NCBI GenBank assembly: GCA_051294375.1
Contig: CM119264.1
Coordinates: 27,045,879-27,109,878 of the forward strand
Origin: Paraspadella gotoi
Lineage: Eukaryota > Animalia > Chaetognatha
Direction of reading: 5' to 3'
DNA length: 64,000 nt
Below the pieces are notes generated by a model. The model did not search any database and was not told where the DNA came from. It worked only from the letters and a program-made list of their open reading frames with translations. Shown here piece by piece: positions 1-64,000 of this stretch (position 1 is the first letter of the stretch; each line of letters starts with the position of its first letter). The position numbers and the translations under genes are program-made.

Positions 1-368
1 TTTTCTCCTCTCTTCGTGTCTCTTTCCCTTCATTGTTCGATGTGTAAAAGGGGGTTAGAGAGAGGGGAAAGAGAGAGAGAGAGAGAGAGAAGACGAGAGA
101 GAGGTGAAAGGGCCGGGAGCGACGGGTGGGGGAGAGAGAGAGAGAGCGAGAGAGAGAGAGAGAGAGATAGATTCTCTGCACAAATTGCCCATCCCTGTTC
201 TCGCCTTTTGGTTGTTTATTCCTGATCATTTATGTTTTTAAAAAGTAACTGTTTTTGACTCTCTCTTTATTTTTCAACTCTTTCTTTTTATATTTTTCAC
301 TTTTCTCCTCTCCTTTGCTTCCCCCTCTCCTTTCCCTCAACATGATGATGTAATTTCTCTCTCTCTCT

Positions 369-420
<52 letters not shown>

Positions 421-453
421 TCTCTTCTCTCCTCTCACTTTTTCCTTTCCCAA

Positions 454-2908
<2,455 letters not shown>

Positions 2909-2975
2909 CTGCACGTGGGCGGAAAGAAGAAAACGGGAGAAAGAGAGAGAAAAAGCAGTTGGTCGTCCTTTTAGA

Positions 2976-3037
<62 letters not shown>

Positions 3038-3102
3038 CAGGCCAGACGATTCCGAGCGTGTGGCGAGTGCGTGTATGTGCGTCTGTCTCTCTCTCTCCTC
3101 TC

Positions 3103-3140
<38 letters not shown>

Positions 3141-3939
3141 CTTCTCTCTCTCCTCTCTCTCTCTCTCTCTCGCCTCAATCTCGGTCCTCCATGGCAAAAG
3201 AGAAAGTCGACACTAATCTCCGATCGCGAAGGAAGAGAGAAGACAACAATTTTCCCTTCGTTTCAAAATTTAAAAAAAAAATTATACGATAAATTCAAAG
3301 TTTGGAAAAAGAAAAATGGAGGACAAAGCTACGTATATTTCTGTCTCTATCGCTCAAACTCTGTCTTTATCTTTTTCTTTTCTATATTTTCGTATTTTTT
3401 TCCGTTTTCTTTTTCTTTTTAGTCTTTCTTTCTCAGTATCTTGCTCTCTGTCGCTCTATCCTTATCCCTCTTTCTTTTTTCGCTTCTCTCTGTCCGTCTC
3501 CTGTCACATTCTCATCTAACCTTTTTCATTTTTCTAATCTCATCTCATCTAACCTTTTTCTCATCCAACCTTTTTCTATGCTCACTTGTCTCCGCTCTTT
3601 GTCATCTGATTACTAGACTCAAGAGTTTCCGCGAAATCCGATTCCATATTGATTCAATTTTGATTCCATTTCATTTTCATCTCATTTTCCCCGATTTTAA
3701 CCAAATTTTCGCGCCAATTTTAACTTTCTTTCGAGCCGATTCTCTCTTTTCGCGCAGATCTCATCTCGATTTCAACTCTATTTTCGTGCCGTTTGTAAAA
3801 CCCTATTTTAGCGCCGATTCTAACCTTATTTTCGCAAGGATTCCAAACCCGATTACTTTTCGTCGATTCCTACGTTGGACTTTCGCTCACTTTTCGCTCT
3901 CCTAATCTCACTCTCTCTTTCTCTCTTTGCCCTTCCCAG

Positions 3940-5889
3940 AGACTTGTCCCCTCCAGGCTTTTTGGGGCAGTTGACGCCGCGACGCCCGAAGAGCCCGACT
4001 CCGCCCCGGCGCCCGGCGCCCGCCGCCCGAATTCGCCCGTCGCCGCTCGCAGATTATTTGCGGGAGACGATGACGAGGACGACTCTCGGCGTCGGCATCT
4101 GTTGTTCAGCTTCTTTCTGAAGAATCCCAACACGGTCTTACGTTAATCGACAACAAACAACAAAGACAACAACAAAATTAATAAACATTTCACACCAAAA
4201 AAAAAAATATTAACATCTTTTTTTTTTTCATGGTTTAATAAAAAAAAAAAAAGATACTTAACAAATTCGTTGACGTGAAAAACGTGAATTTTGGATGTTT
4301 CCTCTAAAAAAGTTGACCACATTTTAAATCCCTCTATTCTTACCTCTGCTGCCCTCTATCGTCGCCGGAAGCGATCGTTCCAAACGAAAGTTAACGAACA
4401 AAAAAAAAAAAACGAAATAAACAAAAGAAAGAACAATTAATTCCAACTCTTTTTTCTTTAAAACGATTTTATTTATATCTTTTTTCCAATTCGTTTTTTT
4501 TTTAATATTTCGTCTCGTGACTTTTAACACAAAAGATCTGGAGAATTCTCTCTCTCTCTCTCTTTTTCTAAAAAAAAATAAAGTCTTCCCCGTTCCTGGA
4601 GATTTTCAACTTTATTGCCATATAAACAAAACAAAACAATAGTTTCTTTAGTTCCTTCCTGTTTCGTTTGTTTCTCGTAGAGGCGAAAACAGGACTTCTT
4701 TTTGTTTTCTTTCCCGCTTTTTTGTCGTCGAAGCCAAAAAAAAACGATATTTCTAGTCTCTTTTTCTTTTTTTGATCGGCAACTTAATTTGCTAAGATAG
4801 AAGCAAAGAATTAAAAAATCCAATTCCGACAACCGCGTATAATTCTGTCTTTCATCGAATAGAACCCAAATCTCAGTTTGCTTGTAACGGCATCGAACCG
4901 CGAAAACTCTCCCCCCCCTCTCGTCTCACAGACACATAACTGAGTTTTCCTCGCGGTCCTGTTCCCCCATCCCTCTAATCGCTAAGCAACAAAAAGAACC
5001 GTTTTCCCTGTAAAAAAAAAACACAAACAAAAAACTAATACATACGACGGAGGGACGGTAACTTTGTTAGCTTATAAAATCGCCGTTTGACGTTGAAATT
5101 TGTTCCCTCTTTGTACAGTATTTAATTTAAAAAAAAAAAAGAACCCTCTCTCTTTGCACATTAATTTTCATAGACTTCACCGTCTTAGGAAAAAAAAACT
5201 TTTTTTTTTGTGTTTTTACTGAAAATTTTTTTAAAGCAAAGCAAACAAATGAACTGAAGCTACAACAACAACAACAACCAACGAATTTAACATCAGAAAG
5301 AAAAAAAAGACAAAGAATCCAAGCGACATTTATTTTGCATAATCGAACGAGAGAGCCAACGCCAACGACGGTCTCACAGAAAAAAAGCCTAGCAACTTGT
5401 GAACTAAACCAAAAAAAAAAAAAAGAATACAATTTCGAATCTTAGCCAAAAAGAGATTTTTACGAAACCTACTAAAAAGATTTCCATCCACGTTTTTAAC
5501 CGACGCTTTATTTATTCGCTTAAATTTAAAAAAAAAAATATTCTCCCCTTAACAAAACTAAATATCAGCACCCCCTCCACCGTCAATGGGTTCAGCACCG
5601 GGATATCAGTACTGAATCGACATTGAAGAACCTCGAAGATCAGGAAAAAGAAAAGAGGCAGCGGATTCTCCTCCGCACTGCCCCGCCGCAGCAGCGCAGC
5701 ACCTCCTTGATCTCGCCGCAGCAGCTGCAGCAGCCACAGTCGCCCCAGCACCGCGGCTTCCTCTCTCCAATTTTTTCAGTCTTCTCTGCCGCGGCTGAGG
5801 CTACGGCTGCGCGGATGCTCGTCGGCCTCTCGCCCCCTTCCTCCGAATCGTCATCGCCGTCGTCGTCGCCGTCGTCGTCTTTGAACTAA
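3940..5889 (+). CDS. Last two exons of a small, probably disordered regulatory protein with RxLF motifs; unknown function
   Basis: Exon 3940-4134 follows a polypyrimidine tract and CAG and reads RLVPSRLFGAVD...SPVAARRLFAGDDDEDD...FFLKNPNT. Exon 5569-5889 reads HPLHRQWVQ...AEATAARMLVGLSPPSS...LN*. The join is phase 0 but the donor (GTCTTA) is weak. Confidence 0.5.
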
Positions 5890-7599
5890 AAAGCGCACAC
5901 GCGTTGCGCGTACGAAGCCACGCCAGCGTCTCCGCCTCCGCCGCCGTCGCCGCCGTCACCGCTTAGTTCACGCAGCGGAGACGAGAGGAAAAAAAAAAAG
6001 GGAATCGCCGGAAATCGTCGTCGTCGTCATCGACTCGACGCCGTCTCCAAAAAAAAAAAAAATAGATTTCTAGTTTTCCTCGGGACGAAAAAGGCAGCGT
6101 TTCTCTGCGCGTGACCCCCAGGCACCCAAAGGGGCGAACCCAGAGCCACGCGGGGCACAAAGAGCCGGACGCGGCAACGACGAAAACAGCGACACGGACG
6201 GAGAGAACCAGAAAAACAAAGGGGCGACGATAACGACGCCTCTCTCGGCCGACGCCCGATACTCTCCGAGGCCTTGGTCTCTCCCGCTGGAGAGAAGCTA
6301 AGCCCCCGAATCCAAACCGCAGTCCACGGACGATTTGTCCTTGACTTAAGGATCTTTCGAAGAAAAAAAAAACCTCAGCTCCCGATTCTCCGTTCCCCCC
6401 CTTCTCCCCGTTTCCTACGAGATCAGATAGAGATAGAGAGAGACAGAGTGCGGGAGATCGATTCAAAAGGATTTTTGTTCGGTGTCCATATTTTATTTGA
6501 GAGTGGAACCACCTCTAATCCCTGACACAACGAGGCGCGATCGAAGAGTAGCAAAGTTCGCAGGACGAGTTTGGAAGGAAAAAATTATCATTTTTCGCGA
6601 AAAAGGCGAGAAGCGAGCGCCGCCTATCGAGAGAACGAGCACAACAACGACAACGACCACAACGACGACGAGAATGAGTTAAAGATTATCTGACGCGATT
6701 CCCGTTGGACGAAAAAAAAAAAAAAAAGAACAACTAATCAGGATCGTTGCAAATTCCAGTGTTGGTAGCTGTGTTGCGAGCGAGCGCGATTATCGGCATT
6801 CGCTAGGAGAGCCTCTGCAGGCCGAATCGAGAAACTAAAAAAGAAAATAAAAAACAAAACAACAATCGAGATTTAAAAAAAAAACAACCAAAAAAATAAA
6901 AATAGAAAAACAGTTGTCACGACTTAAAAAAAAATAAACTAACCCAAATCAGCCTATCAGCGAAGACGACCGTACGTTTTGGTAAGAGACAAAACGTCGG
7001 TCAAAAAAAACAAAAACAAAAAAACAGCCCAATCGCTGTCGATTTTAAGAAAAGACGAAAAGACCTATCAAAACATTGAAAACCAAAACACCGCCATGGG
7101 GAAATCAAAGAGCGGCGCGGCGCCCGTAAGTATTTTTTTTAATTTAATGTATGTCCCTTGAGACGAAGAGCGTATTTATATATCAAACTTGTTTATACAT
7201 ATAGATATAAGTATAAGTAAATGATTAAATCAATAGCTATTTCGTAGTAGGCCTTCTTCGTCGGTAGCGTTTCTCCTCATTCTTTCAACCAAGCAGAATT
7301 AGTAATTAATACGAACATCCCGATCTTTTCGCAAAAACCCCTGATTCCATCGACCACGCCCATTCAAAAACTCCCCCTGTTCCTTATTAAATAACCCCCC
7401 CTACCCATTTTCCAAATAAAAAACAAAAGACAATTTTCGATCGAAAATTCCTCGATTTTTCTCGAGATTTCGATTCGACAGAAAATCTGTCGCTCAAATC
7501 TGATTCCCTTTCGGTCGATGGATCGAGTCTCCCTTCTTCGATCCCCAGCGGCCCGCCCACGCCGGCCCCGAAGAGAGATGTAGGTTTTCAAGAGTCACT

Positions 7600-7728
<129 letters not shown>

Positions 7729-8899
7729 GTTTGCAACGAGAAGTCGAAGTTAAAATTCTAATTAATTTACTATTTTTGCGATTGACTGGTTTTCCTGTTG
7801 TAAACAAAATAATCTTTCTCTCATTCTCCCAATTTAAAGAAACTGATCACAACTCAAGAGAGAAACACCTCGACGCACGGCAACAGCACCACAGACAGTG
7901 TTCACTCTTCAGTGTTCACGATCACTCACTCGAGTTAGTCACGCTTGTTTGTAAACAATAATTTTCTCTATCGACGGGGTTGGGGAACGAAATATACAAC
8001 TGAAAATACAAGTTGAGAATATAACGAAAAAATTTTTTTTTAAAACTCGCACCCAAAATCAAGGCGAGAACCTGGCAGTAATTGTCGAAGTAAGAAAAAG
8101 TAAAGTAGGGTAAGGACAAAGGAGATAAAAAAGGAAAGGAAGATAACGTTAGAAATCATTGGAAGTAGAGTAAACTCAATTTATTGGGCCTAATGTTGAG
8201 GCGCCTGGATACGATATACCATCCATCACTACGAGAAAAGGAAAAGTGAAAGAGACAAGAAAGGAAAAGTAACGATTTAATTAAATAAAAGAACAATAAA
8301 AAGGAAAAAAGACTATTCGTCCGGTAAGAAAAAAATGCAAAGATTAAATTTTAGAAGAAAAAAAAATATAAGGGATGAAACCTTTTGACTGTACACCTCC
8401 TGGAGCTCTCGAACAAAAAAGAGAAGAGAAAAGAAAAAAAAAAGAAAGAAAGAAAAAAAGAAAAGAAAAGAGAATAGAGAGGTTTGACTTTGATGGATGA
8501 AGCGGAAAAGAAATCAGAGGTCAAACAGACCGAATAGCGAAGGTTGTGCTCGCGAAGAAATTTGAAATCATCTTGTCATTTATTTTTGAGAAATTTATCT
8601 ACATAATTAAGTCAGTATCTTTATTAAAGGTCGTCATTTTAGAATGTCTAATCTCTATTGATTTCTTAACGTCAAATTGCCAGTTGAGATAATATTCAAA
8701 ATTATTTTTTTTAATGAAATAATTTTTCCTTTCTTTTGAATTCTGGTTAATTATTTTCCTACGCTTATTTTATTTTATTTTTTTTTTTTTTGCGTTTGAA
8801 CTCAAATGGTTAATTTTGGAATTCGAAAAAGAATCTTTCAAAAATCCAAATTTTAATATTTTTAACAATGATCAATATAGTTTAGTTAGAGGTGAACAT

Positions 8900-8988
<89 letters not shown>

Positions 8989-9539
8989 ACTTGTAAGCCT
9001 GACGCAACGTTTACCGATTCAAATCTTGAGTGACTGAATAGATACAGAGTCACGAATTGTTTAAAATCTGAAAGTAAAATTTACGGTAGAATCACGAGTT
9101 GAGAAAGTCGATGCAATCCTCTCACAGATTGTAAATCCCAAAAAATTCTGTCTTAACTTCGTAAGCAATCGAGATTAGATCTCGGTTAGATTTGAGGTCG
9201 CATTAAGATTAGCATGTTTGTAAAAACGAGAGTGAACACTGAACACAATAAACAGTGAATTCAAACTCGTATGATAAGTCATGAATCGAGATTGTAAACG
9301 GAATGCTTAACAAAACATATATATTTTAAAACTAAATTATCAATCGTAAGCGCCATTTTAACTCGGAAGGTCTCATCTCTCATAGTCATAATCGTTTCCA
9401 TGACGACGCGCATTTGTTTTGTTTGTTTTTTTATGTTTTTTTGGTTTGATCTCGTTAGAGGGACGACAAAAAAAAAAAATAAAAGACGAACGCGCGGAGG
9501 CACAAACGCGATTATGAATACGAATGACGGCTGAGTTCA

Positions 9540-9603
9540 GTCACGTGACCATAGAGAGAATCGAAATGATTCACCGACAGTTTTTTTTTTCTTTCACTTT
9601 CAC
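9540..9603. promoter_or_regulatory. CLEAR/USF E-box (GTCACGTGAC, 9540-9549) and IRF-type site (CTTTCACTTTCAC, 9591-9603)
   Basis: Exact motif matches only; E-box copy at 22985-22994. Confidence 0.25.
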
Positions 9604-10533
9604 CGTTTCACAATTTGTGATAGTGCTTCCACTCGAGCTTCATCCACCACGGGGAAAGTTCTCCTTGACCCTTCCACACCCCCACCCTCCCTCCACAGTC
9701 GTTACGAGCCCCACAGGGTCTTTTTCCCTCCACATCGTGGTTTCACGTCGCGTACTCAATTAGGCGCCAAATTTATTACCACAAACCACCCGCTTTTTTT
9801 TTTCTCTTTTTTTTTTTTTCTTTCGCAGCAAAAATTTTTTTTGGTTTTCCCATTGTGCAAGATTTCAAGCTGGAAAGAACGCGTGCGACATATTGTGCGT
9901 TGCGTCTTGTTCGGACAGAGGAAAGAGAACAGATTTGTGAGGACAGAGGAAAGAGGACAAACTTGTGAGGACATAGGATTCTCGAGTGATCGTTACGGAA
10001 TTGTAATGAAAATATATGATGTCTTAAATTATTTTAACTTTTTAAAAAAAGAGAAATTTTAATCTTCGACGCGAGCGATTAACCTCGACGCAAAGAAAAA
10101 GTCGGTAAATATTTTTCGCTGTCGTAGAAATTAATCAGGAAAATAATTTAAAATTTAAATTTGCCATTTTTTTTTAAAGAAAAAAAAACATTCCTTCACG
10201 CTTCTTGCATAAAAAAGAAAGCGAGAGCTAATTTTTATTTTTTTTTAAACATTAAAATACAAAATTTTTAAAAAAGGGATAATTGAGATTTATGGTAGTC
10301 CGTGGTGGTACAAAAGTGGGTTTGGGTGGTTTAGGGAGCTCGAACCACCGCGCGGGGGCGTTTCGGAAGGGGGACTTCTGAGTGGTGAGACCAGATATAA
10401 AGGTTAAATACTCTGTGTTTAGCTTCGATGATGTGTTCTCGAAAAATAAAAGGACGGCGGTCTGACAAACCCATTCAACCAAAACATTCGTTATCAAAAA
10501 GAAAAAAAAAAGAAATAAAGTCTGGAACTCATT

Positions 10534-10629
<96 letters not shown>

Positions 10630-10803
10630 TTTACTATTTATCTTTAAAACGATTACGTTTCCGGGTTTTTTTCTTGTACTAAAATCGGTAACGAATTTTA
10701 AAAAGGCGGAGGTTTTGAGAAAAGTTTATTTCTGTTTTTTTTTTTTTTTTTTTAAATTTACTACAGGTTAAAGAGTAAAAAAAGTTGTTTATTTACGATT
10801 GCT

Positions 10804-10818
10804 GCCATTTTCCCGCCA
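10804..10818. promoter_or_regulatory. Overlapping YY1 (GCCATTTT) and E2F (TTTCCCGCCA) motifs in a promoter-like CpG patch
   Basis: GCCATTTTCCCGCCA, with a GTAAGT donor-like site at ~10859; copy at 24230-24244. Confidence 0.35.
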
Positions 10819-11915
10819 AGAAAATTGGCGACGGGGATGGCGCCGAATTTCGCCGGTCGTAAGTCTGTCGACAACAACCATTAAAAGGTTAACAAGTGAC
10901 AACTTGTTTTATGTTCAACATTGCTTTCATTTTTTGTTTTTTAGAAACTGTATCAAACGCCCTTAGTTTGGAATATATATAACGGTTGAAAACGTAACAA
11001 ATTCTACTAACTTAGAGTATTTTTTTTGAAAAACTTTAAAATCGGCTTTTATTTTAAATTTCAAAATATTTTAAAGTTATTTATAAATATTGGTTCTGAA
11101 AATAATCCAGTATTAGAATTACTAACGACAAAAGCGAATTAAATATATGTAAACAAGTTTTTTTATTTCTTCAGCTACTTTTCATTTCCTTAACCACCCC
11201 TTATTTCTTCTCCCCTCTCCTTACCTCAGCCCCTCCCCTCAAGAGATTCATAAATCAGCTGCTCGCGAAGTAAATCTTTCAAAAATGTTCAAAAATCCGG
11301 GGCTTCGCTGATTTAAGACGAGATTTAGATTTGGGCTTTTAACTCGTGATAATTCTTCCCCACTTATCAAGGCGGGCCCGATGCCGGAGTGGCGATGTGG
11401 GGTGCTGAGGAGGCCGCGGGGGTGGAGGGGGTGTTGAGCATTGGGGAAGGGGGGTTAACTAAGAGGCTTCCCCAAACCTGGAACCGAGAAATTTGACGAT
11501 GAAAAATCGAAACTGGAAAATTGCAAATCTGGTTATTTCATTTTCGGATGGAATCATGAGCCCAAAATAGGATCCCCCTCCATTTATTTCGAGGGAGTGA
11601 GAGGAAAGGGACGGGGGGCTTCAAAAGGCTAATAGGGTTATTTCGCTCTCAGTTTAAAAAAAGAGCGTAAATTTTGACAGAAACAAATGAGAATTTGAAG
11701 TTTTTTGACGAAAAGTTGACTCGTTAAAGAGAGGAGGGAGAGAGAGACTGAGCGACGAGAGAAGAGAGAGAGAGGGAGAAGAAGAGAGAGAAGAGGACGA
11801 GAGAGAGAGGAGAGAGAGAGAGAGACGACGAGAGAGAGAGAGAAGAGAAAGAGAGAAAATAGATAAGAGACCAGATATTAAGGTAAGAGAGAAGAAAGAC
11901 AAGAAACGGAATCTT

Positions 11916-11940
11916 NNNNNNNNNNNNNNNNNNNNNNNNN
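11916..11940. other. 25-N assembly gap (others at 25927-25951, 27133-27157, 43473-43497)
   Basis: All four gaps are exactly 25 N. The gaps at 27133 and 43473 have duplicated sequence on both sides. Confidence 0.98.
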
Positions 11941-11983
11941 AGGAAAAAATCCATCGTCGTATTTCCATCGGAGAAAACAAATG

Positions 11984-12032
<49 letters not shown>

Positions 12033-12162
12033 TGTGTGTCGATCGGGTTTAACGAAATCCCAGATGAGCGAAAGTCTAGAAAATCAGTCCAAACGAAAAT
12101 CCCTCCTCGCAAAATATTTACTCGACTATCCTTTCTAGTTTTTTTTTTTGTTAGAAAGAGAG

Positions 12163-12268
<106 letters not shown>

Positions 12269-13389
12269 AGAATAGATAGAGACAGATATAAGGTAAGAGA
12301 GAAAGACAAGAAACGGAATCTTTAACAAGGAGCTAAAAATTGTCTTCATATTTTTTTTTCTAAATCAATTTGCATTAAAATATTTCTCGAATTAACGCGA
12401 GCCGGAAGCAGGGCCTTATCCCCTCTTGTCCCAGTATCAATTTATAATAATATCAACATCAATTTTCATAACAAAAGGAACAAAATACACTCAATCAAAT
12501 TCAATAAATTCGGATTTAGGAAAAAAATGAAAAAAAGTTGGTTGAGCGCTCGCGAGCCGAAGGCGAATTTCGGTTGGTTTCGGTTTTTTTTTTTGTTTTT
12601 TTTTTTGTTTACAAAAAATCAGCTTCTCAAATTTGATAAGATCTAATTTTTTTTTTTTTTGGGGGGGGGGGTCGGGGAGACGCAAAACTGGGTTTTTTTT
12701 CTTTTTCTTTTTTTTTTTTCAATCACCCTAAGGCCTATATCTTCTTGTTCAAATATTTGTTATGTTTTTATCGTTTCATTACTCTTCTAAATTTTGAATA
12801 TGCTTATAACTCGATCAAATAGAAGGAATAAATGGAAGTAAATAGGAATTTTAAGGTGGATTATTTATACTTTGCAAGTTTTTCAGGTACTTTTTTAATG
12901 TTAAAAATTTCATGTCACAGTTCCTTCGTTAACTGTCTGAAAAAAAAATTGGGTGCAAAGAATAACAAAATTTTAAACTTCAAAAAAACTAATTTTAATC
13001 TTGTTTTTTTGAATTTGAAAGAAAAAAAAGGTTTTGTGTCATTACAACTGTATGAACTATGAACTGTGAGGAGTGAGGCTCCAAGCGAAAGAGTATTAAA
13101 ATTTGTTTCCTAAATTCCTGATAATTTTGGGCTTTGAGACCTTGCGCAACTTCCCCTGCAATTAGCTCCACCCATCACTTTTTGGATTTCTACCGTCCGT
13201 TGATAAGCTTTTTATTTTATAATTATAATAACGTGAGCTCCTCTCTCGACCTTCTCAATCCGCCAAAGATCTTTATATGTTTTCTCTCCTTTCTCTTTCT
13301 CTTTCTATTTCTCTTTCTCTCCTTCTTATCTTTTTTTATTCCTCTTTCTGCCAAAATCATCTCACTTCAGATATGTATATTCTTCTCTC

Positions 13390-13495
13390 CTACCACCTTG
13401 ATCCACCCATCTACCAGCTTCATCTGCGTCTACACCCTCTCCTCCACAACCCCTTCTACACCCCACCATCTCCAACCACCATCTACACCCCCCAG
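13390..13495 (+). repeat. C-rich degenerate ~12-13-nt tandem repeat (CCATCT[AC]CA[AC]C)
   Basis: Repeated CCATCTACAC/CCATCTCCAAC; copies at ~26670-26765 and ~42530-42622. Confidence 0.6.
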
Positions 13496-13624
13496 GTCGA
13501 AGGCCCACTTTTATCTCCTCCTTTTCACTTCGTTTTTCCTTCTCCTATTTATTTTTTTTTCTTTCACCCTTTTTGCTTCTTTTTTTTCTCAAGATCGTAA
13601 CTTCTTACAACTTACTCGTTGGAA

Positions 13625-13670
<46 letters not shown>

Positions 13671-13882
13671 TTCGTCGTCGTCGTCGTCGTCGTCTTTTAA
13701 ATTAAGGACGGCAAATAGGGCCTCCGTTTATTTTAGACTCGTTTCCATTTTGCTGGTTAAGTTCCGTCTTTGTGTCGGCAGATTTTTTTCTCAGTTTTGA
13801 TTTTTTTTTCTTTATCAACCGACTTAATATAATTTCCTTATGTGTAAATAAAAATACTATAGCCGCATAGCGGCCTAGCCGA

Positions 13883-13955
<73 letters not shown>

Positions 13956-16009
13956 ATTCGACTCGTCCCAAGAATATAAAACCTTTTTCTTCTTCACTGA
14001 AAAATCAATCAGTTTTTTTTTTCTTTCGATTCACAGTCTGGTTTTCACCGTCTCGCTTTTGAGATTCAACGATTCAAAGCAAAATATATTTTTTTTTTAT
14101 TTATTTATTTATAATTTATTAAATTTACTAAATATATGAATCTTTTTTAACAGTATAAATTAAATATAATAATAAAACTTCTTTCTTCAGTTTCTTGAAT
14201 AAACAAGGCGTCTGGATGCGTTACAAAATAAATGATTAACGGACCTCCGACGGGCGAGAGAGAACTTCTCACCATATGGTTCTGGTTTATTGTGTATGAA
14301 TTATTCTTTCTTTCTTTCTTTCTTTCTTTCTCTCTCTCTATCTTTCCAAATCGAAAATGAGATTATTTCAATTTCTTCTTCTTTTTTTTCTCCTTCGTCG
14401 AGAGAAGAACGATTGACGACAAAATTTCTTTTTTATTATTTTTTCTTTTTTTTTTCATAATCACATTTTTTTTTCCCCTTTTTTTCCCTTTTTTTTTTTT
14501 ACTTTTCAACTTCCCCCCCCCGTTCCCATTTTTTTTAGTCTTCCAATTCTCTATCCACGAAAAAAAAGCTTTTTCATTTTCGAATTTTTGACATCGTCCT
14601 TAAAAAATCGATTTTGATTTCGAAGACTCCGCTGACGGTTTCTGTTTTTCTCTCATTTATTTTTCTTTTTCTTTTACTTTTTTTTCTTTTAATTTTTCGC
14701 TCCGTTTTTCCTTTTCTTCTCGCGTCTTAACGGATTTTTATGTTTCTTGGCCATCTCCCGGTAAACTGGTCCCACCCGTCCCCGATCACCTGATCCCTGT
14801 CCTCTAGTCCCGGTCCTCCTGGTCCCCTGTCCGAAACGCGCGTCGTTGATGATGGATATCTTTTTTTTCGCACGACCCAATTCTGAATCCGGAGGCGAGA
14901 GTTCGCTGCGGGGAAGAACTCGAAAAAAAATGTTGGTTGGTTGTAACGTAATTTTCTTCAATTTTTAATTTTATTTTTATTTTTATTTTTTGCCTTTTTT
15001 AATTTTTTTTCTTTTTTTTCTTTTCTTTCTTTTCTTTTCTTTTCTTTTCTTTTCTTTTTTACTCGTTGTCCTGTCTATTATATAACCTTTCCTTTATTAA
15101 ATTCAAACTCCTTTCTCTCACCTAATTGAATTTTACATATTCTTTTTTTTTCAATTTTTGTCCAAACCTTTGTCTCGGTTTAAACATTAAAAAAAAAAAA
15201 ACTAAAATAAGTCGATTGATAAGTCGTGTAAAATTTTTTCAAAATTTTTTTCTTCGTTTGCTCGCCGCTCTATTATATATATATATCTAAAAAATTATAT
15301 AATTTATAGAAAAGTTTTAAATGAATTTCAACAACGATTCATTGAAAATCTCAACCAAACGAAACAAAGGATTATAATATCAAATTATAAGTTATAATTT
15401 TTATTAACCAGATTTTTTCAAATCTCATTTGCTATTACAGTCCGTCGTGAATCACGCATAATAAAGTAGAAGGTATCGATTGGAATCGAATAAAAACGAA
15501 ATACATTGTAAGGGAAGAAAAAAATACTGTGTTCAGTATTCATGTGTTTTTAGCTTCTTTTTTTTATTTCTTTTTTTTTTTTTGGCTTTTGTGCACGATA
15601 TACATCGATACGGCAAAAAATTGGGAGCAACCTTCGCCGTGACGCTAACATTGTTACGTTTTTCGCAAATGTTTTTAAGGACGCGAGACAGACGCTACGA
15701 CGACGACGACGCGACGACGACGCACGACGACGATCTAACCCAGCCACTCGTACCGCGCACCGGTCGAGCGCAATTCCCGACATGTCGACCTCTCGTTATC
15801 TGAGTGACCGTTTTGTCTTCTTTTTCAGTTTTCGTTCGCTTTTCAATTTTTTGTTTCGTTTTTTTTTTCACTTCGCACATTTTTTTATCTTAATTTTTTG
15901 GCGCCTCAAAACTCACCACTCGATCACCGAGCGGACATCTTCTGGTTTTGGATGAAAGTACTAAATCGAACACGAAAAAACAAAAGAACCGCGATTTTTT
16001 ATAAATAAA

Positions 16010-17540
16010 TCGATGTAATTGCACCGTCGGGCACATCAGGGCACCGAGGCGCACCGTCCGGCACGAGACACGATGGGACTGTCGTCGAACAACGCGGCAT
16101 TTCACCTCACGCCACCACTCCGCGACCACTCCGCGTTTCACGCTAGACTCGTCTACACAGCGACACGATTCTCGTCACACCAGCGACACCTTTGGTCAAC
16201 GGCTTGACATCGTCCATCCGCCAGCGGCGACGGAGACTTTGGCGCCGGTCGCGATGCGCGCGCCACCGAAAGAGCGCCGCCTCCGATGGGTCGTCCTTCG
16301 TCTAACGTTCCGTCGTCGGTTACGCAGGTCAGCGCAACGACGCCGCTTCAATCGCATAAAGCGCACATCACTCCATCAATCTGGCACCGCCACATGATTA
16401 TCACGTCAACACGCGACTGGCACAATCCACTCTCCCACCCTCGGAGCCTTCAACGATGGACTTGGTGTCCCTGACTCGAGGAAGACCCAAAGTGCACCCA
16501 CCCTTTACTTACCCTCCAGGGGTCCAGTTCATCGAGGGTTCTCTCCCCCTGCGGGCCGTTATTGCCCCAGACGGGTCACTGCCCCAGGGCCGCTCTCAAG
16601 GGAAAGATTCCCACAGCTGGGAATCCCGTCGTCGCTTTTAATTTTCCACAAGCGACAGGAGGGGCGGTGATCACTACCCCTACCCTGGGCGAAACATCGC
16701 CCGAGATCGAGGGCCGATTTCCCTCCCTAGGGTTAGCCAACGTCGCCCTTCCGGGTCGAAATTGCCCGCACCCTTTGCGTGCCGGATTGACTCTAAGCCA
16801 GAGAGTGCCTTACCTCGCCAACCCTCTTCACCACGCCCACAGCCTTACTTCGTTTTGGCCCGACGAGAAGTGAGGTTTCCCTCCGCATCTCATTGCTCAG
16901 TTTACATGAGCGCCGCATCTCGTCGGTGGTCCCCATACGCAACCATGTGCACCTCCGCCACCACACGTGCCTCAAATCCCAATGCGCTATTTCCCAGCAG
17001 GTGTCCACTCTGACCTCGCCTGACCCTTTTCGTCCCTCATCCATCTCCATACATTGAGCGCACAGGCGGCCTCTCTTTCCTTCTAGCGCCATCTCAGCAT
17101 CTTCCTCCGCCGGCGTTACCAATTCTCACGCCGCTCCGGACGGCGCTCCCTTAACGTTCCGCTAATCCGAGTCTTTCTTCCCTTTCCGCCAACGCCTCCT
17201 TTTTGCGTTACGCCTCTTCTCTTCTCCGCCGCGCCTTCTCTCGATTCCATCTCGAACATTCCCCGCATCCTCTCCGACGACGCGGTCGCCTTCCATGGAC
17301 TTCGCGCCACCTTCCTCGCCGACTTCCGTTCCCGTCTCCTCGACGACGCCGTCGCTGACATCTTTTCCTCAAACGGCCGCCGCCATCGGCTCAGCTCTAC
17401 TTCGGAGGATTTGAAATCGATGAGCGCGGGAAAGGACAAGAAGAAGCGGAAGTCGCACCTCGACGCAGGAAGAGAGACGAGGACGAGAATGCCAAGTTTC
17501 TAGAGTTGAATCGAAATGCGCAGAAGTTAAGTTACCTTTT
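16010..17540 (+). pseudogene. Frameshifted copy of the Ser/Pro-rich ORF block (probably sequencing indels)
   Basis: Collinear and near-identical with 55240-56828; differences are mostly 1-nt indels. Confidence 0.4.
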
Positions 17541-19276
17541 TATTAAAAAAAATGGCCGCTGCGGAAAGTCTGGTAAGGGACGGAGGTGATCGAGGCGAGT
17601 AGAAAGGCGGTAAGGTTAGGGACGATTCTTTCCTCGGATGTTAATTTCTAATGGAGAAGCTTTTTTAAAAAAAAACCGAATGAAAACAATTTAATTGCCT
17701 AAAAAGCTTTTATCGAAAAAATCGGGTTTAACGATAACGACGGTAGGCGACGACGGTTGACGGTGCTTCGACGACAGACGACGAGACGACGACGACGACG
17801 ACGACGCGACCGACGAACGAGACGACGACACGACGACGACGACGACGAGATCGACGACGACGACAGCCTCAACGATGCTGGCTCAGAGACAGCGATCGCA
17901 TAAGCTGGAATAAAAAAAACGATCGCGTCGGCGGAATTCTTTTTCTTATTTATTATTATTTCGCATTGAATTTCGATCGTCAAAACGAAAACAAATCTTG
18001 TTGCCTTTTTCTTTTTCCGCTTTTCGTCTTCCAATCTTATTAAATTCTGACTTTCCAATCTTTCTGATCGCATCAGCTTCGGTCTGGACTCTTCGTCTCA
18101 AACAAGTTAACAAGCGATTTCAAGTTAATTTTCTCTGAATCGGCCAATTGCTTGGCACAGTCGCGAGATAAGCCGAGGATTGGTTACCAAGCCCGTAATT
18201 TTTTATTTCTTTTTGACCAATTTACATTGCGTTTTCTGTTTCACCAAGCAACCGGGCTTGAATCATCCGGCACACAGAATCTTGAGAAAAGGCCTGGCAG
18301 CCGGCCTTCCTGAATGTCGAAAGCTCAAAATACCAAATGTTCACAAAGGAGATTTTTTTTTTTCTTGACGAAGAAAAATTACTCATCATTTGTTGCGAAA
18401 ATGAGAGTAGAAATTGCATGGAGAGAGAGAGAGTAGAGAGAGAGAGAGAAGAGAGAGAGAGCGAGAATGCTAGAGGAAAGGGAGAGAGAGAGGAGAGCGA
18501 GAGGAGAGAGAGAGCGAGTCGGCAAATAGTGGAGGGAAAATGAAAATTTGTCCGAGCAAATAACTCCCGGTTTTTCTTGACGAGAGAAAAATCTTAAAAG
18601 GAAAACTACAGGGTCAGCACAAGTCTCCGGTTCAATAGATGGATCCTGTTATTTCATTTTGAAACCTCGTCCGCACTTCCTACATAACGACCTTGTAAGA
18701 TGTTCCTCAGAAACGGCTCTCTCGCTACAATAGAATCCATTTCAGAAACTTGGGGGGCCGATGCACGAAAAGGCAGGGACCGACCGTCGGGGGGCTGGAA
18801 ACTTAAACGTAAAGAATTTCGGATGTTTTTTTCAAGCGGACGGGTGGCGGTTTTCTGATGGCGAGATGATAAGAACGAGAATTGATGTTAAGTATTCTTT
18901 CTTTCACCTTAATATTAATAAGGGAAACAGAAAAGTTATTACTTCGTAATATTGCGTTTCATAGTTGCCGAGAAAAAATATAATTCCTTCTGACCGAATA
19001 GAGGTTTGAAATTTTTTTTCACTATATTTCTTTTACGTTCAATATAATATAATCTAATATAATTTCTTTGCGTTAAATGAAATGATGTTAGAGTGTTCAA
19101 AGAATGTCGTTCAGTTATTCTGATGGACATGATGCAAGGAATTTCGACTTCGGAGTTCTTTCAGTCTAACAAAATTTTAGCGCGCTGGAGTTTTTTTTTT
19201 TGTGTGGAACTGAGATGAATCTTTAAAAAAAATCCAAAGCAAAGAGGGGGAAAAAACTATTTTTGGAAATTAAAAA

Positions 19277-19687
19277 TGGTCCATCTCTCGAAACCCATCT
19301 TAACTGTCGTAGTATGACAAACATCCGGGGTTGCCGGATGCCCATGGATGGATCCGTGAGGCTTGGCGGGATCCGTTACTGTTGGCTTGGGAGGCTTTGG
19401 TTTCCGTAACCTCAGTGACGCCTCCCAGTCACTGGCGCGGTTAACCCTAGGACAGTTTCGCTTTGCGCAACGCAAGAATGGAAGTCGTTAGGACTGTGGA
19501 TGGAACACAGCCTGGGATGGTGTGTTCATGTGAAAATGGTAATTGGCTTGAACGATGTGGACGTGAGGCGGAGTTGAATATACGCCAAAAAAAAAAAAAA
19601 AAAAAACAGTTAGCATTCTTTTCATCCCCTTGAACAGCCACGGAACGGTGTTCGAGGACTGGAACCGGGCTTAAGCAGGATGGGTCA
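19277..19687 (+). ncRNA. Degraded or error-rich copy of the structured RNA candidate
   Basis: Homologous to 58437-58799, with extra indels and an A-run at ~19587-19606. Confidence 0.3.
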
Positions 19688-21102
19688 GGATTTAACCACT
19701 TTATGGTAAAAAAGCAGAGACTTTACTTCATTCAATCTTTAACAAGGAGCTAAAAATTGTCTTCATATTTTTTTTTCTAAATCAATTTGCATTAAAATAT
19801 TTCTCGAATTAACGCGAGCCGGAAGCAGGGCCTTATCCCCTCTTGTCCCAGTATCAATTTATAATAATATCAACATCAATTTTCATAACAAAAGGAACAA
19901 AATACACTCAATCAAATTCAATAAATTCGGATTTAGGCAAAAAAATGAAAAAAAGTTGGTTGAGCGCTCGCGAGCCGAAGGCGAATTTCGGTTGGTTTCG
20001 GTTTTTTTTGAGTGGAACACCTCTAATCCCTGACACAACGAGGCGCGATCGACAGATAGCAAAGTTCGCAGACGAGTTTGGAAGGAAAAAATTATCATTT
20101 TTCGGCGAAAAAGGCGAGAAGCGAGCCCGCCTATCGAGAGAACGAGCACAACAACGACAACGACACAACGACGACGAGAATGAGTTAAAGATTATCTGAC
20201 GCGATTCCCGTGGACGAAAAAAAAGAAAAAAGAACAACTAATCAGGACTGTTGCAAATTCCAGTGTTGGTAGCTGTGTTGCGAGCGAGCGCGATTATCCG
20301 CATTCCTAGGAGAGGCCTTGCAGGCCGAATCGAGAAACTAAAAAAGAAAATAAAAAACAAAAACAAATCGAGATTTTAAAAAAAAAACAACCAAAAAAAT
20401 AAAAATAGAAAAAACAGTTGTCACGACTTAAAAAAAAAATAAACTACCCAAATCACCATCAGCGAAGACGACCGTACGTTTTGTAAGAGACAAAACGTCG
20501 TCAAAAAAAACAAAAACAAAAAACAGCCCAATCGCGTCCGATTTTAAGAAAGACGAAAAGCCTATCAAACATTGAAAACCAAAACACCGCCATGGGAAAT
20601 CAAAGAGCGGGCGCGGCGTCCCGTAAGTATTTTTTTTAATTTAATGTATGCCCTTGAGACGAAGAGCGTATTTATATATCAAACTTGTTTAACATATAGA
20701 TATAAGTATAAGTAAATGATTAAATCAATAGCTATTTCGTAGTAGGCCTCTTCGTCGTAGCGCTTTCTCCTCAATTCTTTCAAACAGCAAATTAGTAATT
20801 AATCGAACATCCCGATCTTTTCGCAAAAACCCCTGATTCCATCGACCACGCCCATTCAAAACTCCCCCTGTCCTATTAAATAACCCCCCACCCATTTTCC
20901 AAATAAAAAACAAAAGACAATTTTCATCGAAAATTCCTCGATTTTTCTCGAGATTTCGATTCGACAGAAAATCTGTCGCTCAAATCTGATTCCCTTCGGT
21001 CGATGGATCGAGTCTCCCTTTCTTCGATCCCCAGCGGCCCGCCACACCGCGCCCCAGAGAGATGTAGGTTTTCAAGAGTCACTTTACAAAAGGGGAGAGA
21101 GA

Positions 21103-21140
<38 letters not shown>

Positions 21141-21176
21141 AGAAGAGAAGAGAGAGAGAGAGAAGAGAGAGAGAGT

Positions 21177-21220
<44 letters not shown>

Positions 21221-22370
21221 GTTTGCAACGAGAAGTCGAAGTTAAAATTCTAATTAATTTACTATTTTTGCGATTGGACTGGTTTTCCTGTTGAACAAAT
21301 AACCTTCTCTCATTCTCCCAATTTAAAAAACTGATCACAACTCAAGAGAGAACAACCTCGACGCCAGGCAACAGCAACACAGACGTGTTCACTCTTCAGT
21401 GTTCACATCACTCACTCGAGTTAGTTCACGCTTGTTGTAAACATAATTTCTCATCGACGGGTTGGGGAACGAAATATACAACTGAAAATAAAGTGAAGAA
21501 TATAACGAAAAAATTTTTTTTAAAACTCGCACCAAAATCAGGCGGAACTGGCAGAATTGTCGAGTAAGAAAAAAGTAAAAGTAGGGTAGAACAAAGGAAT
21601 AAAAAAGGAAGGAAAGATAACGTTAGATCATTGGAAGTAGAGAAATCATTTATTGGGCCAATGTTGAGGGCCTGGATACGATATACCATCCATCACTACG
21701 AGAAAAGGAAAAGTGAAGAGACAGAAAGAAAAGTAACGATTTAATTAAATATAAGAACAATAAAAGGAAAAAGACTATTCGCCGGTTAAAGAAAAAATGC
21801 CAAAGAAATTTTAGAGAAAAAAAAAATAAAGGATGAAACCTTTTGACTTTACACCTCCCTGGAGCTCTCGAACAAAAAAGAGAAGAGAAAAGAAAAAAAA
21901 AAAAAAAGAAAGAAAGAAAAAAAAGAAAAGAAAAGAAATAGAGAGGTTTGACTTTGATGGATGAAGCGGAAAAAGAAATCAGAGTCAAACAGACGATAGG
22001 AAGGTTTGCTCGGAAAGACAATTTGAAATCATCTTGTCATTATTTTTGAGAAATTTATCTACAATTAAGTCAGTATCTTTATTAAAGTCGTCATTAGAAT
22101 GTCATAATCTCTATTGATTCTTAACGTCAATTGCCAGTTGAGATAATATTCAAATTATTTTTTTTAATGAAATAATTTCCTTCTTTGAATTCTGGTTATT
22201 ATTTTCCTACGCTTATTTTATTTATTTTTTTTTTTTTTTTGCGTTTGAACTCAAATGGTAATTTTTGGAATTCGAAAAAAGAATCTTTCAAAAATCCCAA
22301 ATTTTAATATTTTTAACAATGACAATATAGTTTATTAGAGGGGAAACATTAAATCTCTCTCTCTCTCCTT

Positions 22371-22426
<56 letters not shown>

Positions 22427-24007
22427 CATCTCCCACTTGTAAAGCCTTGACCGCAACGTTACGATTCAAATCTTGAGTGACTGATAGATACAGAGTCAGA
22501 TATTGTTTAAAATCTGAAAGTAAAATTTACGGTAGAATCACGAGTGAGAAAGTCGATGCAATTCTCTTCACAGATTGTAATCCCAAAAATTCTTCTTAAC
22601 TTCGTAGCAATCGAAATTAGATCTCGGTTAGATTTGAGGGTCGCATTAAGATTAGCATGTTTGTAAAAAACGAGAGTGGAACACGCTGAACACAATAAAC
22701 ATGAATTCAAACTCGTAATGATAAGTCATGAATCGAGATGTTTTAAACGGAATCCTTAACAAAACATAATATTTATAAACTTAAAATTATCAATCGTAAG
22801 CGCCATTTAACTCGAAGAGTCTCATCTCTCATAGTCATAATCGTTCCATGACGACGCGGCATTTTGTGTTTTTTTTTTATGTTTTTTTGTTTGATCTCGT
22901 TAGAGGGACGACAAAAAAAAAAAATAAAAGACGAACGCGCGGAGGCACAAACGCGATTATGAATACGAATGACGGCTGAGTTCAGTCACGTGACCATAGA
23001 AGAGAATCGAAATGATTCACCGACAGTTTTTTTTTTCTTTCACTTTCACCGTTTCACCAATTTGTGATAGTGCTTCCACTCGAGCTTCATCCACCACGGG
23101 AAAGTTCTCCTTGACCCTTCCACACCCCCACCCTCCCTCCACAGTCGTTACGAGCCCCACAGGGTCTTTTTCCCTCTCACATCGTGGTTTTCACGTCGCG
23201 TACTCAATTAGGCGCCAAATTTATTACCACAAACCACCGCTTTTTTTTTTTTTTTTTTTTTTCTTTCGCAGCAAAAATTTTTTTTGGTTTTCCCATTGTG
23301 CAAGATTTCAAGCTGAAGGAAAGACGCGTGCGACATATGTGCGTTGCGTCTTGTTCGGACAGAGGAAAGAGAACAGATTTTATGTACGAGGAAAGAGAAG
23401 GAGGACAAACTCTTGGAGGACATAGGATTCTCGAGTGATCGTTACGAATTGTAATGAAAATATATGATGTCTTAAATTATTTTTAACTTTTAAAAAAAGA
23501 GAAAATTTAATCTTCGACGCGAGCGATTAACCTCGACGCAAAGAAAAAGTCGGTAAATATTTTCGCTGTCGTAGAAATTAATCAGGAAAATAATTTAAAA
23601 TTTAAATTTGCCATTTTTTTTAAAGAAAAAAAAACATTCCTTCACGCTTCTTGCATAAAAAAGAAAGCGAGAGCTAATTTTTTTTTTTTATAAACATTAA
23701 AAGATACAATTTTTAAAAAGGGATAATTGAGATTTATGGTAGTCCGTGGGGTGTACAAAGTGGGTTTGGTGGTTTAGGGAGCTCGAACCACCGCGGGGGC
23801 GTTCGAGGGGGACTTCTGAGTGGTGAGACCAGATATAAAGGTTAAATACTCGTGTTTAGCTTCGATGATGTGTTCTCGAAAAATAAAAGGACGGCGGTCT
23901 GACAAACCCATTCAACCAAAACATTCGTTATCAAAAAGAAAAAAAAAAGAAATAAAGTCTGGAACTCATTTTCTTTCTTTCTTTCTTCTTTCTTTCTTTT
24001 TCTTTCT

Positions 24008-24039
<32 letters not shown>

Positions 24040-25219
24040 TTTCTTTCTTTCTTTTACTATTTATCTTTTAAAACGATTACGTTTCCGGGTTTTTTTTTCT
24101 TGTACTAAAATCGGTAACGAATTTTAAAAGGCGGAGAGTTTTGAGGAAAAGTTTATTTCTGTTTTTTTTTTTTTTTTTTTAAATTTACTACAGGTTAAAG
24201 AGTAAAAAAGTTGTTTATTTACGATTGCTGCCATTTTCCCGCCAAGAAAATTGGCGACGGGATGGCGCCGAATTTCGCCGGTCGTAAGTCTGTCGACAAC
24301 AACCATTAAAAGTCGTTAACAAGTGACAACTTGTTTTATGTTCAACATTGCTTTCATTTTTTGTTTTTTAGAAACTGTATCAAACGCCCTTTAGTTTGGA
24401 ATATATATAAACGGTTGAAACGTAACAAATTCTACTAACTTAGAGTATTTTTTTTGAAAAACTTTAAAATCGGCTTTATTTTTTAAATTTCAAAATATTT
24501 TAAAGTTATTTATAAATATTGGTTCTGAAATAATCCAGTATTAGAATTACTAACGACAAAAGCGAAAAATATTGTAACAAGTTTTTTTATTTCTTCAGCT
24601 ACTTTTCATTTCCTTAACCACCCCTTATTTCTTCTCCCCTCTCCTTACCTCAGCCCCCCCCTCAAGAGATTCATAAATCAGCTGCTCGCGAAGTAAATCT
24701 TTCAAAAATGTTCAAAAATCGGGCTTCGCTGATTTAAGACGAGATTTAGATTTGGGCTTTTAACTCGTGATAATTCTTCCCCACTTATCAAGGCGGGCCC
24801 GATGCCGGAGTGGCGGTGTGGGGTGCTGAGGAGGCCGCGGGGGGTGGAGGGGGTGTGAGCATTGGGGAAAGGGGGTTAACTAGAGGCTTCCCCGCCGGAA
24901 CCGAGAAATTTGACGATGAAAAATCGAAACTGGAAAATTGCCAAATCTGGTTATTTCATTTTCGGATGGAATCATGAGCCCAAAATAGGATCCCCTCCAT
25001 TTATTTCGAGGGAGTGAAGAAAGACGGGGGGCTTCAAAAGGCTATAGGGTTATTTCGCTCTCAGTTTAAAAAAAGGAGCGTAAATTTTGACAGAAACAAA
25101 TGAAATTTGAAGTTTTTTGACGAAAAGTGACTCGTTAAGGAAAAAAGTCCATCGTCGTATTTCCATCGGAGAAAAACAAATGAGAAAGAGAGAGAGAGAG
25201 AGAGAGAGATGATGAGAAG

Positions 25220-25258
<39 letters not shown>

Positions 25259-25456
25259 TGTGTGTCGATCGGGTTTAACGAAATCCCAGATGAGCGAAAG
25301 TCTAGAAAATCAGTCTCCAAACGAAAATCCCTCCTCGCAAAAATATTTACTCGACGATCCTTTCTAGGTTTTTTTTTTAGAAAGAGAGAGAGAGAGAGAG
25401 AGAGAAGAGAGAGAGAGGAGAGAGAAGAGAAGAGAGAAGGAGAGAGAGAGAGAATG

Positions 25457-25489
<33 letters not shown>

Positions 25490-26902
25490 AGAGAAAGAGA
25501 GAAATAGATAGAGACAGATATAAGGTAAGAGAGAAAGACAAGAAACGGAATCTTTTAACAAGGAGCTAAAAATTGTCTTCATAATTTTTTTTTCTAAATC
25601 AATTTGCATTAAATATTTCTCGAATTAACGCGAGCCGAAGCAGGGCCTTATCCCCTCTTGTCCCAGTATCAATTTATAATAATATCAACATCAATTTTCA
25701 TAACAAAAGGAACAAAATACACTCAATCAAATTCAATAAATTCGGATTTAGGAAAAAAATGAAAAAAAGTTGGTTGAGCGCTCGCGAGCGAAAGGCGAAT
25801 TTCGGTTGGTTTCGGTTTTTTTTTTTGTTTTTTTTTTTGTTTACAAAAAAATCAGCTTTCTCAAATTTGATAAGATCTAATTTTTTTTTTTTTGGGGGGG
25901 GGGGTCGGGGAGACGCAAACTGGGTTNNNNNNNNNNNNNNNNNNNNNNNNNTTTTTTTCTTTTTCTTTTTTTTTTTCAATCACCCTAAGGCCTATATCTT
26001 CTTGTTCAAATATTTGTTATGTTTTTATCGTTTCATTACTCTTCTAAATTTTGAATATGCTTATAACTCGATCAAATAGAAGGAATAAATGGAAGTAAAT
26101 AGGAATTTTAAGGTGGATTATTTATACTTTTGCAAGTTTTTTTTCGGTACTTTTTTTAATGTTAAAAATTTCATGTCACAGTTCCTTTCCGTTAACTGTC
26201 TGAAAAAAAAAATTGGGTGCAAAGAATAACAAAATTTTAAACTTCAAAAAATACTAATTTTAATCTTGTTTTTTTGAATTTGAAAGAAAAAAAAAGGTTT
26301 TGTGTCATTACAACTGTATGAACTATGAACTGTGAGGGAGTGAGGCTCCAAAGCGAAAGAGTATTTAAAATTTGTTTCCTAAATTCCTGATAATTTTGGG
26401 CTTTGAGACCTTGCACCTTCCCCCTGCAATTAGCTCCACCCATCACTTTTTGGATTTCTTACCGTCTCGTTGATAAGCTTTTTATTTTATAATTATAATA
26501 ACGTGAGCTCCTCTCTCGACCTTCTCAATCCGCCAAAGATCTTTATATGTTTTCTCTCCTTTCTCTTTCTCTTTCTATTTCTATTTCTCTTTCTCTCCTT
26601 CTATTTCTTTTTTTATTCCTCTTTCTGCCAAAATCATCTCACTTCAGATATGTATATTCTTCTCTCCCTACCACCTTGATCTCCACCCCATCTACACTCC
26701 GTCTACACCCCAATCTCCAACCCCCTTCTACACCCCACCATCTCCAACCACCATCTACACCCCCCAGGTCGAAAGGCTCCACCTTTTATCTCCTCCTTTT
26801 CACTTCGTTTTCCTTCTCCTATTTATTTTTTTTCTTTCACCCTTTTTGCTTCTTTTTTTTTCTCAAGATCGTAACTTCTTACAACTTACTCGTTGGAAGC
26901 TT

Positions 26903-26958
<56 letters not shown>

Positions 26959-27183
26959 TTTAAATTTAAGGACGGCAAATAGGGCCTCCGTTTATTTTAG
27001 ACTCGTTTCCATTTTGCTGGTTAAGTTCCGTCTTTGTGTCGGCAGATTTTTTCTCAGTTTTGATTTTTTTTTCTTTTATCAACCGACTTAATATAATTTC
27101 CTTATGTGTAAAATAAAAATACTATAGCCGCANNNNNNNNNNNNNNNNNNNNNNNNNGCCGCATAGCGGCCTAGCCGACCTCT

Positions 27184-27240
<57 letters not shown>

Positions 27241-29033
27241 TTCATTCGACTCGTCCCAAGAATATAAAACCTTTTTCTTCTTCACTGAAAAATCAATCAG
27301 TTTTTTTTTCTTTCGATTCACAGTCTGGTTTTCACCGTCTCGCTTTTTTGATTCACGGATTCAAAGCAAAATATATTTTTTTTTTATTTATTTTATTTAT
27401 TTATTTTTATAAATTTATTAAATTTACTAAATATATGAAATCTTTTTAACAGTATAAATTAAATAGTAATAATAAAACTTCTTTCTTCAGTTTCTTGAAT
27501 AAACAAGGCGTCTTGGATGCGTTACAAAATAAATGATTACACGGACCTCCGACGGGCGAGAGAGAACTTCTCACCATATGGTTTCGCGGTTTATATGTGT
27601 ATGAATTATTTCTTTTCTTCTTTCTTTCTTTTCTTTCTTTCTTTCCTTTCTTTCTTTCTCTCTCTCTATCTTCCAAATCGAAAATGAGATTATTTCAATT
27701 TCTTCTTCTTTTTTTCTCCTCTCGTCGAGAGAGAACGATTGACGGACAAATTTCTTTTTTTATTTTTTTCTTTTTATTTTCATATCACATTTTTTCCCCC
27801 TTTTTTTCTTTTTTTTAACTTTTCAACTTCCCCCCCCCGTTCCCATTTTTTTTAGTCTCTCCAATTCTCTTATCCACGAAAAAAAAGCTTTTTTCATTTC
27901 TCGAATTTTTGACATCGTCCTTAAAAATCGATTTTGATTTCGAAGAACTCCGCTACGGTTTCTGTTTTTTCTCTCATTTATTTTTCTTTTTCTTTTTACT
28001 TTTTTTTTCTTTTAATTTTTCGCTCCGTTTTTCACTTTTCTTCTCGCGTCTTAACGGATTTTTATTGTTTCTTGGCCCATCTCCGGGTTAACTGGTCCCA
28101 CCCGTCCCGATCACCTGATCCCCTGTCCTCTAGTCCCCGGTCCTCCTGGTCCCCTGTCCCGAAACGCGGCGTCGTTGATGATGGATATCTTTTTTTCGCA
28201 CGACCCAATTCTGAATCCGGAGGCGAGGTTCGGCTGGGGGAAGAACTCGAAAAAAAAATGTTGGTTGGTTGTAACGTAAATTTCTTCAATTTTAATTTTA
28301 TTTTTTATTTTTTATTTTTTTGCCTTTTTTAATTTCTTTTCTTTTCTTTTCTTTTCTTTCTTTTCTTTTCTTTTTTTTTTCTTTTTTCTTTTCTTTTTTT
28401 TCTTTTACACGTGTCCCTGTCTATTATATAACCTTTCCTTTATTAAATTCAAACTCCTTTCTCTCACCTAATTGAATTTTACATATTCTTTTTTTTTCAA
28501 TTTTTTGTCCAAACCTTTTGTCTCGGTTTTAAACATTAAAAAAAAAAAACTAAAATAAGTCGATTATAAGTCGTGTTAAATTTTTTCAAAATTTTTCTTC
28601 GTTTGCTCGCCGCTCTATAATATATATATACTAAAAATTATAAGTTTTATAGAAAAGTTTTAAATGAATTCAACAACGATTCATTTGAAAATCTCAACCA
28701 CAACGAAACGAAAGGATTATAATATCAAATTATAAGTTATAATTTTTATTAACCAGATTTTTTTCCCAAATCTCATTTGCATATTACAGTTCCGTCGTGA
28801 ATCACGCATAATTAAAGTAGAAGGTATCGATTGGAATCGAATAAAAACGAAATACATGTAAGGGAAGAAAAAAATACTGTGTTTCAAGTATTCATGTGTT
28901 TTAGCTTCTTTTTTTTTATTTCTTTTTTTTTTTTTTTTTTTGGCTTTGTGCACGATATACATCGATACGGCAAAAATTGGAGCAACCTTCGCGTGACGCT
29001 TACATTGTTACGTTTTTCGCAATTGTTTTTACA

Positions 29034-29085
<52 letters not shown>

Positions 29086-29369
29086 ACGACGATCTAAACC
29101 CAGCCACTCGTAACCGCCGGTCGAGCGGCAATTCCCGACATTTCGGCCTCTCGTTAGTCTAGTGACGTTTGCTTTCTTTTTTCGTTTTTCGTTTCGCTTT
29201 CAATTTTTTTGTTTCGTTTTTTTTTTCACTCTCACGATTTTTTTATCTTAATTTTTGGCGCTCAAAACTCAACACTCGATCACCAGCGACCATCTCTGGT
29301 TTTGGATGAGTATAAATCGAACACGAAAAAAAACAAAAAGACGCGAATTTTTTATAAATAAATCGATGT

Positions 29370-30950
29370 AATTGCACCGTCGGGCACATCAGGGCACCGA
29401 GGCGCACCGTCGGCACGAGACACGATCGGACTGTCGTCGAACAACGCGGCATTTCACCTCACGCACCACTCCGCGACCACTCCGCGTTTCACGCTAGACT
29501 CGTCTAACACAGCGACACGATCTTCGTCACACCAGCGACACCTTTGGTCACGGCTTGACATCGTCATCCGCCAGCGGCGACGGAGACTTTGGCGCCGGTC
29601 GCGATGCGGCGCCACCGAAAGAGCGCCGCCTTCCGATGGTCGTCCTTCGTCTAACGCGTCGTCGGTTACGCAGCAGCGCAACGACGCCGCTTCCATCGCA
29701 TAAAAGGCAGCAATCACGCCATCATCTGGCCACCGCCACATATTTATCACGTCAACACGCGACTGGGCACAATCCACTCCCAACCCTCGAGCCTTCAACG
29801 ATGGACATGGTGTCCCTGACTCGAGGAAGACCCAAAGTGGCACCCACCCTTTAACTTACCCTCCAGGGGTCCAGTTCATCGAGGTTCTCTCCCCCTCGGG
29901 GCCGTTATTGCCCAGACGGGTCCACTGCCCCAGGCCGCTCTCAAGGCGAACAGATTCCCACAGCTGGGAATCCCCGTCGTCGCTTTTAATTCCTACAATG
30001 CGACAGAGGGGCGTGATCACTACCCCTACCCTGGGCGAAACATCGCCCGAGATCGAGGGCCGATTTCCCCTCCCTAGGGTTAGCCACGTCGCCCTTCCGG
30101 GTCGAAATTGCCCGCACCCTTTGCGGGCCGGATTGACTCTAAGCCCAGAGAGTGCCTTACCCGGCCAACCCTCTTCAACCACGCCCACAGCCTTACCCTC
30201 GTTTTGGGCCCCGACGAGAAGTGAGGTTTCCCTCCGCATCTCATTGCTCAGTTTACATGAGCGCCGCCATCTCGTCGGTGGTCCCCAACGCAACCATGTG
30301 CACCTCCGCCACCCACGTGCCTCAATATCCATATGCGCATTTCCCAGCAGGTGTCCACCTGACCTCGCCTGACCCTTTCGTTCCTCATCCATCTCCATAC
30401 ATGACAGCGACAGGGGCCATCTCTTTCCTCTAGCGCCATCTCAGCATCTTCCTCCGCCGGCGTTTACCAATTCTCACGCCGCTCCGACGGCGCTCCCTTT
30501 TACGTTCCGCTAATCCGAGTCTTTCTTCCCTTTCCGCCACGCCTCCTTTTTGCGTTACGCCCTCTTCTCTCTCCGCCGCGCCTTCTCTCGATTCCATCCT
30601 CGAACATTCCCCGACGATCCTCTCCGACGACGGGTCGCCTTCCATGGACTTCGCGCCACTTCCCTCGCGACTTCCGGTTCCCTCGTCTCCTCGACGACGC
30701 CGTCGCTGACATCTTTTCCTCAAACGGCGCCGCCATCGGCTCAGCTCTACTTCGGAGGATTTGAAATCGATGACGCCGGGAAAGGACAAGAAGAAGCGGA
30801 AGTCGCCCTCGACGCGGAAGAGAGACGAGGAGAGAATGGCCAAGTTTCTAGAGTTGAAATCGAAATGCGCAGAAGTAAGTTACCCTTTTAAAAAAAAAAA
30901 TGGCCGCTGCGGAAGTCGGGTAAGGGACGGGTGAGTCGAGGCAGAGTAGA
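29370..30950 (+). pseudogene. Frameshifted copy of the Ser/Pro-rich ORF block
   Basis: Collinear and near-identical with 55240-56828. Confidence 0.4.
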
Positions 30951-31022
30951 AATGGGGGTAAGGTTAGACGATTCTTTTTTCTCGGATGTTAATTTTCTAA
31001 TGGAGAAGCGTTTTTTAAAAAA

Positions 31023-31280
31023 AACAAGTTTGAGCAAACATTGTCGGGATCTGCCTACGATAATTAATTAATTGAATTAATTAATCGATTAATTTAATTA
31101 ATTAATTTAATTAATTTTAAATATGTAATAATTTAATTTTAAATTTATATTCAACTTATCATCATCGATGTCCTTAAAAATTGGCGTTAGCGACAGTTTT
31201 ATTAAATATGTTTTGTTTACATTTTATCAAAACAACAAATATCCTCTATTTTAATTTTATGTCTCCTTTCTCTCTTCTCT

Positions 31281-31321
<41 letters not shown>

Positions 31322-31935
31322 CTTCTCTTCTCTCTCTCTCTCTCTCTCTTTTTTCTGCCAATTGCGACGATCTCTTATGCTTTTTCAGATTTTTTTTTAA
31401 CTATGCACATTTTTTCACATTATAATTTAAATTAATTCATTAATTAATTAAAAACATATTAAAATCATTAATATAAAGACGATTCAATAAATGTGACTTA
31501 TGTTTTTTTCCATCTAAAAACTCATTTCCCCTGGCACAATTCCGTCAATACTTTATATATTATTATATATTAATAAATATAAAAGCTTCAGTTGCTAACA
31601 ACCCAATGAACTAATTTCAAAAATTATATTGAAAAAATCGATTTAGTAGTAAAAGAAAAAAAAAATTTAAAGAGAACTAGAAGTTTATAAAAAGTGGTTC
31701 AATTTTGGCCCGCCTACTAGATATTTAGGCCTTTTAACTAGATATATTGCATGTGATTTATAAACAATGTTATCGGAATAATAATTATCAATAATGTATT
31801 TTGTAAGTATTTAAGTATTTTATTCAGTGAGTAAAATTAACAACTTTTTTTATTCGCTATAATTTATCTCGGACTCTCTCTCCCCTCGTTCCTCTCCCCT
31901 TTTTCCCTCTCCCCTCTTTCATTCCTTCTTCTCCT

Positions 31936-31967
<32 letters not shown>

Positions 31968-32003
31968 TTGAAAATTGCGACGATCCTTATGCTCATTTCA
32001 CTG

Positions 32004-32094
<91 letters not shown>

Positions 32095-34116
32095 CTGCAA
32101 TTTGCGGACGATCCTTATTGCTTTTAGGATTTTTTAACCTTGTATCATTTCTGCTTCAAAGTAAATGCTGGACTTAAATTTTTTTTTTTTTTTCATTTAA
32201 ACTCATTTCCACTGGCCACAATTTCCGTCAAAACTTTAATATCTAGCTTTTTCACCACACTTTCCTACCGCTTCACAAAATTTCATCTCATCTATATGGG
32301 ATTTAACAATAAGTAAAAAGATTCAAGATAAATGTGACTCATATTTTTTTCATTTAAACTCATTCCACTCGTACGTTTCCACGAACTTATATTCAAGCAT
32401 CATTACACATTTTTTGTCTACCCACACAAAAAAATGTTGAACTCAATTATCCATCCAATTATGATTAAATTAGAGTACTTATTGGTTAAAAATAAAGTTA
32501 AAAAGATTTTAGTATAAATGCGACTTATGTTATTTTCCACCTTAAACTCATTTTCCACTTCACACGATTCCGTTTCGAAACTTATCATCCAGCTTTTATC
32601 ACACAGTTTTCCTACCCACACCACAAAATTTCATTTTCAATCACAGCCAAAACGAGTTTATTGGAGCTATTTTTGCTAAGGTTGGGACGGATGACGGATT
32701 GATTGACTGGATTTAATTAATTAATTGATTAATTATAATTGACTAATTGATTAATTAACTGATTAATTATTTGACTTGATTAATACATCCTGCATATACA
32801 TTTAATATAAAAGGAAAAGAAGCATAATCAATTTAAGTTTTCTGAAACAGAGTTTTTTTGTTTTTTTTCCATTTAAACTCATTCCACTGAAAAGATGCCA
32901 TTGAAACTTGGTTTCCTGGATTCAATCACACACTTTTTCTACTCACATACAAAATTCCAGGTCAAATCTGATAATAAGTGGTAACTAAGCTATCTTGGTC
33001 AATTTGCATAATTTAATCACTTGATAATTTGGTAACTTGACATAATTTGGTTAACTGATCATAATTTGGGTCTACTTGACATAATTTGGTCAACTGACAT
33101 AATTTGGTCAACGACATTAATCTTTGATCAATTAAGATAATTTTGGTTCAACCGGCCATTAATTTGGTTAACTGGCATAAATTTATCAACTAGCCTAATT
33201 TGTCAACAGGCATAATTTTGGTCAACTTGCAAAACTTGAATTAACTTGCAGAATTTTTGGTCAACTGGCATAATTTGGTCAATTAGCATTAATTTGGGTC
33301 AATCAATTCAATCAATCAATCAATCAATCAATCAAATCAATCAATCAAATTCAATCAGAGAGGAGAGAGAGAGGAGAAAACTTTTAAAAAAATTCAAATA
33401 AATGTTGTCTTTTCGGTTTTCTTAATTTTTGAACTCTTTTCCACTTCCTACGATGTACCATCAAAAAATTTTATCCAGCTTTATCACATACTTTTCCTTC
33501 CCAACACACAAAATTCAATTTTCGATTATATCTATCCAATTTTTAATAAACAAAATAATTATGAGTAAATTTAAGTTTAAAAATACTTCAAGTTATATAT
33601 GACTTTTTGTTTTTTCCCATTTTAACTCATTTCCATCGCACGATTTCCCATCGAAACTTTTATATCCGGCTCAATCACACACTTTCTACCATCATACAAA
33701 TTTCAAAGTCAATTGCACTTATCCACTATAGCAATTGGCGTTCAAATGTGAAATATATTTTTTTGTTTTTCCATTTAAACCCAATTTCCCTCGCACGATT
33801 CCCTCGAAACTTCATATCCATCTCAATCACACAGTTTCCTACCCACACCAAAATTTCATACCAATTCCATCCATCCAATCACGGGTAATTGGAGTTTTTT
33901 GCTAAGGGTGGGACGGACGGACGGACGGGACTGACGACGGACGGACAGACAGACGGACGGACGGACATTCATTTTTTGCATAATTAATCATTAATTCGAT
34001 TGTTTCTGACGATATAAGGTGGTGTGCCCGACAATATTGAGGGGCGGACCGACGGGACCGAAAAAGTGAGATATAGAGTCGGGATCTGCTGATAAGGGCA
34101 CAGATCCGACTAAAAA
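31023..34116 (+). mobile_element. Non-autonomous Helentron-associated element (HINE / DINE-1 / pearl-like)
   Basis: Absent from the homologous A-run of the other copies (empty site TTTTTTAAAAAAAAAACCGAAATG at ~47340 and ~56890). Starts AACAAG, with subterminal GTCGGGATCTG at 31043 repeated at 34078. Ends in the palindrome AGTCGGGATCTG...CAGATCCGACT-AAAAA. Contains ~8 internal core repeats and a (GGAC/AGAC)n microsatellite at 33910-33967. No target-site duplication and no ORF. Confidence 0.8.
32990..33300 (+). repeat. ~18-bp minisatellite (CATAATTTGGTCAACTG[AG]) inside the HINE element, followed by (TCAA)n
   Basis: Repeated ATAATTTGGTCAAC cores are visible directly. Confidence 0.8.
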
Positions 34117-34210
34117 CCGAAATGAAAACAATTTAATGCTAAAAAGCTTTTATCGATAAAAATCGGGTTTAACGATAACGACGGTAGGCGACGACGGTTG
34201 ACGGTTGACG

Positions 34211-34284
<74 letters not shown>
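34211..34284. repeat. (GAC)n microsatellite, representative (others at ~13626, 29035, 36540, 42760, 56995, 59652)
   Basis: Pure trinucleotide run. Confidence 0.97.
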
Positions 34285-34285
<1 letters not shown>

Positions 34286-34848
34286 TACGACAGCCTCAAC
34301 GATGCTGGCGTCAGAGACAGCGATCGATAAGCTGAATAAAAAAACGATCGGTCGGCGGAATTCTTTTTCTTATTATTATTATTTCGCATTGAATTTCGAT
34401 CGTCAAAACGAAACAAATTCTTGTTGCCTTTTTCTTTTTCCGCTTTTCGTCTTCCATGTTATAAATTTCTGACTTTCCAATCTTTCTGATCGCATCAGCT
34501 TCGTCTGGACTTCTTCGTCTCAAACAAGTTAACAAGCGATTTCAAGTTAATTTCTCTGAATCGGCAATGCTTGCACAGTCGCGAGATAAGCCGAGGATTG
34601 GATACCAAGCCCGTAATTTTTTATTTCTTTTTGACCAATTTACATTTGCGTTTTCTGTTTCACCAAGCAACCGGGCTTGAATCCATCCGGCCACACAGAA
34701 TTGAGAAAAGGCTGAGCAGCGGCCTTTCCTGAGATGTCGAAAAGCTCAAATACCAAATAGTCTCACAAAGGAGATTTTTTTTTTCTTGACGAAGAAAATT
34801 ACTCATCATTTGTTGCGAAAATGAGAGTAGAAATTGCATGAGAGAGAG

Positions 34849-34881
<33 letters not shown>

Positions 34882-35664
34882 CGAAGAGAGAGGAGAGAGG
34901 AGAGAGAGAGAGAGAGAGAGCGAGTCGGCAAATAGTGGAGGGAAAAATGAAAATTTGTCCGAGCAAATAACTCCCGGTTTTCTTGACGAGAGAAAAATCT
35001 TAAAAGGAAAACTACAGGGTCAACAAAAGTCTCCGGTTCAATAGATGATCCTGTTATTTCATTTGAAACCTCGTCGCCACTCCTACATAACGACCTTGTA
35101 GATGTTCCTCAGAAACGGCTCTCTCGCTACAATAGAATCCATTTCAGAAACTTGGGGCAGGCCCGATGCACGAAAAGGCAGGGACCGACCGTCGGGGGCT
35201 GGAAACTTAAACGTAAAGAAATTTCGGATGTTTTTTTCAAGCGACGGGTGGCGGTTTTCTGATGGCGAGATGATAGAACGAGAATTGATGTTAAGTCATT
35301 CTTTCTTCACCTTAAATATTAATAAGGGAACAGAAAAGTTATTACTCGTAATATGCGTTTCATAGTTGCCAGAAAAATAAATAATTCCTTCTACCGAGTA
35401 GAGGTTTGAAATTTTTTCACTATATTTCTTTAGTTTAATATAATATAATCTAATATAATTTCTTTGCGTTAAATGAAATGATGTTAGAGTGTTCAAAGAA
35501 TTGTCGTTTCGAGTTATTCTATGGAATGATGCAAGGAATTTCGATTCGAGTTCTTTCAGTCTAACCAAAATTTAGACGCGCGTGAGTTTTTTTTTTGTGT
35601 GGAACTTGAGATGAATCTTTAAAAAAATCAAAGTCAAAGAGGAAAAACTATTTTGGAAATAAAA

Positions 35665-36035
35665 TGGTCCATCTCTCGAAACCCATCTTAACTGTCGTAG
35701 TATGACAACATCCGGGGTTGCCGGATGCCCATTGGGATTGCGGCGATCCTCACTGTTGGGCTTTGGTGGGCCGGTTCCGACCCTCAGTGACGCCTCCAGT
35801 CACTGGCGCGGTTACCCTAGGACAGTTTCGCTTTGCCAACGCAAGATGGAAGTCGTTAGGACTGTGGATGGAACACAACGCCTGGGATTGTGTGTTCATG
35901 TGAAAATGTATTGGCTGAACGATGGTGGACGTGAGGCGGAGTGAATATACGCCACAGTAGCATCTTTTCATCCCCTTGAACAGCCACGGAACGGTGTTCG
36001 GAGGACTGGAACGGGCTTAAGGCAGGGATGGGTCA
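35665..36035 (+). ncRNA. Copy of the structured RNA candidate
   Basis: Near-identical to 58437-58799. ACTGGAACGGGCTTA at 36005-36019 fits the CR-V pattern ACNNRANNNNGNNUA exactly. Confidence 0.42.
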
Positions 36036-36566
36036 GGATTTAACCCTTATGGTAAAAAGCAGATGACTTTACTTCATCGCGCAACCGGCAGGCCAGAAAA
36101 AAGGTATGATTAATCACGAGGGTGACCCTTCCGGGACCCTCGATGACCCTTCGCGACCCCGACGGCACGATTCGCCGATGAGGGGCAAAAAACAAAAGTA
36201 AGAAACTTGAAAGAGATTAAATTTCTGATCGTCTTTTGATCGACCCGATGGAGCAGGAGTCGAGTCGAATGGAGAGCGGGAGTCCTCATGGGTTTCGACT
36301 GGCCCAGGGGCAGTGGCACATTTACGACTTCGCCCGAAAATTAAAAGGGAGCGATTCCAAATCCTTATCTCCATCTCGTTGAAGGGAGGAGGAGAGAGAG
36401 AGCAGGGAGAAGGAAGAGAGGAGGGAGGAGAGAGAGAGAGAGGAGAGAAAATGCCTTTGCTTATTCGAACAAACGCAAGGAGAATCGAAGGGCTAACGTT
36501 TGTTACAGTTCCGCAAACTATAAACAAAGAACTACGGACGACGACGACGACGACGACGACGACGAC

Positions 36567-36603
<37 letters not shown>

Positions 36604-36713
36604 ACGACGTTGACTTGTCGAAGACTGGACATCTGTCTTCATCCCAGAAAAAACAGGAGCCAGAAAGGGATCGAGAGATGAATCCCTTGAGAATTGACTC
36701 TCTCTTCTCTCTC

Positions 36714-36776
<63 letters not shown>

Positions 36777-36874
36777 TCTTTCTTTCGTTATCTGAGTTTA
36801 TATGTGGCGTTTATAAACGACCTTTCTCGCTTGGCATATTAATAGTCAAATCTAATCAATAGAAATCGATGCAA

Positions 36875-36913
<39 letters not shown>

Positions 36914-37713
36914 AACAATTATTCCCCTTTTCTCCTTAATGTTTTGTTTTTTTCTTTTTCGCCTTCAAACGAAAATATTTGTTCAGAAGAGAGGGGTTAA
37001 CCTTAATTTGTGCCGGATGTCAGTTCTGTACGAACAGAAATAAAAGTCACTTTGGCGGTCGAAGAGTCAGCTCCTGTCACTGACAGCCTGTCACTGACAG
37101 CCTGTCAGCATTCGACCAGTCAACGCCCTTAAACATGTTCAGTCAACGTGTATTGACTTGCCTAAAAACGTTCTGTATTTACTAGTAGTTTCGGAGTTCG
37201 ATTTGTTAAAGTTTTCATGTACTTTTATCTTAAAGTTATTCTATGATTAAGACTAAAGAAAGTTATAGTAACCGATCTTGATCATATTTTGTTTCAATGT
37301 AGTCCAAATTTTATTATCATAATACCTTAGATTAATACCAAGGATATTTCAATGAATATTAAAACTCCTCTTCCTTTATTTTCATTTCTTATTCCTTTCT
37401 GAGTTCATTCCCCGGTCCCCCCACCCAGCACCCTCCCCCCCCCTCCTCAAAAAAAAATCTCTCTCCATGAAATCTGACAATTTTGACAGAAAAAAAAAAG
37501 AGGTCGCGGAAATGGAACGAGGGATCGATAATGGGGAAGAAGTTGACCTTCGTCAAAAATTTGGGGAGAGGGTGAACGATTTTGATGACGGACGACGACC
37601 GACGATGACGGACGATGACGACAATAACAAAAAAGGTGACGCTGAGGCGAAGACGATACGACACTGATGACAATGACAATGTGGGCTGACATTGAGGACT
37701 TTATGATTCTCTG

Positions 37714-37783
<70 letters not shown>

Positions 37784-39230
37784 TTCTCTCTCTCTCTTTC
37801 TAATATCGTCTTTGCTCCCACTCTTCATCTCTTTATCTCTCTTCCATCCATCGACCCCATTGTTCAAATTTTAGCCAAATAAAGGCTCATCAAAACCGGC
37901 TGCCCTTTTTTTTCCCCTTTTAAAAATTCGGAGCACCCAATTATGAGAACAAAATCCTACTTAAGAAAATTTTTGCTTCTCGAGCGACGCGCCGATGCTC
38001 TCGAAAGAATCTTAAACTTCAAATATAAAATTTGTTTCAGAGAGTTGAACAAAACATTTAGCCAAGCACATCAAATTTCTACTTCGACGTTTCGTTGATG
38101 ATTTCGAGTAGATTATTGTTAAGTTCTCTTTGTTCGAGATAAAGCTTGGTAAGGAGCCCGGCCTTTCGATTCCCGTTGAGTTGATTGTTAGTTGATTGTT
38201 TTTTTTTTTGTCAAGCAGTCTGCTGATAGAGAAAATAAAAAGAAAAATGCTGTAGAAGATTTATCATCTCCGCAAAAAATTTTGATTGAAAGTGACTTGA
38301 AGGTGCACTGAAATATTTGTAATACTTTTTTTTCTCAATATTCTACGCATTAACTCCTAATTGGAAGAAAAAAGAAATTGCGTCTAGACTTAGGGGATTT
38401 GGTTTTGGGGGTCTTAAAATTACTCTTCAAAAATCAGATAAACATTGAGATACAAAGTTTAATCCTTGGTACGTGGAAACGACATTAGGAAAAAGTGTGT
38501 CTTCTCGAAACTGTTTGACCTTTAAAGATTGTTGTAACAGAGGGATAGAGAGAGAGAGGAGAGAGAGAGACGGAGAGAAGAGAGAGAGGAGAGAGAGAGA
38601 GACGAGAGAGAGAGAGAAGAGAGATTTCGTATATTCAGATTCCTAAATTAATGTAGAGGATCGTAATTAATAAGCCCGTAAACTTTTTTATCATAATTTC
38701 TCCGTAGTAATTTGATCCCTCGTTTATTTTGATTAGCTGGACTGAGACCTGAGGAATATTTGCTTTGGATAGGAATTCCCACGGTTTTTTCTCCCCTCAT
38801 CTTCAGATTTTCACTAAACCCTGTCTCAAGCTTTTGGCGTAGAACATACTTAGATCGAGACAAATGTGACCCTGCGATTTTTCGATATTGAACAATTTTA
38901 AAAAAAACAAACTGTTTTCTTTTAAAAATCTGTGAAACCAGTTGCTTGACCCTATTAATTTAGTTTCGAGAAGGTTGTAATAAAAAAAAGTAATACGTCT
39001 AATTATTTAAATCAATTAATTATACATTATTTAACAACCCTCGGTTTTCAAACTTAAACCATTTTTTTTGCCAAAATTAACCCGGGTTCTCCGCGCATTG
39101 AAATGGGAAGCTAATTTTTAAGAGGCTTTTTTTTTTTTTCTTGCCGATAATTGACAATTCTCATTGTTCAAACATCTGAGCATCGCATTCTCACGATTCC
39201 CTTTTGTTTTCCCCTTCTTCGCTTCGTCAG

Positions 39231-41574
39231 GTGTCGCAGGAGATCGTGGGATCAAGTTGATGCTGTTCTCCAGGCAACAGCGCCGGTCCGTCAAAAACCA
39301 TTGATGATTCGCGCGCAATTGCGATACTATCCGCAGGTCGGTCCGGTTCGGTTCGTAATGCCGATTGGTGCTTTGTTGACGTCGTTATCGCTGTTGTCGT
39401 GTGGTGGTTTGCCGCTGGGAATCGTGAGGATCGACTTAGATAATTGTGCGGTAAATGTTTGTTATGGCAATGGACCGCGAAGGCTTTTTATTTTAATTGT
39501 CCGTTTTAATGTCGATGACAATGTTCGTTCGGATTGTTTAATTTATTTTTTTAAACAAATGGATAATAAAATTAGCAAATAAAAACGATTATTTAGAACA
39601 CGAATCCTCGATCTGCCACTAATGGTTTTCCTCCTCCTTTCTCCTCCTCCTTCCTCCTCTTCCCCCCTTCCAACCCCCTCCTCCTCTCCACTCAGGAAAT
39701 CAACCCCGACCGCTGTTATTACATTGCATAACGTCAGCGCTACTGCGTGACTAAAGTGACTGGAATCTCCGCCAGCTTGGACGCTCAACATTTGGCCAAC
39801 GTTGTCGTCCACTCCAACCAAAAGCTCAACTTCACCACAGGTGTGGACGAGGTTGTGGTTGGTGGGTGGAGGCGTGGAATTCAATTAGAAGGGATTCAGT
39901 TTTTATATAGTTATGACTTATTCCGCTGTGGCGTTAGCTATGTAATTCGATTCTGATTTTGAATCCTCAAAGATTTTTATTTCAAATATTTTTTTCCTTT
40001 CTTAAAATTTTGCTTAAGAAAAAAATTTATCTTTGCTTCGAGAAAATTTGAGGTCACGTGACGTCATCGTCGATAAGATATCAAAAAGAAAAATGTTTAT
40101 TATTGACGAAGGGTCCATTATAGCATTTAATAAAGGGTCTTATCAGGAAATAAATTTCTCAGATCTTAGAATCTCTCTCACGTAAACAGACTCCCTGTTG
40201 CCTTTAACCTGGGCGAGAAAAAAAAAGCCAGACCTTCTTCTGTATCTTAGACTGAACCCATTTTATTCCAAACTGAACCTTACCCTTCACTTCACCCTCT
40301 CCTCTTTCATACCCCCAAAAACCCAGCTGGTCTCATCACCAATCCCCCCGAAAATTCAACCGGCGTCGCCTTCTCCCCCGGCGGCGGGCGCCTGCCAGGA
40401 TCTACGGACGGTGGGGCGCGCGCCGTTCCTCCCGGCGCCGTTTTCGAACCGGAAGTGGCGGTCCAGGCGCCGCCGCTTCCGGTTCGTCGACGCCGGCGGA
40501 AAAACGGCGGCTAGCCAACGCGGACGCCGCCGCAGCAGCCGAACGTTTGCCGCGGCGCAAACGCCAGCCATGAAACAGTACCAGAGCTTAAGGTTATTCA
40601 ATTAATCCATCAATCAATTAATCAAATCAATTATTCAATCAATAAATCAAACTACGTATCAAAATATCAAATAACTTCATTCATGATGAATAAACCTATT
40701 AATTAATTAATCAATTAATCAAACTTGCTTATCCAAAATTTTTAAAAAGTTTTTATTCTTGACTAAGAAATCTTATTATTTTCATAGACAAATATATCAT
40801 ATACTGTAGTCATAAAAGCAATATTAATTTCAGCAATCAATTCTGCATAATTTATCAATCATCATATCTCCCTGGAACCAAAAATCATAAATTATCTTCT
40901 TTCTCTCCCGCACAGAGCATCGCCTCCAAGCCAATGGCGAAGCTGACCGAATGTCTACGGCACGCCCAACGAGATTTGTGACCAATTCACGGGCCCGGAT
41001 CAACGCGCCGCCGCCGGCGGCAGCGTGTTCAACGGGGTCGCGGGCATCAGGTGGAAACCGCGTTCTCCCCAACGCCGCCAATCCGTCGCCCGTGTTGACG
41101 CCCGACACGTACAGGGTAAGGGGGCCCACGTGGAGGTCAAGAAGAAAGAATAAGTAATTAATAGCTAATAATAGTAACCCTTGTAATTATTTGCTAGTAG
41201 TTGAAAAAAAGTTTAAAGTATTTGAGTATTTATTTGATTTCTTTTGAGTTGGAATTTTTTTTATTTTCAATTGAAAAATTCGACTTCTTAAAATCTCGAT
41301 GCTAAAAATCGTGCGTCCTCTATTAAGTTTTTTAAAATATTTTTCATTTAATAATACCGTTAACTACGTTAGCCCGCCTATTTTAGGGACCCCAATGATT
41401 AAAAAATTGGCCCCGCCAACGATTAAAATTGTTTTCTCTTTAATTTTTTCTTACTTTTTTTTGTCTCGATCTTTTGACAGTTTATTTTCATTCGAAAGAA
41501 TTCAAAGCTGTTTTTATTAACATTCTTCTTTCTCTCTTCTCTCTCTTTCTCTCTCTCTTCTCTCTCCTCTCTCT

Positions 41575-41620
<46 letters not shown>

Positions 41621-41825
41621 TGCAGGCGCTCGACGTTTACCAGGAAGAGTCGTCGGGCGGCGCCCGCTTCCTGGCCGCCAGCGGCGCTACGGCGGCGGCG
41701 GCGGCGGCGGCGGCCGCCGCTGCATGCCGCCGCCGGCGCCAACGTTACGACATCATAGATTTCCAATCCTCAACGTTCTGGGCAACGCCCGAAAGCCCCA
41801 GCACAGCAGCAACATCGGCCACGCG
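39231..41825 (+). CDS. Second copy of the Z-alpha protein gene (indel-damaged), with an extra exon starting a second Z-alpha domain
   Basis: Near-identical to 61954-63744. Exons ~39231-39336, 39696-39840, 40327-~40586 and 40916-41115, plus 41626-41825 after a (CT)n tract and TGCAG acceptor. The last exon ends ...ILNVLGNARKPQHSSNIGHA, which aligns with VMLVLRHSAGPVKTIEIARN of the first domain. Frameshifts look like long-read indels. Confidence 0.75.
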
Positions 41826-42758
41826 GTAGGTTGGGTTATCATCTTCTCCTTCTCTCTCTCTCTCTCTCTCTCTTTCATTCGACTCGTCCCAAGAATATAA
41901 AACCTTTTTCTTCTTCACTGAAAAATCAATCAGTTTTTTTTTCTTTCGATTCACAGTCTGGTTTTCACCGTCTCGCTTTTGAGATTCACGGATTCAAAGC
42001 AAAATATATTTTTTTTATTTATTTTATTTATTTATTTTTATAAATTTATTAAATTTACTAAATATATGAAATCTTTTTTAACAGTATAAATTAAATAGTA
42101 ATAATAAAACTTCTTTCTTCAGTTTAAGTTCTTGTTTTTTTGAATTTGAAAGAAAAAAAAAGGTTTTGTGTCATTACAACTGTATGAACTATGAACTGTG
42201 AGGGAGTGAGGCTCCAAAGCGAAAGAGTATTAAAATTTGTTTCCTAAATTCCTGATAATTTTGGGCTTTGAGACCTTGCACCTTCCCCTGCAATTAGCTC
42301 CACCCATCACTTTTTGGATTTCTTACCGTCTCGTTGATAAGCTTTTTATTTTATAATTATAATAACGTGAGCTCCTCTCTCGACCTTCTCAATCCGCCAA
42401 AGATCTTTATATGTTTTCTCTCCTTTCTCTTCTCTTTCTATTCTATTTCTCTTTCTCTCCTTCTATTCTTTTTTATTCCTCTTTCTGCCAAAATCATCTC
42501 ACTTCAGATATGTATATTCTTCTCTCCCTACCACCTTGATCTCCACCCCATCTACACTCCGTCTACACCCAATCTCCAACCCCTTCTACACCCCACCATC
42601 TCCAACCACCATCTACACCCCCAGGTCGAAAGGCTCCACCTTTTATCTCCTCCTTTTCACTTCGTTTTCCTTCTCCTATTTATTTTTTTTCTTTCACCCT
42701 TTTTGCTTCTTTTTTTTTCTCAAGATCGTAACTTCTTACAACTTACTCGTTGGAAGCT

Positions 42759-42819
<61 letters not shown>

Positions 42820-43020
42820 TCGTCGTCTCGTCTTTAAATTTAAGGACGGCAAATAGGGCCTCCGTTTATTTTAGACTCGTTTCCATTTTGCTGGTTAAGT
42901 TCCGTCTTTGTGTCGGCAGATTTTTTTCTCAGTTTTGATTTTTTTTCTTTTATCAACCGACTTAATATAATTTCCTTATGTGTAAAATAAAAATACTATA
43001 GCCGCATAGCGGCCTAGCCG

Positions 43021-43080
<60 letters not shown>

Positions 43081-43623
43081 CTCTCTCTTTCATTCGACTC
43101 GTCCCAAGAATATAAAACCTTTTTCTTCTTCACTGAAAAATCAATCAGTTTTTTTTTTCTTTCGATTCACAGTCTGGTTTTCACCGTCTCGCTTTTGAGA
43201 TTCACGGATTCAAAGCAAAAATATATTTTTTTTATTTATTTTATTTATTTATTTTTATAAATTTATTAAATTTACTAAATATATGAAATCTTTTTAACAG
43301 TATAAATTAAATAGTAATAATAAAACTTCTTTCTTCAGTTTCTTGAATAAACAAGGCGTCTTGGATGCGTTACAAAATAAATGATTAACGGACCTCCGAC
43401 GGGCGAGAGAGAACTTCTCACCATATGGTCTGGTTTATATGTGTATGAATTATTTCTTTCTTTCTTTCTTTCNNNNNNNNNNNNNNNNNNNNNNNNNTCT
43501 TCAGTTTCTTGAATAAACAAGGCGTCTTGGATGCGTTACAAAATAAATGATTAACGGACCTCCGACGGGCGAGAGAGAACTTCTCACCATATGGTCTGGT
43601 TTATATGTGTATGAATTATTTCT

Positions 43624-43670
<47 letters not shown>

Positions 43671-45699
43671 CTTCTCTCTATCTTTCCAAATCGAAAATGA
43701 GAATTATTTCAATTTCTTCTTCTTTTTTTTCTCCTCTCGTCGAAGAAGAACGATTGACGGACAAATTTCTTTTTTTATTTTTTCTTTTTATTTTCATATC
43801 ACATTTTTTTCCCCCTTTTTTCTTTTTTTAACTTTTCAACTTCCCCCCCCCGTTCCCATTTTTTTTAGTCTCTCCAATTCTCTATCCACGAAAAAAAAGC
43901 TTTTTTCATTTTCGAATTTTTGACACGTCCTTAAAAATCGATTTGATTTCGAAGAACTCCGCTGACGGTTTCTGTTTTTCTCTCATTTATTTTTCTTTTT
44001 CTTTTTACTTTTTTTTCTTTTAATTTTTCGCTCCGTTTTTCACTTTTCTTCTCGCGTCTTAACGGATTTTTATTGTCTTTGGCCATCTCCGGGTAACTGG
44101 TCCCCACCCGTCCCGATCACCTGATCCCCTGTCCTCTAGTCCCGGTCCTCCTGGTCCCCTGTCCCGAAACGCGCGTCGTTTGATGATGGATATCTTTTTT
44201 TTCGCACGACCCAATTCTGAATCCGGAGGCGAGAGTTCGGCTGCGGGGAAGAACTCGAAAAAAAATGTTGGTTGGTTGTAACGTATTTTCTTCAATTTTA
44301 ATTTTATTTTTATTTTTTATTTTTTGCCTTTTTTAATTTTTTCTTTTCTTTTCTTTTCTTTTCTTTTCTTTTCTTTTTCTTTTTCTTTATCTTTTTTTTA
44401 CTCGTTGTCCCTGTCTATTATAAACCTTTCCTTTATTTCAAATCCTTTCTCTCACCTAATGAATTTACATATCTTTTTTTTTTCAAATTTTTGTCCAAAC
44501 CTTTTGTCTCGGTTTTAAACATTAAAAAAAAAAAACTAAAATAAGTCGATTGATAAGTCTGTAAATTTTTCAAATTTTTTTCTTCGTTGCTCGCCGCTCT
44601 ATAATATATATATATCTAAAAATTATAAGTTTTATAGAATTTTAAATGAATTCAACAACGATTCATTTGAAAATCTCAACCACAACGAAACGAAAGGATA
44701 TAATATCAAATTATAAGTATATAATTTTTATTAACCAGATTTTTCCAATCTCATTTGCTTATTACAGTCCGTTTGAATCGCTATAAAGAGTATCGATATG
44801 ATAAAAACGAATACATAAGGAATACTGTTTTCGTTTCATATATTAAACGTTAGTTCTAAGTTTGTACATCGATTGTGCATAGTCTATTAAGTATAACATA
44901 AAACGAAATTATGCTTTCTTAAATTCAGATTAATTTCTCGTAAAGTTGAAGAATTAAAAATTACATATGTTTTTTTTTTTGTAAATTTTCCAAAGCTTTT
45001 TCTCTTTATTTTAAAAACTTAATGGAAAGGGAATTTTTCAAAAGTTTTTTCTTTTTGTAATTATTATATCTGAAAAAATTATAACTTTTGAAATTTTACA
45101 TTATTTGTTTAGTATTTTAAACTATTCCTTTATCGTATAATTTGGAAAATTATTATAAATTATACATAAATTTATTAATTTATATTTGCTTCGTTCTTCA
45201 CTTTAGAATTTTAATTAAAGAAATTTAGAAAATACTAGCCAGTATTCATGTGTTTTTAGCTTCTTTTTTTTATTTTTTTTTTTTTTTTGGCTTTTGTGCA
45301 CGATATACATCGATACGGCAAAATTGGAGCAACCTTCGCGTGACGCTAACATTGTTTACGTTTTTCGCATGTTTTTACAACGACGACGACGACGACTGCA
45401 CGACGACGACGACGACGGACGACGATCTAAACCCAGCCACTCGTACCCGCACGGTCGAGCGGCAATTCCCGACATTTCGGCCTCTCGTTAGTCTAGTGAC
45501 CGTTTTGTCTTCTTTTTTGTTTTCGTTTCGCTTTCAATTTTTTGTTTCGTTTTTTTTTTCACTCTCACGATTTTTTTATCTTAATTTTTGGCGCCTCAAA
45601 ACTCACCACTCGATCACCAGCGACATCTCTGGTTTGGTATAGTACTTAAATCGAACACGAAAAAAACAAAAGACGCGAATTTTTTATAAATAAATCGAT

Positions 45700-47280
45700 G
45701 TAATTGCACCGTCGGGCACATCAGGGCACCGAGGCGCACCGTCGGGCACGAGACACGATCGGACTGTTCGTCGAACAACGCGGCATTTCACCTCACGCAC
45801 CACTCCGCGACCACTCCGCGTTCACGCTAGACTCGTCTAACACAGCGACACGATTCTCGTCACACCAGCGACACCTTTGGTCACGGCTTTGACATCGTCA
45901 TCCGCCAGGCGGCGACGGAGACTTTGGCGCCGGTCGCGATGGCGGCGCCACCGAAAGAGCGCCGCCTCCGATGGGTCGTCCTTCGTCTAACGTTCGTCGT
46001 CGGTTACGCAGCAGCGCAACGACGCCGCTTCAATCCCATAAAGGCAGCAATCACGCCATCATCTGGCCACCGCCACATGATTATCACGTCAACACGCGAC
46101 TGGGCACAATCCACTCCCAACCCTCGAGCCTTCAACGATGGACATGGTGTCCCTGACTCGAGGAAGACCCAAAGTGGCACCCACCCCTTTAACTTACCCT
46201 CCAGGGGTCCAGTTCATCGAGGTTCTCTCCCCCTCGGGGCCGTTATTGCCCAGACGGGTCCACTGCCCCAGGCCGCTCTCAAGGCGAACAGATTCCCACA
46301 GCTGGGAATCCCGTCGTCGCTTTTAATTTTCCCTACAATGCGACAGAGGGGCGGTGATCACTACCCCTACCCTGGGCGAAACATCGCCCGAGATCGAGGG
46401 CCGATTTCCTCCCCTAGGGTTAGCCACGTCGCCCTTCCGGGTCGAAATTGCCCGCACCCTTTGCGGCCGGATTGACTCTAAGCCCAGAGAGTGCCTTACC
46501 CGGCCAACCTCTTCAACACGCCCACAGCCTTACCCTCGTTTTGGCCCCGACGAGAAGTGAGGTTTCCCTCCGCATCTCATTGCTCAGTTTACATGAGCGC
46601 CGCCATCTCGTCGGTGGTCCCCAACGCAACCATGTGCACCTCCGCCACCACGTGCCTCAATATCCCAATGCGCATTTCCCAGCAGGTGTCCACCTGACCT
46701 CGCCTGACCCTTTCGTCCTCATCCATCTCCATACATGAGCGCACAGGGGCCATTCTCTTCCTCTAGCGCCATCTCAGCATCTTCCTCCGCCGGCGTATAC
46801 CAATTCTCACGCCGCTCGGACGGCGCTCCCTTTACGTTCCGCTAATCCGAGTCTTTCTTCCCTTTCCGCCACGCCTCCTTTTTGCGTTACGCCCTTCTTC
46901 TCTCTCGCCGCGCCTTCTCTCGATTCCATCCTCGAACATTCCCCGACGATCCTCTCCGACGACGCGTCGCCTTCCATGGACTTCGCGCCCACTTCCCTCG
47001 CGACTTCCGTTCCCTCGTCTCCTCGACGACGCCGTCGCTGACATCTTTTCCTCAAACGGCGCCGCCATCGGCTCAGCTCTACTTCGGAGGATTTGAAATC
47101 GATGACGCGGGAAAGGACAAGAAGAAGCGGAAGTCGCCCTCGACGGCGGAAGAGAGACGAGGAGAGAATGGCCAAGTTTCTAGAGTTGAAATCGAAATGC
47201 GCAGAAGTAAGTTACCCTTTTTTAAAAAAAAAATGGCCGCTGCGGAAGTCGGTAAGGGACTGGTGAGTCGAGGCGAGTAG
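45700..47280 (+). pseudogene. Frameshifted copy of the Ser/Pro-rich ORF block
   Basis: Collinear and near-identical with 55240-56828. Confidence 0.4.
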
Positions 47281-47471
47281 AAATGGGTAAGGTTAGGGAC
47301 GATTCTTTCCTCGGATGTTAATTCTAATGGAGAAGCGTTTTTTTAAAAAAAAAACCGAAATGAAAACAATTTAATTGCTAAAAAGCTTTTATCGATAAAA
47401 ATCGGGTTAACGATAACGACGGTAGGCGATCGACGGTTGACGGTCTGCGGCACGAGACGACGCGACGACGA

Positions 47472-47543
<72 letters not shown>

Positions 47544-48094
47544 ATACGACAGCCTCAACGATGCTGGCGTCAGAGACAGCGATCCGATAAGCTGAATAAA
47601 AAAACGATCGGTCGGCGGAATTCTTTTCTTATTATTATTATTTCGCATTGAATTTCGATCGTCAAAACGAAACAAATTCTTGTTGCCTTTTCTTTTCCGC
47701 TTTTCGTCTTCCATGTTATAAATTTCTGACTTTCCAATCTTCTGATCGCATCAGCTTCGTCTGGACTTCTTCGTCTCAAACAAGTTAACAAGCGATTTCA
47801 ATTAATTTCTCTGAATCGGCAATTGCTTGCACAGTCGCGAGATAAGCGCGATGATCTGGTACACAGCCCTAATTTTTTATTTTCTTTTTGACCAATTTAC
47901 ATTTTGCGTTTTCTGTTTCACCAAGCAACCGCGGCTTGAATCCATCCGGCCACACAGAATTGAGAAAAGGCTGAGCAGCGGCCTTTCCTGAGATGTCGAA
48001 AGCTCAAATACCAAATAGTCTCACAAAGGAGATTTTTTTTTTCTTGAGAGAAAAATTACTCATCATTTGTTGCGAAAATGAGAGTAGAAATTGC

Positions 48095-48144
<50 letters not shown>

Positions 48145-48894
48145 GAGCGAGAGAGGAGAGAGCAGCGAGTCGGCAAATAGTGGAGGGAAAAATGAAAATT
48201 TGTCCGAGCAAATAAACTCCCGGTTTTCTTGACGAGAGAAAAATCTTAAAAGGAAAACTACAGGGTCACACAAAAGTCTCCGGTTCAATAGATGATCCTG
48301 TTATTTCATTTGAAACCTCGTCCGCCACTCCTACATAACGACCTTGTAGATGTGTCCTCAGAAACGGCTCTCTCGCTACAATAGAATCCATTTCAGAAAA
48401 CTTGGGGCAGGCCCGATGCACGAAAAGGCAGGGACCGACCGTCCGGGGGCTGGAAACTTAAACGTAAAGAAATTTCGGATGTTTTTTTCAAGCGACGGGT
48501 GGCGGTTTTCTGATGGCGAGATGATTAGAACGAGAATTGATGTTAATCATTCTTTCTTCACCTTAAATATAATAAGGGGAACAGAAAAGTTATTACTCGT
48601 AATATGCGTTTCATAGTTGCCGAGAAAATAAATAATTCCTTCTACCGAGTAGAGGTGAAATTTTTTCACTTATTTCTTTAGTTAATATAATATATCTAAT
48701 ATAATTTCTTTGCGTTAAATGAGAATGATTAGAGTTGTCAAAGAATTGTCTCAGTATTGAGAATGATGTCAAGGAATTCGATCGAGTTCTTCAGTCTAAC
48801 AAAATTTAGACGCGAGTTTTTTTTTTGTGTGGAACTTGAGATGAATCTTTAAAAAAATCAAAGTCAAAGAGGAAAAACTATTTTAGAAATAAAA

Positions 48895-49254
48895 TGGTCC
48901 ATCTCTCGAAACCCACTTAACTGTCGTAGTATGACAACATCCCGGTTGCGCCGGATGCCCATTGGCGATGGGGCATCTCACTGTTGGGCTTTGGGGGCGT
49001 CCGACCCTCAGTGACGCCTCAGTCACTGGCGCCGGTTACCCTAGGACAGTTTCGCTTTGCCAACGCAGATGGAAGTCGTTAGGACTGTGGATGGAACACA
49101 ACGCCTGGGATGTGTGTTCATGTGAAAATTGTATGGCTGAACGATGGTGGACGTGAGGCGGAGTGAATATACGCCACAGTAGCATCTTTTCATCCCTTGA
49201 ACAGCCACGGAACGGTTCGAGGACTGGAACGGGCTTATAGGCAGGGATGGGTCA
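48895..49254 (+). ncRNA. Copy of the structured RNA candidate
   Basis: Near-identical to 58437-58799; ACTGGAACGGGCTTA at 49223-49237. Confidence 0.42.
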
Positions 49255-51370
49255 GGATTTAACCCTTATGGTAAAAAGCAGATGACTTTATACTCATCGC
49301 GCAACCGGGTCAGGCCAGAAAAAAGGATGATTAATCACGCGGGGTGACCCTTCCGGACCCTCGATGACCCTTCGCGACCCGACGGCACGTCGCCGATGAG
49401 GGGCAAAAACAAAAGAAGAAACTTGAAAGAGATTAAATTTCTGATCGTCTTTTGATCGACCCGAATGGAGAGGAGTCGAGTCGAATGGAGAGGGAGTCCT
49501 TGGGTTCGACGCCCAGGGGAGGACATTACGACTTCGCCCGAAAATAAAGGGAAGGATTCAAATCCTTATCTCATCTCGTGAGAGAGAGAAGAGGGAGATG
49601 AGAGAGAGAGAGAGGAGAAGAGAGAGAGAGAGAGAGAGAGAGAAAATGCCTTTGCTTATTCGAACAAACGCAAGGAGAATCGAAGGCGCTAACGTTTGTT
49701 TACAGTTCCGCAAACTGATAAACAAAGAACGATGACGACGACGACGACGCGACGACGACGACACGACGAATACGCACAGCCTCAACGATGCTGGCCGTCA
49801 GAGACAGCGATCTCATAAGCTGAATAAAAACACGATCGGTCGGCGGAATTCTTTTTTTATATATTATTTCCGCTTGAATTTCGATCGTCAAAACGAAACA
49901 AATTCTTGTTGCCTTTTTCTTTTCCGCTTTTCGTTCTTCCATGCTTATAAATTTCTGACTTTCCAATCATCTGATCACATCAAGCATTCGAGTCTGGACC
50001 TTCTTCGTCTCAAAACAAGTTAAACAGCGCATTTCAACGTTAATTTCTCTGAATCGGCAAATTGCTTAGGCAACAGTCGCGAGATAAGTACGCGCATGAC
50101 AGTCTCGTAGAAAAAACTATGCAGTTAAAAAAAAAATTTCAGTATATGATTTTTTCATTTTTTGACCAATTTACATTTGCGTTTTCTGTTTCACCAAGCC
50201 AACCGCGCTTGAAATCCATCCGGCCACACAGAATTGCAAGAAAAGGCTGAGAGCAGCGGCCTTTCCTGAGATGTTCGAAAGCTCAAATACCAAAATACGT
50301 CTCACAAAGGAGATTTTTTTTTTCTTGACGAGAAAATTACTTCATCATTTGTCCGAAAATGAGAGTAGAAATTGGCATGAGAGAGAGAGAGAGAGAGAGA
50401 GAGAGATATGCGGCTCGGCTCAGTACCTGTCTGCGAATCTTTCCGACCCAAAATTCTAAGTCCCCGTACTCTTCCAAGCGTTACCTTTCAGACCTAGGCC
50501 TTCTCTACCATCTGCTACTAGTTCGACACCCGGCCAGTCCGTTGCAAACACGATCCAAGACTATTGCGCACGAATTATAGAACAGAACGATCGACTCAGA
50601 ACAACACTTTGTTTTGTTCTTTCTCTCTCTCTCCCCTCTCTTTGGATTGTTTTTTAACCCCTCGATCAACACACTATCCGCACCACACAGGAGCTGAAGA
50701 TAGTTTCTCCATTTCTCATTTAACTTAAATTCTTAGGAGAAAAGTGTTTAAAAAATTTTAATATATTATATAATTTTTATTTTTTTGATAAAGACACCAA
50801 AAAGCATGTATTATCATAGCCATCTTATACTAATGCTTTTGTATAGTTTTATTTTTCTTTTTTTATCTTATAAACTAAAGTAAAGTAAGATCCTCAGAAT
50901 TTAAAATAAAATAATTTGTTAGGAATAACAGTTTTTAATGTGGCAACGCACAGTTTTATTGACAAGTCAAGTCGGACATGTTCGATCTTATACGACGTTA
51001 GCAGTCTTCATCAGCAAGATGTAAGAAGCTTGATGAAGCTTGATGAAGACTCTAACTCTATAAGCAGTCGAAATACATGTACTGATACTACTTGTCAATA
51101 AAATTCGTTAGCCACATTAAAACTGTTTATTCCTAAAATGCCTTAAAAAATACAACGAAATCGAAAGTCAACATCATAATAAAATTTTATACGTTAGGAT
51201 GCAGTGACAACATAAATTTAGATGTCCAATTCATTTAGTAGAAATAGCTTTGACTGCGACTTCAATGAGTTTTTCCTTAACATGATGTAACGAAATGATT
51301 TTTACGTCGACTCTGCTTTTTCAGCCAGATCCCACTATAATTCATCCTATTAATTCGGTTACGTCAATTT

Positions 51371-52100
51371 GCCCCTACCAATTCTTTTTGTTGTCGGGCA
51401 TTCTACTTATACTCAGCTGTCAGAACACTTCCGATATATAAATATTTATGCAGAAAAAGAACGATGCTCCGTCCATCCGTCCACCTCTTTAGCAAAAAAA
51501 CACCCAATACTCGTGAATTCGTGATTGTATGGATGGTTTGGAATGAAAATTTTTTATGTGGGTAGGGAAGTGTGTGATTGATCTGGATATGCAAGTTTCG
51601 ATTGGGAAAATTCGGGTCCAAGTGGAAATGGAGTAAACTGGATAAATATATACTATTTCAGCTATTTGAACACCAATTTTACTCATAAGTGATCGGGAAG
51701 CGAGCTTGAAATTTCTTGTATCTTGGGTAGATAAGTGTGTGTTATTTAAACTGGAAATCAAGTTTTCGCATGGAATCGTCCTGAAATGTGAAATGAAGTT
51801 TAAATGGAAAAAAACAGAAAAACCTGTTAACTAATATGATTATGCTTCTTTTTCTTCTTATTTTTAAATGTGTAAATGCATAGATCGTATTAATTAATCA
51901 AAACCAATTAATCAGTCAAATAATCAATCAAAAAACTAAACATTTTGGATTCACAATTGCCCTTAACTTATATTCCAATAATTTAACTTGAATACAAATT
52001 AATTTTAATTTAATTTAAATAATTAACTTGAATTAATTTATTAATTATACCCGATAATGATCGCTAGGGCTAAGATCCCGACTTGTTTGCTCAAAACTCT
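51371..52100 (-). mobile_element. Shorter, diverged relative of the same HINE family in reverse orientation
   Basis: The reverse complement of 52070-52098 (GTTTTGAGCAAACAAGTCGGGATCT) matches the 5' end at 31028-31052. 51470-51810 is the reverse complement of the core repeat and GGAC region. 51371-51430 matches 34000-34046. Confidence 0.65.
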
Positions 52101-52260
52101 ATTTAATACAATATTTGCACGAGAAGAATGAATTAAAGGGGAAAGGATTGACGAGAGTTTTGGGGTTCAGGTATCCTGGGACCTGATATTTAAAGAGTTG
52201 TTATGATGGTACGGCTTTGTCACGCCTTCATGGAGAAGGCAAAATGACATGAGTGAATGG

Positions 52261-52351
52261 CCGACAAGATTTGAGGGGGCCAGGCCCGACGGACCGACAA
52301 ATTGGATATAGAGTCGGATCTGGCTTGTAAGTGCATAGATACGACTAAAAA
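52261..52351 (+). mobile_element. Isolated 3' terminus of the same HINE family
   Basis: CCGACAAGATTTGAGGGG...GATATAGAGTCGGATCTG...TAGATACGACTAAAAA closely matches 34028-34116, including the terminal palindrome. Confidence 0.65.
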
Positions 52352-54922
52352 TTAATTTTAAAAAAAAAGAAAAATAATTTCGAAAATACATAATTTAAAA
52401 ACATTTGATTATTTGATATCAGAAACACGCTTTATTTTGGGCTGGTCCCTTCTTCATTAAAAAACGGTGTGCCATAATGGTCTTCAACTTCGTCAAAGCT
52501 ATTGTGAAGGATCACCAATGGCCGCTGGGATGAACGGTTGGTGGATTTTAGCTCCACCCATAACACTTTTATTTATATTCTATCTGATACTTCGGCAAAG
52601 AGCAATAAATACTGGCCCAAGAAGAGCTAAATTTTAGTAACTTTGGTTAACTTTAGTAAGCGGTTATTGTTATTCAAATCGTTTATTATCTGGTTCAAGC
52701 CAATTTTGCATAAATAAGTATGAACGAAAATTTATTTATGCCACTTAATTTCAGTGAGACAATAGGAGAATAGTCGGGTCACTCTGATGAACATATAAAG
52801 GCCAAAATTTTTATTCTATTAAAATGATCATTCATGAGAAAAATTCATGATATTTATTAAAATTTTTTACTTATTAATAAAAAACATTAGTTTTATAAAA
52901 TAACTCAGGATCATTTATTTCTTTTGCAAAAAACAAAAGAATAAATTTGAGAGCCAGCTACCAATTAATTTCCTTATAGTAGACAATTCAACAAGCCTAA
53001 TTATCCATTGTAGTTTTATTAAAAGTTCATTTAGACAAGATGTGAGTCACTGACCGTAAGAACTAATATTATTCTTATTAAATTTCTTCCTTTCTTTCCT
53101 GTGGGGGAAACCCACGCCCCCAAAAAAAAAATTTTAACAAAGGGCCTTTTGATCATTGATAAGTATATTTCATCTCAGTAAGAATAATCCATGATATATG
53201 TTCTGTTTCTTGTTGCCGTAATTTTCTTTGGGGATAAACGATGTTTTCATCCTGCGTATAATGATTACATCAAATGAAAACTCAATTTCTTACTTCTCTC
53301 CAATAACACTGCATTTAAAACTGCTACATGAAAACCTTCAATACAAAAATGATTCTCTTTAACCTCCAAACTCCATTAACAATTTCTTGGTTGAGAAAAA
53401 ATGTGGTTAGTAAAGATTGTTAAGTCTCCCGAGTGACTGAAAGATACCAATAAGTTTACTTTCATTTCAATAACTTGCATTTCCCGTCCTGCACTTTCAT
53501 TTTTTCTTTCTTTCTTTCTTTCTTTCTCTCTCTCTATCTTTCCAAATCGAAAATGAGAATTATTTCAATTTCTTCTTCTTTTTTTTTCTCCTCTCGTCGA
53601 GAGAAGAACGATTGACGGACAAATTTCTTTTTTTATTTTTTCTTTTTATTTTCATATCACATTTTTTCCCCCTTTTTTCTTTTTTTTAACTTTTCAACTT
53701 CCCCCCCCCCGTTCCCATTTTTTTTAGTCTCTCCAATTCTCTATCCACGAAAAAAAAGCTTTTTTCATTTTCGAATTTTTGACATCGTCCTTAAAAATCG
53801 ATTTTGATTTCGAAGAACTCCGCTGACGGTTTCTGTTTTTTCTCTCATTTATTTTTCTTTTTCTTTTTACTTTTTTTTTCTTTTAATTTTTCGCTCCGTT
53901 TTTCACTTTTCTTCTCGCGTCTTAACGGATTTTTATTGTTTCTTGGCCCATCTCCCGGTAACTGGTCCCCACCCGTCCCCGATCACCTGATCCCCTGTCC
54001 TCTAGTCCCCGGTCCTCCTGGTCCCCTGTCCCGAAACGCGCGTCGTTTGATGATGGATATCTTTTTTTTCGCACGACCCAATTCTGAATCCGGAGGCGAG
54101 AGTTCGGCTGCGGGGAAGAACTCGAAAAAAAAATGTTGGTTGGTTGTAACGTAATTTTCTTCAATTTTTAATTTTATTTTTTATTTTTTATTTTTTTGCC
54201 TTTTTTAATTTTCTTTTCTTTTCTTTTCTTTTCTTTTCTTTTCTTTTCTTTTCTTTTCTTTTCTTTTCTTTTCTTTTCTTTTCTTTTCTTTTTACTCGTT
54301 GTCCCTGTCTATTATATAACCTTTCCTTTATTAAATTCAAACTCCTTTCTCTCACCTAATTGAATTTTACATATTCTTTTTTTTTTTTAAATTTTTGTCC
54401 AAACCTTTTGTCTCGGTTTAAACATTAAAAAAAAAAAACTAAAATAAGTCGATTTGATAAGTCGTGTAAATTTTTTCAAAAATTTTTTTCTTCGTTGCTC
54501 GCCGCTCTCTTATATATATATATCTTAAAAATTATAAGTTTTATAGAAAAGTTTTAAATGAATTCAACAACGATTCATTTGAAAATCTCAACCACAACGA
54601 AACGAAAGGATTATAATATCAAATTATAAGTTATAATTTTTATTAACCAGATTTTTTCCAAATCTCATTTGCATATTACAGTCCGTCGTGAATCACGCAT
54701 AATAAAGTAGAAGGTATCGATTGGAATCGAATAAAAACGAAATAGCATGTAAGGGAAGAAAAAAATACTGTGTTTCAAGTATTCATGTGTTTTTAGCTTC
54801 TTTTTTTTTATTTCTTTTTTTTTTTTTTGGCTTTTGTGCACGATATACATCGATACGGCAAAAATTGGGAGCAACCTTCGCGTGACGCTAACATTGTTTA
54901 CGTTTTTCGCAATGTTTTTACA

Positions 54923-54962
<40 letters not shown>

Positions 54963-55673
54963 TCTAAACCCAGCCACTCGTACCCGCACGGTCGAGCGGC
55001 AATTCCCGACATTTCGGCCTCTCGTTAGTCTAGTGACCGTTTTGTCTTTCTTTTTCGTTTTCGTTTCGCTTTCAATTTTTTGTTTCGTTTTTTTTTTCAC
55101 TCTCACGATTTTTTTATCTTAATTTTTGGCGCCTCAAAACTCACCACTCGATCACCAGCGACATCTCTGGTTTTGGATGAGTACTAAATCGAACACGAAA
55201 AAAACAAAAGACGCGAATTTTTTATAAATAAATCGATGTAATTGCACCGTCGGGCACATCAGGGCACCGAGGCGCACCGTCGGGCACGAGACACGATCGG
55301 ACTGTCGTCGAACAACGCGGCATTTCACCTCACGCACCACTCCGCGACCACTCCGCGTTCACGCTAGACTCGTCTAACACAGCGACACGATTCTCGTCAC
55401 ACCAGCGACACCTTTGGTCACGGCTTTGACATCGTCATCCGCCAGGCGGCGACGGAGACTTTGGCGCCGGTCGCGATGGCGGCGCCACCGAAAGAGCGCC
55501 GCCTCCGATGGGTCGTCCTTCGTCTAACGTCGTCGTCGGTTACGCAGCAGCGCAACGACGCCGCTTCAATCGCATAAAGGCAGCAATCACGCCATCATCT
55601 GGCCACCGCCACATGATTATCACGTCAACACGCGACTGGGCACAATCCACTCCCAACCCTCGAGCCTTCAACG

Positions 55674-56828
55674 ATGGACATGGTGTCCCTGACTCGAGGA
55701 AGACCCAAAGTGGCACCCACCCCTTTAACTTACCCTCCAGGGGTCCAGTTCATCGAGGTTCTCTCCCCCTCGGGGCCGTTATTGCCCCAGACGGGTCCAC
55801 TGCCCCAGGCCGCTCTCAAGGCGAACAGATTCCCACAGCTGGGAATCCCCGTCGTCGCTTTTAATTTTCCCTACAATGCGACAGAGGGGGCGGTGATCAC
55901 TACCCCTACCCTGGGCGAAACATCGCCCCGAGATCGAGGGCCGATTTCCCCTCCCCTAGGGTTAGCCACGTCGCCCCTTCCGGGTCGAAATTGCCCGCAC
56001 CCTTTGCGGGCCGGATTGACTCTAAGCCCAGAGAGTGCCTTACCCGGCCAACCCTCTTCAACCACGCCCACAGCCTTACCCTCGTTTTGGCCCCGACGAG
56101 AAGTGAGGTTTCCCTCCGCATCTCATTGCTCAGTTTACATGAGCGCCGCCATCTCGTCGGTGGTCCCCAACGCAACCATGTGCACCTCCGCCACCCACGT
56201 GCCTCAATATCCCAATGCGCATTTCCCAGCAGGTGTCCACCTGACCTCGCCTGACCCTTTCGTCCCTCATCCATCTCCATACATGAGCGCACAGGGGCCA
56301 TCTCTTTCCTCTAGCGCCATCTCAGCATCTTCCTCCGCCGGCGTTACCAATTCTCACGCCGCTCCGACGGCGCTCCCTTTACGTTCCGCTAATCCGAGTC
56401 TTTCTTCCCTTTCCGCCACGCCTCCTTTTTGCGTTACGCCCTCTTCTCTCTCCGCCGCGCCTTCTCTCGATTCCATCCTCGAACATTCCCCGACGATCCT
56501 CTCCGACGACGCGTCGCCTTCCATGGACTTCGCGCCCACTTCCCTCGCGACTTCCGGTTCCCTCGTCTCCTCGACGACGCCGTCGCTGACATCTTTTCCT
56601 CAAACGGCGCCGCCATCGGCTCAGCTCTACTTCGGAGGATTTGAAATCGATGACGCGGGAAAGGACAAGAAGAAGCGGAAGTCGCCCTCGACGCGGAAGA
56701 GAGACGAGGAGAGAATGGCCAAGTTTCTAGAGTTGAAATCGAAATGCGCAGAAGTAAGTTACCCTTTTTTAAAAAAAAAATGGCCGCTGCGGAAGTCGGG
56801 TAAGGGACGGGTGAGTCGAGGCGAGTAG
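55674..56828 (+). CDS. Ser/Pro/Thr-rich, probably disordered protein with a basic C-terminal motif (KKKRKSPSTRKRDEERMAKF); function unknown
   Basis: 384-codon stop-free frame in non-microsatellite, GC-rich sequence. The antisense mirror frame is interrupted by stops. A possible GTAAGT donor follows ...KCAE at ~56754. The true start is uncertain because the GC-rich block begins at ~55240. Confidence 0.5.
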   Translation: MDMVSLTRGRPKVAPTPLTYPPGVQFIEVLSPSGPLLPQTGPLPQAALKANRFPQLGIPVVAFNFPYNATEGAVITTPTLGETSPRDRGPISPPLGLATSPLPGRNCPHPLRAGLTLSPESALPGQPSSTTPTALPSFWPRREVRFPSASHCSVYMSAAISSVVPNATMCTSATHVPQYPNAHFPAGVHLTSPDPFVPHPSPYMSAQGPSLSSSAISASSSAGVTNSHAAPTALPLRSANPSLSSLSATPPFCVTPSSLSAAPSLDSILEHSPTILSDDASPSMDFAPTSLATSGSLVSSTTPSLTSFPQTAPPSAQLYFGGFEIDDAGKDKKKRKSPSTRKRDEERMAKFLELKSKCAEVSYPFLKKKWPLRKSGKGRVSRGE

Positions 56829-56994
56829 AAATGGGTAAGGTTAGGGACGATTCTTTCCTCGGATGTTAATTTCTAATGGAGAAGCGTTTTTTAAAAAAAA
56901 AACCGAAATGAAAACAATTTAATGCTAAAAAGCTTTTATCGATAAAAATCGGTTAACGATAACGACGGTAGGCGACGACGGTTGACGGTTGACG

Positions 56995-57059
<65 letters not shown>

Positions 57060-57612
57060 ATACGACAGCCTCAACGATGCTGGCGTCAGAGACAGCGATC
57101 GATAAGCTGAATAAAAAAACGATCGGTCGGCGGAATTCTTTTTTTTATTATTATTATTTCGCATTGAATTTCGATCGTCAAAACGAAACAAATTCTTGTT
57201 GCCTTTTTCTTTTCCGCTTTTCGTCTTCCATGTTATAAATTTCTGACTTTCCAATCTTTCTGATCGCATCAGCTTCGTCTGGACTTCTTCGTCTCAAACA
57301 AGTTAACAAGCGATTTCAAGTTAATTTCTCTGAATCGGCAATTGCTTGGCACAGTCGCGAGATAAGCCGAGATTGGTACCAAGCCCGCTAATTTTTTTAT
57401 TTCTTTTTTGACCAATTTACATTTTGCGTTTTCTGTTTCACCAAGCAACCGGCTTGAATCCATCCGGCCACACAGAATTGAGAAAAGGCTGAGCAGCGGC
57501 CTTTCCTGAGATGTCGAAAGCTCAAATACCAAATAGTCTCACAAAGGAGATTTTTTTTTTCTTGACGAGAAAAATTACTCATCATTTGTGCGAAAATGAG
57601 AGTAGAAATTGC

Positions 57613-57663
<51 letters not shown>

Positions 57664-58436
57664 CGAGAGAGAGAGCGAGAGAGAGAGAGAGCGAGTCGGC
57701 AAATAGTGGAGGGAAAAATGAAAATTTGTCCGAGCAAATAACTCCCGGTTTTCTTGACGAGAGAAAAATCTTAAAAGGAAAACTACAGGGTCACACAAAA
57801 GTCTCCGGTTCAATAGATGATCCTGTATTTCATTTGAAACCTCGTCCGCCACTCCTACATAACGACCTTGTAGATGTTCCTCAGAAACGGCTCTCTCGCT
57901 ACAATAGAATCCATTTCAGAAACTTGGGGGCAGGGCCCGATGCACGAAAGGCAGGGACCGACCGTCCGGGGGGCTGGAAACTTAAACGTAAAGAAATTTC
58001 GGATGTTTTTTCAAGCGACGGGTGGCGGTTTTCTGATGGCGAGATGATAGAACGAGAATTGATGTTAAGTCATTCTTTCTTCACCTTAAATATTAATAAG
58101 GGAAACAGAAAAGTTATTACTCGTAATATGCGTTTCAATAGTTGCCGAGAAAATAAATAATTCCTTCTACCGAGTAGAGGTTGAAATTTTTTTCACTATA
58201 TTTCTTTAGTTAATATAATATAATCTAATATAATTTCTTTGCGTTTAAAATGAAATGATGTTAGAGTGTTCAAAAGAATGTCGTCGAGTTATTCGATGGA
58301 ATGATGTCAAGGAATTTCGATCGAGTTCTTTCAGTCTAACAAAATTTTAGACGCGAGTTTTTTTTTTGTGTGGAACTTGAGATGAATCTTTAAAAAAATC
58401 AAAGTCAAAGAGGAAAAACTATTTTAGGAAATAAAA

Positions 58437-58799
58437 TGGTCCATCTCTCGAAACCCATCTTAACTGTCGTAGTATGACAACATCCGGGTTGCCCGGATGC
58501 CCATTGGGATGGGGCATCTCACTGTTGGCTTTGGGGGCGTCCGACCCTCAGTGACGCCTCCAGTCACTGGCGCGGTTACCCTAGGACAGTTTCGCTTTGC
58601 CAACGCAGATGGAAGTCGTTAGGACTGTGGATGGAACACAACGCCTGGGATGGTGTGTTCCATGTGAAAATGGTATTGGCTGAACGATGGTGGACGTGAG
58701 GCGGAGTGAATATACCGCCACAGTAGCATCTTTCATCCCCTTGAACAGCCACGGAACGGGTTCGAGGACTGGAACCGGGCTTAAGGCAGGGATGGGTCA
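58437..58799 (+). ncRNA. Structured RNA candidate (~360 nt) with an RNase P/RNase MRP-like 3' architecture
   Basis: Terminal helix 58437-58448/58788-58799 (12 bp; alternative 5' strand 58453-58468). Internal helix ACTGTGG 58624-58630/CCACAGT 58718-58724. Hairpins ATGGAACACA/TGTGTTCCAT (58631-58663) and CCTTGAAC/GTTCGAGG (58739-58767), the latter directly followed by ACTGGAAC(C)GGGCTTA (CR-V-like). G-U pairs favour the + strand. No convincing ORF. The CR-I/P4 match is imperfect. Confidence 0.45.
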
Positions 58800-59212
58800 G
58801 GATTTAACCCTTATGGTAAAAAGCAGATGACTTTACTCATCGCGCAACCGGGTCAGGCCAGAAAAAAGGATGATTAATCACGGGGTGACCCTTCCGGACC
58901 CTCGATGACCCTTCGCGACCCCGACGGCACGATCCGCCGATGAGGGGCAAAAACAAAAGAAGAAACTTGAAAGAGATTAAATTTCTGATCGTCTTTTGAT
59001 CGACCCGAATGGAGAGGGAGTCGAGTCGAATGGAGAGGGAGTCCTTGGGTTCGACGGCCCAGGGGAGTGACATTACGACTTCGCCCGAAAATAAAAGGGA
59101 AGGATTCAATTCCTTATCTCATCTCGTTGAGAGAGAGAGAGAGAAGATATCTGAGAATGGTAGAGATGATGAGAGGGGATAGAGATGAAGAGATTATGGA
59201 GAGAGGAGAGAG

Positions 59213-59253
<41 letters not shown>

Positions 59254-59379
59254 AGAAGAGGAGAGAGAGAGAGAAGAGAGGAGAGAGAAAATGTGCCTTT
59301 GCTTATTCGAACAAACGCAAGGGAGATCGAAGGCGCTAACGTTTTGTTTACAGTTCGCAACCTGATAAACAAAGAACGA

Positions 59380-59420
<41 letters not shown>

Positions 59421-59511
59421 TTGACTTGTCGAAGACTGACAATCTGTCTTCATCCCAGGAAAAAAACAGGAGGCAGAAAGGTCGAGAGATGAATCCCTTG
59501 AGATTGACTCT

Positions 59512-59555
<44 letters not shown>

Positions 59556-59651
59556 TTCTTTCGTTATCGAGTTTATATGTGCGTTTTATAACCGACCTTT
59601 CTCGCTGGAGATTTAATAGTCAAATCGTAATCAATGAGAAATCGATTCAAA

Positions 59652-59720
<69 letters not shown>

Positions 59721-59851
59721 AATATTCCCCTTTCTCCTTATGTTTGTTTTTCTTTTTCGCCTTCAACGAAACTATTTGTCAGGGTTAACCTTAATTGCCG
59801 GATGTCAGTTCTGTACGAACAGAAATAAAAGTCACTTTGGTCCGAAGAGTT

Positions 59852-59903
59852 CAGCCTGTCACTGACAGCCTGTCACTGACAGCCTGTCACTGACAGCCTG
59901 TCA
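59852..59903. promoter_or_regulatory. Tandem 14-bp near-palindromic TGACAG array upstream of the Z-alpha gene
   Basis: (CAGCCTGTCACTGA)x3 + CAGCCTGTCA, giving alternating CTGTCA/TGACAG hexamers (TALE-homeodomain MEIS/TGIF/PKNOX core). One unit fewer at 37074-37107. Confidence 0.4.
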
Positions 59904-60280
59904 GCATTCGACCAGTCAACGCCCTTAAACATGTCAGTCAACGTTGTATTGACTGCCAAAAAACGTTCTGTATTTTACTAGTAGTTTCGGAGTCATTTGT
60001 TAAAGTTTTCATGTACTATGATTAAGACTAAAGAAAGTTATAGTAACCGATCTTGATCATATTTTGTTCAATGTAGTCCAAATTTTATTATCATAATACC
60101 TTAGATTAATACCAAGATATTTCAATTGATATTAAACTCCTCTTCCTTTATTTCATTTCTTTATTCCTTTCTGAGTTTCATTCCCCGGTCTCCACCCAGT
60201 CACCCTCCCCCCCCCTCCTCAAAAAAAAAATCTCTCTCCATGAAATCTGACAATTTTGACAGAAAAAAAGGTCGCGGAAA

Positions 60281-60338
60281 ATGGAACGAGGGATCGATAA
60301 GGGAAGAAGTTGACCTCGTCAAAAATTTGGGGGAAGAG
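60281..60338 (+). CDS. Putative upstream (first coding) exon of the Z-alpha gene
   Basis: The consensus of this copy and 37512-37571 reads MERGIDNGEEVDLVKNLGEE followed by GTGAAC. That phase-0 donor is compatible with exon 61954. Each copy alone is frameshifted, so the call depends on the consensus. Confidence 0.35.
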
Positions 60339-60462
60339 GTGAACGATGATGACGACGACGACGACGACGATGACGACGATGACGACATAACAAAAGTGAC
60401 CGCTGAAGACGAAGACGACGACACTGATGACAATGACAATGTGGCTGACATTGAGGACTTTA

Positions 60463-60533
<71 letters not shown>

Positions 60534-61243
60534 TCTTTTTCATATATCGTCTTTCTCCCACTCTTCATCTCTTATCTCTCTCCATCCATCGACCCCATTG
60601 TCAAATTTTAGCCAAATAAAGGCTCACAAACCCGGCTGCCCTTTTTTTTCCCCTTTTAAAAATTCGGAGCACCCAATTATGAGAACAAAATCCTACTTAA
60701 GAAAATTTTTCTTCTCGAGCGACGCGCCGATGCTCGAAAGAATCTTAACTCAAATATAAATTTGTCAGAGAGTTGAACAAACAACATTTAAATTCTACTC
60801 GACGTTCGTTTGATGATTTCGAGTAGATTATTGTTAAGTTCTCTTTGTTCGAGATAAAAGCTTGGTAAGGAGCCCGGCCTTTCGATTCCCGTTGATTGAT
60901 TGTAGTTTGTTTGTTTTTTTTTGTCAAGCAGTCTCTGATAGAGAAAATAAAAGAATGCTGTAGAAGATTTTATCATCTCCGCAAAAGAATTTGATTGAAA
61001 GTGACTTGAAAGTGCACTTGAAATAATTGTAATACTTTTTTTTTCTCAATATTTTCTACGATTAACGCTAATTGGAAGAAAAAAGAAATTGCGTCTAGAC
61101 TTAGGGATTGGTTGGGGGTCTTAAAATTACTCTCAAAAATCCAGAATAAACATTGAGATACAAGTTAATCCTTGGTACGTGGAAACGACATAGGAAAAAA
61201 GTGTTAGTTCTTCGAAACTGTTTGACCTTTAAAGATGTTGTAA

Positions 61244-61376
<133 letters not shown>

Positions 61377-61953
61377 CGTATATCAGATTTCCTAAATAAT
61401 GTAGAGGATCGAATTAATAAGCGTAACTTTTTTATCATAATTTCTCCGAGTAATTTGATCCCTCGTTTATTTGATTAGCTGGATGAGATGGAGGAATACT
61501 TTGCTTTGGATGAATCCCAGGTTTTTCCCCCTCATCTTCAGATTTTCACTAACCGTCTCAAGCTTTTGGCGTGACATACTTAGATCGAGAACAAATCGTG
61601 ACCCCCTCGCGATTTTTCGATATTGAACAATTTTAAAAAAACAACTGTTTTTCTTTTAAAAATCTGTTGAAACCAGTTGCTTGACCCTATTAATTAGTTC
61701 GAGAAGGTTGTAATAAAAAAAGTTATTACGTCAATTTATAAAAATCATAATTATACATTATTACAACCCTCGGATTTTCAAACTTAAACCATTTTTTTGG
61801 CCAAAATTAACCCGGGTCTCCGCGCATTGAAATGGGAAGCTAATTTAAGAGGCTTTTTTTTTTCTTGCCGATACAATTGACAATTCTCATTGTCAAACAT
61901 CTGAGCATCGATTCTCACGATTCCCTTTTGTTTTTCCCCTCTTCGCTCGTCAG

Positions 61954-63744
61954 GTGTCGCAGGAGATCGTGGATCAAGTGATGCTGGTTCTCAGGCACAG
62001 CGCCGGTCCCGTCAAAACCATTGAGATCGCGCGCAATTGCGGATTCTCATCCAAGCAGGTCGGTCGGTCGGTCGTAATTGCGATTGGTGCTTTGTTGACG
62101 TCGTTATCGCTGTTGTCGTTGTTGTGGTTTGCCCGCGGGGAATCGGTGGTCGGTGTAAATGTGCGGTGTTTGTTATGCAATGGACCGCCGAGCTTTTTAT
62201 TTTAATGTCGTTTTAATGTCGATGACAATGTTCGTTCGGTGTTTAAATATTTTTTTAAACAAAAAGATAATAAAATTAGCAAATAAAAACGATATTAGAA
62301 CCACGAATCCGATGCCATAATCTTTTCCTCCTCCTCCTCCTCCTCCTCCTCCTCCTCTTCCCCCCTTCCACCCCCTCCTCCTCCTCCACTCAGGAAATCA
62401 ACCCGACGCTGTATTACATGCAACGTCAGCGACTGGTGACTAAAGTGACTGAATCTCCGCCAGCTTGGACGCTCAACATGGCCAACGTTGTCGTCCACTC
62501 CAACCAAAAGCTCAACCTCACCACAGGTGTGGACGAGGTGGTTGGTGGGCGGATGGGTGGATCAATTAGAAGGGATTCAGTTTTGATATAGTAGGACTAT
62601 TCCTGGTGGCGTTAGCTATGTAATTCGATCTGATTTTGAATCCTAAAGATTTTTATTCAAATATTTTTCCTTCTTAAATTTTGCTAAGAAAAAAGAATTA
62701 TCCTTGCTTCGAGAAAAGTTTTGAGGTCACGTGACGTCATCGTCGATAGAATATAAAAAGAAAAATGTTTATTATTGACGAAGGGTCCAGTTATAGCATT
62801 TATAAAGGGTCTTCATCAGGAAATAAATTTCTCAGATCTTAGAATCTCTCTCACGTAACAGGACTTCCCTGTGCCTTTAACCTGGGCGAAAAAAAAAGCC
62901 AGACCTCTTCTGTATCCCTTAGACTGAACCCATTTTATTCCAACTGAACCTTACCCTTCACTCACCCTCTCCTCTTCTCCCCCCCAAAACCCAGCTGGTC
63001 TCATCACCATCCCCCCGAAATTCAACCCGGCGTCGCCTTCTCCCCCGGCGGTGCCAGGATCTACGGACGGTGGGGGCGGCGCCGCTTCTCCCGGCGCCGT
63101 CGAACCGGAAGTGGCGGTCAGCGCCGCCGCTTCCGGTTCGTCGACGCCGGCGGAAAACGGCGCCAACGCGACGCCGCCGCAGCAGCCGAACGTTGCCGCG
63201 GCGCAAACGCAGCCTGAACAGTACCAGAGGTAAGGTTATCAATTAATCCATCAATCAATTAATCAATCAATTATTCAATCAATAAATCAAACTACGTATC
63301 AAAATATCAAATAACTTCATTCATGATGAATAAACCTATTAATTAATTAATCAATTAATCAACTGCTTATCCAAATTTTAAAAAGTTTTATTCTTGAACT
63401 AAGAAATCTATATTTTCATAGACAAATATTCATATACTGTAGTCCATAAAAGCAATAAATAATTTCAGCAATCAATCTGCATAATTTTATCAATCAATCA
63501 TATCTTGAACCAAAAATCATAAATTATCTTCTTTCTCTCCCGCACAGAGCATCGCCTCCAGCCAATGGCGAAGCTGACCGAATGTCTACGGGCACGCCCA
63601 ACGAGATTGTGACCAATCACGGGCCCGGATCAACGCCGCCGCCGCCGGCGCAGCCGGTCAACGGGGTCGCGGGCATCAGGATGGAAACGGATTCTTCCAA
63701 CGCCGCCAATCCCGTCGCCCCGGTTGACGCCGGACACGTACAGG
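61954..63744 (+). CDS. Z-alpha (Z-DNA/Z-RNA-binding winged-helix) domain protein, ADAR1/ZBP1/PKZ-type N-terminal region; partial, 4 exons, runs off the window end
   Basis: Manual splicing gives exons 61954-62058, 62394-62526, 62995-63229 and 63548-63744. All are AG/GT bounded and phase-compatible (0,1,2), giving one open frame. Exons 1+2 read VSQEIVDQVMLVLRHSAGPVKTIEIARNCGFSSKQ|EINPTLYYMQRQRLVTKVTESPPAWTL, which has the Z-alpha signature K-x-E-I-N-x-x-L-Y ... P-P-x-W and the same Tyr-to-Pro spacing (15) as human ADAR1 Y177-P192. Exons 3-4 are an Ala/Pro/Gly-rich linker. Confidence 0.9.
62726..62739. promoter_or_regulatory. Overlapping CLEAR/USF E-box (GTCACGTGAC) and CRE (TGACGTCA) in an intron of the Z-alpha gene
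   Basis: GTCACGTGACGTCA lies in an otherwise AT-rich intron and is identical at 40053-40066. Confidence 0.4.
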
Positions 63745-64000
63745 GTAAGGGGGGCCACTGGAGGTCAAGAAGAAGAATAAGTAATAATAGCTAATAATAG
63801 TAATTGTAATATTTGCTAGTAGTTGAAAAAAGTTTAATAGTATTTGAGTATTTATTTTGATTTCTTTGAGTTGAATTTTTTATTTTCAATTGAAAAATTC
63901 GACTTCTTAAAATCTCGATGTAAAATCGTGCGTCCTCTATTAAGTTTTAAAATATTTTCATTTAATAATACCGTTAACTACGTTAGCGCCTATTTTAGAC

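Follow-up and report, generated by a model that had tools for sequence, protein, structure and literature searches.

Does the right-hand end of this locus encode an intact Z-alpha domain, and if so, which protein carries it? A first-pass annotation of the window (the whole 64,000-nt stretch of DNA analysed here) had proposed that two short exons join across an intron into such a domain. It considered the product a functional binder of Z-form nucleic acid in an invertebrate-like genome. We examined the splice, the family of the domain, its contact residues, the exons around it and its relatives.

Two exons splice into one Z-alpha domain

The two exons and the intron between them are as follows.

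61954..62058, forward strand: Z-alpha exon 1, with helix 1, strand 1, helix 2 and the K169/K170 equivalents; 35 codons, phase 0/0 (sequence, contig and profile).
62059..62393, forward strand: GT-AG intron inside the Z-alpha domain, 335 nt, a length that is not a multiple of 3; skipped by the contig.
62394..62526, forward strand: Z-alpha exon 2, with the recognition helix NPTLY, the wing SPPAW and about 17 residues more; phase 0/1 (PF02295, contig and identical ENA peptides).

Acceptor CAGs precede 61954 and 62394, and donor GTs lie at 62059 and 62527. The 335-nt intron is in phase 0, the exon chain contains no stop, and the reading frame is open over five exons. A public run matched part of the window (share 0.19). 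Public contig record 1 (1544 nt, depth 40.9) covers 61954-62057, 62393-62523, 62992-63227 and 63546-63745, and its own positions run on across the joints (104/105, 235/236 and 471/472). It skips three canonical GT-AG introns, with 2 differing letters and zero gaps over 671 nt; the one-base offset at the first joint is a G common to both sides. The automatic joint listing for this record kept the second joint only, the two others having been dropped at repeats. Because record 1 lacks three canonical introns, it is either a spliced transcript or a copy of one. The transcript evidence consists of assembled contigs from one run, not of junction reads, and the status of that run as RNA is a guess. 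The splicing of 61954-62058 to 62394-62526 into one Z-alpha domain was thus confirmed. The coordinates of the GT-AG phase-0 join in the first-pass annotation proved exact, the chain is free of stops, and one public contig spans the joint, so that the transcript check proposed for the 62058/62394 junction came out positive at the level of assembled contigs from one run.

Two details of that annotation needed correction. The intron does split the domain, but it lies two residues inside the K169-Y177 stretch and not just before the recognition helix. The statement that the ORF track misses the domain holds for the exon-1 half; the domain is only half hidden, because the ORF holding exon 2 already scores 23.1 bits, above the Pfam cut-off.

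Record 1 differs from the exons at two positions only, 61999 and 63110, both A>G and each followed by G. The change at 61999 replaces Ser with Gly within the Z-alpha domain, and that at 63110 is silent. These differences may be alleles or A-to-I self-editing; A-to-I self-editing is reported for squid ADAR1 in the accessible part of PMC10278661.

A Pfam search using exon 2 alone revealed PF02295 at 23.4 bits (curated cut-off 21), and exon 1 alone gave no z-alpha match. We therefore scored the joined peptide on a profile of our own, made from 62 motif-defined domains that came from 31 of the 35 relatives retrieved by exon 2; the Pfam score is for exon 2 alone. On the relatives' profile the joined peptide reached 81.1 bits with no internal gap, and exon 2 alone 49.3 bits, a value that is circular. 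When exon 1 was shuffled within the joined peptide, the mean fell to 49.9 and the maximum to 61.1 bits, none of 500 shuffles reaching 81.1. Exon 1 alone scored 21.8 bits against a shuffle maximum of 6.6 (0/500), and this score is independent because exon 1 was absent from the query that found the relatives. By sequence profile, the N-terminal helices that complete the winged helix are present. Exon 2 had six PDB matches, of which five were Z-alpha proteins (PKZ, poxvirus E3/34L and the giant-virus class), each match being weak (E 0.47-0.79); exon 1 gave one chance match only (E 1.9). The exon peptides, folded as two separate chains and not as the spliced product, gave a score of 0.17, which speaks neither for nor against the fold, and the ESM Atlas queried with exon 2 returned only leads below 0.9. 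The profile scores support the spliced product being a complete canonical Z-alpha domain. The proposed intact domain stands: exon 2 passes Pfam, exon 1 fits the missing half of the relatives' profile, and the transcript contig joins both.

The bulk of the window is made up of near-copies (86-95% identity) and is interrupted by four 25-N gaps. The same regions recur in three to four copies rich in errors (6491-31027, 34112-49769 and 53494-64000), and the assembly seems to be mis-joined through a TC repeat near 41845. One copy contains the Z-alpha exons a second time.

36383..41386, forward strand: redundant copy of 59222-63998 (86% identity), rich in errors, in which the Z-alpha exons lie at about 39230-39840.

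Against 61450-63990, this copy shows 175 gaps (138 of one base) and 48 substitutions. A pseudogene paralogue was considered for the 39-kb copy and rejected, since single-base indels make up most of its differences and it is the 62-kb copy that the contig matches. The copy at 36383-41386 is likely an assembly artefact of the same locus, not a paralogue, and we infer from the single-base indel pattern that noisy long reads were left uncollapsed. The scaffold is no reliable basis for gene models or copy numbers. A redundant window rich in errors, and transcript support from one run of contigs whose RNA status is guessed, might suggest that the Z-alpha join was read by chance or belongs to a dead pseudogene. 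That reading is barely credible, because the contig skips three canonical introns exactly and without a gap, the frame stays open through five exons, exon 1 matches the relatives' profile far above its shuffles, and the exon 2 peptide is unchanged in two other contigs.

Contact residues and predicted binding

Compared with the human Z-alpha sequence from the PDB, the domain keeps K169, N173, Y177, P192, P193 and W195 at the offsets of human ADAR1 without a gap, and E171, I172 and L176 are also the same at identical offsets. The earlier claim of six contacts with human spacing is borne out by this gap-free alignment of helix 3 and the wing. The motifs NxxxY (helix 3) and pPxW (wing) and the NLYW tetrad are all present at the human offsets; the former two are given as defining Z-alpha motifs in the accessible text of PMC11298590, and the tetrad as a Z-alpha signature in that of PMC11293857. 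The substitutions are K170Q, R174P, G183R and T191S. The first-pass list contained K170->Q, R174->P and T191->S, all three of which were seen, but omitted G183->R.

A residue census was taken over 60 profile-found domains of the 19 full ADAR1 relatives. Pro is the commonest residue at position 174 (41/60), although this share is inflated because the census proteins were chosen by likeness to exon 2. Ser is the commonest at position 191 (20/60). Gln at position 170 is rare (3/60), and Arg occupies position 183 in 3/60, where Gly is found in 48/60. Two of the three substitutions flagged in the first-pass annotation, Pro174 and Ser191, are thus the commonest residues in the relatives. In the part of PMC6278649 that was accessible, N173A, K169A and Y177A cause strong loss of binding and K170A a milder one; R174A and T191A alter the B-Z transition only slightly. 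From its residues, the domain is likely a functional Z-nucleic-acid binder, and Gln at the K170 position probably lowers its affinity somewhat. According to the accessible text of PMC11298590, prediction alone falls short of showing Z-binding, and only binding assays settle function.

The gene could be as described here and its Z-alpha domain could still bind the Z-form weakly, or only when pre-formed, if Gln170, Pro174 and Arg183 together alter helix 3; this is compatible with any carrier protein, ADAR1 or not. A proline within a helix removes one backbone hydrogen bond, and the net charge of the domain is only +2, both of which count towards weak binding. So does the reduced affinity of K170A (PMC6278649, accessible part), as does the behaviour of two CD-validated giant-virus Z-alpha domains, neither of which has Pro after Asn and which convert DNA but not unmodified RNA, as far as the accessible text of PMC11298590 goes. 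The literature searched, mostly without subscription papers, yielded no biochemical assay of a Z-alpha domain that is of the N-P type or from an invertebrate, and nothing relevant on NPTLY or R174P. However, N, Y, P, P, W and K169 are all kept here, whereas only 34 of the 60 related domains keep the full N-Y-P-P-W set. The presence of Pro174 in 41/60 domains over several phyla, a share inflated by selection, also argues for its compatibility with function. We therefore regard such weakened binding as unlikely.

Exons on either side of the domain

Further exons were placed upstream and downstream of the domain.

7096..7125, forward strand: putative alternative 5' exon B, coding end; ATG and 10 codons (starting MGKSKS), phase-0 GT donor.
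55116..56753 (start approximate), forward strand: alternative 5' exon A, at least 1.6 kb, phase-0 donor at 56754 (contigs).
62995..63229, forward strand: linker exon 1, Pro/Ala/Gly-rich (contig joint with GT..AG ends, phase check).
63548..63744, forward strand: linker exon 2, Pro/Ala/Gly-rich, after which the gene leaves the window (contig, phase check).
41626..41825, forward strand: candidate next exon, present only in the noisy duplicate copy (contig loose end; frame provisional).

The join of exon A to the Z-alpha domain is seen in one 159-nt contig (depth 10.7), which consists of about 130 nt of the exon A end and 30 nt of the Z-alpha exon. Exon A is a Ser/Pro-rich open frame that ends in a Lys/Arg-rich, NLS-like stretch, and its frame is unreliable upstream of the last 43 or so codons, where 18 columns were outvoted among four copies. 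Its copy at 45578-47208 is covered by further contigs. No upstream splice was seen in the exon A contigs, and exon A may be a first or an internal exon. A Pfam search with exon A gave no match, and a search with its tail found no relatives.

The ATG of exon B stands in a strong Kozak-type context and is taken as the start because in-frame stops lie upstream; a noisy second copy lies near 20600. The loose end before 61954 is mixed (2 contigs, agreement 0.62), and the ends of exons B and A together reproduce 30/30 of its positions, with an expected agreement of 0.617. Position 7096-7125 is the only place on either strand at 30/30, the next best reaching 26. Exon B would thus join Z-alpha exon 1. 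Its MGKSKS start resembles an N-myristoylation signal (MGxxxS); the sea urchin ADAR1 P0004 likewise begins with MG. Two isoforms would follow, a short one with the MGKSKS start and a long one with the basic NLS-like stretch, both keeping Z-alpha. Nothing relevant on alternative first exons of invertebrate ADAR1 was found in the literature, searched mostly without subscription papers.

Downstream, the loose end of record 1 after 63745 matches the start of the 41626 exon, bar one extra base. This exon is flanked by repeats and was passed over in the contig placement. Its last 36 residues scored 7.8 bits on the Z-alpha profile, a score that none of 1000 shuffles reached; the stretch was chosen after a BLAST hint, and E is 0.65 window-wide. 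The end of the exon bears a weak resemblance to the first half of a second Z-alpha domain. As a search query the exon found no relatives, and the three linker exons had no match in Pfam. The 41626 exon also seemed to match a supposed ADAR1 linker motif, DF..WAT; this was rejected, as the motif occurs in 0/35 relatives.

A neighbouring gene may lie at 500-6000, as suggested by GC-rich islands that resemble exons (about 530-820, 2640-2930, 3940-4140 and 5570-5950); they had no match in Pfam or the Atlas. The 17 neighbouring ORFs gave no usable Pfam family, and the ESM Atlas queried with a neighbouring ORF returned nothing. Minisatellites were seen at 1348-1722 and 33024-33302, their periods being about 30 and 18 bases.

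Relatives, carrier protein and known systems

A search using exon 2 revealed 37 proteins at E<=0.001, two of them identical exon fragments and 35 non-identical. PF02295 was found in 34 of the 35. Nineteen are full ADAR1 proteins (Z-alpha + dsrm + A_deamin), three break off where the dsRNA-binding motif begins, 12 show Z-alpha domains only and one has no family; 13 of the 35 thus show no ADAR part. Five of the ten clusters looked up were named, all as ADAR: amphioxus (Branchiostoma XP_078666178.1), sea urchin (Lytechinus XP_041467105.1), crinoid (Antedon XP_071955833.1), centipede (Strigamia T1J5P4) and mussel (Mytilus VDI65576.1). Of a second ten, three were named: one protein from a liverwort, one from krill and one listed as hypothetical. 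P0023 and P0025 are two-Z-alpha proteins without a deaminase, the species being the liverwort Calypogeia fissa and the krill Meganyctiphanes norvegica. According to the accessible part of PMC11293857, land plants lack a canonical Z-alpha, and PMC3167634 reports the loss of ADAR1 in crustaceans. A scan of JGI metagenomes gave 358 pattern matches and zero relatives. In a viral scan two loci matched a short stretch only, one of them translating without a Z-alpha helix, and both were taken as chance.

Two short ENA contigs (P0001 and P0002) carry the exon 2 peptide with 44/44 identical amino acids, the same boundary residues and different intron flanks; identity despite differing flanks points to purifying selection in the relatives. 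The roughly 17 residues past the domain Trp (62475-62526) are likewise identical in both, which points to a constrained motif outside Z-alpha.

The best matches of the joined domain were the first Z-alpha domains of P0006 (46.4 bits) and P0004 (44.1 bits). In a domain tree of 63 rows and few columns, the highest domain identity was 44%, no well-supported group held the query, and the ADAR label was unclustered (16 changes, shuffled mean 17.8). In the 19 full ADAR1 proteins the first Z-alpha begins at residues 1-16 and is followed by 1-5 more (2-6 in total), with linkers of 12-189 aa. Here Z-alpha begins near residue 12 in the exon-B isoform, and the weak second half-domain follows about 200 aa on. 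A tblastn search with the 35 relatives found no dsRNA-binding or deaminase sequence in the window, and the gene runs past the window end; membership in ADAR1 is therefore inferred and judged probable.

The gene is probably an ADAR1 of the invertebrate type: its N-terminal Z-alpha would dock on duplexes in the Z-form and bring the deaminase there. In this proposal, a multi-exon gene encodes the domain at the N-terminus of its product; helix 3, with its Asn and Tyr, and the Pro-Pro-x-Trp wing would contact left-handed Z-RNA or Z-DNA, presumably as in human ADAR1, and the downstream deaminase would be steered to such duplexes. A second Z-alpha would follow downstream, and a dsRNA-binding motif and a deaminase domain would lie beyond the window. 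The splice, the family match, the six kept contacts, the low-complexity linker and the exon A join are the parts with direct support.

Alternatively, the Z-alpha could be genuine but sit in a protein other than ADAR, one built from tandem Z-alpha domains and disordered linkers that would serve as a sensor or scaffold like ZBP1 or PKZ. The 13 of 35 matches without an ADAR part, the named ones of which come from liverwort and krill, count both against ADAR1 and for this alternative, and the accessible text of PMC11298590 describes predicted Z-alpha proteins without ADAR in anthozoans and algae. However, several of the 13 are short and may be ADAR1 fragments, as three others proved to be. Squid ADAR1 has a single large exon, which the exon structure here does not resemble, and P0006, P0016 and P0031 appear to be single long ORFs, unlike this split gene. 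The linker of about 200 aa is just above the range of the 19 full relatives, two contigs with differing intron flanks carry the same 44 aa of exon 2, some of them past the domain, and the C-terminus lies beyond the window. The tree result, the rarity of Gln170 and Arg183 and the lack of Pro after Asn in the two CD-validated giant-virus domains also count against ADAR1. Against the alternative stands the agreement with ADAR1 in nearest domains, N-terminal position and spacing. A non-ADAR carrier is unlikely, although it is the main alternative. A more specific proposal, and a rather improbable one, is an invertebrate counterpart of ZBP1 whose alternative first exons would target membranes (the myristoylation-like MGKSKS) or the nucleus (the NLS-like tail of exon A). 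If the C-terminus were to turn out not to be a deaminase, the gene would be a candidate ZBP1-like sensor outside vertebrates.

The first-pass annotation implied that a Z-alpha domain in an invertebrate was a surprise, which is not supported: such domains are known in invertebrate ADAR1, and the closest relatives are such proteins. The accessible parts of the respective papers describe an invertebrate ADAR1 with Z-alpha in squid (PMC10278661), ADAR-like proteins with Z-alpha in oyster (PMC6651903) and multi-Z-alpha ADARs, e.g., in Lingula (PMC11293857). The domain is one more of a class known from invertebrates. An intron inside Z-alpha, or two 5' exons both keeping it, was not found in the ADAR1 literature searched.

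Compared with human ADAR1 Z-alpha (PDB 1qbj, 2acj/2gxb; PF02295), nine residues are the same at identical offsets and the four substitutions named above differ. In human, Z-alpha occurs only in the p150 isoform according to the accessible part of PMC11293857, whereas both putative isoforms here would have it. PKZ, poxvirus E3/34L and giant-virus Z-alpha domains form the class of the five weak PDB matches of exon 2; their binding has been shown, whereas here it is predicted, in a spliced gene with no kinase or viral context seen. The locus shares with invertebrate ADAR1 arrays the extreme N-terminal Z-alpha, the N-P-x-L-Y helix, the S-P-P-x-W wing, low-complexity linkers and probably more than one Z-alpha. 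It differs in that an intron lies within the domain, the linker is encoded in exons of about 200 nt, and Z-alpha would be kept with either of the two alternative 5' exons; Gln170 and Arg183 also set it apart, as does the lack of a dsRBD or deaminase within the window. In squid ADAR1, one exon carries Z-alpha through the dsRBM (accessible part of PMC10278661), whereas here Z-alpha is split by an intron. The residue census is of wider use, as Pro at the R174 position dominates invertebrate-type Z-alpha domains (41/60, the share inflated by selection). The likeliest reading is one more invertebrate ADAR1 with an unusual gene structure, in which an intron runs through a Z-alpha helix and two 5' exons would both keep Z-alpha.
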